Shown here: piece by piece, positions 1 through 64,000 of the stretch
Position numbering within the stretch: position 1 is the first letter of the stretch
How the letters are laid out: the number at the start of each line of letters is the position of its first letter
Assembly: GCA_004347965.1 (NCBI GenBank)
Contig: QNVF01000002.1
Coordinates: forward strand, 18,895-82,894
Source of the DNA: Candidatus Nezhaarchaeota archaeon WYZ-LMO8
Lineage (GTDB): Archaea > Thermoproteota > Methanomethylicia > Nezhaarchaeales > WYZ-LMO8
DNA length: 64,000 nt
Reading direction: 5' to 3'
The notes under the pieces: generated by a model
Seen by the model: only the letters and a program-made list of their open reading frames with translations
Told to the model about the DNA's origin: nothing
The model's database searches: none
Made by a program: the position numbers and the translations under genes

Positions 1-537
1 ACTGCTATCTTCTCAGCCACCCTCAATGCCACGTAGAACTTCATGAATGATCGAAAGCCCCTTCCATACTCCTTGAACTCTTCTGATAAAGCTTTGTGAA
101 GCTTCAAGAGCTCTCCTTCGTCTTTAAAGCCTAGGACAACAGCCGTTAGCATTAACCTCAGAATTCTAAAGATGATGTTCTTATCTACACTACCCATAAC
201 TTCCTGTATTACGTCTATGGGCTTAGCGCCTTCGAGGATCCTTCGACAGATCTCCTCATACTTAAGCTCAGCTGAGAACACCTGGCTTAAGGTAAGATTA
301 TCATCAAAATCTAGACCTAAACCGTGTTTACCAATGAGGTAGACCATCGCCATCTCCTTGTCGTAAAGATTTTTTGCTGACCACCCTCTTATTGGTCCTA
401 TGTCTCGCTTCCTATAGGCTTCTGCAAGCTTTTCAACTGCCTCGCTTCTATTGGAAATAGATCCAGCAAGTATCAAGCTTAGAACCTCATTGCAAGCATC
501 GATGTGGCGTCTATAAGCTCTATTCATGGGCATCCCT
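1..537 (-). CDS. Hypothetical protein, partial. The N-terminus lies at ~537 and the C-terminus runs off the window edge.
   Basis: My own reverse-complement translation of 1-537 gives an uninterrupted ORF starting MPMNRAYRRHIDACNEVLSLILAG... and continuing to position 1. Its composition is coding-like. I recognise no motif. Confidence 0.4.
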
Positions 538-694
538 AAATACACCATCAATCTATTAGGCAATCCTATGAGATAGTTTATTAATGAACACGTAGAAAAG
601 GTTTACAGACGTCTTTAACTGCAAGTTCAACCTCACGTTAACCTCTCATTCACGTCAAGACCTACAATACACTTATGCCATTGACCCTCTTGAG

Positions 695-1237
695 ATGCAA
701 TATGCAAAAAACTTAGAAGAACACGCGCAAGTTATAACACGTCCGCATAAGAGGTTAGCTGGTGAAGCTACATTGTTAGGGCATAACTATGTTCCATGGA
801 GACAAGTAGGTAGGTGGATGTGCATTAGATGTGGTCAGTGCTGTCGCGAATTTCTAGTACCATTACTCACTCATGAAGCCTTGAAGATATACAAATCATT
901 TGGCCCCCTAATAGTTCAAGTTGATGGAAAGATAGCTTTAGCTAAGAAACCTGATAGCTCTTGCGTCTTCTTAAGCTATGATAGTGGTATCGCGAAGTGT
1001 ATGATATACTTTGAGAGACCAGGAGTTTGCAGGATATACCCATTCTACGTGAAATTAGGGGCCTCAAAAGATGACGATGATGCGCTGTACGTTGATAACA
1101 TGGGGTTTAAGTACAGAGTCTACATAGATATAAATTGTCCAGGGTCTTATAAAGGACCCCCAATAGAGCCCATAATGCCTAAGATCATTGAGACTTGGAA
1201 GAAATTCTACGGTTGGTGGCTTTTAAGTAGACCTTAA
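695..1237 (+). CDS. YkgJ/UPF0153-family putative Fe-S or zinc cluster protein (CxxCxxCC motif)
   Basis: The translation contains CIRCGQCC, which is C-x2-C-x2-C-C, together with downstream conserved Cys residues (CVFL, CMIYFERPGVCRIYPF) typical of the YkgJ family. Confidence 0.55.
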   Translation: MQYAKNLEEHAQVITRPHKRLAGEATLLGHNYVPWRQVGRWMCIRCGQCCREFLVPLLTHEALKIYKSFGPLIVQVDGKIALAKKPDSSCVFLSYDSGIAKCMIYFERPGVCRIYPFYVKLGASKDDDDALYVDNMGFKYRVYIDINCPGSYKGPPIEPIMPKIIETWKKFYGWWLLSRP

Positions 1238-1747
1238 ACCTTCATGCATGTACGAACCCCTATACTCACTTATAGGTTCAGCCTCAAGCCTCACGAATAT
1301 CAATTGCATAATCCTAGCATTCCGTTCAAGGATTATGCCATAGGGGTTTTCAACTAAAAGTAGCCCCTCACCTCTACCCTCATATCCTGGATCCCATAGC
1401 GCGCTAATTATTGTGGCACCCATCCTCATAAGGCTGGAGCGAGGAAGACCTATTGCCACACAACTTCTCGGGACTTTCACTACCTCGTTGTACCGAACTT
1501 TATAAGCTCCTTTACTTAAGAACAGCTTTCCATCGTCATCGAACTCTAGCTTATGTACTTCTGGTATTCTTCGTGAGCTATTAGAGAAGCCTAAAAGCCC
1601 TGGACCCTTAAACTCGTAAACTTCACTTACTGTAAGATCTATTCCTGCAGGCTGCACTTGCATCATTCTATCCAATACTCCTAGAACAGCATTTAACTTT
1701 AAAACCTCATGTCCCGGTAAAACAGCCACAAACCTCACCTCTTGCAT
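1223..1747 (-). CDS. dcd: dCTP deaminase / dUTPase-family enzyme
   Basis: The segment ALWDPGYEGRGEGLLLVENP matches the dUTPase-fold nucleotide-binding motif of archaeal dCTP deaminases. Its length, 174 aa, fits. Confidence 0.65.
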   Translation of the reverse strand: MQEVRFVAVLPGHEVLKLNAVLGVLDRMMQVQPAGIDLTVSEVYEFKGPGLLGFSNSSRRIPEVHKLEFDDDGKLFLSKGAYKVRYNEVVKVPRSCVAIGLPRSSLMRMGATIISALWDPGYEGRGEGLLLVENPYGIILERNARIMQLIFVRLEAEPISEYRGSYMHEGLRST

Positions 1748-1968
1748 TCTATCTTATTAGTTGAAGAATATTATAATAGTATAGTTTTGAATTATCATGG
1801 TAGGAGGCCTACAATCCACAATTTCTAGACGTCAAGATGGCTTGCCCCCATATATGACGTCGTTAAGAGGTCTTCCCTCCAAGCAGTTTAGCTGCACGAC
1901 TAGCATCGTAGATTGGCATAAATCTCTATTAGAGCCTAGTCCTAATTATTTGAAGTTGGTGTCCCCTC

Positions 1969-3102
1969 TTGAATAAGGTAGGGATAGTCTACGGTGATGT
2001 TTACCTGAGCTATAATTTTGGCCACGGTCACCCTCTAAACCCTTATCGAGTGAAGCTATTCTTCGACTTGATTAAGCATTATGGATTGTTGCAGGTGCTG
2101 AATCATGTGGAGCCAAGAATGGCTTCAGAGAACGAGCTTATGTTGGTTCACAGCCGAGAATACGTAGATAAGGTGAAGAGATTAAGTGAGAGAGGTTATG
2201 GTATGCTTGACTTCGGAGACACACCTGCTTTCAAGGGAATGTTTGAAGCTTCATGCTACCTCGTAGGAGGAACTCTGGTAGCCGTCGACATGGTGATGAG
2301 CGGGAAGTGTGAGCATGCTTTTAATCCGGGAGGAGGTCTTCATCATGCTTCCCACGATAGGGGGGCAGGCTTCTGCGTTTTCAATGATATTGCAATAGCA
2401 GTTCGGTACTTACTTGATAAGTGGAGAGTTAAGAGGGTCATGATTTTGGACATAGATGTACATCATGGAGATGGTACCCAATGGACCTTGTACTCAGAGC
2501 CAAGAGCCCTGAAAGTAGACTTCCACGAGTCTGGCTTGTACCTCTATCCTGGTACTGGATTTATGGATGAAATGGGTGAAGGGGAGGGCTACGGCTTTAT
2601 GGTTAACGTGCCACTCCCTCCAAGGACTCATGATGATGCCTATCTTTACGCCTTCAAGGAGATAGTTCCAACACTAGCTGAGGAGTTTAAGCCTGATGTG
2701 ATAATCCACCAGTGCGGGGTTGACGCGCACTTCGAGGATCCACTTGCACACTTAGCTCTCACAACTAGAAGTTATGCTGAGATAGCTGAGATAATGCATG
2801 AACTAGCTCATAAGGTATCCGGTGGGAGGTACGTTATGGTCGGTGGTGGAGGCTATAATGTTGGAACAGTTACTAGAGCTTGGACCATAATGCTGTCTAA
2901 GGTTGTTGGCATCGAGTTGCCAGATGAGCTACCTAGAGAATGGCTTATTGCATTCAAGAACTTAATGGGCTATGATCCACCTGCAACTCTCCACGATAAG
3001 TCGAAGCCCTTTATAAGTGAAGGAGCTTGGAGATCCATAATGGCTGACGTTCAACACGTAGTTAGAGAGGTAAAGAAGAGGTTCTCAAGATTCTTTAAGT
3101 GA
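1969..3102 (+). CDS. Histone deacetylase superfamily protein (AcuC / acetylpolyamine amidohydrolase-like)
   Basis: The N-terminus YGDVYLSYNFGHGHPLNPYR and the catalytic segments HHASHDRGAGFCVFNDIAIA and DIDVHHGDGTQ are diagnostic of class I/II HDAC-like amidohydrolases. Confidence 0.8.
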   Translation: MNKVGIVYGDVYLSYNFGHGHPLNPYRVKLFFDLIKHYGLLQVLNHVEPRMASENELMLVHSREYVDKVKRLSERGYGMLDFGDTPAFKGMFEASCYLVGGTLVAVDMVMSGKCEHAFNPGGGLHHASHDRGAGFCVFNDIAIAVRYLLDKWRVKRVMILDIDVHHGDGTQWTLYSEPRALKVDFHESGLYLYPGTGFMDEMGEGEGYGFMVNVPLPPRTHDDAYLYAFKEIVPTLAEEFKPDVIIHQCGVDAHFEDPLAHLALTTRSYAEIAEIMHELAHKVSGGRYVMVGGGGYNVGTVTRAWTIMLSKVVGIELPDELPREWLIAFKNLMGYDPPATLHDKSKPFISEGAWRSIMADVQHVVREVKKRFSRFFK

Positions 3103-3108
3103 GCTACC

Positions 3109-4101
3109 TTAAGTCACGACAGGCCCTATGACTTCGTATCCCATTAACTTGTTGACCCTCTCCACTTCTGCATCAACGTACTTCTGAATCTCAGCTATCT
3201 CCTCTTCAGTCAAATGTCTGAACCTACCCTGCACCATTAAGTAGTCTCTTACCGGTTTTCTTCGAGGAACTGGAACCGTAACCCTGAACTTCCCCATCTC
3301 CACTTCATACAGAATCCACATCCCGGTTAAGACGCCTAATCTTGCAACCTCAACAGTCTTGCTGGGATCAAACCTCCAGCCAGTTGGACATGGAGCTTGA
3401 ACGTGTACGTACGCTGGCCCCTCAACCTCACTTGCCTTTTTGACCTTATTGACGAAGTCTAATGGGTGTGATATGCTTGCAACAGCAACATAGGGTGTCC
3501 TATGCGCTGCGGCTATCGATGCCATGTCCTTCTTAGGTTGTAGCTTTCCCCTCCACTTAGCACCAATAGGGGTTGTTGTCGTCCATGCTTTAAACGGTGT
3601 CGTCCCACTACGCTGGATCCCCGTGTTCATGTAGGCTTCGTTATCCATGCATACATAGATAAAGTTGTGCATTCTTTCTAGCGCACCACTTAAAGCCTGA
3701 AGACCTATATCGGCCGTACCACCATCACCAGCTAGGGCAACTACATGAACCTTCTTGTCAACAAATCCTAGCTTTTTTCTCTTCAATGCCTTTATTCCAG
3801 CTTCGACTCCGCTAGCAACAGCAGCTGCATTCTCAAATGCTACATGAATCCAAGGGACTTTCCAAGCAGTTTCGGGGTAAACCGATGTGCTAACCTCTAG
3901 GCACCCCGTTGGGGTTACGACAATTACGTTAGGGCCAAGGGCTTTTGTCACAAGTCTTGCTATGATTCCTTCAGGGCATCCTTGGCACAATCTATGCCCA
4001 GCGCTGAAGTACTCTACTCTGGGTAGATCTTTTAGGCTCTTGAACATGCTACTCATACTCAACACCTCTAACACCGTAATAGATGCACGCCTTCTCGACA
4101 C
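3109..4101 (-). CDS. porB: 2-oxoacid:ferredoxin oxidoreductase, beta (TPP-binding) subunit
   Basis: The TPP-binding segment [42 protein letters not shown] is present, along with N-terminal Cys ligands (CQGCPEG). It is the last gene of a four-gene minus-strand operon. Substrate (pyruvate, 2-oxoisovalerate or another 2-oxoacid) cannot be assigned from sequence. Confidence 0.85.
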
Positions 4102-5242
4102 GCCCCTTTTGAAGGACCTTGCCAGACATTCTCACTATATCCATTAGCTCCTTAATTGTCACATCTCTTCCACCTATTCCAGCGATGAAGTCCATCATGA
4201 GGGGCCTATCAGATTCATTAGCGAAAACTGATACTATGTCTGTGAATAGAGGTCCGCCAATAGCTCCAAAAGATATCGCTCTATCCACTACGGCGAGGAT
4301 CTTCGCGCTTCTCAGCTTTTCCTTCCATACATCTACTGGTATGGGTCTATAGAGCCTAGGTCTAAAAAGCCCAACCTTAACTCCTTCTTCACGAAGCTTG
4401 TCTACAGCTATCTTAGCTGTGCTAGCTATGGCTCCTAGGGTTACTAGCAGTATGTCAGCATCTTGAGCCTTGTACTCCTCGTAAAGTCCATAGCTAACTC
4501 CGAACTCTTCTTCAAAATTTTTGTCGACCTCTTCCAGAGCTCTCGGCACTTTTGTCAAGGCGTCAATTAGCTGGAACTTAAACTCGTAGGCGTAATCTGG
4601 TAAAGCCATGACCCCCATGGTTATGGGCCTCTCAAGGTCCAGTACATTGGGTCTTTTGAATCGAGGTAAGAACCTTAACACTTCTTCCTTTTCTCTAATC
4701 TCTACAGGCTCATACGTATGACTTAGCACAAAACCGTCATAGCACACGGCCACTGGTACTAAGATGTCGCTTCTCTCAGCCAACCTATATGCCTGAATTA
4801 TTGTGTCATGTGCTTCTTGTGCTGAAGAAACGTATATTTGAACCCAGCCACAATCTCGAGAAGCCATCATGTCTTGATAGTCACAGTGAATGTTAAGTGG
4901 CATATTAAGACTTCTGTTTGCTATAGACATTACCACTGGCAACCTCATAGTTGAAGCTATGAAGAGCAATTCATGCATTAACGCCAATCCTTGAGACGAT
5001 GTTGCAGTAAACGTTCTAGCTCCAAGAGCTGAAGCGCCAATCACCACGCTTAAAGCGGTGTGCTCACTTTCAACTGCTATGTACTCTGCGTCTAGCTCTC
5101 CATCAGCTACAAACTCAGAGAGCTTCTCTACAACTGTCGTCTGAGGCGTTATTGGGTATGCTGCTATGACATCCACATCACAACTTTTGACTGCATAAGC
5201 TACAGCATGGTTTGTTGATAGAACTAATCTATGACTCATCAC
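4049..5242 (-). CDS. porA: 2-oxoacid:ferredoxin oxidoreductase, alpha subunit
   Basis: It is 397 aa, has the N-terminus [23 protein letters not shown] typical of PFOR/VOR alpha subunits, and sits between the delta and beta subunit genes. Confidence 0.85.
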
Positions 5243-5245
5243 TAC

Positions 5246-5521
5246 TCACCTTTTCATGGTTATGGCTCTTGGGGGGCACTCATTAGCACAAATACCGCAT
5301 CCCTTACAGTATAGGTAATTGATCTTTATGGAGCCATCCTCTTCAAGCTCTATCGCCCCCTCTGGGCAAAACACCCAACATAAACAACATTTTGTACATT
5401 TACTTTTATCCACGACAGGTGTAAATGTTCTCCAACTAGCTGTTAGATTTCTCAAACTTGAGCCCGGTTCAATGTTCGTACAACCTATGGGCAGCTCATA
5501 CCACTTCTTAAGTTCCACCAA
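5246..5521 (-). CDS. porD: 2-oxoacid:ferredoxin oxidoreductase, delta subunit (2x[4Fe-4S] ferredoxin)
   Basis: Two ferredoxin motifs are present, CTKCCLCWVFCP and CKGCGICANECP. The length is 91 aa and the gene sits between gamma and alpha. Confidence 0.8.
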   Translation of the reverse strand: MVELKKWYELPIGCTNIEPGSSLRNLTASWRTFTPVVDKSKCTKCCLCWVFCPEGAIELEEDGSIKINYLYCKGCGICANECPPRAITMKR

Positions 5522-5525
5522 GACC

Positions 5526-6176
5526 TCACAACCTCCCTATGATGGTTCTATCGTACGCAATGGTAAAAGCCTTGAGGTTCTTCTCTGCTACTGTGGGAGG
5601 GAACTTCTTCTTCATGACCTCAATTATACTTTCTTTTCTTGGTGTATCAATAATCCTAGCAACCGCTCCAAGTATTGCAGTATTAACTATAGGTACTCCA
5701 AGTACTTCAATGGCTATAGATGTTGCGTCAACAGCTGCTACATCACCATTAAATCTTAACATGTTAGCTAATACGTGTGGTTCTCGACTGCTGTTAACTA
5801 CTAATTTACCATTGGGCTTAAGGCCCATCAACACGTTGCTTCTATCGGCGTTTAATAGGCTTTCGTCCAGCACTACTACGATGTCAGGCTCGTAAATGAA
5901 AGACCTATCGAGTATCAATTTTTCACTTATTCTTGTATAAGCTTGAACTGGTGCTCCTCGTCTCTCTGCACCGAAGCTTGGAAACGCCTGAACCCACTTG
6001 CCTTCAAGGGCAGCTGCTGATGCTAAAATTTCAGCGGCCGTGACGGCGCCTTGTCCTCCCCTACCATGCCATCTTACCTCTATCAACATGCACCCCTCAA
6101 TTTTAAGTCCTTTCAATAGGACTCCGATAGAGAGGTAAGCTTTTAGCTTTTTCCTTGCTTCTATATGTGCTGTCAA
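5526..6176 (-). CDS. porG: 2-oxoacid:ferredoxin oxidoreductase, gamma subunit
   Basis: The segment WHGRGGQGAVTAAEILA is the PFOR gamma signature. It is the first gene of the operon. Confidence 0.8.
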   Translation of the reverse strand: MTAHIEARKKLKAYLSIGVLLKGLKIEGCMLIEVRWHGRGGQGAVTAAEILASAAALEGKWVQAFPSFGAERRGAPVQAYTRISEKLILDRSFIYEPDIVVVLDESLLNADRSNVLMGLKPNGKLVVNSSREPHVLANMLRFNGDVAAVDATSIAIEVLGVPIVNTAILGAVARIIDTPRKESIIEVMKKKFPPTVAEKNLKAFTIAYDRTIIGRL

Positions 6177-6197
6177 GAGACTAATACGCTGGGTACA

Positions 6198-6620
6198 TTA
6201 TTTCTCTATTTTAATGGACTTTATGATGAGCTCGTTTCCAGAGATGAAATCAAAGTTCGTTTCTCCGCACTTCGGACATCCTTGCTTTAAAAATGCTCTT
6301 GCATCACAAGCTGGACAAGTCATGAACATGAGATGACTAATTGCCGAGCTCACACCGCTCAAGTTCACATACCACTCTTCACTACATCTATTGCATCGGG
6401 CTTTCGCTTTTACAACATTGACGTTCAGGTTAGCTCCTTCAGCTATTGTTCCCTCACTTAGAGCCTTGAAAGCCATGGATAGCTGGTCTGGATTCAGTAA
6501 GGTTAGCTCGCCCACATCAATGTTAACCTCGATAATCTTCTTAGCACCATGTCTTGAAGCGACTTCCAATACGACTTCAAAGATACTCGAAGCAGTTGAA
6601 AGTTCATGCATCACCATCAC
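6198..6620 (-). CDS. hypA: Hydrogenase nickel-insertion protein HypA. The true start is probably the internal MHELS at ~6611. It carries a C-terminal extension.
   Basis: MHELSTASSIFEVV matches the invariant HypA N-terminus (MHE). Two CxxC pairs are present (CNRC ... CPAC/CPKC). At 140 aa it is longer than the canonical ~113 aa. Confidence 0.65.
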   Translation of the reverse strand: MMVMHELSTASSIFEVVLEVASRHGAKKIIEVNIDVGELTLLNPDQLSMAFKALSEGTIAEGANLNVNVVKAKARCNRCSEEWYVNLSGVSSAISHLMFMTCPACDARAFLKQGCPKCGETNFDFISGNELIIKSIKIEK

Positions 6621-6699
6621 GCGACCTTACAAGAAGATTTTTAAACTGAGGTAATAAAACTACTGTGTCAAAGTTAAGCTTGAGAGCGAGGTTATAATC

Positions 6700-7368
6700 T
6701 TGGCGTTAGAGAGACCATCCCCTGAAAGCGCTACATATAGGTTGCTTGACTTTGTAATGGAGCATAGCAAGAAGCTTTGGACATCATATAGGCATCTCGA
6801 AGAAATGATGGACCTATACCTTAAGGGTAGAACGAATAAGAGGATCAAGGAACTTGCAGAAGCGATAAAGAAGATAGAGAAAGAGGGCAACGACATAAAG
6901 CTTCACATCTTTGACTATTTAGCTAGAATCGGGGAAGCTTTAATGTACAGGGAGGATTGGATGAGGCTCATTTTGAATTTGGATACGCTACTTGACTACG
7001 TTGACAGCATATCGTTCCGTCTCTCAATAGCAGCTTCGAAGAAATGGTATCCAACTCCTGAAGTGGCTGAAGGGTTTAAACGTTTCTTATTGCTTGTCAG
7101 CGTAATGTTCGATAAGTTAAGGCAATCACTAACAATGCTTCAGGCAGATGCTTTGAAGGTCTTAGAAGTATGCAACGAGCTCGAAGATTTAGAAGGAGAG
7201 ATCGATGAGCATCATAGAGAGTTGGGGTTAATACTCCTTGAGTCCAACGTCTCTTTTCAGGCATTAATACTACTGCATGAGATATGTGAAAGGCTTGAAA
7301 CCTTAGCCGACCTTGCTGTGCGAGTAGGGGATAGTCTCAGACTCATTGCCATGCATAGAGCCCCTTAA
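6700..7368 (+). CDS. DUF47 / PhoU-like family protein (TIGR00153-like)
   Basis: It is all-helical, and its spacing of acidic residues and length (222 aa) resemble DUF47 (YkaA-like). No phosphate permease gene is adjacent. Confidence 0.5.
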   Translation: MALERPSPESATYRLLDFVMEHSKKLWTSYRHLEEMMDLYLKGRTNKRIKELAEAIKKIEKEGNDIKLHIFDYLARIGEALMYREDWMRLILNLDTLLDYVDSISFRLSIAASKKWYPTPEVAEGFKRFLLLVSVMFDKLRQSLTMLQADALKVLEVCNELEDLEGEIDEHHRELGLILLESNVSFQALILLHEICERLETLADLAVRVGDSLRLIAMHRAP

Positions 7369-8391
7369 CTAACTCCTCTTAACTAGCTCACGGAAGATGT
7401 CTATAGAGTAAAGAGCTGTCGCAGCTCCCGTAACAACCACTTCAAACCATACAGCTACTATTCTCGTTAATATTGATGCTGAAGAAGCTGTAACTGGAGG
7501 AATGCCTAGAGCTATGAACGTTGCGGTCATAGATGCTTCGACAACTCCAAGCATAGCTGGTATTCCTACTGGTACCATGTATGTGAGACTATAGATAGGA
7601 TATGCTGCTAAAATAAGTAAGTAAGAAACTTCGTATCCGAGAGATAGGAAGACGACATATGGGATTGTTATTGCAGCAGCCCAATGGCCTAAAAATATCA
7701 CGAATGAAAGCATTACAACACATGGTTTTGAAAACATTTTACTTAACGATAGACTAAACTCACTGATATCGTGCTCAATGATGTCGCTCGACGCACTACT
7801 CCATTTTTTAAATGCCTTCAGTATTTTTTCAGAAGCTTTGTAAGCATAATCCTGAAGCCTTCTAGATTTACTAAGGTACTTTAAGAAGGACAACCCTCCT
7901 ACTATAACTATTAACGTCAACACCAATAATGTTAAGAGTTCAACATTACTGAATCCAGAGGTCCAAAAAAGTGCTAAGCTTAGCGCCAAGAAGGGGGCGA
8001 AAGCCATGAGGTTTACTATTCTATGTACTAAGATTGAAGCAAGAGCATTACCAAACCCTATCTTTAACTTCCTCTTAGAAAGCACTAACCTTATGACCTC
8101 GCCAGTCACGCTACCTGTTGGTATCATTATGTTGCCGAATAGGCTTACAAGCGATATCAAGATGCTGTCTTTCATCGAAACTCCTCTTTCCATCGTCTTT
8201 AACAACATGTGCCACGTCAGTCCAAAGAGTAGCATAAAAGCAAGATCGAGCGGGAGGGTGAAGAGTAGTAGCCACAAGTTGGCTTTTGACATCTCAGTAA
8301 TAATGAGCTCTGGTCCAACGAAAAGTAAGTAGACAACAAATGCACATATTCCAATAGCTAACAGGGATGTGAACCTCGCTAAACCTTTCAA
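7369..8391 (-). CDS. Polytopic membrane protein (UPF0104 / flippase-like fold candidate)
   Basis: 340 aa with about 8 predicted hydrophobic helices. The family assignment is tentative. Confidence 0.4.
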   Translation of the reverse strand: MKGLARFTSLLAIGICAFVVYLLFVGPELIITEMSKANLWLLLFTLPLDLAFMLLFGLTWHMLLKTMERGVSMKDSILISLVSLFGNIMIPTGSVTGEVIRLVLSKRKLKIGFGNALASILVHRIVNLMAFAPFLALSLALFWTSGFSNVELLTLLVLTLIVIVGGLSFLKYLSKSRRLQDYAYKASEKILKAFKKWSSASSDIIEHDISEFSLSLSKMFSKPCVVMLSFVIFLGHWAAAITIPYVVFLSLGYEVSYLLILAAYPIYSLTYMVPVGIPAMLGVVEASMTATFIALGIPPVTASSASILTRIVAVWFEVVVTGAATALYSIDIFRELVKRS

Positions 8392-8483
8392 GCTGCACTC
8401 ACTCTCATCTTGGCGTTAAAGCACTTGTCGTAAGTTAACATTTTTGATTTAGAGGAACTCTTATAAGTTACTGAGGTGATGCT

Positions 8484-9041
8484 ATGGAAGAAGAGAAAGC
8501 TCGAGCGCAATTACTAGATGGGAGAGCTATAGTCTGGGACGTCAAGCAAGCTACTAGGCTCTACAAAGAGGGTTTTTATGGAAAATTTGTCGGTGTCTCA
8601 AAACCAAAAGAACAAATACCTGAAAGACCACTTGAACTCTCTTTGATAGAAACATATTACCTGGCCGAGAAGAACAGGATAAAAGTCGTCGATGGAGGCG
8701 GAAAGGAAATCTCGCTCCAAGATCTCTACGACTACGCTAAGAAGTACTACGAGGACTTCGAATACAAGTATAAGGTGTATAAAGACTTAAGAGAGAAGGG
8801 GTATGTTGTAAGGCCAGGATTAAAGTTTGGCTCCATGTACGCTGTCTATAAGTATGGACCTGGTATAGACCACGCCCCCTTCTTAATTCACGTAATGCCA
8901 AGAGAGAGGTCCATGGATCCCATAGAGATAATAAGAGCAGGGAGATTATCTCACAGCGTGAAGAAGCGTTTCATAATAGCAAGTATAGACCCAAAAACTG
9001 GAAGAGTTGATTATTGCGTATTTTCCTGGTTTAAACCTTAA
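8484..9041 (+). CDS. endA: tRNA-splicing (intron) endonuclease, catalytic subunit
   Basis: The C-terminal catalytic domain reads YAVYKYGPGIDHAPFLIHV..., with the conserved His, and there is an N-terminal domain. The 185 aa size fits the crenarchaeal catalytic subunit. Confidence 0.7.
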   Translation: MEEEKARAQLLDGRAIVWDVKQATRLYKEGFYGKFVGVSKPKEQIPERPLELSLIETYYLAEKNRIKVVDGGGKEISLQDLYDYAKKYYEDFEYKYKVYKDLREKGYVVRPGLKFGSMYAVYKYGPGIDHAPFLIHVMPRERSMDPIEIIRAGRLSHSVKKRFIIASIDPKTGRVDYCVFSWFKP

Positions 9042-9106
9042 GTTGGTAGACCGTGATAAAATTATAAGATTAAGAACGTTAAATATCCCATTTTGGGGAA
9101 GTTTTC

Positions 9107-9529
9107 ATGAGGAAGATAAGGAAGATATTAGTTGGAGTTGATGGTTCAGCAGCATCATATAGAGCAGCGGAATTAGCATTAGACCTTGCGCATACCCTGA
9201 ATGCTCAGGTGACTGCCATCTACGTTATACCCCAATTACCACCAGATTACGAAGTTCTAGGTATTCATCTAGAGGCAAATCCTGAAGAGCTGGATAGAAA
9301 GATACTACATGAAGTGAGGGTGATGGCGCATATGAAGAACGTTAAGCTTGAAACTAAAGTTCTAAGAGGAAGACCATCTGAGGTCATAACCTCCATGGCT
9401 GAGCAGGAAGACTACGACCTGGTAGTTTTGGGGAATACAGGCATAGGAGGAGCTTATAGGAGAGCAATGGGAAGCGTGGTCACTGAGGTCATTACCACAA
9501 CGAAAAAGCCTTTACTCCTAGTAAAGTAG
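9107..9529 (+). CDS. Universal stress protein (UspA family)
   Basis: The segments ILVGVDGSAASYRAAELA and DLVVLGNTGIGGAYRRAMGSVVTEV are canonical USP ATP-binding motifs. Confidence 0.8.
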   Translation: MRKIRKILVGVDGSAASYRAAELALDLAHTLNAQVTAIYVIPQLPPDYEVLGIHLEANPEELDRKILHEVRVMAHMKNVKLETKVLRGRPSEVITSMAEQEDYDLVVLGNTGIGGAYRRAMGSVVTEVITTTKKPLLLVK

Positions 9530-9532
9530 GTT

Positions 9533-10219
9533 CTAACCATTAGCTCTAAAGGAGCCATCTGAAAACTTAGCAAATCTTCCTCGTAACTCCTTAAGTATTC
9601 TTTCGCTAACCTCTTCTATGCCTCCAAGACCATTAACTATCAACAGCTTTCCTGCTTTCCTATAGTAATCGAGGACTGGTCTAGTGTTTTCCATATAGAC
9701 ATGGAACCTTCGCCTAACAACGTCCTCTCTATCGTCCTCTCTTTGATACAGCTCGCTTCCACAGAGATTACATTTAAGGTCTTCTTTAGGGGGGTTAAAC
9801 GCAATGTGGTACACAGCTCCACAGCTCTTGCACGTGAGTCTACCACTCAATCTTCTTACTATCTCATCCTCCGGTACATCGATGTATATCGCTGCTGTAA
9901 GCTCAACTCCAAGGTCCTTTAACAATTCATCGAGCTCCCGTGCTTGCCTAACGTTCCTTGGATATCCATCGAGTATGAAGCCATTCCTCACACCCCTCTC
10001 CTTTAACCACTTCTCAACGATCTTAATGACTATATCGTCAGGTACAAGCTCGCCCCTCTCCATATAGCTTTGAGCTAACCTTCCAAGCTCGCTTCCACTA
10101 GCAATTTCAGCTCTAAAGACGTCACCAGTGGACATGGATGGTAAACCAAGGATCCTTGAAAGGATCTTTACTTGAGTACCCTTACCAGCACCAGGAGGAC
10201 CTAAGAAAACGAGTCTCAT
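9533..10219 (-). CDS. adk: Adenylate kinase with zinc-ribbon lid
   Basis: The P-loop reads MRLVFLGPPGAGKGTQ. The lid carries Cys4 (CKSCG...CNLCG). Confidence 0.85.
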   Translation of the reverse strand: MRLVFLGPPGAGKGTQVKILSRILGLPSMSTGDVFRAEIASGSELGRLAQSYMERGELVPDDIVIKIVEKWLKERGVRNGFILDGYPRNVRQARELDELLKDLGVELTAAIYIDVPEDEIVRRLSGRLTCKSCGAVYHIAFNPPKEDLKCNLCGSELYQREDDREDVVRRRFHVYMENTRPVLDYYRKAGKLLIVNGLGGIEEVSERILKELRGRFAKFSDGSFRANG

Positions 10220-10267
10220 GTTTTGGATCCAAGCTAGACAATATTTTAACTCTTTCTCTCCTAGGCT

Positions 10268-10969
10268 TTATCCCTCAACATCGAGCCCTCTACAAATCTG
10301 AAGTAAAGAGTCTCCGTATAATTGCTCTATTAACCTTAAGGCTTTGAGAATTAATTGCTCACTGTATTCTTTACTTTCTGACACCATGCCAAGGAATTTA
10401 CGATACTTCGTTGAGAGAGTCTCATCAAGCTTGTCAAGTAAGTCGCTGTCTGTTATAATGAAGATCCCCTTATCTCTGACCACTCTTAATCGAGCAAAAT
10501 TCCTGACAGCATGGTGAAGAGCCCTCAGACAAATTCCTGGATCACTCTTAGACTTTAAGGCCTTAGCAAGATCCTTCAGCCCCCAATACTTAAGCTTCAT
10601 AATCGTAAGTTCTGTGATCCTCGGTTTGCCTTTAGACCTAATCTTTTCATAGAAGTTGTCGTCATAGATAACTTGACCCTCCAGCCATACCATATGTGCT
10701 AACGGATCACCACTAAAGTAAAGCTCTAGGAACTGTCCAGTGGTGAAGATCCCTAACTCAAGACGTTCGCTTACATCATCAAACCTTTCTCCTCTAAGAT
10801 CATCAAGCTTATCAACTATCAGTACAACATCAACATCGCTTATCCCTGGCTTAAATTCTCCTTCTCTAACAGCAGAGCCAAAGACTATGATGCTCCTTAT
10901 TCTGAGTTCCTTACCTCTTACTTTGTCAATGATTTTATTAACTATCTCTTCAGCTTCACGACATAACAA
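10268..10969 (-). CDS. Minimal nucleotidyltransferase (Pol beta superfamily) with a C-terminal helical domain, possibly HEPN-like
   Basis: The NTase motif is GS-x9-13-DxD, here IVFGSAVREGEFKPGISDVDVVLIV. The C-terminal half is helical and contains RALHHAVRNFARLR. Confidence 0.65.
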   Translation of the reverse strand: MLCREAEEIVNKIIDKVRGKELRIRSIIVFGSAVREGEFKPGISDVDVVLIVDKLDDLRGERFDDVSERLELGIFTTGQFLELYFSGDPLAHMVWLEGQVIYDDNFYEKIRSKGKPRITELTIMKLKYWGLKDLAKALKSKSDPGICLRALHHAVRNFARLRVVRDKGIFIITDSDLLDKLDETLSTKYRKFLGMVSESKEYSEQLILKALRLIEQLYGDSLLQICRGLDVEG

Positions 10970-11054
10970 TTCTCAACACCGATAGTTTGACTTTCTGCTC
11001 TAAGTCGTAATAAGCTAAGAATCTTTTAAGTTTAGAAGAAGCTTCGTAGAAGTT

Positions 11055-12353
11055 ATGTTAGACGGTTTGTGCAATATTCTTCTCATTACGTCAATAGTAT
11101 TTAGGTGGAATAGAGAGGAAGCTTTAAAGAATAATGTAGAATTCTTATCGGGAAGATCGCAGTCTACGATATGGCAGAGGTGCAGAAAAATAGCTAACGA
11201 GCAAGACGAATCCATGGAGCTACTCAAGGAGATATCAAAAAGCTTACCACACATAGAAGCCCTATACATGTACATCAATAAAGGAGCCTTTAAAAGCCAG
11301 TCTTTGGAGGAGCTAGAAGCAAGATGGCCCTCAATAGCTTCTAAGATTTGGAGCGACGTAGAGAACATAGCTTCAAAGTACGAACCACGCATATTCATCA
11401 ACCCACTTAAGGATCGAATACTGAATATTATTGAAAGGGAATACGGTGACTCCCTCTTAAAGGAGGTTTCTAGGAGAATTCAATCCCTCAATTCTGAGGA
11501 GCTCATGGTCATCATAGCCTTCAGTAAAATGTGGGTTGAAGGCATCAGAGTTACAGATGAGGACACTATCTCAACAGCTCTCGAAGCTTGTCTAGATGTT
11601 CGAGGATCGAAAGCCGTAGAGGTTCTATGGAGGGTTGGCATAGTCAATAGAGCGCATCGACCTGCAATCTTAAGGTACATTCCTAAGATCTACGTACCAA
11701 ACTACGTCAAACCGCTACTAGAAGCCTACTCTCAAAGACCATTACCGCTTCGAGTAGAGGTTAAAGAGCTTCTCAAAGAAGCTTTGGCTGAAGATCCGTT
11801 AAAGGCTTGTGCTGCTGTCTACGGAATTGACCAACTAGTTGACGAGCTAGTACAAGCAACTTATGGTCTCTCTCTTAAATCAATAATATACAAGTTAAAT
11901 ATTAAAGGTCTCATGAAGGCTGGAAGGACCTGTCCACTATTAACCGCTGAGGTGGAGAAAGCCTGGAGACAGATTCTAGAGGAAATGTTTTCGAACATCC
12001 TAAATGCTATCTCTAAAGCTTTTACCTCTCTAGGTTACAGTTGTAGAGTGACCTATGACGCCCACATGAAGCTACCGATAGCTTATGGTTATCGTAACGG
12101 ACTCGAAATAGCGATGATATTTATGCCAGCTATCTTACCATTGAATCAAGTTCGAAGCTTTAGCCCATATGCTCTTAAGGTAGCCCTCACATTCGACTTG
12201 AACTCTCCACCCCAAGAGACGATGGAAATTCTCAGGCTCTCATCCATAGTTCAAGTGATAGACGAAGAGGTACAGATACACACCAACGTTAACCCTGACA
12301 TGTTAATACGCTTACTTAGAGCAGGAGGTTTTAAGGTAAATGTGCAGGTTTAA
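11055..12353 (+). CDS. Hypothetical protein of 432 aa, function unknown
   Basis: It is a long uninterrupted ORF with coding-like composition. I recognise no motif. It is divergent from the NTase gene. Confidence 0.5.
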   Translation: MLDGLCNILLITSIVFRWNREEALKNNVEFLSGRSQSTIWQRCRKIANEQDESMELLKEISKSLPHIEALYMYINKGAFKSQSLEELEARWPSIASKIWSDVENIASKYEPRIFINPLKDRILNIIEREYGDSLLKEVSRRIQSLNSEELMVIIAFSKMWVEGIRVTDEDTISTALEACLDVRGSKAVEVLWRVGIVNRAHRPAILRYIPKIYVPNYVKPLLEAYSQRPLPLRVEVKELLKEALAEDPLKACAAVYGIDQLVDELVQATYGLSLKSIIYKLNIKGLMKAGRTCPLLTAEVEKAWRQILEEMFSNILNAISKAFTSLGYSCRVTYDAHMKLPIAYGYRNGLEIAMIFMPAILPLNQVRSFSPYALKVALTFDLNSPPQETMEILRLSSIVQVIDEEVQIHTNVNPDMLIRLLRAGGFKVNVQV

Positions 12354-12999
12354 CCATGAGCTTTACGTAGGCCTCGATGAGGCTGGTCGAGGTAGTTGCA
12401 TCGGACCACTTGTAGTAGCAATGGTAGCTATTGATGAAGAAGGTCTAAGCACCCTTAAGATTATAGGAGTCAAGGACAGTAAGAAGTTAACAGCTAAAAA
12501 GAGACTTGAGCTATTCCCAAACATAATCATGTTATCAAGATATGTAGCTGTTAGAGCTATTCAACCATGCGAGATCGATGTAAACAACATCAACCACTTG
12601 ACCATGAAAGCTATGCACTCGCTTTTAATGCCACTAGCCAAGTGCAGTTTGATTAAGAGAGTTATCGCGGATTACGTGAGCCCTGCAGAGAGGCTTCAAA
12701 GACTTATGAAAGGCTTACTACCTCCAAACGTTGAGGTGTTAATACTAAAAGATGCTGATGCCACATACCCTGAGTGTATGGCGGCCTCCATAGTCGCAAA
12801 GGTCGTGAGGGACAGCGAGCTTCATAAGCTTCAACTCCGTTATGGAGTCAGAGGTAGTGGATACTCGTCGGATCCAGAGACATTAAGTTGGTTAAAGGAT
12901 GCGCTAAGTCAAGGATGGCTACCGCCGTGCGTCAGAAGATCTTGGAGGACCATTAGGAAGCTTTCTTCCACTACATCTCTTGATAGTTGGGTTGAGTGA
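12340..12999 (+). CDS. rnhB: Ribonuclease HII
   Basis: GLDEAGRGSCIGPLVVA contains the catalytic DEAGRG, and GVKDSKKL is also present. It overlaps the upstream ORF by 14 nt. Confidence 0.8.
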   Translation: MCRFNHELYVGLDEAGRGSCIGPLVVAMVAIDEEGLSTLKIIGVKDSKKLTAKKRLELFPNIIMLSRYVAVRAIQPCEIDVNNINHLTMKAMHSLLMPLAKCSLIKRVIADYVSPAERLQRLMKGLLPPNVEVLILKDADATYPECMAASIVAKVVRDSELHKLQLRYGVRGSGYSSDPETLSWLKDALSQGWLPPCVRRSWRTIRKLSSTTSLDSWVE

Positions 13000-13318
13000 T
13001 GTCTATATGCTTAGAAATTAATTGTTTAGCTCTCTCTTCTATCTCTCTCTTAACCTCGTCGCTCATGAACTTATCCTTGTAATCTGGTGGTAGTAGATCC
13101 CACTCATTGTACAAGTACCTAAGAGGGGAGCTAAAAGTCTCAAATATCTTCCCCCAAATGTATATAGCCCTATCTCTTGGAATCCCACATTCATCTATGA
13201 ACTTTAAAGCCACATCCCATGCAAGCTTAGCAATCGTGAAATAGTAATTCCTAGCATACTTAAGGAAGGCCTGGAAATCCGGCGAATCAATTATTATTGG
13301 TTTAGTTGGTCTGCTCAA
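12971..13318 (-). CDS. Hypothetical protein (115 aa)
   Basis: An ORF with reasonable composition but no recognised motif. Confidence 0.35.
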   Translation of the reverse strand: MSRPTKPIIIDSPDFQAFLKYARNYYFTIAKLAWDVALKFIDECGIPRDRAIYIWGKIFETFSSPLRYLYNEWDLLPPDYKDKFMSDEVKREIEERAKQLISKHIDITQPNYQEM

Positions 13319-13394
13319 CCCTCAAACCCTCCAGGGAACTAAGTGTAGCAAAAGAATTTATACGTAGAGCTAAGCTATGATGTGCTGACACTGC

Positions 13395-13826
13395 ATGCCA
13401 CTAATTTTTCGGAGAAGACCAACTGCAAAGCTAACAGAGGTTGTGTTCTCAAGGGAAATTATCGAGGGCTTATTCTGCTTAGCTAAGGATAATCATCCAC
13501 GTGAGATCTTTCTACTCTTAAGAGGTAGAGTAAGAGGTTGTTCCGTGTACGTTGATGAATTAGTATACCCTGTAAACACAATATTCGGACTTGGCTTTTC
13601 AGGATTTCAACTTCATACTCTTCCACTTGATCCATCAATAATTGGTAGCGTACACTCTCATCCGTCAGGTTCTTCAAGTCCATCAACTCAAGACCTGCAT
13701 AACTTCTACGGTATAGTGATGGTGATACTAGCTTACCCATACACTTTAGCTTCGACGTCAGCCTACGACAAGTCAGGCAACTCTCTCATGGTAAGGGTAA
13801 TCAATTCTTTAGAGTTTAGAGCATGA
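13395..13826 (+). CDS. JAMM/MPN+ family metalloprotease (Mov34 / desampylase-like)
   Basis: HSHPSGSSSPSTQD matches the JAMM motif H-x-H-x7-S-x2-D. The upstream Glu (REIFLLLRG) is present. Confidence 0.7.
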   Translation: MPLIFRRRPTAKLTEVVFSREIIEGLFCLAKDNHPREIFLLLRGRVRGCSVYVDELVYPVNTIFGLGFSGFQLHTLPLDPSIIGSVHSHPSGSSSPSTQDLHNFYGIVMVILAYPYTLASTSAYDKSGNSLMVRVINSLEFRA

Positions 13827-13905
13827 TTTAAAGACCTTGATTTAGGGAAAAACGTTTTAGCTAAATGGTATTGTAGAGATATGATAATATAAGTTGTGAG
13901 GAGTT

Positions 13906-14313
13906 ATGCCCGGTGTTATTAGATTTGGAGTGTCTCTACCATCAGATGTTGCAAGGGAGTTTGACGAAGTGATAAGCAAGGTGGGGTATAAAAATAGGTC
14001 AAAGGCCATACTGGATGCCGTGAAATCGTTTTTAGCAGACCTTAAATGGACCATGGGTGGAAGCGAAAGGGTTGTTGGTTCGCTCTCTTTCTTATATGAT
14101 CACGGAGTTAAGGGGCTGGAAGACTACTTAACTGATATAGAACATGGGTTTAGATCTATAATAACGGCGGTTCTACATATTCACGTCACTGACAGGATTT
14201 GCCATAAAATCATAGCCGTTGAAGGACCTGCTGAAGAGATAAAGAAGCTCGCTCTCAAAATAGCATCAAAGAAGGGTGTGGAGCAATTGAAGGTTAATGT
14301 AGCAACAATTTAA
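13906..14313 (+). CDS. NikR-like ribbon-helix-helix transcriptional regulator with a C-terminal metal-binding domain
   Basis: The N-terminus has RHH character (FGVSLPSDVAREFDEVI). The C-terminus VLHIHVTDRICHKIIAVEG resembles the NikR nickel site (H-x-H ... C). Confidence 0.55.
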   Translation: MPGVIRFGVSLPSDVAREFDEVISKVGYKNRSKAILDAVKSFLADLKWTMGGSERVVGSLSFLYDHGVKGLEDYLTDIEHGFRSIITAVLHIHVTDRICHKIIAVEGPAEEIKKLALKIASKKGVEQLKVNVATI

Positions 14314-14316
14314 AAA

Positions 14317-14793
14317 TCATGCTATAATTATGATGCCAAGAGTCCCCACAAGGACTAATAATGCTGCTACTAGAGCTCCAACAGCTATTGCTATTAACGA
14401 TCCCCTTAGGCTAAGCCCTAATATGTGAGCAAGCAGAGATCCTGCCCAGATCCCACTTCCAGGCAATGGCACAGCCACGAAGAGCGCTAACCCCAACATT
14501 CCGTACTTGTTAATGTACCTCTCCCCCCTATTTCTCACTCTAAAAACTAGGTTTGCGTAAATCGATGCGATGATCTTTCGAAGCCATCCATCACCATCCT
14601 TCAAAGCCCATTTCTCCAACTTAGACAAACCCAGTAATAGGAATGGTAGTGGCATTAAGTTACCAATTAATGATATCACCATGACTTCGAGAGCTGGGAG
14701 ACCTGCTATAGCTATGCCATAAGGTATTGAGACTCTGGTTTCAAAAAGAGGTATCAAGGCTAGTATTAGTACTCGAATCTCTTCAGGAATCAC
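14317..14793 (-). CDS. Small membrane protein (COG2426 small multidrug-export-like family)
   Basis: 158 aa with 4 hydrophobic helices. The family guess is by resemblance only. Confidence 0.4.
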   Translation of the reverse strand: MIPEEIRVLILALIPLFETRVSIPYGIAIAGLPALEVMVISLIGNLMPLPFLLLGLSKLEKWALKDGDGWLRKIIASIYANLVFRVRNRGERYINKYGMLGLALFVAVPLPGSGIWAGSLLAHILGLSLRGSLIAIAVGALVAALLVLVGTLGIIIIA

Positions 14794-14865
14794 GAGTCAA
14801 CCTTTAAACTTCCAAAGGCATAAATCTTACCTAAAGAATAAATTTTTCTGGAGAGGAGATACTTC

Positions 14866-15699
14866 ATGGACCTAGCATCAGTTTTTGCTGTAGCAACAAG
14901 GAAGGTAATAACAGCTTTACCTTATGATAGTCTTGCTGTAGTGAGAGAATTAATGGTGAAGCATGGTATCAGCAGAGTGGTTATAGCAGAGGATGAGAGA
15001 CCATTAGGTCTGGTTACGAAGAAGGACATAATTAAATTCCTTGCACTTGACGATACTGATAGAAGCTTGGTCGAAATACCTGTATCAGAGGTTATGAGTG
15101 GGAACCTGGTGCTCGTAAAACCAAGTCTAGATGTAAGGACTGCAGCTAACATAATGCTTGAGAGTGATATAAGCTCCCTTCTCGTAGTTGATGGCGAGAG
15201 GCTTTTAGGCATCGTAACGAAGACGGATATCTGTCGATACTATGCTGAGCACTGTAAAGGTGTCTTCAAAGTAAGAGACTTCATGACTCCGCAAGTCATA
15301 TACGTGAAGCCAATGCACTCGCTATTCAGAGTTATGAACTTAATGGTTAAGAATAACATAAGCAGGGTCTTAGTGCTAAGCGACGATCACAAACCCATAG
15401 GTGTAGTGACTCTTACAGACCTTACGTTCTACACGTCATCTCTTAGACCAGTGAGACATCCAACATTTGAGACCATTCCCTCATCCCTGATACTAACAGC
15501 TGAAGATATTATGACCAGAGACCCCATAACGATACAAGAAGATGAGGACTTATGTAGGGCTCCTGAGCTTATGCTCCAAAAGAAGATAAGCGGGCTACCG
15601 GTGGTCGATGAAAATGGAAGGCTGAGTGGAATAATAACTAAGAGCGACATCGTTAAAGCCGTAGCATGCTTCAAAGGTCCTTGCTCAAGTAGCGCTTAG
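14866..15699 (+). CDS. CBS-domain protein (four tandem CBS domains)
   Basis: It has four repeats of the CBS pattern, each with the consensus (h)G(l)(v)T..DI. Confidence 0.75.
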   Translation: MDLASVFAVATRKVITALPYDSLAVVRELMVKHGISRVVIAEDERPLGLVTKKDIIKFLALDDTDRSLVEIPVSEVMSGNLVLVKPSLDVRTAANIMLESDISSLLVVDGERLLGIVTKTDICRYYAEHCKGVFKVRDFMTPQVIYVKPMHSLFRVMNLMVKNNISRVLVLSDDHKPIGVVTLTDLTFYTSSLRPVRHPTFETIPSSLILTAEDIMTRDPITIQEDEDLCRAPELMLQKKISGLPVVDENGRLSGIITKSDIVKAVACFKGPCSSSA

Positions 15700-16929
15700 A
15701 CTCCACAATTCATCAGCCAGCATCTTCAAGAAAACTCCGACGTCGGACACAACCCCTACGGCATGAGCTGTTCCACGATCTAGGAGCTTAATTATTGTTG
15801 CTGGGTTTATGTCGACGCAAACAACCTTGACTGTTGCCGGCAGCATGTTTCCTACAGCTATTGAATGTAGGGTTGATGCGAGCATTAGGACCATTTCTAT
15901 ACCTTTAAGGTGCTTTCTGTAAGCTTTCTGAGCTTCCACGACATCCGTTATCACATCCGGTAAAGGCCCATCATCCCTAATGGAGCCTGCAAGAACGTAG
16001 GGCACCCCCTTGACTATACACTCGTAGATTATTCCTCTATTCAAAATACATTTTTCAACTGCATCTCTGAGAGATCCAACCTTCATTATCTCGTTTATCG
16101 CTGCGAGGTGATTCCTATGTCCCTTGGGAGCTGCTACACCCTCATCAACCTTAATGCCAAGGCTTGTTCCAAATAAAGCGTACTCGACATCATGAACCGC
16201 AAGTGCGTTCCCAGCCAAGAGCACATCCACGTAACCTAGCCTTATGATCTTAGCTAAGGCGGGAGCACCACCGGTATGAACAACTGCAGGTCCTGCTACA
16301 ACAGCTATCTTACCTCCTCTACGCTTTATGCTATGCATGTCTCTTGCTATGTGCTTAACTATCGATGTTGAGGGTTTCTCGGGTGAAACTTTGCTGCTCA
16401 TAAACTCAAAGATTTTTAGGCTTTCACGAGGTCTTTCTGGAGGTCTAACTCTAATACCCCTTTCACCAACAACCACTAAATCTCCCTTCTTAATTTCTCT
16501 TAAAGGTATGCATGTTGCCCTCTTGGATTGAGGATCCACGACTATGACCTTATCCATCATCACGTCTTCGACCGGTATCCATGATCCTTGATAGAATATC
16601 TCTGTAGGATAATTAGATGTAGAATAAAAACCATCTGGTGCAACTCCATCTTTTGGTGCAGGTTTTAGCTCCACCTCTTTATACTCTACAGGAACTGCAC
16701 CTAGCCGGTAAAGTTCTTTCAAGATCTCATCAAGGTGCTCTTTGCTCCTCCCTTTAACGATGAGTCTCGCCCTACTATAATCATGTTTTCTCTTGCCAAC
16801 CTTAAACTCTATTATCTCGAAATCCCCCTCAAGTTCCATTATTCTATCAAGTATCCTAGTTAGTATCATAGAGTCTATGAGGTGACCTTCGACTAGAACT
16901 TCTTCTGCATGCTCATACTGATTACTCAT
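15685..16929 (-). CDS. LOR/SDH-domain protein (TIGR00300-like), a possible ornithine cyclodeaminase-type enzyme
   Basis: It is 414 aa. The N-terminal MSNQ..EVLVEGHLIDSMILTRILD pattern and the Gly-rich Rossmann-like C-terminal half fit TIGR00300. The function is not assignable from sequence. Confidence 0.45.
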   Translation of the reverse strand: MSNQYEHAEEVLVEGHLIDSMILTRILDRIMELEGDFEIIEFKVGKRKHDYSRARLIVKGRSKEHLDEILKELYRLGAVPVEYKEVELKPAPKDGVAPDGFYSTSNYPTEIFYQGSWIPVEDVMMDKVIVVDPQSKRATCIPLREIKKGDLVVVGERGIRVRPPERPRESLKIFEFMSSKVSPEKPSTSIVKHIARDMHSIKRRGGKIAVVAGPAVVHTGGAPALAKIIRLGYVDVLLAGNALAVHDVEYALFGTSLGIKVDEGVAAPKGHRNHLAAINEIMKVGSLRDAVEKCILNRGIIYECIVKGVPYVLAGSIRDDGPLPDVITDVVEAQKAYRKHLKGIEMVLMLASTLHSIAVGNMLPATVKVVCVDINPATIIKLLDRGTAHAVGVVSDVGVFLKMLADELWSLSAT

Positions 16930-17024
16930 GAGCTTGACCTCGGTTAAAGATTCACGCTAAATAGCGAAAACTTCGATATAAAGGTTAGCTTAAGAACAAT
17001 GTGGACGGTATGAGGGTGTCATCT

Positions 17025-18152
17025 CTAGATAGCTCCGTACTTCTCATTCCAATCCACATACTTTTTGACGAGTTCTTTACTAACAGAAGGTCTTCTTTCA
17101 CTCATTACTTCAAGAAAATCTTTCATGAAGGCTTCTCTTAATTCTCCACGAATTAAGTCCTTACAATCTTCCACAAGCTTGAACTGCACTTCTCTACAAA
17201 CTTCCTCGATGTCGTGGGAGGTGTATCCTTCGGTTTTTTGTGCCAAGAGCTCAAAGTCCACGTCCTTAGCTAACTTAAGGCCTCTCGTGTAATGCTTAAA
17301 AAGTTCTATCCTGGTTTTGTAGTCCGGCGGCGGGACATATATCCTCTTCTGAAATCTTCTAAGAAATGCTTGATCCAAAAGCCATGGCTTATTGGTTGCA
17401 CCTATAACGTAGACGTAATGCTTTTTTCCCTTGCAGTGAAGTCCATCCATTTCTTTAAGCAGTTGACTCCTCATTCTAGCTTCACCACCAACTTCATTGC
17501 TAAAAATCCCCGTAAGAGCCTCGACCTCGTCTATAAATATTATGGCAGGTCTTTGTCTTGAAGCATTCTTGCGAGCTGCATCAAATACCTTTGCCACATT
17601 TTTCTCGCTTTCTCCAAGCCACTTTGACATTATGAATGCTGGATCTATGTAAAAGAAATGAGCATTAAGCTCTGAGGCTAATGCTGCAACTATCAATGTC
17701 TTACCACATCCAGGAGGTCCAAATAGAAGTATCCCTGAAGGCCATCCTAGAGGTAGTTTCTCAGGCTCTACTCTTGTTGGGAGTACTACAACCTTCCTAA
17801 TTTCTTCCTTTACTTTATCTAGACCGATGACGTCATTCCACGAAATATTTGGTTTTTCACTTAACGTTCCATCATAAACATCGAATTTCTCGCTCTTAAC
17901 ATTGTCCAAAGCTATTACCTGGTCATATGATAACCCCATTTGGATTTGTCTAACTCTTTCTTGATACATTAAGGCTCTCTCTACGTATATTTTGTTCAAT
18001 GGATAGTTAGGGTAGAGCTTAACGAGTTTTAGCAGTGTTTCAGCCGCCTTCGAGTACCCCTCAATTGCTCTATTCTTCAACCCCTCTTTTTCGCTCTTCA
18101 TAGCTTCTTCGGCATACTTAAGAGCAAGCCTCTCGAGCTCACTAGCTGCCAC
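17025..18152 (-). CDS. cdvC: Vps4-like AAA+ ATPase with an N-terminal MIT domain (CdvC)
   Basis: Walker A reads GILLFGPPGCGKT and Walker B reads IIFIDEVE. The N-terminal helical MIT-like domain is LALKYAEEAMKSEKEG. It sits immediately downstream of the ESCRT-III genes. Confidence 0.8.
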   Translation of the reverse strand: MAASELERLALKYAEEAMKSEKEGLKNRAIEGYSKAAETLLKLVKLYPNYPLNKIYVERALMYQERVRQIQMGLSYDQVIALDNVKSEKFDVYDGTLSEKPNISWNDVIGLDKVKEEIRKVVVLPTRVEPEKLPLGWPSGILLFGPPGCGKTLIVAALASELNAHFFYIDPAFIMSKWLGESEKNVAKVFDAARKNASRQRPAIIFIDEVEALTGIFSNEVGGEARMRSQLLKEMDGLHCKGKKHYVYVIGATNKPWLLDQAFLRRFQKRIYVPPPDYKTRIELFKHYTRGLKLAKDVDFELLAQKTEGYTSHDIEEVCREVQFKLVEDCKDLIRGELREAFMKDFLEVMSERRPSVSKELVKKYVDWNEKYGAI

Positions 18153-18224
18153 TAAATTTCCCCCACAACTTCAAAGGGACCGTGTGAAGAATCTAAGAAA
18201 GAGAAAAATTTTAACCAAGATTAT

Positions 18225-18977
18225 TTAGGCGATCCTTATCTTACCTTCAGACGCTAATTTCTCTATTACCCTTCTAATGTCTTGAGGGGGCACCTTTAAA
18301 TCAGCTGCACACTTACTTACCACAAGTTCTCCGCCTTGTCTCTTGATGTAATCTAGAAGTTTTTCCTCAAGTGTGTCACCTCCAACTGTCGCTGCAGCTG
18401 ATGTTGCAATTGGAATCTTCTCAATAACTGGCGTTGGCAGCTCAGGCAGCTTCTCTTTAAGTCTTTGTTCAGCTACTACTTCAGCCTCTTGCAGGACCTT
18501 TAATGCCTCTTCGCTTGCTACCACCTCAGTTACTCTTGGTTCACCGATGTCTATCAGAATGCTACCAAGCATCTTGTTGACATTGTCCAACTCTATAGCA
18601 ACTTCTGGTATTATGTTTGTTAGCTGCCCTTTCAAGCCTTGAATTATCTTCACGACAGGACCCAACTGGACCATGGCATCTCCTAGCTGCTCGATGGTTT
18701 CAAGCCTCAATATTACTTGCTCTATTGCCAAGCTGCTAGCCATGACAGTTTTTATCAATTTTCTAAGCTCAGCAAGCTCATTAGCATAAAGTACGGCATG
18801 GAGCTCATCGTTCCAAGTCTTCGCCATTATGCACGAGTTGAAGAGCTCTTTGTCTCTCTCCTGTAATCTAGCTATTAGCTGCTGAAGTTTTCTGTGTTGT
18901 GTGCTCAATACCTTGAGGGCCTGGTATATCCTCTCCTTAAGGGGTCGTCTCCTTAGCTGATGCCATATGCGATGCAC
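18225..18977 (-). CDS. cdvB: ESCRT-III (Snf7) family protein with a C-terminal winged helix (CdvB)
   Basis: It has the coiled-coil Snf7 architecture. The C-terminus reads LLDYIKRQGGELVVSKCAADLKVPPQDIRRVIEKLASEGKIRIA and is wH-like. It lies between the cdvA-like and cdvC genes. Confidence 0.7.
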   Translation of the reverse strand: MHRIWHQLRRRPLKERIYQALKVLSTQHRKLQQLIARLQERDKELFNSCIMAKTWNDELHAVLYANELAELRKLIKTVMASSLAIEQVILRLETIEQLGDAMVQLGPVVKIIQGLKGQLTNIIPEVAIELDNVNKMLGSILIDIGEPRVTEVVASEEALKVLQEAEVVAEQRLKEKLPELPTPVIEKIPIATSAAATVGGDTLEEKLLDYIKRQGGELVVSKCAADLKVPPQDIRRVIEKLASEGKIRIA

Positions 18978-19011
18978 CTCACTTCCACCTCGCTGTCGTT
19001 CTAATGTTCTG

Positions 19012-19680
19012 TTACTCTTTGACCCTCACTACTAGTGTCTCGCTGTCCTTCTTCTCAGACTTTGAAAGCTTAGGAGGTTCAGCGAGAAGCTTTTCAAGCT
19101 CATTTACGGAGTTTTCTAAATCCCTCTTCTCACTTGCTATCCTATTCATCCCTGTCTGAATCATGTTCGTTATGGAGTTAAAGTACGCATCATCTATTTC
19201 TCCTATCTTGTGTGATATTTTTGCGCTGGCCAAGGCTAATTGTAATACTCTTGTCTGAGAATCCAGCTCAGCAATCCTAGCCTTTATTTTATCAACTACC
19301 TCTATAGCCTTGCTCTTTAAATCTTTAAATGTAGTGCTGAACTGTGACTGGAAGTGCTCATAAACTTCTTGAGGTACCTCTTTTTTCTCTAGCAGTTCTT
19401 CAAGAGCCAAGCTCTTCTTCCACGTAAGTTCAAGCTCTTTAGCTAGCTTATTGGCCTCAACTTTCAACTCTGAAAGTACTTTTATTATGTCACTCTCTAT
19501 AATCACGTACTCCGTAGAATAGCTATTGTACTCGCCATCGCCATGCTCAAGCACTACAGCCTTAACATTGCTTAGCGTATCACTTATGAATGCTGCTATT
19601 TTGCCTACAAGCCTACCATAGGGGTCTTTAACCTGCTTACTTATATACTTGATGAACTCTGCAACGGTAATCTCAACCAT
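19012..19680 (-). CDS. cdvA: CdvA-like protein (N-terminal PRC-barrel-like domain plus coiled coil)
   Basis: The N-terminus is beta-rich (VEITVAEF...VKAVVLEHGDGEYNSYSTEYVIIESD) and is followed by a long heptad-like helical region. It sits between two ESCRT-III genes. Confidence 0.55.
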   Translation of the reverse strand: MVEITVAEFIKYISKQVKDPYGRLVGKIAAFISDTLSNVKAVVLEHGDGEYNSYSTEYVIIESDIIKVLSELKVEANKLAKELELTWKKSLALEELLEKKEVPQEVYEHFQSQFSTTFKDLKSKAIEVVDKIKARIAELDSQTRVLQLALASAKISHKIGEIDDAYFNSITNMIQTGMNRIASEKRDLENSVNELEKLLAEPPKLSKSEKKDSETLVVRVKE

Positions 19681-19692
19681 CCATCACACCTC

Positions 19693-20373
19693 CTATCTAG
19701 AAGTGCTTTGCCTATTGAGCCGTTCTGCTTCAAACGTTGGGACTTCTGGAAGCTTCTCCTTCATCTTCTGCTCAGCTACGGCCATCGCTTCCTCCAAGAT
19801 CTTCTGAGCTTCCTCGGTCGCTTCAAGCATTAATGCTTGGCCTGTGACTTGTCCTGCTTCGACCACTAGGTTATTGAGAATTTCGCTAAGCTCACCAAGT
19901 TCGCGCTCAGCATCTGGCAGTATACCTGATAAGCTGCTCTTTATGTTCCTTACGACCTCCACTGCTGGAGCCATGGCAACAACTAGCTCACCAACTTCCT
20001 TTATCGTTCCAAGTCTTAAGAGGACCTTCTCGAGTGATAGCTTACTGAACAATATTATCTTGCTCATCTTCCTTAGCTCAGCAAGCTCGTTGGCATAGAG
20101 CGTGGCTCTATCCATCTCATGTTTAACGAAAGCCTCAACAACTCTCCCAAATATCTGTTTGTCCCTTTCCATGAGTCTTGCACTAACTTGATCTAGCCTA
20201 CCCAATTGCGCTTTGAGCTTGTTCATTGCCACGTCTATCTTGTACTTTAAGGGGGTATCAGGAACTATCAGTGACTTAACTTTCGACGTCACCGGCTCCT
20301 TTATCTCCCTATCCCATCTCTTGGCGAACTTCTCAATTCTAGACAATTTTACTTCACCTCGTGTTCTCAACAA
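19693..20373 (-). CDS. ESCRT-III (Snf7) paralog lacking the C-terminal winged helix (CdvB1/2/3-like)
   Basis: It shares the core with the CdvB gene above (LYANELAELRKMSKI vs LYANELAELRKLIKT). At 226 aa it is truncated at the C-terminus. Confidence 0.65.
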   Translation of the reverse strand: MLRTRGEVKLSRIEKFAKRWDREIKEPVTSKVKSLIVPDTPLKYKIDVAMNKLKAQLGRLDQVSARLMERDKQIFGRVVEAFVKHEMDRATLYANELAELRKMSKIILFSKLSLEKVLLRLGTIKEVGELVVAMAPAVEVVRNIKSSLSGILPDAERELGELSEILNNLVVEAGQVTGQALMLEATEEAQKILEEAMAVAEQKMKEKLPEVPTFEAERLNRQSTSR

Positions 20374-20876
20374 GTTTTGGGACGATAAAAGGGTATGTTA
20401 AAACAGAGATTGAAAGAAAGTCGGCATTCTAATGCCGAGCTTTTAAAGTAACGATCTTACTATGCCGTTAAGTACATGTAGTCTAAGGCAGGTGATAAGA
20501 GAGGATTTATTTCAGCTTCAATTAAACATTCCAAGTATTACGAATGCCCCCCTTTAAAGAATCCATGTTAAAAAGGGGCTCCTCTAATACTCTGTAACAC
20601 CTCAAAATCTTTGACTGAAGAGCTGTCCCACAGGGATTTAATAAGCTTTTCTCTTACAAAACGAGGTGATGGCGAGAAGCCTTATATGTTCATGCATCAT
20701 CCTAATGTACTGAACGATACTTAGAGTTACCTTCATTTATGGCATTCATTTCAGACCGAAACACTTATTTGAAAGATGAAAAGTAGGAAAGTGCACAGGT
20801 GCTAGAGATGAAGAGGGATCAGGCCCTCCAAGTACATTAATCTCCAAAGCCTTTGTCTTAGCAGCGTACCGACCAA

Positions 20877-22610
20877 TTGTGCAAGATGTCTTTTCTCGAG
20901 GTGGATATAATGCTAATTAGCGGTGCTGAGGCTATAGTTCGTTCTTTAAAAAGAGAGGGGGTCAAGGTTATCTTCGGTATACCGGGAGGCGCTGTTCTAC
21001 CATTATACGATGCACTCTACGACTCAGACATAAGGCACATCCTCGGAAGACATGAGCAGTGCGTTGCACACATGGCTGATGGCTATGCAAGAGCTAGCGG
21101 TAAGCCAGGAGTCTGCATAGCCACGTCCGGTCCAGGAGCTACCAACCTTGTAACGGGCTTGGCGACAGCATACATGGATAGCTCACCAGTAGTGGCATTG
21201 ACGGGGCAAGTTGCTAGGCACATGATAGGTAAGGATGCTTTCCAGGAGGCTGACATAATTGGGATCGTAACACCAATAACGAAGTACTGCTTTCAACTCA
21301 CATCAGCTAAAGAGATACCGAAGGTATTCAAAACTGCTTTCACGATAGCCTCAACAAGACGTCCGGGACCAGTACTCATAGACATGCCAGTTGATGTTCA
21401 GAGGGAACAGGCTGAAATTGAGTTCACTGATGAGCTGGACATTAAGGGCTACGATCAAAACCCACCATGGATTAACTCTGACAAAATTAAGAAAGCTGCC
21501 GAAGTACTAGCCGAGGCAGAAAGACCTCTCATACTTGCAGGTGGAGGCGTAATATTGTCTGGAGCTCACGTGGAGCTTTTGACACTAGCTGAAATGCTTT
21601 CAGCTCCTGTTGCAACGACCTTAATGGGTAAGGGCTCCATATCGGAGGATCATCCTCTATGCTTGGGCATGATGGGAATGCACGGCAAGGCTTACGCTAA
21701 CTATGCAGCTATTGAGTGCGACGTTCTGCTTGCTATTGGAACTCGCTTCTCTGATAGGACCACAGGAAAGTTTGACGAGTTTGCTAAAGGAGCCTACAAG
21801 ATACATGTAGACATAGATTCAGCAGAGATAAACAAGAACGTGCGAGTTGATTTACCGATAGTTGGAGATGCTAAGGAGGTTCTACGATCATTGATAAAGG
21901 AGCTTAAGAAATGCAAGAGGTTAAAACCACGTAATGCATGGTTCAATAGGGTAAGGGAGCTTCGATTCGCTTTTGAGCAAGGAGTTGAAGAACAACAGGG
22001 TTCTGCTCTTAGGCCATCATCTGTAATCAAGCTTCTAAACAAGTTGTTGGAACCGGGTAAGTCGATAGTCACAACTGGTGTAGGCCAAAACCAGATGTGG
22101 TCTGCTTTACATTACTTAGCAAGAACACCAAGATCTTTCATAACGTCAGGGGGTTTAGGAACTATGGGATTTGGTTTTCCAGCAGCACTTGGAGCTAAGG
22201 TGGCTTGCCCAGATAAGGTGGTCGTCGACATAGACGGCGATGGAAGTTTCCTAATGACTGAGCAAGATTTAGCGACATCGGTCACCGAGGGTATACCAGT
22301 AATAGTTGTTATATTGAACAACAGCTCTCTTGGTATGGTTAGGCAGTGGCAGCACTTAATGTACAAGAGGAGGTTCATAGCCATAGACCTAAAAGGGGTT
22401 CCAGATTTTGTTAAGCTCGCACATGCTTATGGAGCTGAGGGTATGAGACCTGGCTCGCTTGAGGAGCTTGAGAAGGCATTAAAGGAGGCAATGAAATGTG
22501 AGGTTACCACAGTAATAGACGTCAACATCTCTCCAGAAGAGAGGGTCTTCCCTATGGTTCTTCCTGGCAGAGCGCTTCATGAGGTGTTAGCTAATGAACC
22601 AAAAAGCTGA
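20877..22610 (+). CDS. ilvB: Acetolactate synthase, large (catalytic) subunit. The likely true start is the internal Met at ~20910.
   Basis: The TPP enzyme has the N-terminal domain GAEAIVRSLKREGVKVIFGIPGG. The TPP motif is GDGSFLMTEQDLAT...NN. The ilvNCD genes follow it. Confidence 0.85.
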   Translation: MCKMSFLEVDIMLISGAEAIVRSLKREGVKVIFGIPGGAVLPLYDALYDSDIRHILGRHEQCVAHMADGYARASGKPGVCIATSGPGATNLVTGLATAYMDSSPVVALTGQVARHMIGKDAFQEADIIGIVTPITKYCFQLTSAKEIPKVFKTAFTIASTRRPGPVLIDMPVDVQREQAEIEFTDELDIKGYDQNPPWINSDKIKKAAEVLAEAERPLILAGGGVILSGAHVELLTLAEMLSAPVATTLMGKGSISEDHPLCLGMMGMHGKAYANYAAIECDVLLAIGTRFSDRTTGKFDEFAKGAYKIHVDIDSAEINKNVRVDLPIVGDAKEVLRSLIKELKKCKRLKPRNAWFNRVRELRFAFEQGVEEQQGSALRPSSVIKLLNKLLEPGKSIVTTGVGQNQMWSALHYLARTPRSFITSGGLGTMGFGFPAALGAKVACPDKVVVDIDGDGSFLMTEQDLATSVTEGIPVIVVILNNSSLGMVRQWQHLMYKRRFIAIDLKGVPDFVKLAHAYGAEGMRPGSLEELEKALKEAMKCEVTTVIDVNISPEERVFPMVLPGRALHEVLANEPKS

Positions 22611-23085
22611 GCCTAGGATATTAGTAATGATAGTTGAAGACAAACCAGGAGTGCTATACAAAGTAAGCTCAATAATCAGGAGAAGAGGAATAAACATAGA
22701 TGCAATATCAGTAGCTGCAACAACAGAGCCTGGGATTTCAAAGATGACTTTCCTTGTAAATGTCGACGAAGAAACGATGGAACAGCTCGTCAGACAAATC
22801 GAGAAAGTACCAACAGTTATATCAGTAGGCTCAAGCCCTATAAGAGGACTTTACTCCAAGGAGCTTGCTTTAATAAAAGCGAACGTTTCCAAGCCCGGTG
22901 AAAGAGAAGCACTACGTGCACTAGCGATGAAGTTCAATGCTCGCATAGTGGAGGAGAAAGCCTTCACACTAACGATAGAGATCGTTGGCTTACCTGAAGA
23001 AGTTAGCAACTTCATAAACGAAGTAAAAGTTATAACTGAAATCGTAGATCTGAGTAGGTCAGGTCCCGTGGCATTGTCGAGGTAG
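22594..23085 (+). CDS. ilvN: Acetolactate synthase, small (regulatory) subunit
   Basis: The ACT domain reads ILVMIVEDKPGVLYKVSSIIRRRGINIDAISVA. It overlaps ilvB by 17 nt. Confidence 0.75.
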   Translation: MNQKAEPRILVMIVEDKPGVLYKVSSIIRRRGINIDAISVAATTEPGISKMTFLVNVDEETMEQLVRQIEKVPTVISVGSSPIRGLYSKELALIKANVSKPGEREALRALAMKFNARIVEEKAFTLTIEIVGLPEEVSNFINEVKVITEIVDLSRSGPVALSR

Positions 23086-24081
23086 ATGCTCTTGGCTCGC
23101 ATATATAGAGATCATGAGATAGACGACAGCATTCTGAGAGGATCAATCATAGCAGTGATAGGTTATGGAAGTCAAGGGAGAGCTCAAGCTTTAAATCTTA
23201 GGGATAGCGGCTTCAACGTCGTAGTAGGGTTGAGGAGGGAAGGAGTTTCCTGGAAGCTTGCATCGTCTGAAGGATTTGAAGTACTTGAGATCCCAGATGC
23301 TGTAAGAAAGGCTGATGTCATCTTATTCCTAATACCTGACACCGAACAACCAAATGTCTACGAGGAGAAGATAAAGCCCAACCTCTCAGAGGGTAAAAGT
23401 CTGTGCTTCGCTCACGGCTTCAACGTACACTTTGGAGTTATAAGACCTCCACGAGAAGTTGACGTTTTCATGGTTGCTCCGAAAAGTCCTGGAGCAAAAG
23501 TTAGAGAGATGTACCTTCAAGGAAAGGGGGTTCCAGCCTTAGTAGCAGTTTACAATGATTACTCTAATAGGGCCCTTCAGAAAGCTCTAGCCATAGCTAA
23601 AGGCATAGGATGCGCTAGAGTTGGTGTCATAGAAACGACGTTCAAGGAGGAGACGGAGACGGATCTGATAGGCGAGCAGTGCGTGCTTGTTGGAGGACTT
23701 ATGGAGCTTATAAAGAAGGGATTTGAAGTCCTCGTAGAGGAAGGCTATCAACCTGAGGTAGCATACTTTGAAGTCTGCAATGAGGCAAAGCTCATAATGG
23801 ACCTGATATATAGTGGAGGTCTAACTGGAATGCTTCGAGGAGTTAGCGATACAGCTAAGTACGGTGGGTTAACTGTTGGGCCAAAGGTCATAGACGAGAA
23901 GGTTAAAGAGAACATGAAAATAGTTGTTAAAGCGGTGAAGGATGGCTCTTTTGCCAAAGATTGGATTGAAGAGTGTGCATCAGGCAAGAAACGTCTTATG
24001 GAACTAATGAAGGTGATCGAAAACCATAAGCTGGAAGTAGTTGGTAGGGAGATCAGAAAACTAGCTGGAATTGAGGGTTGA
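23086..24081 (+). CDS. ilvC: Ketol-acid reductoisomerase
   Basis: The Rossmann motif is [21 protein letters not shown]. It sits between ilvN and ilvD. Confidence 0.85.
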
Positions 24082-24087
24082 TGATGT

Positions 24088-25740
24088 TTGGGCTTTCGAA
24101 GCAGCGTCTTAAAGTCCTTTCCTCGTGGCCTTCCTTACAGGGGCCTCTTAAAGGCCTTAGGTTTAACTGATGAAGATTTCAAGAAGCCCTTCATAGCAGT
24201 GGTCAATAGCTATTCGGAAATAGTCCCAGGACACATTCACCTTAGAATCGTAGCTGAGGCTGTGAAGAGCGGTATTCTAATCGCTGGGGGTCAACCATTC
24301 GAGGTTAATACCATAGCAATATGTGACGGCTTAGCTATGGGTCACGAAGGAATGAAATACTCCTTACCATCCAGGGACCTAATAGCTGACTCAATAGAGC
24401 TTGTTGTGGAGGCACATAGGTTTGACGGTATGGTCTTGATATGTTCATGCGACAAGATAATTCCAGGCATGTTAATGGCTGCAGCTAGGCTCAACATACC
24501 GTCCATAGTTGTAACCGGAGGCCCAATGATGCCTGGAGACTATAAAGGAGAGAAGGTAACATTGGTCAAGCTCTTTGAAGCTCTTGGTGAGCACGCTAGA
24601 GGGCTTCTCACAGTTAATGATTTAAAGGAAGTGGAGGATAGCGTTTGCCCAGGACCAGGGTCATGCAGTGGAATGTTCACAGCCAATACTATGGCCTGCC
24701 TAGTAGAGGCTATGGGTATGGGGTTACCCAAAGTTGGTACTGCACCAGCAGTGTCAGCTGAGAGAATCAGAATAGCTAAGAGGTCCGGGGAGCTGATAGT
24801 TGAGATGGTGAGGAAAGGGATAAGGCCTAGGGACGTAATGACGAGGGAAGCCTTCTTAAATGCTATAGCGGTTGACGTGGCATTAGGAGGGTCAACTAAC
24901 ACGGCTTTACATTTGCCGGCTATAGCTCACGAAGCTGGTATAGAGCTTGAACTCGACGAATTCGACAGGATGAGTAGGATAGTACCACAGCTATGCACAA
25001 TATCGCCAAACGGTCCTCACACAGTCTATGATCTCCACATGGCAGGTGGCATTATGGCCTTGATGTCGGAGATAAGGGGTCACCTTCACTTGGACGCGCT
25101 TACTGTAACTGGCAAGACTATAGGCGAATTGATAGAGAATGCTTACGTTAGGGACAGAAGCATCATAAGGAGCACCTCAAACCCAGTTATGATCGAGGGA
25201 GGCTTAGCCGTCTTAAAGGGCTCTCTTGCTCCTAGGGGCTCCGTAGTGAAGATAGCTGCTGTGCCAAAATCCATGTGGAGGTTTAAAGGAGTAGCCAAGG
25301 TCTTTAATTCGGAAGAGGAAGCTGTTGAGGCCATAACTAATAAAAAGATAGAGGAAGGAAGCGTCGTGATTATAAGGTACGAGGGGCCTAAAGGAGGGCC
25401 AGGGATGAGAGAAATGCTCATGCCTACTTCATTAATAGTCGGTATGGGCTTATGGGAGAAAGTCGCATTGGTCACAGATGGTAGATTCTCAGGTGCAACT
25501 AGGGGGCTAGCTGTCGGTCACGTGTCACCTGAAGCGGCTGAAGATGGTCCGATAGCTAAGGTTGTTGATGACGACGTAATAACGATAGATCTTCATAGCA
25601 GAAGGATAAATGTAGACTTCATAGTACCTGAAGAGGAGAGGATCAAGAAACTAAGTAGGCCCAACAAAGTCTTGAAAGGCTACTTAGCGAGGTATTCCCA
25701 AAGAGCTCTATCAGCAGATAAAGGCGCTATACTAACATAG
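24088..25740 (+). CDS. ilvD: Dihydroxy-acid dehydratase
   Basis: The 550 aa ILVD/EDD family member carries the segments [11 protein letters not shown] and [16 protein letters not shown]. Confidence 0.85.
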
Positions 25741-25860
25741 CTTTCCGTCAACAGTGCATACCGCTTGGTTCCACTTTAAGGGGTTTCTCCCGGTCCAGTA
25801 AAGGTCTTCATCTTTTCAGCGTGGTCGAGGCCCCTCATCCCTCTATATACTGAAACTTAC

Positions 25861-25875
25861 ACGCTTTTTTATTTC
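25861..25875 (+). terminator. T-rich tract (acgcttttttatttc), a candidate archaeal oligo-T terminator for the ilvBNCD transcript
   Basis: A T6 run lies ~125 nt downstream of the ilvD stop. A GC-rich segment precedes it. Confidence 0.25.
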
Positions 25876-25939
25876 AATGAATAAAGTGGACATTCCTTTG
25901 TCGATGCTTAATGGGCGATGCTGGACTTAAATTGGTGAT

Positions 25940-27295
25940 TTAATCTTGTGAAATGATGGTTAATGCTTCATTAACTGCTCTGTCTATTAACTTTCGCACT
26001 TCTCCTAAATAGTTCTCAGGTCTCATCAACTCATCTATCTCTTCAGCACTTAATAGCTTTCTTACTCTCTCGTCCTTCTTCAAAAGCTCTGATAAGTGTA
26101 CGTCTTGAATCATCGACTTCATAGATAGCTCCCTCAATAATCTATGTGCTTCCTGCCTACCCATGCTCTTCATGGTCAGAGATATCATAACTGCTTCGCT
26201 CATGATCCTGCCCTTCGTTAGCTCAAGGTTCTTCTTCATGTTCTCAGGATATATACGAAGACTTCTAAGAACCTTTATGGTTCTTCCTAACATCTCGTCT
26301 AGGAGGATGCAAGACTCAGGTATTATGAATCGCTCATTTGCTGAATTGGTCAAGTCCCTCTCATGCCACAGGGGGATGTTCTCTAAAGCCGGTATTACTA
26401 AGCTCCTCATGAGCTTAGCTAAGCTTGAAATATTTTCGCAATCTATTGGATTCTGCTTGTGAGGCATTGTTGAGCTTCCAACCTGCTCTACTTCAAATCC
26501 TTCCGCCAACTCCATGATCTCCGGTCTCTGAAGGTTTCTTATTTCTGTAGCAATTTTGTCGAGACTTGAAGCTATGATCGCAAACAAGCATATTAGTTCT
26601 GCAAGCCTATCTCTCTGCAATATTTGAGTCGATATGGTAGCAGGCTTTAAACCGAGGATTCTCATAACCTCCTCTTGTACCTCAAGTCCCTTGCCCATGA
26701 AGCTAGCCATAGTCCCAACAGCACCAGACATCTTTCCCACGAGGACCCTCTTCTTAACCTCTCTTAACCTATCTACGTGTCTTGCGAACTCTGATGCCCA
26801 CACGGCGAACTTAAAGCCTAAGGTTATTGGCAGAGCATGTTGACCATGGGTTCTCCCGATCATCACTAAGTCCTTGTACTTGATGGCCATATCACATAGT
26901 AGCTTGCATAGCTCTCTAAGCTTCCTATCAATTATTGCTATAGCTTCTTTGAGTTGAAGAGCTGTAGCTGTATCTACGACATCGTAACTCGTAGCTCCAA
27001 GGTGGACGTAGCCGCCGTAGTCACCACACACCTCAGCCAATGCCTCGACAACAGCCATGACGTCATGCCTAATCCTAGCCTCGATTTCTTTGACTTTCTC
27101 AAGCTTAACGTACTCGACATTAGCTCTCTTTACTATGACCTCTGATGCCTCCTTTGGTATCAAGCCTAACTTAGCGTTAGCTAAAGCTAAGGCAGCTTCA
27201 ACGTCTAGCATCTTTTGAAGCCTATACTCCTCCGTAAATATTCTCCTAATCTCTGCACTTCCGTACCTTCCTGAATCTATCGGCAGAATACTCAC
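25940..27295 (-). CDS. purB: Adenylosuccinate lyase
   Basis: The 451 aa fumarase/ASL family member has the signature SSTMPHKQNPIDCE. Confidence 0.85.
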   Translation of the reverse strand: MSILPIDSGRYGSAEIRRIFTEEYRLQKMLDVEAALALANAKLGLIPKEASEVIVKRANVEYVKLEKVKEIEARIRHDVMAVVEALAEVCGDYGGYVHLGATSYDVVDTATALQLKEAIAIIDRKLRELCKLLCDMAIKYKDLVMIGRTHGQHALPITLGFKFAVWASEFARHVDRLREVKKRVLVGKMSGAVGTMASFMGKGLEVQEEVMRILGLKPATISTQILQRDRLAELICLFAIIASSLDKIATEIRNLQRPEIMELAEGFEVEQVGSSTMPHKQNPIDCENISSLAKLMRSLVIPALENIPLWHERDLTNSANERFIIPESCILLDEMLGRTIKVLRSLRIYPENMKKNLELTKGRIMSEAVMISLTMKSMGRQEAHRLLRELSMKSMIQDVHLSELLKKDERVRKLLSAEEIDELMRPENYLGEVRKLIDRAVNEALTIISQD

Positions 27296-27443
27296 GTCTT
27301 ACACCTCGCTCCAAAAGTAAAGTAGGTCTCTAATTCATAAATTCATTCTCCCCCTTACCAAGTCATATATTAAATGAGGACAACAGTTATTTAGGTCACA
27401 CCTAGAGACTTAGCATGAGATTAAGAAGTTGGGGTACTGACTT

Positions 27444-28163
27444 ATGAGTCATAAGGTAGGGGGCCTCATAGCTTCTGGAAAGACCAAACTAGTCTACTCT
27501 CTTGACGATCCCTCTCTCGTTCTCTTAAGGTTTAAGGATGATGTGACAGCTCTTGATGGAAAGAAGAGAGATGTTATACCAGGTAAGGGCTCTCTTAATG
27601 CAGGCATATCTGCAAGGCTCTTCCAATTACTGAAAGAGAACAACGTCCACAATCATTACATCAAGATGTACGACCCTTCATCTTTAATAGTCAGAAAGCT
27701 CGACATGATACCCGTTGAGGTTGTTTGTAGAAATGTAGCTACTGGCAGTATCGTCAAGAGACTTCCAATAACAGAGGGCACGGTCTTTGACTCACCAATA
27801 ATCGAGTTCTTCCTTAAAGATGATGCGAGGGGAGACCCTATGATAAACAGCTGGCACATGATGGCTCTAAAGCTTGCATCGAAGTGTGAGATAGACGAAA
27901 TAGTTGAGTTAACGTTAAGGGCAAATGACGTCTTAAAGAAGTTCCTAAGTAGCAGGGGCTTAATGCTATTAGATTTCAAGCTAGAATTTGGTAGGAGAAA
28001 TGGAGAGATACTCATAGGGGATGAGCTCGATCCTGACTGTATGAGAGTAAGGGATGCTTCAACCGGTAAAGTTCTTGATAAAGACCTCTATAGGAAAGGA
28101 GCATCGCTAGATGAAGTTAAGAAGGCCTATGAAGAGCTCTATAGGAGGATAGTGGAGACTTGA
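27444..28163 (+). CDS. purC: SAICAR synthetase
   Basis: 239 aa with the PurC family pattern LVYSLDDPS...FKDDVTALDG and LLDFKLEFGR. Confidence 0.85.
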   Translation: MSHKVGGLIASGKTKLVYSLDDPSLVLLRFKDDVTALDGKKRDVIPGKGSLNAGISARLFQLLKENNVHNHYIKMYDPSSLIVRKLDMIPVEVVCRNVATGSIVKRLPITEGTVFDSPIIEFFLKDDARGDPMINSWHMMALKLASKCEIDEIVELTLRANDVLKKFLSSRGLMLLDFKLEFGRRNGEILIGDELDPDCMRVRDASTGKVLDKDLYRKGASLDEVKKAYEELYRRIVET

Positions 28164-29602
28164 ATCTACAACTACCAGGGTTAAGGGAGAAGTGCGGTGT
28201 AGTAGGAGTAACGTCCATAGTTAATAAAACCAATAATGAAATATCAGAAGCCATATACAAAGCCCTCTACTCTCTTCAACATAGAGGGCAGGAAGCAGCA
28301 GGAATAGCATTGTCTAATGGTAGGGAGATCCATGTCTATAAGGGGCTTGGTTTAGTTAGTGAAGTATTCACGAAGGATGTGCTGTTGAAGCTAAAGGGAT
28401 CGCTAGGAATAGGTCACGTTCGCTACTCAACGACTCCAGGACTAACAGTTGAAGAAGCTCAACCCTTTGCTGTCAAGAACCCTAAGTTCTCATTCTCGCT
28501 TGCTTTCAATGGTACCATAACCAATTACCTTGATATCAAAGATATGCTAGCGAAACAGGGAATGGTTTTCGTCACTAAGACCGATACCGAGGTTCTCGCC
28601 AAGCTCTTGGCCAAGAACCTGGTGGACTCAAGAATGGACTACGTAGAAGCCTTCAAGTTGACGGCCTCAGAAATTGATGGAGCTTGCTCACTCGTACTTG
28701 TGAACGATAAAGGAGAGCTATATGCTTACAGAGATCCATTGGGATTTAAACCTCTATGCATAGGCAGGGTAAATGATCTGGTTGTTGTAGCCTCAGAAAC
28801 ATGCGCCCTCGATGTGCTAGCTGGCTTTAATAATTGTGAGTATGAGCCCATTAATCCTGGAGAGTTAGTAAGGATATGTGAAGGCAGCATAGAAAAGATT
28901 CAACTAACAAATTCGCCTAGAAGAGCTAGATGCATGTTCGAGTACGTCTACTTCTCCAGACCAGACTCCATCTTCGATGGGATATCAGTCTACAAAGCTA
29001 GGGAGAGAATAGGTAGAGAGCTAGCTAAGAGGTTTCCAGCCGATGGCGATGTAGTGGTTCCAGTTCCAGATTCAGGAAGAACAGCAGCTCTTGGATACTC
29101 GCTTGAGCTTGGGATACCATTTGCCGAAGGCCTCATGAAGAATAGGTACGTGGGAAGGACCTTCATAATGCCGGGTCAAGATTTAAGAGACGAAATGGTG
29201 TCCATAAAGTTAAATGTAATTAAGGAAGTAATCAATGATAGGAGGGTAATCTTGATAGATGACTCAATAGTTAGAGGCACGACGATGAAAAGGATCGTTA
29301 AGTTGTTGAGAAAAGGTGGAGCTAGAGAGATTCATGTTAGGATAAGCTGTCCGCCAATAATAAGTGCATGCTACATGGGGATAGATTTTCCGACGAAGAG
29401 GGAGCTAATAGCTAGAATGATGTCTCTTGACGAACTAACGAGATACATAGAGGCCGATACACTTCGATACAACACGGTGGATGGCCTCCTTGCTGGAATA
29501 GGCCTCTCTGAGAGCGAGCTATGCTTAGCATGTTTAACAGGCAAGTATCCGCTAGCCAAGGAATATAGGTTTGAGCTTCTTGAAGAGTTCTTGAGGAGGT
29601 AA
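28160..29602 (+). CDS. purF: Amidophosphoribosyltransferase with an 11-residue propeptide preceding Cys1 (TTG start)
   Basis: MNLQLPGLREK-CGVVGV puts the Ntn-Cys after an 11-aa propeptide. LQHRGQEAAGIA is present, as are the PRTase motif ILIDDSIVRGTT and the Fe-S Cys ligands (CMFEY, CLACLTG). Confidence 0.85.
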   Translation: MNLQLPGLREKCGVVGVTSIVNKTNNEISEAIYKALYSLQHRGQEAAGIALSNGREIHVYKGLGLVSEVFTKDVLLKLKGSLGIGHVRYSTTPGLTVEEAQPFAVKNPKFSFSLAFNGTITNYLDIKDMLAKQGMVFVTKTDTEVLAKLLAKNLVDSRMDYVEAFKLTASEIDGACSLVLVNDKGELYAYRDPLGFKPLCIGRVNDLVVVASETCALDVLAGFNNCEYEPINPGELVRICEGSIEKIQLTNSPRRARCMFEYVYFSRPDSIFDGISVYKARERIGRELAKRFPADGDVVVPVPDSGRTAALGYSLELGIPFAEGLMKNRYVGRTFIMPGQDLRDEMVSIKLNVIKEVINDRRVILIDDSIVRGTTMKRIVKLLRKGGAREIHVRISCPPIISACYMGIDFPTKRELIARMMSLDELTRYIEADTLRYNTVDGLLAGIGLSESELCLACLTGKYPLAKEYRFELLEEFLRR

Positions 29603-29606
29603 GCTC

Positions 29607-30941
29607 TTGGCTGGAGTTATTGGGATCTATGCCTTTGATAAGCTATGGAGGATGGCTAGGTTCGCATACTACGGCCTCCTAGCTCTTCAGAATAGAGGAC
29701 AAGAGACAGCTGGAATCGTGACTTGCCATGAAGACGGCCTCTCAGAGTATAAGGGAAGGAACACTGTAGACAGGGTTTTCTTAGAAGAGAAATTGTCATC
29801 GATGAAGGGGTGGCTTGCGATAGGTTGCGTGGACGCGGAAGTTAGGCATGAAGGATCCATTCAACCAGTTATAGTTAACAAGCCTACGAAACTAGCTTTT
29901 TGCATGGATGGTAAAGCACTTAATTGGCGCGAAATAGCAGTCGAAGAGGGGGTAAGCACAGAAAGCGACGTTAACGCAGTGGCAATGATCCTATCTAAAT
30001 ATGTTGATAAACATGGTCTCCTCAATGGGGCGGTTAGACTCTTAGAGATGCTTAAAGGGGGTTATTGCTTCATAGCCTTAACTAGCAGTGGCGAGATGAT
30101 AGCTGCTAGAAGCCCAAGCGGCATAAAGCCCCTAGTCATAGGGAGCTTTGGCTTTGACTATGGAGTAATAGCATCGGAGAGCTGCGCAATAGACGTAATA
30201 GGAGCAGATTATAAGGCCGATGTGTTTCCAGGAGAAGTTTACCTCTTTACCTCATATAGCATTGAGAAGGCTAGAGCTCAGAGGAGTGAAGTCGCATACT
30301 GCTCATTCGAGTACGTCTACTTAGCTAGACCTGATTCATACATAAATGACATAAGCGTCTACGAGACAAGAATGAGGATAGGTGAGGTACTGGCTGAAGA
30401 GCACCCAGTTGAAGGCGATGTAGTTATAGGGGTTCCAGAAACAGCGATACCGTTTGCAATGGCTTATTCGAACAAAATGAAAATACCTATAGCCATGGGT
30501 TTTGTGAGAACAGGTCCTCATGTTAGGAGCGCGATAAAGCCAACACAGTTCGAGAGACTCGTTGGAGTGCAGCTCAAATTAAACCCCATAAGGGGTGCCG
30601 TAAAGGGTAAAAGAGTAATACTGATCGACGACAGCGTTGTCAGGGGTAATACAACCAAGAACACAGTTACCCTCATGAGGAACAAGCTTGGGGTGAAGGA
30701 GATTCACGTGAGGATTGGAAGCCCTAAAATAACATCTCATTGCCCATTCGGCGTTGAGGTTCCACCAGAAGACGAGCTCATAGCTCGCCACTTATCTGAT
30801 GAAGAGGTCGCAGCAGTTGTAGGAGCTGACTCGTTTCACTGGCTATCGCTAAATGGATTAGTAAGAGCGATAGGTATCCCTCAAAGCATGCTATGCTTAG
30901 GATGCTTCACCGGAGAATATCCTCTCTGTTTGAAGACCTAA
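29607..30941 (+). CDS. PurF paralog whose N-terminal nucleophile Cys is replaced by Ala (TTG start)
   Basis: AGVIGIY aligns with CGVVGVT of the upstream copy. LQNRGQETAGIV, the PRTase motif ILIDDSVVRGNT and the Fe-S Cys (CSFEY, CLGCFTG) are retained. Confidence 0.7.
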   Translation: MAGVIGIYAFDKLWRMARFAYYGLLALQNRGQETAGIVTCHEDGLSEYKGRNTVDRVFLEEKLSSMKGWLAIGCVDAEVRHEGSIQPVIVNKPTKLAFCMDGKALNWREIAVEEGVSTESDVNAVAMILSKYVDKHGLLNGAVRLLEMLKGGYCFIALTSSGEMIAARSPSGIKPLVIGSFGFDYGVIASESCAIDVIGADYKADVFPGEVYLFTSYSIEKARAQRSEVAYCSFEYVYLARPDSYINDISVYETRMRIGEVLAEEHPVEGDVVIGVPETAIPFAMAYSNKMKIPIAMGFVRTGPHVRSAIKPTQFERLVGVQLKLNPIRGAVKGKRVILIDDSVVRGNTTKNTVTLMRNKLGVKEIHVRIGSPKITSHCPFGVEVPPEDELIARHLSDEEVAAVVGADSFHWLSLNGLVRAIGIPQSMLCLGCFTGEYPLCLKT

Positions 30942-30953
30942 TCGGGGAGAAGT

Positions 30954-32435
30954 ATGGTTAAGGTCTTGCTTATAGGAGATGCCTCGCGAGAACATGCAAT
31001 AGCAGACGCGTTTGCTAGAAGCATTCATGAACCAAAACTCTATGCTGCAATGTCTAGGAGGAACCCTGGCATAACTAAGCTTTGTAAGCGAACTGGAGGT
31101 GACGTTGCCATCGGTAACATAGACGATCCTAACTTCGTAGTAAAGGCAGCTCTAGATTTCCACGTGGACTTCGCATTCGTGGGCCCTGAAGAGCCATTGT
31201 TTCACGGAATACCTGACGCATTAGAAGAGACTGGGGTACCATGTGTTGGGGCCAGGAGAAGCATGGCTTTGGTGGAGATGTCAAAGGCTTTCATGAGGAG
31301 GCTCATGTGGAAGTACAAGGTTCCAGGCAGATTGAGGTTTAAAGCCTTCAAGTCGCTTGAAGATGCAGTTGCATACGTGAATGAGTATGCTGAGAGCGTC
31401 GCAATAAAGCCTGCTAGGCAGGCTGGAGGCAAGGGTGTGAAGGTAATAGCTGATCTTCAAGTTTACCTGAGCAAGGAGAAACGAGAGGTTAAGGCTGAGC
31501 ATGTTAAGACAGTCTACGAGAAGCACATGGCTGTCTACGATGACATAGACGATAAGGTCCTCATAGAAGAGAAGGTTGAAGGTCCTGAGTACACTCTCCA
31601 GGCATTTACCGATGGGAGGACTGTGCTTCCTTTACCAGCAGTCCAAGATAACAAGAATGCCTATGAGATGGATATAGGACCTGAAACTGGAGGCATGGGA
31701 TCGATAGCTGGACCAGGATGGTTACTACCATTTTTAACTGAAGAGGAGTACAAGCAATCAGTTGAGATAATCCAATCGGTCGTCGAGGCTCTATGGAAGG
31801 AGACAGGCGTAAGGTATAAGGGAGTAATATCAGGCCAGATGATGCTTACAGCTCTTTGGGGACCAACAATCATAGAGTTCTACAGTCGCTTTGGCGATCC
31901 TGAGGCCTGCAACGTGCTTCCATACATTGAAGCCGACATCGTTGAGATATCAGAAGCAATCATAGATGAGAGGTTGAACACGATTAAAATAAGCTTTCCA
32001 AACATAGCGACTGTGGTAAAAGCTGTTGCACCAAAAGGTTATCCTGATCATCGAGACCTAGCAAGAGGGCACCCAGTTTTTATAGATGAAGAAGCCATTA
32101 GGAGGAGAGGGTGCAAGGTCTACTATGGATCATTGGATGAGAGATCTGATGAGACCATCGTGACTGCAGGATCGAGGATAGCAGAGATAGTAGCTGCTGC
32201 ACCAACGATACCTGAAGCTAGTGAGATAGCTGAAAGCTGTGTGCAATACGTGAGGCTTCTAGATGGTTGGGGCGTCTTTCATAGGAGCGATATAGGCTCC
32301 GAAGTTCTCTTGAAAAAGAGGATAGAGCAGGCTCAACTCATAAGGGAGATATACCACTATAGGCTAAGTAGGAGACTTATAGGTAAGGCTATAGACTGGA
32401 TACCTGGAAGAGGCAAGATAGAATATGAATTTTAA
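30954..32435 (+). CDS. purD: Phosphoribosylamine--glycine ligase (GAR synthetase), unusually long at 493 aa
   Basis: The N-terminus MVKVLLIGDASREHAIADAF matches PurD. It has the ATP-grasp architecture and a C-terminal extension. Confidence 0.8.
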   Translation: MVKVLLIGDASREHAIADAFARSIHEPKLYAAMSRRNPGITKLCKRTGGDVAIGNIDDPNFVVKAALDFHVDFAFVGPEEPLFHGIPDALEETGVPCVGARRSMALVEMSKAFMRRLMWKYKVPGRLRFKAFKSLEDAVAYVNEYAESVAIKPARQAGGKGVKVIADLQVYLSKEKREVKAEHVKTVYEKHMAVYDDIDDKVLIEEKVEGPEYTLQAFTDGRTVLPLPAVQDNKNAYEMDIGPETGGMGSIAGPGWLLPFLTEEEYKQSVEIIQSVVEALWKETGVRYKGVISGQMMLTALWGPTIIEFYSRFGDPEACNVLPYIEADIVEISEAIIDERLNTIKISFPNIATVVKAVAPKGYPDHRDLARGHPVFIDEEAIRRRGCKVYYGSLDERSDETIVTAGSRIAEIVAAAPTIPEASEIAESCVQYVRLLDGWGVFHRSDIGSEVLLKKRIEQAQLIREIYHYRLSRRLIGKAIDWIPGRGKIEYEF

Positions 32436-32495
32436 GGTTTCTCCTCATCTCCAATTAATCTTCTTAAACTCGCACGAATGTTAGAAAATCTATAG

Positions 32496-33899
32496 TTGGT
32501 GGTATTTTTGAGGTTTAGGGAGGAACTGGGGACTCCTCTACTTGAAGGTGCAACTAAGATATTGCTTTTAGGTGCTGGAGAGTTAGGCAAGGAGATAGCC
32601 ATTGAGGCTCAGAGACTTGGAGTAGAAGTGGTGACAGTAGACAGGTACGACATGCCTCCAGCTAGCCATGTAGCTCACAGACACTACACAATCAACATGC
32701 TTGACGGTAAGGCATTGAAGGTAGTGGTAAGAAGAGAGAAGCCTGATGCAATTGTTCCTGAGATAGAAGCAATAAATACTGACGCTCTCCTAGAGCTAGA
32801 AGAGGAGGGCTTCTTTGTAGTCCCTAATGCGCGAGCAGTCAAAATAACCATGGATAGAATTCTGTTGAGAAAGCTTGCAGCTGAAGAAGCTGGCGTCCCC
32901 ACGTCAAGGTACATGTTTGCTGAAAGCTTAGAGGAGTTAAAGGAGTGCTGTGAAAACATAGGCTATCCTTGCCTAGTGAAGGCTCAAATGAGTAGTGGAG
33001 GGCTAGGTTCAACTGTTGTTACCGGTAAGAACATGGTCGAGTTGGCTTATGAGAGAGCTATGAAGGAGGCTAGGGGCTTTAGTAAGCGAGTAATAGTTGA
33101 AGAGCTCGTAAACTTCGATGTTGAAGTTACAGTCCTAACGTTAGCTCACATAGGGCTTGATGGAGATATAGCAGTAACACCTCTAGAGCCAGTAGGCCAC
33201 GTACGATCTACAGGTCATTATCACGTAAGCTGGCAACCCCTCTTCGACATAGATCCAGACACTAACTACTCTAAATCGCCTTTTGAAGGCTATGGAGGAC
33301 CAATGCACTTAATGGAGGATCCACCAATTAATGGGCTTAGGTGGAGGTCTTCATGGAATGGCAAGAGAATTGACGGAGAGAGAGCTAAAATCGTCAAGGA
33401 GATGTTGTTTGAAACAGCTAGGAGGGTAGTGACTAAGCTCTTGGAGACTAAGGAAGGGTTAAAGGGGCTTGGGATCTTTGGTTGCGAGATATTCGTTAAG
33501 CTGGGTGGTGAAGGAGAGAGACCACGAGTATTCTTCAATGAGGTCTCACCTAGACCGCATGATACTGGCATGGTAACTCTTGTGACACAGGATCAGTCAG
33601 AAATGGCTTTACATGTAAGGGCAATACTTGGCCTCCCAATACCGGAGGTCAAGGTGTTGACTTGTGGTGCAAGCCACGTCATACTAGCTAAGGTTGGAGG
33701 CTCGTGGTCTCCGAGGTATGGGGGAGTGAGCGAGGCTTTGAAGATACCTGGCGTCCAATTAAGGCTCTTCGGCAAGCCAGTAACCTACGTTGATAGGAGG
33801 ATGGGGATAGCTCTCGCCATAGCAAACACCATAAACGAGGCGAGGTCTAAGGCTATGAGGGCAGCACACATAGTTGAGGGAGCTATGAAGTATGGCTGA
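32496..33899 (+). CDS. purT: Formate-dependent phosphoribosylglycinamide formyltransferase (GAR transformylase 2) with an internal insertion
   Basis: LLGAGELGKEIAIEAQRLGVEVVTVDRY, EVSPRPHDTGMVTLVTQDQSEMALHVRA and LRLFGKP are near-identical to canonical PurT blocks. It is 467 aa against ~390 typical. Confidence 0.8.
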   Translation: MVVFLRFREELGTPLLEGATKILLLGAGELGKEIAIEAQRLGVEVVTVDRYDMPPASHVAHRHYTINMLDGKALKVVVRREKPDAIVPEIEAINTDALLELEEEGFFVVPNARAVKITMDRILLRKLAAEEAGVPTSRYMFAESLEELKECCENIGYPCLVKAQMSSGGLGSTVVTGKNMVELAYERAMKEARGFSKRVIVEELVNFDVEVTVLTLAHIGLDGDIAVTPLEPVGHVRSTGHYHVSWQPLFDIDPDTNYSKSPFEGYGGPMHLMEDPPINGLRWRSSWNGKRIDGERAKIVKEMLFETARRVVTKLLETKEGLKGLGIFGCEIFVKLGGEGERPRVFFNEVSPRPHDTGMVTLVTQDQSEMALHVRAILGLPIPEVKVLTCGASHVILAKVGGSWSPRYGGVSEALKIPGVQLRLFGKPVTYVDRRMGIALAIANTINEARSKAMRAAHIVEGAMKYG

Positions 33900-34350
33900 G
33901 CCACTGGTGGCAGTGATAGCAGGAAGCAGGTCCGATGAAAAGGTAGTTGAAGAAGTTGTTTCAACCCTAAAGGAACTTGGCATAGAACACGAGGTTCAAT
34001 ACCTTTCAGCTCACAGGAACCATTACCAGCTTGAAGAGTACATTAAGAAGACTAAGGCAAGGGTTTTCATAGCCGTAGCTGGAATGGCAGCTCACCTTCC
34101 AGGCTTCATAGCTTCAATAACCAACAAGCCAGTAATAGGGGTCCCAGTAAGTGGTAAACTTCTAGGTTTAGACTCACTTCTATCAATGGTTCAAATGCCT
34201 AAAGGCTTCCCAGTTGCTACTGTCGGCGTGGACATGGGGTTCAATGCAGCTATACTTGCAGCTGAAATATTAGCGTTGAGCGACGAGGAGCTCTCTCAAC
34301 GATTAAAGCGATGGAAGAAGGAGAAGTTCGGCTGGGTCGAACATCAATAA
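33892..34350 (+). CDS. purE: N5-CAIR mutase / AIR carboxylase catalytic subunit
   Basis: The PurE fold contains YLSAHR and GVPVSGKLLGLDSLLSMVQMP. Confidence 0.8.
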   Translation: MAEPLVAVIAGSRSDEKVVEEVVSTLKELGIEHEVQYLSAHRNHYQLEEYIKKTKARVFIAVAGMAAHLPGFIASITNKPVIGVPVSGKLLGLDSLLSMVQMPKGFPVATVGVDMGFNAAILAAEILALSDEELSQRLKRWKKEKFGWVEHQ

Positions 34351-34543
34351 AGAAGCCTCAATAAGACGTAATAGCGTCTATAGTAGAGCACATATTAATT
34401 GCTTAAAGGATTGAGCATCTAAATAGCGAAGCTCGCTCAATACTTGTAGAGAATGTGATTGCACTTACGCGGGGTAAGATCGCGAGCCCTCCAAAATCCA
34501 TAAAGCTTCGTAGAAACTTGAGCTACGTAGAGGAGGTAGAGCT

Positions 34544-35614
34544 GTGTTGTGGAGCTACAGCAAAGCCGGGGTCGACTTAGATAGAGTTAAGAGAGCACAT
34601 AAATCGATAGTGGAGATCATAGAAGCAACATACGAGTTCAGACGAGAGCTTTTTGGGAGGATTATAAGAGGGGCAGGTCATTACGCAGCACTGATAGATA
34701 TTGGTGGAGGAAAAGCCTTAGCACTTCACGCTGACGGCGTTGGAACTAAGGTATTGATAGCTCAATTGATGAATAGGTACGATACGGTCGGTATAGATTG
34801 TATAGCCATGAATGTGAATGACCTAATATGTGTAGGAGCGGAGCCTATAGCCATGATAGACTACCTAGCAGTCGAGAAGAGCGATGAGGACATGATCGCT
34901 GAGATAATGAAGGGACTAGTTAGAGGTGCTGAAATGGCTGGGATAGCTATAGTAGGTGGCGAGACAGCGGTAATGCCTGATGTAATAAAAGGTGCAGTTG
35001 AAGGAAGGGGCTTCGACTTAGCTGGACTAAGCATAGGAGTGGTTGATGTAGATAAAGTGATTATGGGAGATAAAATTCAAGTGGGGGATGCTATTGTTGG
35101 AGTTAAAAGCTCAGGTATACACAGTAATGGTTTAACTCTCGCTAGGAAAGTCTTGCTTGAACACGCTGCCCTCAACGTTCATAGTTATGTAAATGAACTG
35201 CAATGCACTGTAGGTGAAGAGCTTCTAAAACCTACGTACATATACGTAAAACCCATTCTTGAGCTTCTACGAAAGGGCCTTGAAGTCCATGGTTTAGCTC
35301 ATATAACTGGTGGCTCCTTTACAAAGCTTCTAAGGATAGCACCACAAGGACTTGGCTTTAAGCTTGATAACATGCCTGAGCCTCATGTAATATTTAAGCT
35401 GATACAGAGTCTTGGTAGAATATCAAATTGGGAGATGTATAGGACCTTCAATATGGGCATAGGCTTTTGCGTAGTGGTACCTAAACACGAGGTAGAAGAA
35501 GTGATTAGGATCTTTAAACTTCACGGCTTCGAGGCTCAGCAAATAGGTTCCATAATAGATGAACCTCGAGTGGAAATAGAGTTAAAGGATGAGAAGCTGG
35601 TCTACTCAACCTAA
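34544..35614 (+). CDS. purM: AIR synthetase (phosphoribosylformylglycinamidine cyclo-ligase)
   Basis: The PurM motifs present are ALHADGVGTKVLIA and DCIAMNVNDLICVGAEP. Confidence 0.85.
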   Translation: MLWSYSKAGVDLDRVKRAHKSIVEIIEATYEFRRELFGRIIRGAGHYAALIDIGGGKALALHADGVGTKVLIAQLMNRYDTVGIDCIAMNVNDLICVGAEPIAMIDYLAVEKSDEDMIAEIMKGLVRGAEMAGIAIVGGETAVMPDVIKGAVEGRGFDLAGLSIGVVDVDKVIMGDKIQVGDAIVGVKSSGIHSNGLTLARKVLLEHAALNVHSYVNELQCTVGEELLKPTYIYVKPILELLRKGLEVHGLAHITGGSFTKLLRIAPQGLGFKLDNMPEPHVIFKLIQSLGRISNWEMYRTFNMGIGFCVVVPKHEVEEVIRIFKLHGFEAQQIGSIIDEPRVEIELKDEKLVYST

Positions 35615-36174
35615 ATTAATCCTACAGCTAAAGCGACTGATATGAGGAGTAGAGCTCCTATAACATCACAAACTGCTGTCACTATAGGTATCGTCGTGTT
35701 ATCTGGGTCCCAACCATACCTATACGTCACAAACCCGGCTACTACACCAACTATGATAGCTATTACTGAAGTTGATACTCCAGTTACTAACACAATGATT
35801 AAAATCTTTACTGGTTCTACTCCCTTTAAGCCTAAGAAGTAAGATGCCGTCATAGCTAAGAACGTCAGATAAAGTGATGATAGTGCAGCAACAACTATCA
35901 TGGTAACAGCGTACTTCTCAAGGTATGGACTCCTCTCAATCTTAGGTCTTACGAGACCTAAATGCAGGTATGTTGCTATTTTAGATCCTATCATGCATCC
36001 CATGTTTCCGGTCATGTCCATCAAACAAGGTATTAAGATTAAGAGAACCGGCAAGGTCAATAAAGTCTCGAGCTTAGCATTAAGCACTGTTCCCGCAAAG
36101 CTATCTATTACTACAGAAGCTGTTATTGAAACAGTTCCTTGCTTAACAATGTCTTTAGCTTTGTAGACCGTCAT
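35611..36174 (-). CDS. MgtE-family divalent cation transporter, membrane domain only
   Basis: The MgtE TM signature reads LIPCLMDMTGNMGCMIGSKI ... DPDNTTIPIVTAVCDVIGAL. It is 187 aa and has no cytosolic N-domain. Confidence 0.6.
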   Translation of the reverse strand: MTVYKAKDIVKQGTVSITASVVIDSFAGTVLNAKLETLLTLPVLLILIPCLMDMTGNMGCMIGSKIATYLHLGLVRPKIERSPYLEKYAVTMIVVAALSSLYLTFLAMTASYFLGLKGVEPVKILIIVLVTGVSTSVIAIIVGVVAGFVTYRYGWDPDNTTIPIVTAVCDVIGALLLISVALAVGLI

Positions 36175-36175
36175 A

Positions 36176-36733
36176 TTACAACCCCATAGCCATGAGCACT
36201 AAAGCAGCTAAGAACAGGCATGGTATGCTAACCACATCACCCAACGTCGTTATGATGGGGCCCATTATTACGTCAGGGTCCAAGCCCCTCTGATAGACCT
36301 TTATAGTCATAATCACGGTTACTAGCGTTATAACTAGGCTTGAAAGTGCTCCAGCTATCAATGAAAGTAAAAGAAGCGTTAAAAAACCTGCAGAAGTAAA
36401 GCCGAAGAGGAGACACATAAAATGCGCTAAGCAACCTATGAGAACTGAGAGCACAAGACTCAGTATCAACGTGCCTATAATATTCTGCAAAAGCTCTTTT
36501 GATAACTTCAATCTTGGCTCTATGATACCTACGTGTAGAGCTGAGCTTAACCTTGAAGCTAATGTACCACCAATTGCACCCCGCATTTGAAGGAAGGCTG
36601 GGACCATTATCAGCATGCCTGGAAGCTCTTCAAGCGCCCCCCTCATGAGTGCAAGACCTATGCCTGCTAGGACGTCGATTGTTAGACTTACAAATTGCGT
36701 TAATAATCCTTGTCGAATCGTATTTTTAAACAC
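36176..36733 (-). CDS. MgtE-family divalent cation transporter, membrane domain only (tandem paralog)
   Basis: It has the same architecture (...LQMRGAIGGTLASRL...LDPDVIMGPIITTLGDVVSI). It is directly upstream of the previous gene, separated by 1 nt. Confidence 0.6.
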   Translation of the reverse strand: MFKNTIRQGLLTQFVSLTIDVLAGIGLALMRGALEELPGMLIMVPAFLQMRGAIGGTLASRLSSALHVGIIEPRLKLSKELLQNIIGTLILSLVLSVLIGCLAHFMCLLFGFTSAGFLTLLLLSLIAGALSSLVITLVTVIMTIKVYQRGLDPDVIMGPIITTLGDVVSIPCLFLAALVLMAMGL

Positions 36734-36837
36734 GATCCCTCCCTCATCGCGGTAAGGCTTAAATCTTATCTTAAGCCTCTAGGTATTACATATATATCCT
36801 GTGTCTGTGATCCCGATAGTGGGGGACTAGATTTAGA

Positions 36838-37395
36838 TTGGAAGAACATAAATCGGTTCGAGAACTATTAGTTGAGATAAAGAACGTAACTGAAAAGATA
36901 GTGGATTTGGCATTTTCATCATTCATGTTCGACTTGGATGATGTAGCTCACGAAGTGTTGAGACTTGAGGAGCGCATTGATGATCTACTCTATTCGCTGT
37001 ACATGAAGGTTTTAATGGCATCAGAGACAGCTTACGACGTTGAGAGACTAACCCCTCTTTTAGTGATAGCGTCAGCTATGAGCAGCATAGCTGATGCAGC
37101 TGGTGATTTAGCGAAGATATTTCTTAAGGGCTTCAAGCTGCATCCAATAGTTTATGAATCACTAAAGGAAGTGGAGGAAAGAGTTGTATCTACCAGGATA
37201 AGGAAGGAATCCAAGCTTGTAGGCAAGAGGATAGCTGACATAAGCGAGGAGCTTGGTGCTCCCGTTACTCCTCTAATTGTATGCAGAGGACGAAGACGAT
37301 TGATAACTCCTCCCGAAGACTTAGTGATAGAACCTGGGGACATAATAATAGTTAGGGCGAATAGGGAAGTAGCTGAGAAACTAGAGGAGTTGTAA
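36838..37395 (+). CDS. PhoU-like (DUF47-like) helical domain plus TrkA_C regulatory domain protein
   Basis: The N-terminal helical domain is followed by the C-terminal segment GKRIADISEELGAPVTPLIVCRGRRRLITPPEDLVIEPGDIIIV, which is the TrkA_C pattern. Confidence 0.55.
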   Translation: MEEHKSVRELLVEIKNVTEKIVDLAFSSFMFDLDDVAHEVLRLEERIDDLLYSLYMKVLMASETAYDVERLTPLLVIASAMSSIADAAGDLAKIFLKGFKLHPIVYESLKEVEERVVSTRIRKESKLVGKRIADISEELGAPVTPLIVCRGRRRLITPPEDLVIEPGDIIIVRANREVAEKLEEL

Positions 37396-37398
37396 GCT

Positions 37399-37986
37399 GT
37401 GGACAAGAACTTATTGCTAGAAATAAGGGACATGCTCATAGAGCTCAAGAACATCACCGAGTTTATGGTCGATCTAGCGTATACGGCACTACTAACTAAT
37501 AGCAGGGAGTTGGCTGAGGAAGTTGAAAGGCTCGAAGAGTACATAGATGAGCTTCACACACGCTATGAGATGGCCGTCTTAGAGCTAGCTAAACTAAGTG
37601 AGAAGCCCTCTGAGTTCTTAGGAACTCTTAGAGTAGGACTTGTAGTTGAAACCTTAGCTGATGCTGCTAGAGAAATGGTTGAGCCAATACTTAGAGGAGA
37701 TAGTCCTCATGACGTCTTTGTCGTGGTAATGCGTGAAGCTGAAGAAGCAATGCATAGAATTAGGATTGAGGAGTCCTCACCATTAATTGGTAAGGACCTG
37801 TCGGAGCTTAGAGCTAAGGGCTTACCGGTAACGGTCGTAGCAATAAGGAGGGGAGGAAACTGGATATTGAATCCAGGAGATGAAGTGAAGCTCTATCCGG
37901 GTGACGTCTTAGTGATCAAGGGGAGAGAAGAGGATCTCGAAGCAGTAAAAGAGCTTGCTCAAGGTACGATGGAGAAAGAGGAATAA
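37399..37986 (+). CDS. PhoU-like helical domain plus TrkA_C regulatory domain protein (tandem paralog)
   Basis: It has the same two-domain layout. The TrkA_C segment is GKDLSELRAKGLPVTVVAIRRGGNWILNPGDEVKLYPGDVLVI. Confidence 0.55.
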   Translation: MDKNLLLEIRDMLIELKNITEFMVDLAYTALLTNSRELAEEVERLEEYIDELHTRYEMAVLELAKLSEKPSEFLGTLRVGLVVETLADAAREMVEPILRGDSPHDVFVVVMREAEEAMHRIRIEESSPLIGKDLSELRAKGLPVTVVAIRRGGNWILNPGDEVKLYPGDVLVIKGREEDLEAVKELAQGTMEKEE

Positions 37987-38650
37987 CGTAATGAACGTTA
38001 ATAGCTCAAGGGCTTTACTTAGGATGCTAGAGCGTAGGGGCATGAAGGTGAATGAGCTATCACCTGGTGAAATGAGCGAAGACTATCTAGGCTATTTACA
38101 GGGCCAAGGAATAGTACGCTTGAACCAAGGAGTGCTTTACGTCACCGATCCAGTACGTCTAGCAATAGAAGCAATTAAGCTAGGCGTTGATGTTGAGACT
38201 GCATCTAGATGGCTCAATTGGAGAGACTTCGAAAGGCTTTGCGTAGAAGCTTTAAGAAGCCACAACTTTAGCGTCAAGGCCCCTTTTAGGTTCAAGGCTG
38301 ATGGTAAGAGACATGAGATAGACGTGGTAGCGCATAAGAAAAACGTTGTTTTATGTATTGACTGTAAACATTGGAAGATGAAGCGAGGCCAACAATACAG
38401 AATTAAGGGTTTTACGATGAACCATCTGGATAAATGTGTAAAGTTTGCTGAATTAGTAAAGTCTTCTAGGGTCGTTAAACTCGAGCTTCATAGTGGAGCA
38501 TACTTAGTTCCTATGATAGTAACGTTGATAGACCTAGACTTTAAGCATCATTTAAATGGCGTCTGGATATTACCAATATTCAAGCTGAACTCCTTTCTAC
38601 TAGACCTCGAAGCTCATTTAGACGAGCTCTCTCTCATAAAGGTTCGTTGA
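37955..38650 (+). CDS. Predicted PD-(D/E)xK nuclease with an N-terminal winged helix. The likely start is MNVNSS at ~37991.
   Basis: FERL ... HEIDVVA ... VVLCIDCKHWK gives an E / D / (D)xK triad in the spacing of Hjc- or restriction-endonuclease-like folds. The N-terminal segment LLRMLERRGMKVNELSPGEM is wHTH-like. Confidence 0.5.
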   Translation: MLKVRWRKRNNVMNVNSSRALLRMLERRGMKVNELSPGEMSEDYLGYLQGQGIVRLNQGVLYVTDPVRLAIEAIKLGVDVETASRWLNWRDFERLCVEALRSHNFSVKAPFRFKADGKRHEIDVVAHKKNVVLCIDCKHWKMKRGQQYRIKGFTMNHLDKCVKFAELVKSSRVVKLELHSGAYLVPMIVTLIDLDFKHHLNGVWILPIFKLNSFLLDLEAHLDELSLIKVR

Positions 38651-38702
38651 GCAAAGCCTGCTAGAAACATTTAAGCTTCTAATGATCTAATTAGTAGGGG
38701 AC

Positions 38703-40487
38703 ATGAAGGGAGCAAAGGCTGGACTACTAGCATCAGGCTGGCCAAGAACTACAGTAGTCTGCTTAGTGGGCTTAGCATCATCGATATTGTCAGCACTCAT
38801 TCTCACTCTTCTAAAGGGTTTTGTAGACATAGTTAAGGTTCTATTGCTTGGAATCGCTGGTATATGGCTTCCGTCTTTGTTCTTCTTCATGTTCCAATCC
38901 TTCATCATGGGTGGCGAGGTCATGAACTTCAAGAGAGGGTTAAATAGTCTCTCAGTCCTCATGATCTTCATGCTAATGACCACGCTTCTTGGCTTCATAG
39001 CTCACCTTATTGGTATTATAGTTCTAATCGAAGACCTCATATTTATTGGAATAGCCTTAATAGCATCACTCAATGCTTTAGTATATCGGTACATGACCGG
39101 CAAGAGCTTAGTGATAACTTGGGCCATCTCAATAATGTGGCCGGTAATCATTTCAATCACGATCTCGTTACTACTAGGTACTACATATGTAGAAATGAAT
39201 CATGCAAAGATGTTACTAGTCCTCATCTTCATGGTTTTGCCAACGATAGCTCTTTCTAGAAGCATAGACAAACTTAGTGAGAGCCTTGTTGGAATGAGCT
39301 CTAAGAAAGTCTTCAAAGCTTATGTAGCTAATTGGTTTACAGAAACTAAGGAAGATCTAGAGTCGTTCTTTAATCGCATAAGTACTACTTTTCAAGTCTC
39401 ATGCGACTTAGTAGCTTTACTTAACTCCAAAGGCACAATAGAGGGCATTATAGCAATACCTCAAGTACATCCAGGACCTCTCAGAGGCATTGGTAGCAGC
39501 TCCCTACCATCAGACCTGATCTCAACTATTAAGTCAACTTGTAACACGAAGTCCGTGGTGTTTCACGGCTTTACAACACATGCATCTGATATAACGTCGT
39601 CTAAAGACTATAGCAAGCTTTTGGAACTAATGAGGAAGGCAGTAACTCAGTTATCGTATCCGGCAATTAGCGGTCCTTCAAGCCACTTAGTAAGAGTTGA
39701 TGTTGAAGGTCTATCAATAGGCTGCCAGTTCATCAAAGGTCTCCCCATGATATTTGTATCAGGCAACGAGAGAGGGATTGACGATATCCCAGAAACTTTT
39801 GGAAAGAAGGTCGAGCAAGAGATTGAAGAAATCTACGGCATTAGGCCTATTCTAATAAATGCACACAATCAGTATGAAGAAGATGCGCACGTAGATCTCG
39901 AAGAACTGAGAAGGGGGATACTCAAAGCTGTAGAGCTTGCCTTTAAATCCTCATCCCACGAATCCATAAGGATTGGAGTTGGTGAAGCTGAAAATCTTAA
40001 CCTTAACGAATTTCAAGGCATAGGTCCTTCTGGCATAAGGGTGCTGATAACCGAGTTTAAAGGATCAAGGTACTGCTATGTGGTCATAGATGCAAACAAT
40101 GCTAATAAGGAGTTTAGAGACTCCATTGGATCAATCGTGAAATCAATGGGCTATAAAGACTGTGAGCTCTTCACAACGGATAGCCACATGGTAGTACATT
40201 TAAGGGGGGTCAAGTCAAGTAGAGGATATCACGTTCTTGGAGAGAAAGTTAATGTTAAAGAAATCTTAAATGCGTTGAGGACTGCCATTAGGGAGGCTGA
40301 AGAAAGTCTCTTCGAAGCTAATATACTACGTGGAAGAATAGAAACTGAAGCACGCGTGTTAGGGGACATTGCTTACAGAAACATAGAGAAGCTACTAACT
40401 CAGTCTGTTGATAAATTTAAAAAGCTGGGGTTAATGGGCTATGGTACAGCAATAGCGGCATCATTCTTGATATGCTGGTTACTTTAA
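38703..40487 (+). CDS. Large archaeal membrane protein with a C-terminal soluble domain (DUF2070-like)
   Basis: 594 aa. There are ~6-7 N-terminal TM helices, a soluble domain of ~350 aa, and a final TM helix. The family guess is by architecture. Confidence 0.45.
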   Translation: MKGAKAGLLASGWPRTTVVCLVGLASSILSALILTLLKGFVDIVKVLLLGIAGIWLPSLFFFMFQSFIMGGEVMNFKRGLNSLSVLMIFMLMTTLLGFIAHLIGIIVLIEDLIFIGIALIASLNALVYRYMTGKSLVITWAISIMWPVIISITISLLLGTTYVEMNHAKMLLVLIFMVLPTIALSRSIDKLSESLVGMSSKKVFKAYVANWFTETKEDLESFFNRISTTFQVSCDLVALLNSKGTIEGIIAIPQVHPGPLRGIGSSSLPSDLISTIKSTCNTKSVVFHGFTTHASDITSSKDYSKLLELMRKAVTQLSYPAISGPSSHLVRVDVEGLSIGCQFIKGLPMIFVSGNERGIDDIPETFGKKVEQEIEEIYGIRPILINAHNQYEEDAHVDLEELRRGILKAVELAFKSSSHESIRIGVGEAENLNLNEFQGIGPSGIRVLITEFKGSRYCYVVIDANNANKEFRDSIGSIVKSMGYKDCELFTTDSHMVVHLRGVKSSRGYHVLGEKVNVKEILNALRTAIREAEESLFEANILRGRIETEARVLGDIAYRNIEKLLTQSVDKFKKLGLMGYGTAIAASFLICWLL

Positions 40488-40643
40488 AATATCCTCAGTT
40501 TTATGAACAAAAAAACTTAGCTTTCCTCAAAGTTTAATGCATTTGGTCTCGAGATTGTCAGGTCTATGTCGAAGCATTTGAGAAATCTTTTTAAAGAAGC
40601 TCTCTTCCTAATTGGAAGTGTTACTTAGGATCAAGGTGATTAA

Positions 40644-41867
40644 ATGGAGTATAGAGAGATGTCTGTAAGCTATTACAACTTCCTTCCTGAAGTGAGGGTG
40701 TTAATGGAGCTTCCGGGAGACATAATTATCCACGACACAACTCTTAGAGAGGGAGAGCAGGCAGCAGGAGTCGTCTATAGACCTGAAGACAAACTTTACA
40801 TAGCTAAATTACTGGATGAGGTAGGAATTCAACAGATTGAGGCAGGCTTTCCAGCTGCTTCAAGAGGTGAGCGAGAAGCCTTAAAGATGATAGTCATGGA
40901 GGGTCTTAACGCAAAGATCTTTGGTTTTGCTCGAGCAGTCAAGTCAGATATTGATGCCGTTGCTGATGTGGGGGCCTATGGAGTAGTAATGTCCTTTCCT
41001 CCATCCGATATACAATTGAAGTACAAGCTCAAGATTAGCAGGGAAGAGTACTACGATAGGGCAATAGAACTTGTTGAGTACGCTAAGAGTCGAGGTCTCT
41101 ACATAACCTTTAGCGCCGAGGACTCTACAAGAGCAGACTTCAACTTTATGGTAAAAGTCTTCAACGGAATAATAGAGTCCGGTTGCGATAGAGTAAGGAT
41201 AGTTGATACGCTGGGTTGCATACATCCAACAGCCATGAAGTTCTTAATAAAGAGTATTAGAGGGTCTTTAAAGAAGAAGGTCCCTATCGAGGTTCACTGT
41301 CACAATGACCATGGTCTCGCAGTTGCAAACACTCTAGCTGCAGTTGAAGCTGGTGCCGAAGTGTTATCAACATCGATCTTAGGCTTAGGCGAGAGATGCG
41401 GCTTAGCCCCTACAGAGGAAGTGATAGTAGCTCTCAAAAACCTCTACGGTCTGGGAAGCTTCAAGACCGAGAAGTTGTACAAGCTCTGCAGAGAAGTTGA
41501 GAGGATAACTAAGTTAACTTTGCCACCTCATAAACCGGTTGTAGGTATCAATGCTTTTGCACATGCAAGTGGAATACATCAGCATGCGATACTAGAGAAC
41601 CCTATATGTTACGAGCCCTATCCACCTGAAATGGTTGGCCAGGCTAGAAGGATAGTTATAGGGAAGCTCTCTGGTAGACACGCCATAAAGGCTAAATTAG
41701 CAGAACTGGGCATAGAAGCTACGGACGAAGAGGTCTTGAAGATAACCGATCTAGTGAAGTCTGTAAGTGAGGAAAGAAAGTCTCCTTTAAGTGACGAGGA
41801 ATTCATGAATTTAGTGAGAGCAGTTAAAGAAAACTCAGTAAACCAGCTTACTTCAAGGTCTCCCTAA
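40644..41867 (+). CDS. 2-isopropylmalate / homocitrate / citramalate synthase family (DRE-TIM aldolase), short form
   Basis: The active-site segments are IIIHDTTLREGEQAAGV and HCHNDHGLAVANTLAAVEAGA. At 407 aa it lacks a full LeuA regulatory domain. Confidence 0.75.
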   Translation: MEYREMSVSYYNFLPEVRVLMELPGDIIIHDTTLREGEQAAGVVYRPEDKLYIAKLLDEVGIQQIEAGFPAASRGEREALKMIVMEGLNAKIFGFARAVKSDIDAVADVGAYGVVMSFPPSDIQLKYKLKISREEYYDRAIELVEYAKSRGLYITFSAEDSTRADFNFMVKVFNGIIESGCDRVRIVDTLGCIHPTAMKFLIKSIRGSLKKKVPIEVHCHNDHGLAVANTLAAVEAGAEVLSTSILGLGERCGLAPTEEVIVALKNLYGLGSFKTEKLYKLCREVERITKLTLPPHKPVVGINAFAHASGIHQHAILENPICYEPYPPEMVGQARRIVIGKLSGRHAIKAKLAELGIEATDEEVLKITDLVKSVSEERKSPLSDEEFMNLVRAVKENSVNQLTSRSP

Positions 41868-42967
41868 CCAATGCACATAATTGCTTCTTTAACGGCTTCA
41901 GTAAAGTCCTTTGTTGATGCCTTACCACCAAGATCAGGAGTTGATCTCTTTCCATCAGCAAGCACCATTGTTATGGCTCTCTCCAGGATTTCAGCCGCCT
42001 TAAGCTCTCCAAGCCACTCTAGCATCATTTTCGCTGAAAGCATTGTTGCACAAGGATTTGCGATACCTCTACCAGCTATATCCGGTGCTGCACCATGAAT
42101 TGGCTCAAAGATTGCGTATCTATCGCCTATATTAGCTCCTGGAGCTATTCCAAGACTACCGGTGACTGCTGCAGCCTCATCAGATAGTATGTCCCCAAAC
42201 ATATTTGTCGTGACAATTACGCTGAACCTCTCAGGCCTTATGACTATGTTATAAGCACAAGCGTCAACATACATCTCCTCATACGAAACCTCAGGATAGT
42301 TCTTTGCAACCTCCTTGCACACCTTAGCGAAGAGACCACATGTTAGGCTCGTCACATTTGACTTATGAACTATCGTAACAAGTTTTCTAGATCTTTTTAG
42401 TGCGATTTCGAAGGCCTTTTTAGCAATTCTCTCACAACACTTTCTCGTTATGACTCTAAGAGCTACCGCCGTATTGCCCTCATCAATCATGAACTCATAC
42501 CTTTTATAAAGATCTTCGGTGTTCTCTCTAACTATGATGAAATCTACGCCATCTCGTATACTTGGAACCCCTGGGTAAGACTTAAACGGCCTTATATTAG
42601 CGTAGAGATCGAGCATAATCCTCAATTTAACTATTACATCGGCTGCGCTTTCTCCAACAGGTCCCTTCAACGTGGCATGAGCCTTCATTATGGCTTCTAC
42701 AGTCTCCTCAGGTAGAGCGATGCCCCTCGACTTTATGCACTGGTCGCCAGCTTCAACAAAGTCGAATGAAAGGCTTAGTCCCTTAACAAAGTCCTGGAGC
42801 GTATGTAAAACTTCTATTGTAGCGTCAACGACTTCTGGTCCTATTCCGTCTCCTCTTATGACTGCTATTCTATACGAAGCCACATCATCACCTCGGCCGT
42901 GGCTAATGCGATTAGAGGTGTGGAGGATCGTAGAATATAAAGGTTCTGGAGAGCATGTGGTCTTCAA
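41864..42967 (-). CDS. 3-isopropylmalate / homoisocitrate / isocitrate dehydrogenase family
   Basis: The N-terminus reads RIAVIRGDGIGPEVVDATIEVL. The length is 367 aa. Confidence 0.8.
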   Translation of the reverse strand: MKTTCSPEPLYSTILHTSNRISHGRGDDVASYRIAVIRGDGIGPEVVDATIEVLHTLQDFVKGLSLSFDFVEAGDQCIKSRGIALPEETVEAIMKAHATLKGPVGESAADVIVKLRIMLDLYANIRPFKSYPGVPSIRDGVDFIIVRENTEDLYKRYEFMIDEGNTAVALRVITRKCCERIAKKAFEIALKRSRKLVTIVHKSNVTSLTCGLFAKVCKEVAKNYPEVSYEEMYVDACAYNIVIRPERFSVIVTTNMFGDILSDEAAAVTGSLGIAPGANIGDRYAIFEPIHGAAPDIAGRGIANPCATMLSAKMMLEWLGELKAAEILERAITMVLADGKRSTPDLGGKASTKDFTEAVKEAIMCIG

Positions 42968-43012
42968 GCTTTTCAGTTTATGCTACCTCTACAATGCTTA
43001 CCATTAGTCCTC

Positions 43013-43459
43013 CTATTGCAGAACAATTTTAGTGGCTATGCCCAATTTCCTAGCAAGCTCTAAGCCATCTCTAAGTATTTCTCGGTGGTCAAAAGCCAAC
43101 TTCTTTGGGATAACGAAAAACTCACCAACTTGGGTTTCCTTAGAGCTTCTAAGCTCTCCGCCTGCTTCAATCGTCAAGTAAGCTATTGATATCACGTGTC
43201 CTCTCGGATCTCGATCTGGCTTCGAGTACACGCCTATAAGACCTTTGATGTCAACGATGAGGCCTGTCTCCTCCTCAACCTCTCTCTTAACCGCCTCTTC
43301 AACTGTCTCTCCGTACTCAACGAATCCACCAGGCAAAGCCCAGTAGCCCTCATAAGGCGGCCTCCTTCTTCTAACAAGGACTATACTTCCGACACTTCTA
43401 ACAACAACACCATCTACAGTTACGAGCGGCCTCCTTCTAGCTTCAACGGAGCTAAGCAT
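43013..43459 (-). CDS. NUDIX hydrolase
   Basis: The Nudix box reads GGFVEYGETVEEAVKREVEEETGL. Confidence 0.8.
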   Translation of the reverse strand: MLSSVEARRRPLVTVDGVVVRSVGSIVLVRRRRPPYEGYWALPGGFVEYGETVEEAVKREVEEETGLIVDIKGLIGVYSKPDRDPRGHVISIAYLTIEAGGELRSSKETQVGEFFVIPKKLAFDHREILRDGLELARKLGIATKIVLQ

Positions 43460-43525
43460 GATCTACCCCATAACAGTTATAAACTGATCTAATGAATAAG
43501 GGGTAGGTACTCCTTAAGTACATTA

Positions 43526-44551
43526 GTGGTGACCTACTTGAGATACGTAAAGATGCTTAAAGAGAACTTCAAGGACTTCTTTGAGACCTTAAAGAAGTTA
43601 GGAGAAGTTCACGCCCCAGTTAGGAGGGGAAGACTCTTCTCGTTCACTAAGGTGGACTCACCGGGCGAAGTAGCTTTGAACTACAATAGGACAATGCTAC
43701 CTCCAAAGAAGTACTTCGTGAAACCATTTGAAGAAGTGCTCAAGATCAAGGTGGGCAAGGGCTACGAGCTCATAGTTGAGGAGCCTAAAAGCTTAGTTCT
43801 ATTAGGTTTGCACGCTTGCGATATAAATGCCCTAAGAGTATTGGACAGCGTATACCTTGACGAACCGCAAGACGATTACTATCAAGTTCGAAGAGCTGCT
43901 GCTATTGTGATAGGAGTTTCATGTGAACCTGACGAGTACTGTTTCTGTAAGTCTATGGGCACGGACTATGCATGGACCGGCTTTGACCTCTTCCTTCATG
44001 AGCTGGGCACCTCTTACTTAGTAAGAGTTGGTAGCTCTAGGGGTGAATCAATAATAGAATCTATGAGCAACATTATTGGCGAACCTACTAAGGAGGACTT
44101 TATTAAGCTTCGAGATCTTGAGCTTAAGAGGTCAAGGATGTTCAAGAAGATCCTCAACACATCCCTCTTACCCGACATAGTAGACTCTCTACATGAAAGC
44201 GAAGTATGGGTGGTCTTCTCCGATAAATGTGTAAGCTGTGGTAGTTGCAACTTGGTATGCCCAACCTGTCGATGTTACGATGTGACTGAGAAAGTCGAAT
44301 TAAACCTTCAAGAAGGTGTCAGGGTCAGACGATGGGATTCCTGCTTCATCAGAAGCCATGCTCTCGTAGCTGGAGGCCTTAACTTTAGGCCTACAAGGCT
44401 AGATAGATTCAGACACAGGTACAACTGTAAAAGCTCTATAGATCCTAGAACTAACCTCCCCTTCTGCGTAGGCTGTGGTAGATGTAGTGCTTTCTGTCCA
44501 GCTGGGATAGATCACGTTAATGTGTTAAATGCTATTTGGGGGTTAGCGTGA
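43526..44551 (+). CDS. hydB: Sulfhydrogenase beta subunit (AsrA-like Fe-S subunit)
   Basis: Two 4Fe-4S motifs are present, CVSCGSCNLVCPTCRC and CVGCGRCSAFCP. It is the first of a four-gene cluster that ends with the NiFe large subunit. Confidence 0.65.
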   Translation: MVTYLRYVKMLKENFKDFFETLKKLGEVHAPVRRGRLFSFTKVDSPGEVALNYNRTMLPPKKYFVKPFEEVLKIKVGKGYELIVEEPKSLVLLGLHACDINALRVLDSVYLDEPQDDYYQVRRAAAIVIGVSCEPDEYCFCKSMGTDYAWTGFDLFLHELGTSYLVRVGSSRGESIIESMSNIIGEPTKEDFIKLRDLELKRSRMFKKILNTSLLPDIVDSLHESEVWVVFSDKCVSCGSCNLVCPTCRCYDVTEKVELNLQEGVRVRRWDSCFIRSHALVAGGLNFRPTRLDRFRHRYNCKSSIDPRTNLPFCVGCGRCSAFCPAGIDHVNVLNAIWGLA

Positions 44552-45432
44552 TGAGTAGCGCATATCTCCCTAAGCTGGCCAAGATCGTTGAAGTAACTGA
44601 AATGACCGCAATTGAGAAGCTCTTCAAACTTCAATTCGTTAACGAAGAAGATGCTAAATCCTTCACCTTCAAGCCAGGCCAGTTTGTTGAGGTGAACGTT
44701 CCCGGTGTTGGTGAATCACCAATATCAATATGTAAGTCTCCTACTAGGCCTGGGCCTCTAGAGCTATTGATTAGAAGGATTGGAAGAGTTACGAACGCCA
44801 TTCATAAGCTAAAGCCAGGAGATGTAGTTGGTATACGAGGCCCATTTGGCAATGGCTTTCCCATGGAAAAAATGAAGGGCTACGATGTACTGTTGATAGC
44901 TGGAGGCTTAGGGATAGCACCTTTAATGTCGGTCTTGCAGTATGTTATTGATAGACGAGAAGATTACGGTGAAGTCACCTTGCTCTACGGTGTAAGAAGC
45001 TATCAAGAAGCTCTGTTTAGAGACATGGCTATCGACCTCATAAAGCACCCTGAGAAAGCATGTCTCAGAACGTTCCTCTCTTACGAGCGGGATGATCCAG
45101 TTTTCGTAAGCTTAATGAGAGATCATCCCGAAAACGTTAGGAAAGGAGTTGTAACAGTCTTGTTTGAGTGCGCAGATCCCTACATAAAGCCGGATAAGGT
45201 ATGCGCTGTTGTTTGCGGTCCACCAATAATGTACAGGTTCGTCTTAAAAGAGCTCGCAAAGAGAAACATACCACCCAATAACATCTACATCACTTTAGAG
45301 AGGAGGATGAAGTGCGGTATAGGGAAATGTGGTCACTGCATTGTAGGTGGAGCAACAGCTATTAGGTACATATGCAAAGATGGTCCTGTCTTCACTTACT
45401 CTGATGTTCTGTCAGTTAGGGGGCTTGTGTAA
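44536..45432 (+). CDS. hydG: Sulfhydrogenase gamma subunit (FAD/NAD(P)-binding, 2Fe-2S; AsrB-like)
   Basis: It has the ferredoxin-reductase-type fold (FKPGQFVEVNVPGVGESPISI, LIAGGLGIAP) and a C-terminal 2Fe-2S site CGIGKCGHC. Confidence 0.65.
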   Translation: MGVSVMSSAYLPKLAKIVEVTEMTAIEKLFKLQFVNEEDAKSFTFKPGQFVEVNVPGVGESPISICKSPTRPGPLELLIRRIGRVTNAIHKLKPGDVVGIRGPFGNGFPMEKMKGYDVLLIAGGLGIAPLMSVLQYVIDRREDYGEVTLLYGVRSYQEALFRDMAIDLIKHPEKACLRTFLSYERDDPVFVSLMRDHPENVRKGVVTVLFECADPYIKPDKVCAVVCGPPIMYRFVLKELAKRNIPPNNIYITLERRMKCGIGKCGHCIVGGATAIRYICKDGPVFTYSDVLSVRGLV

Positions 45433-46205
45433 TGACTGGTAATAAGATAAAGGTTGGCTTCTACTCTCTAACTGGCTGTGCAGGCGACTTCCTAAACATC
45501 CTAAACATGGAGGATAAGTTGCTCGAAGTTTTCAAACTGCTGGACGTTGTAGAGTTTGCGCTTGCAAGTAGTAAGGTAGTCCATGAGAAAGTCGATGTGG
45601 CCTTCATCGAAGGCTCTGTAACGACTCAAAAGGACTTAGAAGTTCTGAAGAAAATAAGAGAAAACTGTAACGTACTCGTAGCTTTAGGTAATTGTGCTGT
45701 GTGGGGTGGAGTTCAAGCAGAGCTAACAGGTTTAGATGCTAAAGACCTCATGAAGTCCGTGTACAACACAACTGAGAACTACTATAGCTTTCTAGGAGAG
45801 CACAAAGCTGTATCTGAAGTGGTCAAAGTAGACTATGAGCTTCCAGGCTGCCCAATAGAGGTAGAAGAGTTCCTTGAGCTCCTCATAGATGTAATCAGAG
45901 GGGTGATTCCAGAGTTCAAGGACTATCCGGTCTGCGTAGAGTGTAAGATAAGGGAAATTCCATGCTTAATAGTCGAGAGGGGAGAAGCATGTCTAGGACC
46001 GATAACCGTTGGCGGTTGCAAAGCTCGATGCCCCTACTACAATGCTCCATGTATCGGATGCAGAGGCCCAGTAAAGGAGGAGGCCAATGTTGCTGGTGAG
46101 CTCTCAATGTTGTTAGAGAAGGGGTGGAAGAAACAAGAGGTAATTAACAGGTTAAGACTCTTTGCAGCCAGGTATAAAGACATAGCTAAGCTCTTGGAGA
46201 GGTGA
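45432..46205 (+). CDS. hydD: NiFe hydrogenase small (delta) subunit
   Basis: The N-terminus LTGCAGDF and a C-terminal Cys cluster (CVECK...C...CKARCPYYNAPCIGC) fit a small subunit. It is directly upstream of the large subunit gene. Confidence 0.65.
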   Translation: MTGNKIKVGFYSLTGCAGDFLNILNMEDKLLEVFKLLDVVEFALASSKVVHEKVDVAFIEGSVTTQKDLEVLKKIRENCNVLVALGNCAVWGGVQAELTGLDAKDLMKSVYNTTENYYSFLGEHKAVSEVVKVDYELPGCPIEVEEFLELLIDVIRGVIPEFKDYPVCVECKIREIPCLIVERGEACLGPITVGGCKARCPYYNAPCIGCRGPVKEEANVAGELSMLLEKGWKKQEVINRLRLFAARYKDIAKLLER

Positions 46206-46211
46206 GCTCAG

Positions 46212-47504
46212 ATGGTTAGAGAGATTGTAGTCGAGCACGTAGCTAGAATTGAAGGCCACGGAGCCATAAAGGTCCTAGTAGATGGAGACAAAGTGAAAGA
46301 AGTTAAGTTCGAGGTTTTTGAGGGGCCTCGCTTCATAGAGAGAATCCTCGTTGGAAGGACCTACTATGAAGTGCCTGACATAGTTGCGAGGATATGCTCG
46401 ATATGCCCAGATCCACACCAAGTGGCTGCGGTTAGAGCCTTAGAGAAAGCCCTCGGAGTAGCTGTTGACTGGCAGATAGAGATGCTTCGAGAACTTCAAC
46501 TGCTAGCTGACGTCATATCAAGTCACGCGCTACACCTGTATTTACTGGCTCTTCCAGACTATCTAGGATACCCAGATGCTCTTAGCATGGTTGACAAATA
46601 TGGAAGAGAAGTTAAGTTAGGCTTGCAATTAAAGAGAGCCGGCAATACTTTAAAGGAGCTATTAACGGGCAGATCTATTCATGGTTGTACTGTTAAGCCT
46701 GGAGGTTACACGAAGGTGCCATCGCCTTCAGAACTTGAGAAGTTAGCTGACATGTTAAGGCAATCGATGGAGGGCGCAGTCTTAGCAGTCAAGTTGTTCA
46801 GCTCCTTAAAGTGTCCAGACTTTGCAAGGGATGAGAACATGTTCATGGCCGTCGATCCAGGAAGCGTTTACGGTTTCTCTGGCAATCATATCTTAGTATC
46901 AACTGGAGAAAGGTACCCTGTTGAGGACTACAAGAAGCTGACAAATGAGGTTACAGTTCCTCACTCAACCGCTAAGCACTCATACTACAACGGCAAATCG
47001 TTCATGGTTGGAGCTCTTGCGAGGATAGCTTTGAACGGAAAGAAGCTTAAAGGTCAAGCAGTTGACATGCTAAGGGAGTTAGAGCCAAAACTCGACTTAG
47101 CTAATCCCCTTACCAATAATTTAGCTCAAGCTATAGAAGCTGTTTACGCTGTTGAGAGAGCTATAGAAGTTATAGATGAATTGTTAGACAAAGGGTTAAA
47201 GCAAGAAGTGATGATCGAGATTAAGCCTAAAAAGGGTATAGGTGTAAGTGCTGTTGAGGCGCCTAGAGGGATCCTATATCACTGTTATGAGCTTGACGAT
47301 GAAGGGAGGGTGGTGAAAGCGGACATCATAACACCAACCGCACAAAACGTTGCTAACATAGAGAAGTACATTAAGATCACAGCTGAAAGGCTTCTACTAA
47401 AAGGCGAGGAGAAGTTGGAGCTACCATTAGAGCTTGTCGTTAGAGCCTACGATCCTTGCATATCGTGCTCAGCCCATTTAGTCAAGGTCGTAAAGCTACG
47501 CTAA
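46212..47504 (+). CDS. hydA: NiFe hydrogenase large (alpha) subunit
   Basis: RIEGHGAI is the L1 motif, RICSICP is the N-terminal Ni ligand pair, and DPCISCSAH is the C-terminal Ni ligand pair. Confidence 0.8.
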   Translation: MVREIVVEHVARIEGHGAIKVLVDGDKVKEVKFEVFEGPRFIERILVGRTYYEVPDIVARICSICPDPHQVAAVRALEKALGVAVDWQIEMLRELQLLADVISSHALHLYLLALPDYLGYPDALSMVDKYGREVKLGLQLKRAGNTLKELLTGRSIHGCTVKPGGYTKVPSPSELEKLADMLRQSMEGAVLAVKLFSSLKCPDFARDENMFMAVDPGSVYGFSGNHILVSTGERYPVEDYKKLTNEVTVPHSTAKHSYYNGKSFMVGALARIALNGKKLKGQAVDMLRELEPKLDLANPLTNNLAQAIEAVYAVERAIEVIDELLDKGLKQEVMIEIKPKKGIGVSAVEAPRGILYHCYELDDEGRVVKADIITPTAQNVANIEKYIKITAERLLLKGEEKLELPLELVVRAYDPCISCSAHLVKVVKLR

Positions 47505-47550
47505 ATCCATTTAAACCCTAATTTTCACTTCATCTCGGAGATCTTAGTGA

Positions 47551-48000
47551 ATGAAGTATCTCATAGCTTGTTTGGGAAGTCCTTTAATGGGCGATGACAG
47601 TATAGGCTTAGCGGTAGCTCATGAGCTAGCTAAGCGAGGATACGAAGTTGTTGCATGTGGCTCAGACCTATCACCAGTACTAACTAGGATGGAGGACATA
47701 GACCTACTAATAGTTGTAGATGCAATTGACTTGGGAGCAAAGCCAGGATCAGTCTTCGTACTTAAGCTAGAGGAAGTAAATGAGGTACCTGCTCGAACCT
47801 CTCATACTATAGGGGTAATAAGCATGCTTAAGATCATGATGAAAGTCTTCCAAAAACCTATGGACACATACTTAGTTGGTGTTCAACCTGAGCGAGTGAA
47901 ACATTCAACTGAGCTTACACCAAAGGTTAGGTTAGCTATCAATGAGGTAGTGGTAAAGGTTGAGGAGCTTATTAAGGAATTCCAAGAAAATAAGAGCTAA
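47551..48000 (+). CDS. hycI: Hydrogenase maturation endopeptidase (HycI/HybD family)
   Basis: MKYLIACLGSPLMGDDSIGLAVAHEL and VVDAID carry the conserved Asp/His residues of the family. It follows the large subunit gene. Confidence 0.75.
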   Translation: MKYLIACLGSPLMGDDSIGLAVAHELAKRGYEVVACGSDLSPVLTRMEDIDLLIVVDAIDLGAKPGSVFVLKLEEVNEVPARTSHTIGVISMLKIMMKVFQKPMDTYLVGVQPERVKHSTELTPKVRLAINEVVVKVEELIKEFQENKS

Positions 48001-48075
48001 CGTTTAAAGCAAATGCAACTAAAATGTTGAAATTAGTACTTAAAGGATCACGTCATACCCAAGGTTGAAGTACGT

Positions 48076-48414
48076 ATGGCTGATGAGATAGAGTTTGTTG
48101 TTGTAGGTAGAGTGACGGATAACGTAAAGAACTTACTCTTTGAGAACTTCAATAACATTAAGTCTAAGGGTTTTAGGAGAGTAAACCTCAGGTTCTTCAC
48201 TGATGAGGCTCCTTTAAGATGCCTCGAAGAAGTAAGAGACTTGCTTCTCTCAAACATGGTGGTTTCAATTAAACTATACGAGCATGGATTACACAAGCTA
48301 TCTAATGTGCTTAATCAATTAGCTAAGCAAGGGAAGAAGATTGTTATATTATCTGATGAAGCTCTTACACCTAAGATCAAAGATTTGTTAAAGGATTTAG
48401 TAGATAAAGAGTAG
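48076..48414 (+). CDS. Hypothetical small protein (112 aa)
   Basis: A codon-plausible ORF between hycI and the radical SAM gene. No motif is recognised. Confidence 0.3.
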
Positions 48415-48430
48415 TAGTGGGGGTTTCTTC

Positions 48431-49945
48431 TTGTTTGACGTGCTTCTAACGACTGATAGGACCATGATGACCAATCATCACGGCAAGGAATTCTTAGGCT
48501 TTATGGCTACTGGCCCAGCTATAGGATTGCCTGAGCCCATCTGGATGTGGATCTGTGCACCTAAGATGAGGACTGATGATCTCGGTAGAGTATGGCAAGC
48601 CCCCTATGGCATGAGGAAGATAGAGTCCGTGCTTATTAATGCCGGATTTAATGTTGCCACTGTAGATCCAGATCACTTAGATAAACACCTAAAGCACGCC
48701 AAGGTTTTGCTGTTAAGTCACCACGACTACTTTGCTCTATGCCCTCCAAGCTCAGAATGGTGGTCAATAACCAAAAAAGAGCCTGTTAATGCTAAGAGCT
48801 TCAGGAAGCTCATGGATAGGAGGTCTATTAGAGAGGCCAAGCGTCGAGGATTAAAGATAATTGCAGGTGGACCAGCAGCTTGGCAGTGGCTATGGAAGCT
48901 TGATAAATGGATTGGATGGGATGTCGATACAGTCGTCGATGGAGAGGCTGAGAAGATAGTGACAGACTTGGTGTCAAAAGCTCTGAACAACGAGTCTCTT
49001 CCGAGATACGTCTACGTTGGAATAGACGACGTTCCAAAGCTTGAAGAGATACCTACGATTAAGCATGCTAGCATAAATGGTCTAATCGAAGTCACACGAG
49101 GTTGCCCTCGAAACTGTAGGTTTTGCTCGGTAACGCTAAGACCGTTAAGGCACTACACGCTTGACATGATAGAGCAGGAGCTTAAAATCAACGTTTCAGA
49201 AGGTGTTACTGAAGGGATAATCCACTCTGAGGACGTTCTCCTCTATGGATCGAGGAGTGTAGAGCCTGAGCCTAATGCAGTCATCAAGCTCCACGAGCTC
49301 GTCAAGTCGTACTACAAGAGGATTTCGTGGAGCCATGCAAGTCTCTCGGCTATTAAGAGGGCCGAGGAGAAGTACAAGCTCGTCTCAAAAGTTAGGGAGA
49401 TAATATGCGATGAAAACCAAGACTACTGGGGAGTTGAAGTCGGCATTGAAACTGGGTCAGTAAACTTAGCTAAGAAGATAATGCCAGCAAAATCTGCCCC
49501 CTATCCTGCTGAGGCTTGGCCAAGCATCGTGGAAGAGGCGTTCGCCATAATGCATGACAATAACATAATTCCTGCAGCAACACTAATTCTAGGGCTACCT
49601 GAAGAGACGGAGGACGACGTGATGAGAACAGCCGAGCTTATAGATAGACTTAGGCCCTATAGGAGTCTCATAGTGCCAATGTTCTTCGTACCTATGGGCC
49701 ACTTCAAAACCCAAGATTGGTTTACTAGAGTTAAAGTAAAGGATGAACACGTAGAGGTCATGAAAAGGTGCTTTTACCACACAGTTTACTGGGCTGACGA
49801 CATAGTGAGCAAATTTTACTTGAAGGGATCAGTTTACGCTCCACTAAGATGGTTAATAAAGCTGTTCCTGAGATACGCTAAGTGGAAGATTAGAGCTGTT
49901 GAGAGGAAGCTAGAGGTAGGGAAAATCGTTAAGAAGGATTATTAA
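48431..49945 (+). CDS. Radical SAM protein with an N-terminal B12-binding-like domain (class B-like)
   Basis: The CX3CX2C motif is [14 protein letters not shown]. The N-terminal pattern [13 protein letters not shown] ... GEAEKIV parallels the cobalamin-binding domain of the neighbouring class B enzyme. Confidence 0.65.
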
Positions 49946-49986
49946 GGACCTAAGCGAAGTGGCATAAAAAGAGTAGAGCAGTCTAA

Positions 49987-50793
49987 TCACATCTCTATGC
50001 CTATTGGACAGGCTTTTAGGCAGAGACCGCAAAGGTGTGCGCTGGGAGACCTATACTCGCTCGGTAGGAGGATCTTTATTATGTGTGGGGGAACTTCTTT
50101 GCGTCTTAGCTCCTCAATCCTTTTGAAGTACTCAATAGTGTAGACTTTGGGCCCCCTATATCTTCGACACTTGTATTGATCTACAGTACCATCACCTGGT
50201 AAGGCCTTCACAGGACATGCTTTAACGCACCTGAGTCCACACACTTCAGGTTTACATATTAGTCCCCATGAGAAGCCATTTGCTATAATTGGATCTGGCT
50301 CTAATGGTGCTGATGTTATGACGGAAGCAAACCTAACTCTAGGACCAAACTTAGGGACAACAACATAAGATGCTGGAGTGAACTCGCCAAGGCCTGCTAA
50401 AACTGCAGCATGCCTGTGAGAAAAGGTGGCTAGCATTTTAACTTTAGGCTCCTTCCCCTCCATCACCCTTACTTCCCTATAGTAATCGGGTTCATCAGGG
50501 CTTATGGGAGTGGCGTCAAACCCTTTGTCCTCTAAGTAGAAGGTGATGTCGTATACTATCGAGCGAAGCCTTTCATTCAGATGGTTGTATGCTTCCTCAT
50601 ATAGCGGACTTGGAATGCTTCTGACTATGGAGAGGGGGACACGTAAGCCAACAACAATGATACTCTTGGCATTCGGGAGGATGTCTGAGGGTCTATGACC
50701 CTCAGGGGCTAATGAAAACCTCTCAGCTGAGGCTATACCGACTAAGTGAGCTCCAACTCTCCTTGCTACTTCCTTCAAAACCTTGCTATCCAT
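49987..50793 (-). CDS. QueG / reductive-dehalogenase-like Fe-S protein (short form)
   Basis: The N-terminus VARRVGAHLVGIASAE resembles the QueG N-domain. Two Cys clusters are present, CKPEVCGLRCVKACP and CGLCLKACP. At 268 aa it is shorter than bacterial QueG. Confidence 0.5.
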   Translation of the reverse strand: MDSKVLKEVARRVGAHLVGIASAERFSLAPEGHRPSDILPNAKSIIVVGLRVPLSIVRSIPSPLYEEAYNHLNERLRSIVYDITFYLEDKGFDATPISPDEPDYYREVRVMEGKEPKVKMLATFSHRHAAVLAGLGEFTPASYVVVPKFGPRVRFASVITSAPLEPDPIIANGFSWGLICKPEVCGLRCVKACPVKALPGDGTVDQYKCRRYRGPKVYTIEYFKRIEELRRKEVPPHIIKILLPSEYRSPSAHLCGLCLKACPIGIEM

Positions 50794-50922
50794 ACTCTGA
50801 GAGGGTACGTCTTGAGCTATTTAAGCTCTTTCTTTCGTCTCAACCGTCTGTAGAGCGATAAGGCTTATGCTACATCCTTACGGTCATTGAAAACTTCATA
50901 CGAACTACGGGGCTAGGCTGCT

Positions 50923-52389
50923 ATGGTTAAAGGAATTGTCAATACTTTAAAAGATAAAAGCAGCGTGAAATTAGTAATAAGTAGAAGGTTCATGGCTAGG
51001 GTTCTATTAGCAGTTCCTCCTGGTTGCGAGGAGCTCGAGATATATCGAGTAACGGGTATTAAGGCCCCTCCCCTCGGATTAGCATGGATAGCAAGTGTAC
51101 TTGAAGGTCATGGGCATGAAGTTAAGATTGTTGATTCTCCAACACTAGGTCTCTCAACTTCTGATCTTGTTAAGATAGTGAAGTCATGGTGCCCAGAATT
51201 TGTCGGCTTAAGCTCTCTAACTCCAACAATTAAGCTTGCCTATAAGACCGCTAAAGCCGTCAAGGTTGTTGATAGAGATATTAAGGTGATAATCGGGGGA
51301 GTACATGCAACATTTATGTGGCGTGAAGTGCTTAATGAATGTCCTCATGTAGACTATGTTGTGCTTGGCGAAGGAGAGGAATCCATGCTGCAGCTGGTTG
51401 AATGCCTAGAGAAGGGAATTAAACCACGAAGCGTTTTGGGTATAGCAATGAGAAATGAGAGTGGCGAGCCTGTGTGTACGGGACCTTGGAGGCTTGTGAA
51501 CCTAGAAACTCTACCTCCACCTGCCAGACACTTACTACCAATGGACAAGTACACGGTCCTTGAAAAGCCAATAAGGGTTGCACATCTGATGGCCAGTAGA
51601 GGTTGTCCATATGGATGCATATTCTGTGTAACTAGCTACTACTTTGGCAGGAGAGTTAGGTTTAGGAGTGTTGAAAGTGTCCTTAATGAAATTGAGGAGT
51701 GCATAGACAAGTACAAGGCTAAGATCTTAATTTTCACCGATGATGAGCTCACAATTAATAGGAAGTGGATGGAGAGCCTCATAAAGGGATTGAGAGATAG
51801 AAACTTAGACGTAGAGTGGACCTGTGGTGCTAGAGTCGATAACGTCGATGAGAAGCTCTTAGTAAAGATGTACTCAAGTGGTTGCAGAGCGATATACTTT
51901 GGAGTTGAGTCAGGATCTCAAGAAACGATTAACAGAATAGGGAAGAGGATAAGCTTAAGCCAAGTTAAGAAGGTATTCGAGATCGTCAAGAGAATAGGAT
52001 GTTCTGCCGTTGCCACATTCATGCTAGGCTTTCCGTGGGAAACCGTAAGCGACATGAGGCAGACTGTGAGGTTTGCATTAAAGCTTGATCCCGATTACGC
52101 GCAGTTCACGTATGTAACCCCGTATCCTGGCACACCACTTCACGAGATGGCTAAGAAATATAATCTTATAGTTGACCACGACTGGGGTCACTACACGACC
52201 ATAAGGCCGGTCATGAGAGGCTTTCACTTTACTATCAAAGACGTTGAGACCATATTTAAAGAAGCCTACTTGAGATTCTATGCGAGATTAAAATTCTTGG
52301 CTAAACATATTAAATCTGGGACCTTCAAAGCTTTCTTAAAAATAATCTTCAATAACGTGATATTACCAAGGTTTAGAAGTTTTTCTTAG
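50923..52389 (+). CDS. Class B (cobalamin-binding) radical SAM enzyme. The likely start is MARVLLAVPP at ~50992.
   Basis: The B12 domain reads VKVIIGGVHATFMW...VVLGEGEE. The radical SAM motif is ASRGCPYGCIFC. Confidence 0.75.
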   Translation: MVKGIVNTLKDKSSVKLVISRRFMARVLLAVPPGCEELEIYRVTGIKAPPLGLAWIASVLEGHGHEVKIVDSPTLGLSTSDLVKIVKSWCPEFVGLSSLTPTIKLAYKTAKAVKVVDRDIKVIIGGVHATFMWREVLNECPHVDYVVLGEGEESMLQLVECLEKGIKPRSVLGIAMRNESGEPVCTGPWRLVNLETLPPPARHLLPMDKYTVLEKPIRVAHLMASRGCPYGCIFCVTSYYFGRRVRFRSVESVLNEIEECIDKYKAKILIFTDDELTINRKWMESLIKGLRDRNLDVEWTCGARVDNVDEKLLVKMYSSGCRAIYFGVESGSQETINRIGKRISLSQVKKVFEIVKRIGCSAVATFMLGFPWETVSDMRQTVRFALKLDPDYAQFTYVTPYPGTPLHEMAKKYNLIVDHDWGHYTTIRPVMRGFHFTIKDVETIFKEAYLRFYARLKFLAKHIKSGTFKAFLKIIFNNVILPRFRSFS

Positions 52390-52686
52390 TTTCACTAAAA
52401 CCATAATTAATTTGATTTATTACATGAAATAGAAAACTGAAAAGCTTCAAGAAGGTTAGGGTCTTGTTATTAACGTTGAGGAGCCATCAGATGACCCTCT
52501 ACTCATCATGTAGATCTGTCTGCAAAGCTTTCATCATTAGCTCCACGCTTAAAAATCTGCATGAGTAGCTTTAAAGTTTATCGACGAAGATGGAAGAGCT
52601 ACGGTCGTGGACCAAGACTCAATGCACATCGCTTCGCTTATCGCTTACCTCTAGGCTTGCAGACTTACTTAATTGGTGACGTACTG

Positions 52687-53262
52687 CTATAGTAAGGCAA
52701 GTTTATCAAGGATGTGTACGGCCAATACGAGGTAGAGCAACATGGTTAGTGGTACGTGAAGAACTCTCCAGTAGTTCTTAACAAACCTGGTTTTCACAAA
52801 TTTTCCCAGCACACCACTTATGACCACTACGATCATGAGGAAGAAGGTAAATAGACTTAGGAAATCTCCAGGTCTAATAGGCCAAAGCCCACCGATTACA
52901 TGAAGGCAAACGAAGATGAGAGATGCGATCCCTAATACGCAATGAATTGGTAACCAGATTTTAACGTCTTTGGGTGAAACCCTCTTTAAAAGGGAGTATA
53001 AGTTTGAAGCAACGAAGAGCGAGACACTAATCCATCCAAGTTGGTGGGCATAGCCTTTCAAAGTATCATCACGACGTCCTCTCCATCGATATCCCTCACC
53101 TTGAAGGATGAAGGCCACAGCGAACGATAAAAGTAGCAGGAGTAAGATGACTGTTGCCATCAATAAAATCTTGTTCAAACGCGTCTTAACCATCACACCA
53201 CCATAAGATATGCAGCTTATACTGCAAGATATAATATGCTTATATGCTTTGTTCTCCTCCAA
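52687..53262 (-). CDS. Membrane protein with 4 TM helices and His residues in TM2/TM4 (possible b-type heme binder). The start is perhaps MVKTRL at ~53193.
   Basis: The hydropathy pattern shows four helices. Conserved-looking His residues sit in IHCVLGIASLIFVCLHVIGG and VLHVPLTMLLYLVLAVHIL. Confidence 0.35.
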   Translation of the reverse strand: MEENKAYKHIISCSISCISYGGVMVKTRLNKILLMATVILLLLLLSFAVAFILQGEGYRWRGRRDDTLKGYAHQLGWISVSLFVASNLYSLLKRVSPKDVKIWLPIHCVLGIASLIFVCLHVIGGLWPIRPGDFLSLFTFFLMIVVVISGVLGKFVKTRFVKNYWRVLHVPLTMLLYLVLAVHILDKLALL

Positions 53263-53377
53263 AGTGCTTTGCTAAGCTAAGCAGCAACAGCTAAGGGCTT
53301 CGGAGCTGAACTTATAATTCATATCAGATAGCTAAAAGAATAGTGTACAACGTATTGTATAGAAGATGTTTGAAGTT

Positions 53378-53908
53378 TTAATACCTCTCGCCCACCATTC
53401 TCGGTGAGATCTTCCAGAGAAGTCTCACCCTCTCAACACCATTAATCTCCTTTATCACCATAGCCGTACCGGCTGGTACAAGCTTCTCCCACTCACCACC
53501 TTCAATCATTAACCTCCTAACAATCGTCCCACTAACACCGGGTATAAGAGGGGTCTCACGAACTTCAAGTCCGTAATTCCTGAAGAGTGCTCTAACAATC
53601 TCATTGTTGCTGTAAACCACCTGAGCTCTTGGAGTGTAAGAGAGAACGTGTCTCGGCCACTCATAATTGCTCGGTATGTTGTCTACAGGAACTATGTAAA
53701 CTTCTTCATATAAGTCTCCAAGACCTGCACGTATCATCTCTATTCTCTCGCCAGCTGTAAAGGGATTATCCATTGTAAAGCTATACTGAGCTGCAGCAAC
53801 AACGATTATCAATTCATCAATCTTCTCAAGAACGTGGTTAATTGAGTAAAGGTGCCCATTGTGGAAAGGTTGAAATCTACCGATGAAGAGAGCACGCGTC
53901 TTCAACAC
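53378..53908 (-). CDS. nadM: Nicotinamide-nucleotide adenylyltransferase (archaeal type)
   Basis: GRFQPFHNGH is the (H/T)xGH nucleotidyltransferase motif in its archaeal NMNAT context. The length is 176 aa. Confidence 0.8.
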   Translation of the reverse strand: MLKTRALFIGRFQPFHNGHLYSINHVLEKIDELIIVVAAAQYSFTMDNPFTAGERIEMIRAGLGDLYEEVYIVPVDNIPSNYEWPRHVLSYTPRAQVVYSNNEIVRALFRNYGLEVRETPLIPGVSGTIVRRLMIEGGEWEKLVPAGTAMVIKEINGVERVRLLWKISPRMVGERY

Positions 53909-53986
53909 TAACCCCCACGATACGCTTCTTTACACCTCCTCTCATATTTCCTTAGCCCTCCCTAGAACATGAACTAAACTACAGAT

Positions 53987-54004
53987 CAGTTAAGTTCTTA
54001 ACTG
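53987..54004. promoter_or_regulatory. 18-bp palindrome CAGTTAAG-TT-CTTAACTG ~80 bp upstream of the nadM start, a candidate operator
   Basis: The 8-bp arms are perfect reverse complements, checked by hand. It lies in a 596-bp non-coding region. Confidence 0.25.
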
Positions 54005-54504
54005 TCAAGAGTAGTTCTAGAGGTTATTAGAGTAACGATAAGGATAGTTAACGAGAAGCTAATTGAAAGCAAGATGTTAAGGTTTTGACAGTAACGCTGA
54101 AGGTGAGAGACAAGTGATGAAGATTTATGAGGCGACAGCTAAAGAGCTAGGGCGCTCTTTAACTACATGGACGTAATAGAAGTAAAGTTGGCTTCAGGAG
54201 AAGCACACGATTTCACCCCTAAAAAGAGACTTTTAGTAGAGCCCTAGGTCCCTAAATTAGATATGTAGGACCATAACATGATCTTATAACTGCATGGTAG
54301 TGAATTCGCAGATCGATAAAGTCATTTACAACCGATACTACAATCGATGAACTTGGTATCACCGTAAACTTTGGGAGGTCTCTAGAAATACATCCTAACT
54401 TGTTGATCAGGGTGAAGCCAACAGTCCAAATCCATTTTCTTAGCTTCCATGGTTAAAGAAATTGACTACATAAGTTTTTCTAGTACTAAGTAAAATATTA
54501 TAAC

Positions 54505-55512
54505 ATGCCTTTTACAACGTACCACTTTGGCCCAGCATTACTTATCGGAGTGTTTCTTTGGAGCTGTCTTCACTGGCCAACGCTTATAACTGCTAGCTTG
54601 ATAGTTGACGTTGAGCCCCTACTTGCTTTCACGGTCTTAGTTAGCTACCCTATCCATGGTTCTCTTCATACTTTTCTTGCATCTCTTATTGGAGGGTCGC
54701 TTGTGGGCTTATTCATGTACTTTATCGATAGATCGTTTAAGCGGATTTATCGCGGACTTGCCCTCGTTAAAGGGGACTTGGGCTTAAAGGGTTATCTTGT
54801 AGCAGGGGTTATCGGTTGGTTTATACATGTGCTCTACGATACTCCTCTATACTACGAGATGATGCCCTTCTACCCGTTAGAAGGTAATCCATTTTACAAC
54901 TCTCTGCCATATCCTATTTTACACGCTTTTTATGTAGTTCTCCTATGTACTGGAATAGCAGCTTACCTCGTGAATACCTTTAAAGTGAGCTCTAATCGAT
55001 GTGGAGTTGATCACGCAATGTTGCAGGCTGGTCTTTTATTGGTGGTGGCTGCTACATTACTGCTACTTTCATTTGATGTGTTGATGCTCTTTTTAGCTAC
55101 AATCATGATTGCAGGTGGAATCATAGTAATCCACACATCTCTCTTGAAGCTTGTTAAGCAATGGAAGACTAGGATAATGTTATCAATGCTTTGCATGTTG
55201 ATCGCTATAATTGCCTTTACGGTAATCGCGGCTCTCTCACTGTCTTCCCTGAAAGTAAGTATTGAAGTTCTCTTAGATACTTTTGTTAATCTACCAACAG
55301 TTTTCTTTGCGGTCTTATGGATTAGTGTACTTACTGGATTAATGTTATTGAGACGTCCACTAATTGAAGCTAGCAGTACCGTGAGGCCTCACTTAACTTT
55401 TATTCTGATTCTCGGGTGGGTCCTTACCCCCGCTATCATAGGGATACTAGTGTTTTGGATAACCCTTGTCATAATGGCCGCGAGAATTGGCGAGACAAAG
55501 TATGTTCAATAA
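54505..55512 (+). CDS. Membrane-bound metal-dependent hydrolase-like protein (YdjM/DUF457-like N-terminal half) with additional TM helices
   Basis: The N-terminus MPFTTYHFGPALLIG and its spaced His/Asp residues resemble the YdjM family. The protein is polytopic. Confidence 0.4.
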   Translation: MPFTTYHFGPALLIGVFLWSCLHWPTLITASLIVDVEPLLAFTVLVSYPIHGSLHTFLASLIGGSLVGLFMYFIDRSFKRIYRGLALVKGDLGLKGYLVAGVIGWFIHVLYDTPLYYEMMPFYPLEGNPFYNSLPYPILHAFYVVLLCTGIAAYLVNTFKVSSNRCGVDHAMLQAGLLLVVAATLLLLSFDVLMLFLATIMIAGGIIVIHTSLLKLVKQWKTRIMLSMLCMLIAIIAFTVIAALSLSSLKVSIEVLLDTFVNLPTVFFAVLWISVLTGLMLLRRPLIEASSTVRPHLTFILILGWVLTPAIIGILVFWITLVIMAARIGETKYVQ

Positions 55513-55698
55513 CAGGTAATTTGAACCATTAGCTTATTCGCAGTTAATCTACGTCCTTCATAGAACTCACGATTAAGGTTTTGAGACGCTCACGACATAA
55601 GCAGAGGCCTATTGATTTACCAGCTACTAGTAGCTACGCGTTAAAGATAACTTAACCCTACCTCTAAACGTTCACGCGCACGTTTTAAGTAGATAACG

Positions 55699-57105
55699 TT
55701 GTTCTATGTATGTAGCGGGAGTGGCATGGATTTCGCTTTAATCTCCCTCATAGTGCTCATAGTACTAGTGGTAGTGGGATTAACTTATTTAGTCTTTCAT
55801 CTTTGGATGTCAAAGGCATCACTTAGTTATTCTGTACCAAAAGGTTACTTAAATGAGGTTCCGGTCGTAGCTTTTCACATTCCGGTTAAGGATGAACATC
55901 CATCACTTCTTGAGAGGCTCCTCTCATCAATCACTCGACTAAGGTATCCCAAAGATAAAATAAAGGTTGTCGTAATTTGCGACGATGAAGATCCCAAACC
56001 GATGAGAGAAGTATGTGAGAAAGTTCAAAGAGAGCTTGACGTCACATTCATTCATCGTGATAAAGCTAAGGGGTTTAAGGCTGGGGCACTTAACGAAGCT
56101 TTAAAGGTTGAAGGCGATTTAATCGTGGTTCTGGATGTCGATAGCATTGTACCCCCTGATTTCCTAATTAAGGCCTTGCCACCACTCTATGAGGCAGATG
56201 ATGTAGCTGCAGTTTCTACTCGCTGGGAACCTATTAACGTCAAGGAAAGCCTCTTATCGGAGGCCTATAGTTTTGGACAGAACTTCTTTGCTAGAGGCTT
56301 GTTTAGAGGATTCCAAGCTAAGTTTGGTAGCTTCATGCTTCTAGGTAGTGGCTGCCTAATAAAGAGAAACGTCTTGATGGAAGTTGGGGGATGGAATGAG
56401 AAGTGCATAGCAGAGGATCTTGAACTAGGCGTTAGACTAAGGCTCAAGGGCTACAGGATCGTTTACAACGATTCTGCATTTATCTGGCTTGAGACACCAT
56501 CACGTTACAGCGACTTTAAAGCTCAGCAGAGGAGATGGTCATGCGGTATAAGCCAGTTGCTGTTGAAGCACTTTAAACATATCCTGACATCGAAACTCAA
56601 AGCTGCAGAGAAGCTGAGCTTGCTGGTCTACTTAACTCAGTACTGGGGTCTAGCGTTCGTAGGGTTTTCAATGATCTTACTCCCGCTACTAGTCCTACTT
56701 AATGGAGAGCCTTCACCGCTACTACTGCTACCAATTCTAGTAATCAGCTTATTAGCTATGGCTATTTACGGCTATGAGCTCATGAAGTACAAGCTCGACG
56801 AGGGCAGCTTACTAAGAAACATTAAAGTTCTTGGTAGAGCTGCAGCCCTGACAGTCGCCATGTCACTTGATTCACTTATCTACTCATTGAGACCACTTAT
56901 GAGGATGAAGTGCAGCTGGAGAGTAACACCTAAAGGACCGTCAAAGAAGCTATCAAGAGGTACGTTCAAATTAGAAATTGGGCTAACAGCTCTTTTACTA
57001 ATAACCCTAGTTATATCAGTAATGAAGTTGTTTATCGTGTTAACCACGTGGACCGCCATTTACTTTGTAGTACTAATCTACTTACTCGTAAAGAGATTTG
57101 AGTGA
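55699..57105 (+). CDS. Family 2 glycosyltransferase, membrane-embedded processive type (QxxRW). The start is perhaps MDFALI at ~55726.
   Basis: VVLDVDSIVPPDF supplies the DxD, and QQRRWSCG supplies the QxxRW. TM helices flank the GT domain. Confidence 0.7.
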   Translation: MFYVCSGSGMDFALISLIVLIVLVVVGLTYLVFHLWMSKASLSYSVPKGYLNEVPVVAFHIPVKDEHPSLLERLLSSITRLRYPKDKIKVVVICDDEDPKPMREVCEKVQRELDVTFIHRDKAKGFKAGALNEALKVEGDLIVVLDVDSIVPPDFLIKALPPLYEADDVAAVSTRWEPINVKESLLSEAYSFGQNFFARGLFRGFQAKFGSFMLLGSGCLIKRNVLMEVGGWNEKCIAEDLELGVRLRLKGYRIVYNDSAFIWLETPSRYSDFKAQQRRWSCGISQLLLKHFKHILTSKLKAAEKLSLLVYLTQYWGLAFVGFSMILLPLLVLLNGEPSPLLLLPILVISLLAMAIYGYELMKYKLDEGSLLRNIKVLGRAAALTVAMSLDSLIYSLRPLMRMKCSWRVTPKGPSKKLSRGTFKLEIGLTALLLITLVISVMKLFIVLTTWTAIYFVVLIYLLVKRFE

Positions 57106-57236
57106 AAAGCCAGTAAATCTAAGACTAGCTTGAGCACTCATCCTCTTACAATATTGTTATTGATGCTTTGTAACGAGAAGGTTTTTCTTGCTACTTGAAT
57201 CATACATAAAACGAGCCCTTGAAACGATATATTGAT

Positions 57237-57254
57237 CTACTCTTTTTTGAGTAG
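57237..57254 (+). other. Hairpin ctactc-tttttt-gagtag between the GT2 gene and the ECF transporter genes (terminator/attenuator candidate)
   Basis: A 6-bp inverted repeat with a T6 loop, checked by hand. Confidence 0.2.
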
Positions 57255-57316
57255 CAACTCTTAAATTAGTAACTATGATGTACCCCTGGTATTAGGGATG
57301 CTCGGAGCGAGTAACG

Positions 57317-57889
57317 ATGTCAAGAGCTGTTAGCGTAAGGAGCTTGAGGTTCTTCTCACAGGTAGCTGGACTAGTAGCATTAGCTGTAGTGCTCAAGTTC
57401 TTTGAGATACCGTATCCACCAGCCCCCTTCCTGAAATATGACGTCTCAGGTATACCATTAGTGCTCATATCATTCATATCGCTCAAGTACGCTTTGGGCA
57501 TCCTACCCATATATTATGTGATTCCTGTAACCGTGGGTTTTGATCCCATAGGTATGGCTATGAAGTGCCTAGCTGAAGCATCCACATTCGCACCGCTGAC
57601 ACTGATATACAGAGTAGCGTCAAAGATCTCGTCTGATGGAAGAGCTAGTCTATCAGCTGTTATTACAGCTTCTCTAGGTAGAGTTGCTATCATGTCTCTC
57701 GCAAACTACATAGTCACGCCATACTGGTTGTTGTGGGCAGGATGGCTGAAGGACCTTGAGACGGCCCGTGCAATCGTAGTTATATACCTACCACACATAG
57801 CAGTGTTCAACTTGACCCTGGCGTTAATCGTGGCATCAATTTCCATAACCGCCTACATAATCTTAAGGAGGTCAGGCTATTTGAAATGA
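57317..57889 (+). CDS. ECF transporter substrate-specific (S) component candidate
   Basis: 190 aa with ~6 TM helices. It is immediately upstream of the tandem ABC ATPase and T component genes and overlaps the ATPase start by 4 nt. Confidence 0.45.
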   Translation: MSRAVSVRSLRFFSQVAGLVALAVVLKFFEIPYPPAPFLKYDVSGIPLVLISFISLKYALGILPIYYVIPVTVGFDPIGMAMKCLAEASTFAPLTLIYRVASKISSDGRASLSAVITASLGRVAIMSLANYIVTPYWLLWAGWLKDLETARAIVVIYLPHIAVFNLTLALIVASISITAYIILRRSGYLK

Positions 57890-59331
57890 GGAAAGGAGGG
57901 AACTGTGTACTCGAAATAGCAAACCTTTGGTTTAAATATCCTAATGGAGACTGGGTGCTAAGGGGCTTAGATCTCAGCGTCAGTGAAGGAGAGCATGTAC
58001 TCGTGATAGGTGAGACGGGATCCGGCAAGACAACGCTAACCAGGATAATCACAGGATCTGCCAACCTCATTTATGATGGTATTCTAAAAGGACGTGTAGC
58101 AATAAATGGAATAAGTCTTGAGGAAAACACCGAAGCTTTCACCAGCCAAGTAGCCCTTATCGGGCAAAACCCCTACCTTTATTTCACTGAGCCTTTGGTT
58201 CGCCACGATCTCTATAGTTATGCCTTGAGTGTTCATGGTAACGTGGAACGTGCTGTCAAAGCTCTTAACAAAGCTATTGAAGTAACAGATATCCAGGACC
58301 TAATAGAAAAATACTTCTTTGAGCTTTCAGGTGGGCAGGCAAAGAGAGTCTTAGTGGCAAAAGCGTTGATCTCAAATTCCCAGCTTCTCTTATTCGATGA
58401 ACCGTTGATGTGGTTGGACGATGTGGGTCTCAAAGACTTCATAAACCTTCTTAACATATTGAAGGTTCTCAGAAGGTCGGTAGTGATTTTCGAACATAGA
58501 TTCATGCCATTGATAGAGCACGTCGATGAAGTTTATGTCCTCAAGAACGGGAAGCTTACACGTATAAGCAATAGATTGCATGCTTTTAAGGAGGCGGGTG
58601 GCAAAGTACATCATGGCTTCGATTGTGGTCCTAACTGCAAGTCATCAAGCAATGGTGGAAATGTTCTACTAGAGACCGTGGATGTACACTTCAAATACAG
58701 GAATAGCAGCGACTACGTGTTAAGAGGTATTAATTTGAAGTTGTGCAAGGGTGACTTAGTGCTATTATATGGATCTAACGGTCAAGGTAAGACAACTCTC
58801 TTAAAGGTTCTAGCTGGCTATTTGAAGCCTTCAAGAGGAAGGGTTACACGGAAAACAGATGTAATCTACATACCTCAAAACGTAGTGCTATTCTACACGG
58901 AGAGCACGGTAGAGAAAGAGGTCGTAGAGATCTGTAAGGCTAGAAAGATGAGCGATGTTCATGTGAAGCTTGGGATAGAAGCCGTGAAAAAGCTCGGCAT
59001 AGACCCCATGCAGTCTCCTTTCAATTTAAGCCACGGCCAGATGGTTAAGCTGGCCTTTGAGCTTGCTCGTACTTCAAATTCAGAGATTCTGCTCTTAGAT
59101 GAACCATTCTCCGGGTTGACATATGGAGACAGGCTTGAATTACTAAGACACTTAGTCGAAAGCAACTGTACAGCTATAGTAGCAACAAGCAACCTAGACG
59201 CCATCGGATCCCCTTACTGGACTAAGTTGTACAAGATAGAATCTGGTAAGTTGGTGGTGCTAAATCCTATCAGCTCACCTTCTCTCCTCTATGCCTCCAG
59301 ACTGTATGAAGAGATTATAGGTGTAGAGTGA
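57886..59331 (+). CDS. ECF/ABC transporter ATPase with two fused ABC domains (EcfA-EcfA'-like)
   Basis: Two Walker A motifs are present (GETGSGKTTL, GSNGQGKTTL). There are two signature motifs (LSGGQAKRV, LSHGQMVKL) and two Walker B motifs (LLFDEP, LLLDEP). Confidence 0.8.
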   Translation: MRKGGNCVLEIANLWFKYPNGDWVLRGLDLSVSEGEHVLVIGETGSGKTTLTRIITGSANLIYDGILKGRVAINGISLEENTEAFTSQVALIGQNPYLYFTEPLVRHDLYSYALSVHGNVERAVKALNKAIEVTDIQDLIEKYFFELSGGQAKRVLVAKALISNSQLLLFDEPLMWLDDVGLKDFINLLNILKVLRRSVVIFEHRFMPLIEHVDEVYVLKNGKLTRISNRLHAFKEAGGKVHHGFDCGPNCKSSSNGGNVLLETVDVHFKYRNSSDYVLRGINLKLCKGDLVLLYGSNGQGKTTLLKVLAGYLKPSRGRVTRKTDVIYIPQNVVLFYTESTVEKEVVEICKARKMSDVHVKLGIEAVKKLGIDPMQSPFNLSHGQMVKLAFELARTSNSEILLLDEPFSGLTYGDRLELLRHLVESNCTAIVATSNLDAIGSPYWTKLYKIESGKLVVLNPISSPSLLYASRLYEEIIGVE

Positions 59332-60068
59332 TGCTCAGGGATTTATCATACATGTTAACCTACTCTAGTAGGCTGGATGATTACAGTACATTGTGTAGAG
59401 CATTGCTTGCTTCCTCTACGATAGTCCTCTTACTTATCATACGATGGTCTTCGGAGAGCATTGCTATTGAGTTGACGAGACTCATCTTAGTGTTGTCATT
59501 TGAGTTTTACTTAGCATCACTTGCAAGAGGATTGCGTGGTGTTTTAGCTGGGTTGAAGCTAATATCTTTATTTGCAATTATTGGTGCTCTGGTCTTCTGC
59601 GTAAGTTATCTGGTTGGCTGGTTAGCTCCGGGTCCAATTATGTTGGTGCCAGGTATGCTTAGGTTAGTGTCTCTTTTCCTTGGTTTCTCGCTATTATTTC
59701 AACTAGTATCGTTTCAAGAGTGGAGAAGCATTTTGAGCAAACTTGGTTTAAAGAATCAATCGGTAATACTTTCAATGGTCCTCTCTCAAGTACCTACCAT
59801 AATTCACTACCTCTCAGAAGCTATTACGACGGTGAAGTTAAAGTACAAGGGGAAGAGACTTCATAAAGTAGCAACACCTTTAACATTACTTTCATTTCTT
59901 ACTTCAAGGGCTCTCACGGAGTCCTACATAGTCTACGGTCTACCAACCTACTCGGAGCTTACTACATACAAGAGAAGAGATCTTAGTCTTTACTTACTGT
60001 TCGTCATATTGGTACTATTAGAAATTATGATTAGTAATTTACTACCCCTTTTAATCGAAGTTGCATGA
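59328..60068 (+). CDS. ECF transporter transmembrane (T) component candidate (CbiQ/EcfT-like)
   Basis: 246 aa and polytopic. It is translationally coupled to the ATPase gene by an overlapping ATGA. Confidence 0.5.
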   Translation: MMLRDLSYMLTYSSRLDDYSTLCRALLASSTIVLLLIIRWSSESIAIELTRLILVLSFEFYLASLARGLRGVLAGLKLISLFAIIGALVFCVSYLVGWLAPGPIMLVPGMLRLVSLFLGFSLLFQLVSFQEWRSILSKLGLKNQSVILSMVLSQVPTIIHYLSEAITTVKLKYKGKRLHKVATPLTLLSFLTSRALTESYIVYGLPTYSELTTYKRRDLSLYLLFVILVLLEIMISNLLPLLIEVA

Positions 60069-60176
60069 AATCATTAAAGTAGACCAATGATATATCGCAT
60101 TAAGGAGCCTGTGACGAACAGATCTCAAGCAGTTAACTAAATTAAGGCTTCCTTGAGTAGCTCTAGCTCTCTACAA

Positions 60177-61091
60177 CTATGTCGTCTTTCCTGCATACTC
60201 ATCTTCCACAAATAAGATACTTCCATCAGGAAGAAATCTAGTTGTAATGCGTCTTACAGCCCAGCAGTGAAAGTTTACTGCTACGGGGCATATGGCCGTA
60301 TGAGTATACGCTATCTCGACTTTAACTGTAAGAGCTGTAGTATCACCACCTAACCCTGCAGGACCTATGCCTAAGGAGTTAATTGAACGTAGTAGCTCTT
60401 CTTCAAGTCTAGCTAACCCTACATCCGGGTTTACGTCAGTCCACAATCTTGTACTAATGGCTTTTCTACTAAGTTTTGCGGCTGTGTGCATTTGTCCTCC
60501 AATTCCTACTCCAATGCCCATTGGAGGGCAAGGAATCCCGTCAGCTCTTGCCACAGTCTCAAGAATGAACCTTTTTAGTCCAACACCTTCCCTACCAACC
60601 TCGGCAGGAGTAAAAACCTTCAAAGCACTTGGTAGCTCAGCCCCACACCCCTTAAAGCTTATCACTACCTCGCTGTAGTCCGCTTCTCCTGGTACTAATT
60701 CTACCTCTACCTCAGGTATGCCTATACCAGAGTTATCACCAGGATTTCTCCTAGTTATTGGATGTACCATACTCGGTCTTAGAAGTCCTTCCCTAGTCGC
60801 CTCAACTATCGCCTTTTGAAAGACCTTTTGAATGTTTGTCTCTATCTTCACAGCACCTATCTTCACATAAATAACAGGGTAACCTGGTGATTGACATAGT
60901 GGAACAGACTTCTTTTGGGCTGCATAACTGTTAGAGATCATTGCCTCCAAAATCTTCCTCGCTACAGGGCTCCTCTCATTCTCGTAGGCTCTCTTAAGTA
61001 AATACAGTACATCAGGTGCTACTCTCGTAACGCTCTTCTTAATCATGGTTGAAGCTACTTCGTGCAAGGTCTTATCATTCACAATCTTCAA
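60177..61091 (-). CDS. Class I (Fe-S) fumarate hydratase / tartrate dehydratase, alpha subunit
   Basis: This is the Fe-S hydro-lyase alpha-type catalytic domain. The segment is LCQSPGYPVIYVKIG...GIGVGIGGQMHTAAKLS, with Cys ligands. Confidence 0.75.
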   Translation of the reverse strand: MKIVNDKTLHEVASTMIKKSVTRVAPDVLYLLKRAYENERSPVARKILEAMISNSYAAQKKSVPLCQSPGYPVIYVKIGAVKIETNIQKVFQKAIVEATREGLLRPSMVHPITRRNPGDNSGIGIPEVEVELVPGEADYSEVVISFKGCGAELPSALKVFTPAEVGREGVGLKRFILETVARADGIPCPPMGIGVGIGGQMHTAAKLSRKAISTRLWTDVNPDVGLARLEEELLRSINSLGIGPAGLGGDTTALTVKVEIAYTHTAICPVAVNFHCWAVRRITTRFLPDGSILFVEDEYAGKTT

Positions 61092-61105
61092 GTCAAGATC
61101 ACCGC

Positions 61106-61708
61106 TTAGCCTTTCATAGCAAATCGAATTTCATTTAATGCTTTCATAACGTTCTCCTCTACTTCGTTGAAAATGCTGTTTCCGTGAGAGTCTATGGCTA
61201 CTATTAAGGGGCCAAATCTTCTTACCTTAAGAACCCATATGGCTTCAGGAACCCCTAAGTCAAGCCAAAATGAACTGAGAACTTCTTCAACGCTCTCCAC
61301 TATAATCGCTGAGCAGCCTGGAGGTGCTATGAGAAATACTCCTCCATATCTTTTCAAGTTCTCTAAGGTTTTTTCACCCATACGTCCTTTTCCTATGAGT
61401 GCTTTTACTCCAAGTTTACTGAAAATGATATCAGAGAAGGGCTCCATGCGATAGCTTGTAGTGGGGCCTATACCTGTGATTTCCCATTCCCCATTCCTTT
61501 TTCTTACAGCTGGTCCTGCATGAAATATCACTGCCCCTCTAAAGTCTACTGGTAATTCCTTACCTTCCTCTAAGTAATCTTTAATTCTAATGTGAGCTAG
61601 ATCCCTAGCCGTGTAAATTATACCATTAATGTACACAATATCCCTCACCTTAAGCTTCTTGACATCGTCATCGCTAAGAGGAGTTACTAATTCGTATTCT
61701 GCAATCAC
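61106..61708 (-). CDS. Class I fumarate hydratase / tartrate dehydratase, beta subunit
   Basis: The Fe-S hydro-lyase beta-type domain reads INGIIYTARDLAHIRI...AVIFHAGP...GKGRMGE. It is directly upstream of the alpha subunit gene. Confidence 0.75.
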   Translation of the reverse strand: MIAEYELVTPLSDDDVKKLKVRDIVYINGIIYTARDLAHIRIKDYLEEGKELPVDFRGAVIFHAGPAVRKRNGEWEITGIGPTTSYRMEPFSDIIFSKLGVKALIGKGRMGEKTLENLKRYGGVFLIAPPGCSAIIVESVEEVLSSFWLDLGVPEAIWVLKVRRFGPLIVAIDSHGNSIFNEVEENVMKALNEIRFAMKG

Positions 61709-61745
61709 ATGAACACACCATTAAGCTACGTGCTTTACTGAGCAT

Positions 61746-62123
61746 TTAGGAGCAAAATTCTTTATTTTTTAAGTTTCTAAGTATCTCATCTACGATCTTT
61801 GAAGGTTGCGACTTAGCTGTAGAGTCTTGAAACCTCAAGACTTTGAGCCCCAAGCTCCTTAAAGTCTCATCCTTAACTTCATCTCTAGACGACCTAATGC
61901 TGCTTAAGTGATGAGGGCCATCAATCTCTACGACTACGTTTGGGGGTACAAAGATGTCAACTACGAATCTCCTCTCACCTACCACGAACTCTTGCTGAGT
62001 GAAGAACCGTAGGTCTCTAGCCTGCAACTCCTTGATCACTGCAATCTCACCGGATGTGTAGGCTCTAATTGTAACCTTGTTTCTATCTTTCCTTGTCTTC
62101 ATCAATTGCATCGCTCTCCTCAA
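61746..62123 (-). CDS. DUF559 (Vsr-like / restriction-endonuclease-fold) domain protein
   Basis: FVVDIFVPPNVVVEIDGPHH matches the core of the DUF559 / very-short-patch-repair-endonuclease-like fold. Confidence 0.6.
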   Translation of the reverse strand: MRRAMQLMKTRKDRNKVTIRAYTSGEIAVIKELQARDLRFFTQQEFVVGERRFVVDIFVPPNVVVEIDGPHHLSSIRSSRDEVKDETLRSLGLKVLRFQDSTAKSQPSKIVDEILRNLKNKEFCS

Positions 62124-62340
62124 CGAGCTTCTTGATCCTGTGAGCTACTCCTTCAACTATGTGTCTCTTAGCATTCCGTAGCTGGATGCCAACTATGCCT
62201 CCTCCTTCATCAACCTCAAAGTATAGATCCTCAGACATCTTAATTAAGCCCTTAGCGGCTGCATCTCCAATCTTGATGTGAAGAATGTCCCTTTCCAAAT
62301 CTAGCTCAACCTTCATGTCTCGCTTCTCTTGATCACTCAC
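62083..62340 (-). CDS. DUF2283-like small protein
   Basis: It is 85 aa. MKVELDLERDILHIKIGD...EDLYFEVDEGGGIVGIQLRNA matches the DUF2283 pattern (Y..D.L.I.... D..G.I.GIEI). Confidence 0.5.
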   Translation of the reverse strand: MSDQEKRDMKVELDLERDILHIKIGDAAAKGLIKMSEDLYFEVDEGGGIVGIQLRNAKRHIVEGVAHRIKKLVEESDAIDEDKER

Positions 62341-62405
62341 AGCTTTTCAAAGTATGTTTTTTATAGCGCGGCTTAAATGTTGTAATGAAAGTAATCAACG
62401 AGACC

Positions 62406-62822
62406 TCATATGGGCTGGAAGTAGTATCTCGACCATTGAGGCCATGCTTGAGTTGATGGTATTTGCTCGAAGATTGCTTTCACTCTCATGCCCACTTTCA
62501 ATTGATGCGGTTGCGTTACCCCCTTAACTATTCCAGGTATCTTCGGTCCCTCGTCTAGCTTCACAACTGCTACCGCGTATGGAGCTATTGATGCAAATGA
62601 CGTTGGCGGAACATGTATTATTGTGAAGGAAATAACTTCTCCTTCTCCTTTTAGCTGAATCCATTCTAAATCCTTAGCCATGCAATTTTCGCATAGCGGC
62701 TTTGGAGGAACCATTACCTTGCCGCACTTTTTGCACTTAACTCCCATCAGCTTTCCTTCGGCAATGTACTTATAGAAGGATTCTATGGTTGGAGGAGATG
62801 ACACCTCAACCACGCTAATCAC
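62406..62822 (-). CDS. DUF35 OB-fold/zinc-ribbon protein (thiolase/HMG-CoA synthase scaffold protein)
   Basis: The zinc ribbon is CKKCGKVMVPPKPLCENC. It is followed by an OB-fold region. It overlaps the thiolase gene by 8 nt. Confidence 0.7.
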   Translation of the reverse strand: MISVVEVSSPPTIESFYKYIAEGKLMGVKCKKCGKVMVPPKPLCENCMAKDLEWIQLKGEGEVISFTIIHVPPTSFASIAPYAVAVVKLDEGPKIPGIVKGVTQPHQLKVGMRVKAIFEQIPSTQAWPQWSRYYFQPI

Positions 62823-63999
62823 CTCTCTTGTATATGTGGACGAAGGCTGATGCTCCCGAACCTCCCATGTTGTGTGTTAGACCTATTTCAGCTCCACTAA
62901 CCTGTCTAGGACCTGCTTGATTAGTTAACTGCAAGTATACCTCGTATAACTGAGCGACACCAGTAGCTCCGACTGGATGTCCTTTAGCTTTGAGTCCTCC
63001 GCTAGTGTTAACCGGTATCTTGCCCCCTACCTCGGGCTGACCTTCCTCTATGAATTTGCCTCCATAACCCTTAGGACAGAACCCCAAATCTTCGTAGAGA
63101 ATTATCTCAGCTATGGTGAAACAATCATGTACCTCAGCAACATCGATGTCCTTAGGCTCTACCCCAGCCATTCTATACGCTTCTTGGCTGGCAACTCTAG
63201 CCGAGAGCAACGTGGTCAAGTCTTCTCTCTCGTAAACTCCAATCTTGTCAGTTGCTCCAGCTGACGCTATTATGTGTACAGGTGTATCTGTGAACTTCTT
63301 AGCCAATTCGGGTCTTACTAATATGGCGCAGCTAGCCCCATCAGTTATGGGAGAGCAGTCGTAGAGCTTTAATGGCCAAGCTATAACCCTAGACTTGAGG
63401 ACTTCCTCTATTGTTATGGCTCTTTGAAATTGAGCTTTTGGATTTATGGCTGCGTTCTTATGATTCTTCACGGCGACCATAGCAAGCTGCTCCTCTCTCG
63501 TACCATATTTATGCATGTGAGCAGTAGCCATTAGAGCATAAAGCCCAGGAAACGTTAACCCATTCCACTGCTCAAATGGAAAGTCGGAGGCCATAGCTAA
63601 GAACTCGGTTACCTCTGCTGTTGATCTATGGGTCATCTTCTCGACACCTCCAACAAGCACGACATCGACTAGCCCAGACGCTATAGCCATCACCGCGCAC
63701 CTCAAAGCCGCACCAGATGAGGCACAAGCACTCTCAAGCCTAAATCCTTGTACAGGAGTTAGTCCAAGCCAATCGGTAATTGTCGGAGCTGTATGACCTT
63801 GATGTTCATAGGACTCACCCATATGCCCTACGAATATGGCTTTTATATCCTTCCTCGGATCTAAGTTTGGGCATCTATCAAAAGCCTCAGTAGCAGCCTC
63901 TATAAACAGCTCCCTCCAGTAAAGTCCTTCTCTCCTACCAAACTTTGAGAGTCCAGCACTAACAATTGTAGCTAGAGGTTTTCCAACCATACAACTCAT
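62815..63999 (-). CDS. Archaeal thiolase (acetyl-CoA C-acetyltransferase, DUF35-associated type)
   Basis: It has the thiolase fold with an active-site Cys in ESACASSGAALRCA and the C-terminal segment HNMGGSGAS. The start codon is at the window edge. Confidence 0.8.
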   Translation of the reverse strand: MSCMVGKPLATIVSAGLSKFGRREGLYWRELFIEAATEAFDRCPNLDPRKDIKAIFVGHMGESYEHQGHTAPTITDWLGLTPVQGFRLESACASSGAALRCAVMAIASGLVDVVLVGGVEKMTHRSTAEVTEFLAMASDFPFEQWNGLTFPGLYALMATAHMHKYGTREEQLAMVAVKNHKNAAINPKAQFQRAITIEEVLKSRVIAWPLKLYDCSPITDGASCAILVRPELAKKFTDTPVHIIASAGATDKIGVYEREDLTTLLSARVASQEAYRMAGVEPKDIDVAEVHDCFTIAEIILYEDLGFCPKGYGGKFIEEGQPEVGGKIPVNTSGGLKAKGHPVGATGVAQLYEVYLQLTNQAGPRQVSGAEIGLTHNMGGSGASAFVHIYKRGD

Positions 64000-64000
64000 C

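Follow-up and report, generated by a model that had tools for sequence, protein, structure and literature searches.

A second purF gene in an archaeal pur block

Why does an archaeon keep, directly behind a gene for an ordinary PurF, a second purF-like gene without the catalytic cysteine? PurF, a textbook model of ammonia channelling, carries out the step that commits the cell to purine synthesis and that is under the tightest regulation. The question is raised by a stretch of 64,000 nucleotides (the window) from a Nezhaarchaeales archaeon. Reading of the ORFs in the window confirmed the tandem purF genes that a preliminary description of this DNA had reported. The two genes, purF and purF′, lie on the same strand (Table 1), and their products are 39% identical over 436 columns (E = 2e-87). 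The contiguous pur block claimed along with them is also present, in the order purB (minus strand), purC, purF, purF′, purD, purT, purE and purM. The purF start codon, TTG, overlaps the purC stop codon in the sequence TTGA. The purF′ gene likewise starts with TTG, 4 nt past the purF stop, and in the window a spacer of 12 nt separates it from purD, the product of which consumes the phosphoribosylamine (PRA) from step 1.

The first gene encodes a canonical enzyme. PurF scores 475 bits on the TIGR01134 purF model (cutoff 350), matches 1GPH/1AO0 with E about 1e-115, and is canonical in all catalytic columns. As described before, it carries an 11-residue propeptide, and alignment to mature B. subtilis PurF identifies Cys12 as the residue that becomes the catalytic Cys1 upon propeptide loss. 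PurF′ reaches 316 bits on the same model, which is under the equivalog cutoff of 350, and aligns with B. subtilis PurF (1AO0) over the full length (38% identity, E = 6e-88). Its Pfam domains are GATase_7 and Pribosyltran, and the two-domain PurF architecture, with an Ntn class-II glutaminase fold and a type I PRTase fold, is present.

Table 1. Features of the purF-purF′ locus, in window coordinates
Feature	Position	Strand	Evidence or remark
purC (SAICAR synthase), upstream operon neighbour	27444..28163	+	TIGR00081 purC, 207 bits (cutoff 190)
Canonical purF (glutamine PRPP amidotransferase), 480 aa, [4Fe-4S] type with propeptide	28160..29602	+	TIGR01134
Cys12 codon of PurF	28193..28195	+	Column 1 in the alignment to mature B. 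subtilis PurF
GAGGAGG, Shine-Dalgarno-like	29593..29599	+	Read from the sequence; within the end of purF, 7 nt 5' of the purF′ TTG
purF′, 444 aa, dead glutaminase domain and intact PRTase domain	29607..30941	+	
Ala2 codon GCT, Cys1 column	29610..29612	+	HMMER against 1AO0 and 6LBP; MAFFT column
Former Ntn-glutaminase domain, residues 2-225	29610..30281	+	Alignment; AF2 pLDDT mostly >85
Type I PRTase domain, residues 226-444	30282..30938	+	PF00156; Foldseek TM 0.87 of the AF2 model to B. subtilis PurF (1AO0), full length
Cys232, [4Fe-4S] ligand (B. subtilis Cys236), in CSFEY	30300..30302	+	
PRTase flexible loop, residues 301-326, RTGPHVRSAIKPTQFERLVGVQLKLN	30507..30584	+	
PRPP loop DDSVVRGNT, residues 341-349	30627..30653	+	
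Cys379, [4Fe-4S] ligand	30741-30743	+	Not in the list of the preliminary description
Cys430 and Cys433, [4Fe-4S] ligands, in CLGCFTG	30894-30896; 30903-30905	+	
purD (GAR synthetase)	30954..32435	+	TIGR00877, 352 bits (cutoff 288)

Loss of the glutaminase site

In PurF′, the N-terminal nucleophile Cys1 is replaced by Ala2. HMMER alignments pair Gly3 of PurF′ with Gly2 of mature 1AO0, and Ala2 with the cysteine of the Arabidopsis enzyme 6LBP, so that Ala2 falls in the Cys1 column. Alignment to solved PurF structures thus bears out the Cys to Ala change proposed for the second copy. A longer N-terminus with a hidden cysteine is excluded, because the frame upstream reads SS, stop, GGKL before it enters the protein at L(M)AGVIG, which places an in-frame stop four codons 5' of the start. 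A misread cysteine codon is not credible either, since the ten nearest homologs, from other assemblies and with 79-99% identity, all begin with M/L-A-G, and since GCT is two base changes away from a Cys codon.

It is virtually inconceivable that the gene is an artefact of sequencing, assembly or start calling, or a decaying pseudogene. Nothing but the sub-cutoff purF score points that way. The upstream stop and the recurrence of the same alanine in independent assemblies speak against an artefact; the full-length ORF, the confident fold, the low dN/dS and a family that extends across archaeal phyla speak against decay. Relative to the L001 ortholog, dN/dS is about 0.04-0.05 in both PurF′ domains, and strong purifying selection thus acts on both. 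A silent pseudogene had been considered unlikely from the outset, and this value, together with a total of about 195 Cys-less homologs, agrees with that view.

The defect is not confined to the nucleophile. B. subtilis Arg72, Tyr73 and Asn102 correspond to Asp76, Ala77 and Asp101 of PurF′, which has therefore lost the glutamine-carboxylate Arg, the coupling Tyr and the oxyanion Asn in addition to Cys1. The earlier conclusion that no glutamine thioester can form is reinforced, with four glutaminase residues gone and not just one. Arg30 and Gly31 (in LQNRGQ) are kept, as are Gly102 and Asp121 of the glutamine site (Gly102 and Asp127 in E. coli numbering). In the E. coli enzyme, Arg73, Tyr74, Asn101/Gly102 and Asp127 are the residues reported for the glutamine site (Kim et al. 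1996; Krahn et al. 1997). Judged by these residues, the N-domain of PurF′ should be incapable of glutamine hydrolysis while keeping the Ntn-glutaminase fold, and glutamine-dependent PRA synthesis by PurF′ is predicted to be absent.

The same losses run through the family. Among the 120 best homologs, 107 have Ala (44), Ser (32), Pro (10), Gly (8), Thr (7) or Val (6) at position 1, and 88 further homologs are all Cys-less. In the 107, the residue at position 72 is never Arg and that at 73 never Tyr, and Asn102 is replaced by Asp or Ser in 96. A few members of the PurF′ clade keep Cys1, Asn102 and Asp127.

The phosphoribosyltransferase domain

PurF′ may retain part of its catalytic capacity, since full conservation of the PRTase site contrasts with the dead glutaminase site. 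The PRPP site retains Asp341, Asp342, Ser343, Arg346, Gly347 and Thr349, as well as Tyr238, Arg307 (B. subtilis Arg311) and Pro277-Glu278-Thr279. The last three residues presumably form the PPi loop, which has the form PET in E. coli PurF. Tyr238 and Arg307 correspond to the PPi-contacting Tyr258 and Arg332 of E. coli. The LQNRGQ motif, the PRPP loop, CSFEY and CLGCFTG, singled out previously, are all present. On alignment, the C-domain thus appears to keep every known PRPP-Mg-binding residue together with the [4Fe-4S] ligands, and the PRTase site is likely to be functional.

Conservation in the family is nearly complete. In B. subtilis numbering, Tyr242 and Cys236 are invariant in all 107 Cys-less homologs; Arg311 is kept in 106; Asp345, Asp346, Ser347, Arg350, Gly351 and Thr353 are likewise each kept in 106, and so is each of the other three Fe-S cysteines, the exception for these residues being an alignment gap. 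In Arabidopsis GPRAT2, the DDS motif and the Tyr equivalent to Tyr242 are needed for activity, and mutations of DDS abolish it (PMC7056826). The AF2 model of PurF′ has a pLDDT of 87 and a pTM of 0.85, and its sole low-confidence segment, residues 304-321, lies within the flexible loop. This loop is remodelled, with Gly303 in place of B. subtilis Arg307 and Ala309 in place of Phe313, but the loop is nearly invariant across the PurF′ family; the loop Lys (B. subtilis Lys305, E. coli Lys326) varies among R, Q, S and L.

Conservation of the site is not by itself proof of catalysis. In PurF, the two nucleotide sites share space with the substrate site, the C site with the position of ribose 5-phosphate and the A site with that of PPi (PMC7056826). 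A PRPP site that bound inhibitory nucleotides only would be expected to persist just as well. PurF′ could then be a non-catalytic partner, a pseudoenzyme or 'prozyme' with PRPP or purine nucleotides as ligands, whose task in a hetero-oligomer would be to regulate, stabilise or scaffold PurF. Such a role would have to be reconciled with the changes in Lys305 (to R/Q/S/L), Arg307 (to Gly) and Tyr308 (to R/P), which we take to be residues of the allosteric A site (Zhou, Smith and Zalkin 1994; Chen et al. 1997). Moreover, the catalytic loop and the PPi contacts are conserved beyond those of PurF itself, which would be unusual for a purely regulatory paralog. We regard this possibility as quite unlikely.

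Family membership, gene order and selection

The second gene almost certainly belongs to the archaeal PurF′ family. PurF′ of the window is 50-85% identical to the PurF′ proteins of other phyla, compared to 39% to its own PurF, and the PurF′ sequences form a monophyletic clade with a long stem in a neighbour-joining tree. PurF′ descends from an ancient purF tandem duplicate. The family ranges over TACK, Asgard and Theionarchaea lineages, with matches that include Fervidicoccaceae, Thermoprotei and Thaumarchaeota proteins.

The preliminary description treated the Cys-less paralog as new, which it is not. A crenarchaeal Cys-less cluster was named, and ammonia-dependent activity proposed for it, by Brown, Hoopes, White and Sarisky in 2011 (Biol Direct 6:63; PMC3261824); our literature searches found no later biochemistry, structure or genetics on any PurF′. 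Like the crenarchaeal proteins, PurF′ of the window does not cluster with the Cys-bearing PurF from its own genome, lacks the N-terminal cysteine (often Ala or Val there, Ala2 here), and has its gene beside purF, among further pur genes, in a genome with a canonical PurF (PMC3261824). Nezhaarchaeales were absent from the 2011 survey. The extension of the family to Bathyarchaeia, Methanomethylicia, Asgard lineages and Theionarchaea is new, and so are the loss of the Arg, Tyr and Asn residues, the purF-purF′-purD order, the tighter constraint on the PRTase domain, and the clade members that retain the cysteine.

The preliminary description had suggested looking for canonical PurF alongside the Ala1 paralogs across archaea. 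A Cys1-bearing, fully canonical purF lies directly upstream of purF′ in 26 of 27 archaeal loci, and no purF′ turned up that lacked purF as a neighbour. None of the 23 full-length partner PurFs in our table departs from the canonical residues in any catalytic column. Wherever there is sequence downstream of purF′ (24 archaeal loci), the order is purF-purF′-purD (24/24). These loci span Nezhaarchaeales, Bathyarchaeia, Methanomethylicia, Nitrososphaeria, Conexivisphaera, Theionarchaea and three Asgard lineages.

The gene order bears on the suggestion that PurF′ uses a different PRPP substrate. PurF′ might catalyse another PRPP-dependent transfer, with a different amine or nucleophile, or Ser/Thr-based hydrolysis in some lineages, in which case its link to purines would be genomic only. 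The sub-cutoff purF score would fit, as would the remodelled flexible loop and former glutamine pocket with their family-specific invariant residues, and 39 of the 107 homologs carry Ser or Thr at position 1, both of them conceivable Ntn nucleophiles. However, position 1 is mostly Ala, Gly, Pro or Val, so that there is no common nucleophile, and conserved neighbours from other pathways are lacking. Since all 24 of these loci have purF′ flanked by purF and purD, this reading is disfavoured, and we consider it highly improbable. It is the one of the three functions offered in the preliminary description that the gene order speaks against, the others being an ammonia-dependent PRA synthase and a regulatory partner.

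Selection has not relaxed on either domain. In the same 21 genomes, the mean pairwise identity of the N-domain is 0.384 for PurF′ and 0.382 for PurF, and the dead N-domain of PurF′ is therefore as constrained as the live one of PurF. The PRTase domain of PurF′ is more conserved than that of PurF (0.607 versus 0.487). Relative to the L001 ortholog, dN of the C-domain is 0.066 for PurF′ and 0.099 for PurF. A 26-sequence alignment of the PurF′ family shows an invariant Trp14.

Possible roles of PurF′

PurF′ is best read as a glutaminase-dead but PRTase-competent subunit of step 1, probably joined to PurF in a mixed oligomer, given that PurF enzymes form dimers or tetramers. As part of such an oligomer, PurF′ would bind PRPP, close its flexible loop, and make phosphoribosylamine from PRPP with ammonia that its own N-domain cannot give, and would thus provide step 1 with a further catalytic or control site, beside PurD, that does not depend on glutamine. 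Taken on its own, association of PurF′ with PurF in a heteromer has about an even chance, and amination of PRPP with outside ammonia inside such an oligomer has somewhat less than that. In known PurF structures, the ammonia channel runs inside one subunit; it is therefore not obvious that a heteromer could pass ammonia from PurF to PurF′. Tight operon coupling of purF and purF′ is also compatible with two independent enzymes.

PurF′ could alternatively act alone, in line with the proposal of Brown et al. (2011), as a homo-oligomeric, ammonia-dependent PRA synthase that uses PRPP and free NH3 and provides a glutamine-independent route beside PurF. Its intact, highly constrained PRTase site is consistent with this, and the changes in channel and coupling residues, Tyr73 to P/A/T/S and Phe313 to Ala, could expose the site to solvent ammonia. 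E. coli PurF with Cys1 changed to Ala or Ser, a laboratory analogue of PurF′, loses glutamine use but retains NH3-dependent PRA synthesis (Mei and Zalkin 1989, cited in PMC3261824). Unlike these mutants, PurF′ is natural and anciently fixed, and has more substitutions in the glutamine site and in interdomain coupling.

Bacteria may provide a precedent for Cys-less catalysis. Cys-less PurFs of Tissierellia/Bacillota (P0355, P0365 and P0371), in which Asn102 is also replaced by Asp, occupy the normal purF slot of Tissierellia pur operons, and no canonical purF was found in the 11-17 kb read around each. Methanocorpusculum labreanum has a PurF homolog without Cys1, Mlab_0150 (PMC3261824). Mlab_0150 and the bacterial proteins, with Ser or Gly for Cys1, are independent cases; in contrast to PurF′, they have a canonical flexible loop (Arg307, Phe313) and fall outside the PurF′ clade. 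Several observations argue against a stand-alone synthase in archaea. If there were two alternative nitrogen routes, one would expect separate regulation and, in some genomes, one without the other, but purF′ abuts or overlaps purF in 26 of 27 loci of several phyla and is never the sole copy there. Its dead N-domain is constrained like a live one and has new invariant residues such as Trp14, neither of which a mere lid would need, and Cys1, Asn102 and Asp127 persist in some clade members. We consider a stand-alone role unlikely.

A non-catalytic partner of PurF would agree with the abutting ORFs, the conserved purF-purF′-purD order and the partner PurFs, which by sequence are self-sufficient in 23 of 23 cases. 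Such a partner could possibly also bridge PurF to PurD for the hand-off of unstable PRA. In E. coli, kinetic data point to PurF-to-PurD channelling, although a stable complex was not found (PMC10912719), and a bridging subunit is conceivable. In an exploratory analysis, confounded by shared phylogeny, the PurF′ distance matrix followed those of both PurF (partial r 0.61) and PurD (partial r 0.70). Gene fusions give no support to a physical link, in a mixed oligomer or otherwise: neither PurF-PurF′ nor PurF′-PurD fusions were present among the best 150 representatives.

The mixed oligomer of catalytic subunits could also take a stricter form. The step-1 enzyme of archaea might be a hetero-oligomer in which PurF′ is obligatory, its dead domain having become an interface or regulatory module, with PurD possibly docked and the PurF′ PRTase site a principal one for PRA synthesis or hand-off. 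This is doubtful, but if it were true, the homomeric textbook PurF would be inapplicable to most TACK and Asgard archaea. More generally, a dead-glutaminase paralog is kept beside PurF in Thermoproteota, Asgard archaea and some Euryarchaeota, which implies that in archaea step 1, or its control, departs from what is known of bacteria and eukaryotes. The window is no easier test case than cultured Sulfolobus or Nitrososphaera.

An analogy is offered by oligomeric enzymes that have a dead paralog as partner, such as the trypanosomatid AdoMetDC prozyme, and HisZ with HisG. As in these systems, an impaired paralog is retained next to, or together with, its active relative; in contrast, the PurF/PurF′ complex is putative, and only one of the two active sites of PurF′ is dead. 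PurF′ shares with B. subtilis PurF (1AO0/1GPH) the two-domain fold, the four [4Fe-4S] cysteines, the PRPP loop and the PPi-contacting Tyr and Arg, but has neither propeptide nor Cys1, and Arg72, Tyr73, Asn102, Arg307 and Phe313 are replaced. PurF′ genes should not be annotated as glutamine amidophosphoribosyltransferase.

Two adjacent purF genes, the second without Cys1

The window holds two tandem purF ORFs, as the preliminary description had it, within the gene order ilvBNCD, purB(-), purC, purF, purF2, purD, purT, purE, purM. Both ORFs begin with TTG. The PurF1 start overlaps the purC stop (TTGA), and that of PurF2 lies 4 nt past the PurF1 stop, with GAGGAGG 7 nt upstream. The two proteins share 39% identity (E = 2e-87) and both match solved PurFs, the best match being the [4Fe-4S] enzyme of B. 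subtilis (E about 1e-115 for PurF1 and 6e-88 for PurF2). PurF1 scores above the cutoff of the NCBIfam purF equivalog (475 versus 350 bits), PurF2 below it (316 bits).

Positions of the genes discussed, in the window or in the comparison locus named
Feature	Sequence	Position	Strand	Length (aa)	Remark
PurF1	window	28160-29602	same as PurF2	480	canonical
PurF2	window	29607-30941	same as PurF1	444	Cys-less paralog
PurD	window	30954-32435	+	493	
PurT	window	32496-33899	+	467	
Six consecutive ORFs	window	35611-40487		187, 185, 185, 195, 231, 594	right after purM
Branched-chain amino-acid genes	window	20877-25740 and 40644-45432			flanking the pur block
Cys-retaining copy	L004	5872-7329			Jordarchaeum; propeptide and Cys at start
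Cys-retaining copy	L030	5950-7308			Sifarchaeum; propeptide and Cys at start
Cys-retaining copy	L081	5001-6350			P0028
Cys-less bacterial PurF	L082	5001-6296			Tissierellia/Bacillota MAG GCA_030532165.1
Cys-less bacterial PurF	L083	8001-9287			Tissierellia/Bacillota MAG GCA_030532225.1
Cys-less bacterial PurF	L084	8001-9353			Tissierellia/Bacillota MAG GCA_030538075.1

The replacement of Cys1 by Ala in PurF2, which had been proposed from the sequence, is borne out by the alignment to solved PurFs and by the MAFFT columns, which agree. Gly3 of PurF2 aligns with Gly2 of mature B. subtilis PurF, and Ala2 with the catalytic Cys of Arabidopsis GPRAT2; the assignment is therefore right. A mis-called start that hides a Cys is excluded, since an in-frame stop four codons upstream (SS, stop, GGKL, then M-A-G-V-I-G) makes an upstream Cys impossible. 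A sequencing error at the Ala codon is likewise excluded, the residue being common to ten independent close homologs from other assemblies (79-99% identity), which all have the N-terminus of PurF2. The closest database protein, from a Candidatus Nezhaarchaeales MAG, is 99% identical. The chance that PurF2 is an artefact or a pseudogene is practically negligible.

Residues were compared in the numbering of mature B. subtilis PurF, and the E. coli equivalent is given wherever it differs. Ala2 of PurF2 stands in place of Cys1, Asp76 in place of Arg72 (E. coli Arg73), Ala77 in place of Tyr73 (E. coli Tyr74), and Asp101 in place of Asn102 (E. coli Asn101). We take the replaced residues to be, respectively, the nucleophile, the glutamine carboxylate ligand, the residue responsible for channel gating and for coupling between the two sites, and a part of the oxyanion hole. 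These roles reportedly go back to Kim et al. 1996, Krahn et al. 1997 and Bera et al. 1999. PurF2 keeps Arg26/Gly27 (as R30/G31), Gly103 and Asp127, the four Fe-S ligands (C232, C379, C430, C433), the PRPP loop DDSVVRGNT (341-349), Tyr242 (Y238; equivalent to E. coli Y258) and the flexible-loop Arg311 (R307). The PPi loop is also retained, as P-E-T, which is the form in E. coli PurF.

In Arabidopsis GPRAT2, mutations of DDS or of the Y242-equivalent Tyr abolish or strongly reduce activity (PMC7056826). An AlphaFold2 model of PurF2, computed from a 26-sequence family alignment, is confident, with a pLDDT of 87 and a pTM of 0.85, and in a Foldseek comparison the whole chain superposes on 1AO0 with a TM score of 0.87. 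Disorder in the model is confined to 304-321, the flexible loop of the PRTase, and this loop is mobile in real PurFs too. PurF2 is thus a protein of PurF fold whose glutaminase site is dead and whose PRTase site is apparently intact.

PurF2 belongs to the PurF′ family

Crenarchaea were reported to have two PurF-like proteins each, which form two clusters, one with an N-terminal Cys and one, termed PurF′, without it and often with Ala or Val instead (Brown, Hoopes, White and Sarisky 2011, PMC3261824). The same authors found that the two genes lie close together, with other pur genes nearby, and suggested, for experimental test, that PurF′ is an ammonia-dependent aminotransferase (PMC3261824). 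PurF2 shares every defining feature of this PurF′, and departs from true PurF in three, namely Cys1, the glutamine-site residues and the curated score cutoff. A full-text literature search found no biochemical or genetic study of PurF′ later than Brown et al. 2011. PurF2 is thus a new Nezhaarchaeales member of a known, functionally uncharacterised kind. The residue columns uphold the preliminary interpretation in part, in that they show glutaminase chemistry to be, by all appearance, impossible for PurF2 and the PRPP/Mg-binding apparatus to be seemingly intact, but the interpretation is not novel, having been published in essence by Brown et al. 2011.

Position 1 is not Cys in 107 of the 120 best homologs (A44, S32, P10, G8, T7, V6), and a second search with a distant seed added 88 homologs, all Cys-less and mostly with Pro. 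Across the 107, Arg never occurs at 72 nor Tyr at 73, and position 102 is Asp or Ser in 96. Y242 and Cys236 occur in all of them; for the PRPP loop, for R311 and for each of the three further Fe-S cysteines the count is 106, with an alignment gap in the odd one out. Gly307 and Ala313 in the flexible loop are clade-specific and common to the Cys-less homologs, and a single residue, the initiator, precedes position 1 in 98 of the 107. No protein named as from Sulfolobales was among the best 120 matches of the homolog search seeded with a Conexivisphaera member. Public annotation of PurF′ is inconsistent, as P0122 and P0202 are named only 'phosphoribosyltransferase family protein' and others amidophosphoribosyltransferase, and many entries have no precomputed GATase Pfam match.

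Genomic context and constraint

The context scan, with one genome per species, covered 27 archaeal loci of the PurF′ family from Nezhaarchaeales, Hecatellales, Bathyarchaeia, Methanomethylicia, Nitrososphaeria, Conexivisphaera, Theionarchaea and the Asgard Jord-, Wukong- and Sif-archaea. The co-occurrence with canonical PurF, about which the preliminary description had asked, is found throughout: a Cys1-bearing purF lies directly 5' of purF′ on the same strand in 26 loci, and 2.7 kb upstream in the remaining one. The next gene after purF′ is purD in 24/24 loci with downstream sequence. All 23 full-length partner PurFs tabulated have every catalytic column in both domains, so that PurF is self-sufficient on sequence, and a division of labour with a PurF that lacks the PRTase site is excluded.

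The partner purFs directly upstream of purF′ in loci L009, L010, L012-L015, L021 and L037 form a divergent subclade, comprising the canonical PurFs of Methanomethylicia, some Nitrososphaeria and Conexivisphaera. NHRGHES replaces QHRGQE in most of them, Asp replaces the first Thr of the PRPP-loop RGTT in all, and ED replaces DD in three; the other catalytic residues are all retained.

In the same 21 genomes, mean pairwise identity of the N-terminal (glutaminase) domain is 0.382 for PurF and 0.384 for PurF′, and that of the C-terminal (PRTase) domain 0.487 and 0.607. Against L001, the locus of an 85%-identical Nezhaarchaeales ortholog, dN is 0.104 for PurF′ and 0.105 for PurF in the N-domain, and 0.066 and 0.099 in the C-domain; dN/dS is about 0.04-0.05, a rough ratio because dS is saturated at about 2. 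The dead N-domain of PurF′, which has invariant residues of its own such as Trp14, is constrained as strongly as a live one, and the PRTase domain is more constrained in PurF′ than in PurF. Pairwise-distance matrices correlate at 0.81 (F-F′), 0.85 (F′-D) and 0.68 (F-D), with partial correlations of 0.61 (F,F′|D), 0.70 (F′,D|F) and -0.04 (F,D|F′), values that are suggestive and exploratory only, because of shared phylogeny and non-independent pairs.

Possible role in the first step of purine synthesis

The purF′ gene is co-located with those of the PRA maker, PurF, and the PRA consumer, PurD, in every archaeal locus examined. PurF′ would bind PRPP and take part in step 1; that it catalyses a different PRPP reaction is very unlikely. 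The simplest chemistry would be PRPP + NH3 -> PRA, since Cys1 mutants of E. coli PurF retain NH3-dependent PRA synthesis, according to Mei and Zalkin 1989 as cited in PMC3261824. The same chemistry could be that of a stand-alone ammonia-dependent synthase, which we consider rather unlikely.

We favour, over a free-standing enzyme, a reaction within a mixed PurF/PurF′ oligomer, because PurFs are obligate dimers or tetramers, the paralog ORFs abut or overlap, PurF′ was never seen alone in the archaeal loci examined, and the dead domain is under strong constraint for no evident reason. However, the ammonia channel is intrasubunit in known PurF structures. Further against the mixed oligomer, no (Rosetta-stone) fusion of PurF to PurF′ or of PurF′ to PurD was among the best 150 matches when 1.84 billion representatives were searched with a profile; the long matches are PurF fused to PurN, PurC or PurM. 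Moreover, conservation of the PRPP site could be due to nucleotide binding alone (PMC7056826). The joint mechanism, step-1 PRPP + NH3 chemistry within a mixed oligomer, is possible but falls short of probable.

Alternatively, PurF′ may not catalyse at all and instead be a partner that regulates or serves as a scaffold, perhaps with a bridge to PurD. Channelling from PurF to PurD in E. coli has kinetic support and no stable complex (PMC10912719), which leaves room for such a bridge, but a purely non-catalytic role is unlikely. It is also doubtful that the normal archaeal step-1 enzyme is an obligate PurF/PurF′ hetero-complex, with or without PurD.

Relatives that retain Cys1, and bacterial PurFs that lack it

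Eleven clade members (P0018, P0028, P0032, P0034-P0037, P0040, P0042, P0043, P0045) still have the propeptide, Cys1, Asn102, Gly103 and Asp127, but positions 72/73 are already Ser/Pro in them, and the loop is of the Gly307/Ala313 type. Where a Cys-retaining gene was read in its locus (L004, L030 and L081), a canonical purF precedes it, in the usual layout. The PurF′ clade is monophyletic with a long stem in a neighbour-joining tree, and the Cys-bearing forms make up two nested groups. From this unbootstrapped tree and the altered residues, the coupling elements seem to have changed first, and Cys1 to have been lost several times thereafter. The Cys-retaining members may be intermediates with a working, uncoupled glutaminase.

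A separate bacterial set of Cys-less PurFs has Ser or Gly at position 1, Asp for Asn102 in most of those listed, and the canonical flexible loop (Arg307/Phe313). The loss of Cys1 is repeatedly paired with Asn102 to Asp, in 73/107 archaeal PurF′ and in most independent bacterial Cys-less PurFs, an apparently convergent pattern. In L082-L084 the Cys-less gene fills the normal purF slot (purE-purF-purM-purN-purH, followed by purD in L082 and L084), with no canonical purF within the 11-17 kb read around each. A hidden Cys in L082 is excluded by an in-frame stop three codons 5' of the gene. Should these genomes have no Cys-bearing purF elsewhere, they would offer a natural sole ammonia-dependent PurF.

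Other features of the window

The purT models of roughly 390 aa match PurT in two stretches, which points to roughly 70-80 inserted residues in mid-protein. In PurD, the purD model, 425 positions long, reaches as far as residue 451, and about 40 residues remain as a C-terminal extension. The pur block of the window is without purL/purQ/purS, purN and purH/purP, the six ORFs that follow purM have no NCBIfam match at E <= 1e-8, and ARAGORN found no tRNA gene in the whole 64 kb. Upstream, the flanking branched-chain genes are ilvB, ilvN, ilvC and ilvD; downstream they are a LeuA/homocitrate-synthase-like gene and one for a LeuB-like dehydrogenase, and sulfhydrogenase beta- and gamma-like subunits are also encoded there.

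Follow-up and report, generated by a model that had tools for sequence, protein, structure and literature searches.

The 64-kb window, the whole stretch of DNA that was analyzed, belongs to a Candidatus Nezhaarchaeales genome from a hot spring and carries two radical SAM genes on the + strand (48431–49945 and an open reading frame at 50923–52389) with a third gene between them on the − strand (49987–50793). The three ORFs agreed exactly in position and strand with the original prediction, all of whose quoted motifs were present, and both radical SAM proteins have the class B architecture ascribed to them there, namely an N-terminal Rossmann/B12-type domain and a radical SAM barrel. Upstream, as also predicted, lie the NiFe hydrogenase genes hydB-hydG-hydD-hydA and the gene for the HycI maturation protease (43526–48000, +), with Pfam matches to Fer4_22, FAD/NAD-binding with DHODB_Fe-S_bind, Oxidored_q6, NiFeSe_Hases and HycI. 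The earlier description omitted a 112-aa ORF (48076–48414, +) that separates hycI from the first radical SAM gene.

The first radical SAM gene and its small upstream neighbor

The gene at 48431–49945 starts with TTG and encodes a 504-aa protein in which a B12-type Rossmann domain is followed by a radical SAM barrel and, at the C-terminus, two long helices (AlphaFold2 model, pLDDT 88.8). Its sole Pfam match was Radical_SAM, with no match to the Pfam B12-binding model; its N-terminal part aligned collinearly with the third protein's B12 domain (23% identity, E 3e-10), the alignment pairing VDGEAE with VLGEGE and 48857–48889 (+) with the 11-letter strand-loop IIGGVHATFMW of that domain. The cluster motif CPRNCRFC (residues 225–232; 49103–49126, +) provides C225, C229 and C232, and the only invariant cysteines in the family are those of CX3CX2C; G146, G147, P148, W151 and W153 are also invariant. 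The nearest solved folds to the model were MgmA, MiaB, AprD4, CysS, TsrM and TokK, and the tetraether synthase structure 7TOL, present in the searched library, was not matched.

Comparison with homologs across Thermoproteota revealed 57–68% identity, including a gapless alignment with S. islandicus REY15A ADX85470.1 (63% identity over 494 aa). In two Saccharolobus loci the genes run in the order pyrC, pyrD, two orfs, MarC, Lrp/AsnC, RPB9-type Zn ribbon, a 79-aa orf, the radical SAM gene, SerRS and his genes. In S. acidocaldarius, published work identified Sa-Lrp as Saci_1588, TFS2 as Saci_1587, the pyrE/B control region as Saci_1596 and GrsA as Saci_1585; because of this gene order and the anchors Saci_1588, Saci_1587 and Saci_1596, the Saccharolobus radical SAM gene was placed at the Saci_1585 position. 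The protein encoded at 48431–49945 is most likely an ortholog of the GDGT ring synthase GrsA (Saci_1585; SiRe_1404 in S. islandicus REY15A), an assignment based on gene order, published descriptions and the 63% identity to the protein at the syntenic position rather than on a direct alignment or tree with Saci_1585. A GrsA/GrsB-type role in lipid modification had been guessed originally, and on these grounds the guess was correct. GrsA has likewise been described in the literature with one cluster motif, an N-domain of Rossmann-like fold and a pair of long helices at the C-terminus, and Grs homologs are reported to be common in Desulfurococcales, Thermofilum and Nitrososphaerota, the same taxa that the present family spans in its equally broad Thermoproteota distribution.

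The small ORF at 48076–48414 encodes a DUF5751-like protein, with a Pfam match of 23 bits, under the 27-bit cut-off. A search with an iterative HMM found a homolog directly upstream of the GrsA ortholog and on the same strand in 52 of 76 loci, with a median gap of −4 bp and a gap of at most 50 bp in 51 of the 52. R54 is invariant and N60 nearly invariant in this family, which has a weak profile match (E 0.0023) to PDB 2RBG, that is ST0493, a protein of unknown function. A GGGGG run lies between the stop codon of the small gene and the TTG at 48431. The DUF5751-like gene is the sole conserved neighbor of the GrsA ortholog, and the two genes are probably co-transcribed. The order hydA–hycI–small gene–grsA is retained in four loci of Nezhaarchaeales relatives at 83–88% identity, and is not kept in the other lineages compared outside Nezhaarchaeales. 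In this genome, as in the majority of lineages outside Sulfolobales, grsA follows a DUF5751-like gene to which it is translationally coupled, whereas in Sulfolobales an unrelated 79-aa ORF (hhalign probability 0.15%) occupies that position.

We considered whether the first radical SAM protein might instead be an uncharacterized conserved enzyme of Thermoproteota that acts with its DUF5751-like partner on a different substrate, such as protein or RNA, the protein at the Saci_1585 position being a mere look-alike. Such a role would fit the unusually high conservation across phyla, the housekeeping character of the genes neighboring the family (SerRS, MetRS and lysine/arginine biosynthesis genes), the unmatched Pfam B12-binding model and a link to GrsA that was drawn through synteny; however, Saci_1588 and Saci_1587, published anchors that are independent of each other, locate the Saccharolobus ortholog (63% identical) at Saci_1585, and both architecture and taxonomic range agree with those published for GrsA, and we regard this alternative as very unlikely. 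As a GrsA-type unit, 48076–49945 would be a two-gene operon whose radical SAM enzyme, by analogy with the genetically characterized Sulfolobus enzyme, would abstract hydrogen from GDGT biphytanyl chains at its one [4Fe-4S]/SAM site and probably also use cobalamin held in its N-terminal Rossmann domain, with cyclopentane rings closed at C-7 as the outcome.

The opposite-strand QueG/RdhA-fold gene

The middle gene (49987–50793, −) encodes a 268-aa protein that carries LVGIASAE and exactly eight cysteines in two clusters. Its Fe–S cluster motifs (50005–50256, −) comprise CKPEVCGLRCVKACP (50212–50256), C209 and CGLCLKACP (50005–50031), and in the family alignment the eight cysteines, SHRH, AGLG, G150 and R152 are invariant. 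The NCBIfam matches were sub-threshold, with 45 bits for reductive dehalogenase (TIGR02486 cut-off 160) and 26.5 bits for QueG (TIGR00276), and phmmer matched PceA and QueG in the PDB. A Foldseek search of the PDB with the AlphaFold2 model (pLDDT 93.9) returned QueG, PceA or NpRdhA for all of the top 46 matches (E 6e-12 to 4e-7, TM about 0.5–0.63), with the B12 chaperones CblD and MMACHC ranking next. The protein thus has a true QueG/RdhA fold, as predicted, and is not a plain ferredoxin, and it probably binds a corrinoid and two [4Fe-4S] clusters.

Structures of QueG (PDB 5D08, 5T8Y and 5D6S) ranked highest in the fold comparison (E 6e-12, TM about 0.57 query-normalized) and share the AGLG core and the two Fe–S motifs, but the matched chains have 367–384 residues and the middle protein, whose chain stops immediately behind the second cluster motif, therefore has no C-terminal tRNA-binding region. 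Identification as QueG itself was rejected on this ground and on the score of 26.5 bits against a cut-off of 200. Queuosine synthesis is not known from archaea. Reductive dehalogenases (PceA 4UQU; NpRdhA 4RAS and 8Q4H) have the same corrinoid and double-[4Fe-4S] fold and gave the best sequence matches (E 1.5e-7 and 1.3e-6), with the N-terminal GAxLVGIA region aligned in phmmer; the nearly invariant R154 aligned with position 305 of the PceA chain and may, if the numbering is equivalent, be the counterpart of the catalytic Arg305. Unlike RdhA, the middle protein is roughly half the size, its sequence has no evident twin-arginine signal peptide, and its gene has no adjacent membrane-anchor or other partner gene, nor any other neighbor, conserved across lineages among 76 loci.

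The gene lies tail to tail with the first radical SAM gene and head to head with the third, so that it cannot be co-transcribed with either. A TATA-like TTAAATAG box (50818–50825, −), 24 nt upstream of its ATG, suggests that it is transcribed from a promoter of its own into an mRNA with little or no leader. Most likely it stands alone and is unrelated to the flanking radical SAM genes. Its product is a short, isolated representative of the QueG/RdhA superfamily, whose reductases carry a corrinoid and two [4Fe-4S] clusters, and probably catalyzes a corrinoid-dependent two-electron reduction of some small substrate.

The third gene and its Gms-linked relatives

The third ORF opens at 50923 (488 aa from there), and its true start is probably M24 at 50992: alignments of all homologs (465–477 aa) begin at query residues 22–26. 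A TTTAAAAG box (50946–50953) lies upstream of this likely start. The protein matched Pfam B12-binding (87.6 bits) and Radical_SAM (83.7 bits), with IIGGVHATF (51289–51315, +) and LGEGEE (51364–51381, +) within the former domain and CPYGCIFC (51604–51627, +) within the latter.

Homologs with 51–55% identity abut a Gms-like gene in all four Thermoprotei examined (Pyrodictium, Caldivirga, a Desulfurococcaceae MAG and Thermoproteus). These neighbors are mutually orthologous AhbD-type SPASM radical SAM proteins of 491–513 aa with an N-terminal extension of ~135 aa and 7 SPASM cysteines, which fits the published description of Gms, and gmm has been reported to cluster often with gms in Thermoprotei. 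Because of this linkage in relatives, 50992–52389 (+) most likely encodes a protein of the Gmm family, which comprises methylases and desaturases of tetraethers; this putative modifier of tetraether lipid tails is placed there by linkage and published descriptions rather than by direct alignment or trees with Tg-Gmm or Gms. The window contains no Gms-like gene, and the closest homologs (74–75% identity, in Verstraetearchaeota and Nezhaarchaeales) are not beside gms. Compared with Gmm/Cgm/Pgm/Ted proteins (Tg-Gmm WP_062369928.1, Saci_1785, DRO69_02625), the third protein has the same canonical B12-binding and radical SAM domains and a similar co-localization with grs, which published work describes for Ted and in the clusters of T. 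guaymasensis and A. profundus, but at ~465 aa it falls under the published length filters (Cgm >495 aa, Ted at least 500 aa).

The best NCBIfam match of the third protein was BchE (237 bits, under the 481-bit cut-off), and a BchE-like class B enzyme acting on a cofactor or protein would be an alternative. The SPASM adjacency would then reflect a different pathway, such as tetrapyrrole modification, given the resemblance of the SPASM neighbors to AhbD and NirJ. AhbD and NirJ2 were indeed the best-scoring models for these neighbors, and a Verstraetearchaeota homolog of the third protein adjoins a CbiM/CbiQ cobalt transporter. However, neither the third protein (BchE) nor the SPASM neighbors (AhbD, NirJ2) reached the curated cut-offs; the neighbors bear the N-terminal extension (~100–135 aa) by which published work distinguishes Gms from AhbD, and the published Gms study, which reports the gms–gmm clustering in Thermoprotei, treats AhbD as an outgroup. 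Furthermore, C. maquilingensis, whose own member of the third-protein family is ABW01928.1, is listed with Gms, Gmm group 1, GrsA and GrsB. We judge the BchE-like alternative to be unlikely. As a Gmm-family cobalamin radical SAM enzyme, the protein would act on the same lipid tails as GrsA, with C-methylation as its likeliest reaction; the family also contains a desaturase.

Gene order across lineages and the reading of the locus

The adjacency of the three genes is real in this genome, and besides this species only a single sister species keeps it (85–93% protein identity); that species retains the whole order hyd–hycI–small gene–grsA–queG-like–gmm-like. The three-gene order is absent in Nezhaarchaeota with 67–88% identical orthologs, and middle-gene orthologs at 79% and 67% identity lie in unrelated contexts. 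No homolog of either radical SAM gene was found within 10 kb of middle-gene homologs in 80 species-level genomes, except for a single weak match (25%), and no middle-gene homolog was found near 80 homologs of GrsA.

The original prediction had proposed a novel module of the three genes, and the QueG/RdhA-like protein could be imagined to serve both B12-type radical SAM enzymes, either by reductive activation of cobalamin or as a third, reducing enzyme of the lipid tails. Three cobalamin/Fe–S-type proteins standing in a row are suggestive, the order is conserved in the sister species, and the middle and gmm-like genes are divergent and only about 130–200 bp apart, a spacing at which regulation could be shared. 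The module claim is nevertheless unsupported, given the lack of co-occurrence across both sets of 80 loci and the loss of the arrangement among Nezhaarchaeota relatives. The middle family also ranges widely, through methanogens, Bathyarchaeia, Asgard archaea and bacteria, none of its neighbors being conserved across lineages, and GrsA and Gmm-family enzymes are active in heterologous archaeal hosts, with a QueG-like partner absent from those published descriptions. We regard a single functional module as very unlikely. Two of the three outcomes named beforehand as counting against it were observed, one of them concerning known orthologous groups, to which the first radical SAM protein belongs as a GrsA ortholog and the third through the Gms-linked Gmm family; the remaining outcome, a middle protein modeled as a plain ferredoxin, was not.

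We think it probable that the locus as a whole comprises a GrsA-type unit, a Gmm-family unit and a solitary QueG/RdhA-like unit, which would be independent in function and recently brought together in one Nezhaarchaeales genus. Weak selection for the arrangement is conceivable, given that two species share the order. Genes of the grs and gmm families have been found together before, as gms–grs–gmm in T. guaymasensis, grsA–hgm in A. profundus and ted–grs in Bathyarchaeota B1_G15, so that their co-localization is not new; as in those clusters, ring synthase and Gmm-family genes here lie within about 1 kb, but an unrelated opposite-strand gene intervenes and the linkage is confined to one genus. 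The arrangement is most likely an ordinary, lineage-specific set of chance neighbors rather than a new three-gene pathway, and both of its radical SAM genes most likely fall into already known families of enzymes that act as modifiers of the membrane tetraether lipids of archaea.

Gene layout and conservation of the three-gene order

The ORF table and a motif search recovered all three genes and their quoted motifs as given in the original prediction: a first radical SAM gene at 48431–49945 on the plus strand (504 aa, TTG start), a middle gene at 49987–50793 on the minus strand (268 aa), and a third gene at 50923–52389 on the plus strand (488 aa as opened). Pfam searches likewise placed the NiFe hydrogenase genes and maturation protease (hydBGDA-hycI; 43526–48000, plus strand) upstream of the first radical SAM gene, as had been described, but a 112-aa DUF5751-like ORF that separates hycI from the first radical SAM gene (48076–48414, plus strand) had been left unmentioned. 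None of the three proteins reached a curated NCBIfam cut-off. The middle gene lies tail to tail with the first gene and head to head with the third, and thus co-transcription is impossible.

Downstream of the third gene on the minus strand are genes for a 191-aa membrane protein with weak cytochrome b561 and DUF4405 matches (52687–53262) and for an archaeal nicotinamide-nucleotide adenylyltransferase (53378–53908; 187 bits to NF002243), both of which are retained in the sister species described below. The possible corrinoid uptake by a downstream ECF transporter was not borne out: nothing links the putative ECF-type transporter at 57317–59331 (plus strand; it includes a double ABC ATPase and a 190-aa membrane protein that matches nothing in Pfam) to corrinoids.

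Conservation of the order was analyzed in 80 loci centred on the middle gene, taken from species-representative genomes with 10-kb flanks and searched by tblastn with the window proteins, and in 80 metagenome loci gathered around homologs of the first radical SAM gene. Neither radical SAM gene had a homolog near the middle-gene homologs in the former set, except for one weak match (25%) located 4 kb from the middle-gene homolog in locus L021. No middle-gene homolog was present in any of the 80 metagenome loci, and a partial match to a B12-binding radical SAM protein was seen in a single one (L161). Relatives among these loci (L089–L091, 83–88% identity) retained hydA, hycI, the small gene and the radical SAM gene, with the other two genes missing downstream, and an oligopeptide ABC transporter and aconitase flank a third-gene homolog of 75% identity in another Nezhaarchaeales genome. 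The full order was found only in this species (L001–L004) and in a sister species (GCA_038832765.1, L169), whose proteins are 93%, 91%, and 85% identical; none of the 160 related loci, and no Nezhaarchaeota at 67–88% identity, had the three genes together. Identical copies of the middle protein occur in the same context in hot-spring assemblies, including GCA_038841295.1, and Candidatus Nezhaarchaeales and Nezhaarchaeota are the closest named relatives. Hence the arrangement does exist but is limited to one genus, and the proposal of a novel three-gene module was not sustained. The run from hydA through hycI and the small gene to the first radical SAM gene (43526–49945; L089–L091, L163, and L169) is kept within Nezhaarchaeales at 83–93% identity and nowhere else; thus the hydrogenase adjacency is lineage-specific.

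The first radical SAM protein and its small upstream partner

The first protein matched only Radical_SAM in Pfam, with no match to the B12-binding model, and its best NCBIfam score was 88 bits to TIGR04013 (cut-off 251). Its family shows 57–68% identity across Sulfolobales, Desulfurococcales, Thermofilaceae, Nitrososphaerota, and Aigarchaeota. Of its seven cysteines only three, C225, C229, and C232 (CX3CX2C), are invariant among 53 family members. The AlphaFold2 model (pLDDT 88.8) has alternating strands and helices at the N-terminus, consistent with a Rossmann-type domain, together with the radical SAM core and, at the C-terminus, two long helices (438–463 and 467–503). The nearest solved folds in Foldseek were MgmA, MiaB/RimO, AprD4, CysS, TsrM, and TokK, of which MgmA, TsrM, TokK, and CysS are class B enzymes. 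Pairwise alignment also matched the N-terminal domain to the third protein's B12 domain, so that the divergent B12-like domain originally read in this protein is right at the level of fold. AprD4 is a cobalamin-free enzyme sharing this fold, and the fold alone is thus no proof of cobalamin binding.

Several other identities for the radical SAM proteins were ruled out. Neither protein matched the tetraether synthase MJ0619 (PDB 7TOL, which was in the library) at E ≤ 0.001, so the first protein is not Tes; Tes/GDGT-MAS carries three [4Fe-4S] clusters and a rubredoxin-like site, whereas just three cysteines are conserved here. Methylthiotransferases (MiaB/RimO) fold alike, but the first protein has no conserved N-terminal Cys triad, and its NCBIfam scores fall well short of the cut-offs. 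Since some Nezhaarchaeota carry MCR, the MCR-modifying enzymes MgmA/Mmp10 were considered as well; they were rejected for both proteins, which scored 41.5 and 119 bits against a TIGR04014 cut-off of 360 and matched PDB 9CCB (MgmA) at 1.3e-4 and 4e-18.

Comparison with Saccharolobus pointed to GrsA. A cluster look-up among Saccharolobus family members returned S. islandicus REY15A ADX85470.1, which is 63% identical to the first protein over 494 aa without a gap. The Saccharolobus loci (L176/L177) run pyrC, pyrD, two small ORFs, MarC, an Lrp/AsnC regulator, an RPB9-type zinc ribbon, a 79-aa ORF, and the radical SAM gene, followed by SerRS and his genes on the opposite strand. In S. acidocaldarius numbering, Sa-Lrp is Saci_1588 and the pyrE/B control region is Saci_1596 (PMC3584215), TFS2 is Saci_1587 (bioRxiv 10.1101/2022.12.17.520879), and GrsA is Saci_1585 (bioRxiv 10.1101/2025.10.20.683597; PMC13459092); counting genes from the anchors Saci_1588 and Saci_1587 puts the Saccharolobus radical SAM gene at the position of Saci_1585. 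From this gene order and the 63% identity to the Saccharolobus protein, we infer that the first radical SAM protein is an ortholog of GrsA. Grs proteins are described as lacking auxiliary clusters, and GrsA models as having a Rossmann-type N-terminal domain and long C-terminal helices (PMC13459092; PMC11186832); the first protein agrees in its single radical SAM [4Fe-4S] motif, in its N-terminal Rossmann/B12-type domain, and in its elongated C-terminal helices. By analogy with GrsA, which forms cyclopentane rings at C-7 of GDGTs, the same activity is predicted for this protein.

Clustering of the neighbours in the 80 loci revealed a small co-oriented gene immediately preceding grsA. An iterative HMM built from the 112-aa window protein recovered this upstream gene in 52 of 76 loci (L089–L168), and its distance to grsA had a median of −4 bp and was ≤50 bp in all but one of the 52. 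The family is fast-evolving and poorly conserved; in its alignment R54 is invariant and N60 nearly so. Matches of the window protein to Pfam DUF5751 (23 bits) and to PDB 2RBG (ST0493, function unassigned) were both weak. The remaining grsA neighbours are housekeeping genes and are lineage-specific. A different conserved ORF of 77–113 aa lies directly upstream of grsA at 3720–3959 in L176/L177 and in one neighbour cluster (c11: L111, L112, L115, L121, L123–L125, and L127); these c11 and Saccharolobus loci are presumably Sulfolobales. An hhalign comparison (probability 0.15%) ruled out that the DUF5751-like partner is homologous to these upstream ORFs, among them the 79-aa ORF of Sulfolobales, and the Sulfolobales DUF5751 gene, SiRe_0150, is located apart from grsA (SiRe_1404). 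The DUF5751-like gene is translationally coupled to grsA across most Thermoproteota, whereas the model organisms of the Sulfolobales lack it there. A partner of this kind was unmentioned in the Grs literature examined, and its product may be an accessory factor overlooked by in-vitro Grs work.

The third gene and the Gmm family

Pfam analysis of the third protein revealed B12-binding (PF02310, 87.6 bits) and Radical_SAM (PF04055, 83.7 bits) domains, a combination shared with the Gmm family. Its best NCBIfam match was BchE, the anaerobic Mg-protoporphyrin cyclase, an identity that was rejected because the score (237 bits) fell below the TIGR02026 equivalog cut-off of 481. Homologs are 74–75% identical in Verstraetearchaeota and other Nezhaarchaeales, and 51–56% identical in Desulfurococcales and Thermoproteales. 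All homolog alignments begin at residues 22–26 of the third protein, and the homologs are 465–477 aa long. Because the source is archaeal, promoters were sought as TATA-like boxes by visual inspection, which showed a TTTAAAAG box at 50946–50953, 38 nt before an ATG at 50992. Together, the alignment starts, the homolog lengths, and this box suggest that the true start is probably the ATG at 50992 and that the annotated ORF is 23 codons too long (50923–50994).

In all four Thermoprotei loci examined (Pyrodictium occultum, Caldivirga sp., a Desulfurococcaceae MAG, and Thermoproteus sp.), a gene for a 491–513-aa radical SAM/SPASM protein directly abuts the third-gene homolog (L171 7425–8966, L172 4482–5987, L174 6425–7900, and L175 3485–4996), an adjacency kept though gene order varies by lineage. 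These AhbD-like SPASM proteins are mutual orthologs (53–75% identity) with best NCBIfam matches to AhbD and NirJ2, below cut-offs, and they have an N-terminal extension of ~135 aa and seven C-terminal cysteines. Compared by description, they fit the GMGT synthase Gms, which is homologous to AhbD and extended at the N-terminus by a COG4001 region of ~100 aa (bioRxiv 10.1101/2023.10.20.563219). According to the same study, the gene for the B12 radical SAM methylase Gmm is often found clustered with gms, Thermoprotei included, and C. maquilingensis is listed with Gms, Gmm group 1, GrsA, and GrsB (PMC11214058); its member of the third-protein family is ABW01928.1. With Grs proteins homologous to the first protein, and the third sharing only 23% identity with that protein, the Gms-adjacent family is most likely of the Gmm type. 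Gmm homologs are functionally diverse, comprising the GMGT methylase, the Cgm and Pgm methylases, and the Ted desaturase; we therefore assign the third gene to the family and not to a reaction.

Co-localisation with grs is a published hallmark of the Gmm family, which clusters with gms and/or grs; the homologs show this clustering, and the window gene lies 1 kb from the GrsA ortholog. No Gms-like gene was found within the 64-kb window. The proximity of grsA and the gmm-type gene fits the known pattern and is here unconserved beyond one genus. The suggestion that the region could serve lipid modification proved apt for both radical SAM genes; both belong to genetically characterised families. 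In a Verstraetearchaeota MAG (L173, 6571–8270), the genes after a third-gene homolog of 74% identity encode CbiM, a PDGLE-domain protein, and CbiQ, which make up a cobalt ECF transporter, and a link to cobalamin supply is possible there.

The middle protein and the predicted lipids

The middle protein gave weak ferredoxin-type matches in Pfam and fell below the NCBIfam cut-offs both for reductive dehalogenase (TIGR02486, 45.4 bits vs 160) and for QueG (TIGR00276, 26.5 bits vs 200). Foldseek searches with its AlphaFold2 model (pLDDT 93.9) supported the QueG/RdhA likeness that had been noticed at the outset: the best 46 PDB matches were QueG, PceA, or NpRdhA, headed by 5T8Y, 5D0B, and 5D08 (E 6e-12 to 1e-11), followed by the B12 chaperones CblD and MMACHC. 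As modelled, the protein shares the corrinoid and double-[4Fe-4S] catalytic fold of QueG. SHRH, AGLG, G150, R152, and all eight cysteines are invariant in an alignment of its diverse homologs; the nearly invariant R154 aligns with PceA chain position 305 in a HMMER alignment and may match the catalytic arginine of PceA, with the numbering deduced from that alignment. The protein stops at residue 268, directly after the second cluster motif, and so does not contain the C-terminal tRNA-binding domain of QueG.

QueG was rejected as an identity for this missing domain and the low score, and a typical RdhA for its score and the lack of a conserved neighbouring gene that could be RdhB or another partner. 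A Nezhaarchaeota ortholog of 79% identity is flanked by a phosphoglycerate-mutase-type gene and a HAD hydrolase gene, orthologs of 67–69% identity adjoin an HD-domain gene and a flavoprotein gene, and clustering of all neighbours in the middle-gene loci revealed no conserved partner across lineages. It is very unlikely that the middle protein was recruited between grsA and the gmm-family gene of this Nezhaarchaeales genus as a functional partner, either for reductive activation or repair of cobalamin or as a third tail-modifying enzyme, which could reduce an oxygenated or unsaturated tetraether intermediate; if true, an orphan branch of the QueG/RdhA superfamily that is widespread would gain its first function. 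The middle protein is a superfamily member that is neither QueG nor a typical RdhA, and its chemistry is most likely corrinoid-dependent reduction.

Homologs of the middle protein were found in Bathyarchaeia, Geothermarchaeales, Jordarchaeia, Methanosarcina, Methanothrix, Methanoregulaceae, and several bacterial phyla. This ~265-aa family (L005–L084), which thus extends over methanogens, Bathyarchaeia, Asgard archaea, and bacteria, is often auto-annotated as epoxyqueuosine reductase despite lacking the C-terminal domain of QueG and occurring in hosts not known to synthesise queuosine. A TTAAATAG box at 50818–50825 on the minus strand, 24 nt upstream of the ATG of the middle gene, suggests an independent, leaderless or near-leaderless transcript.

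The finding mainly gives functions to two genes, and what remains of interest is the DUF5751-like partner of grsA, along with the orphan family of short QueG/RdhA proteins. The uncultured Nezhaarchaeales lineage is predicted to make cyclopentane-bearing GDGTs, probably also methylated or otherwise tail-modified, and this prediction bears on the reading of lipid biomarkers in hot springs.
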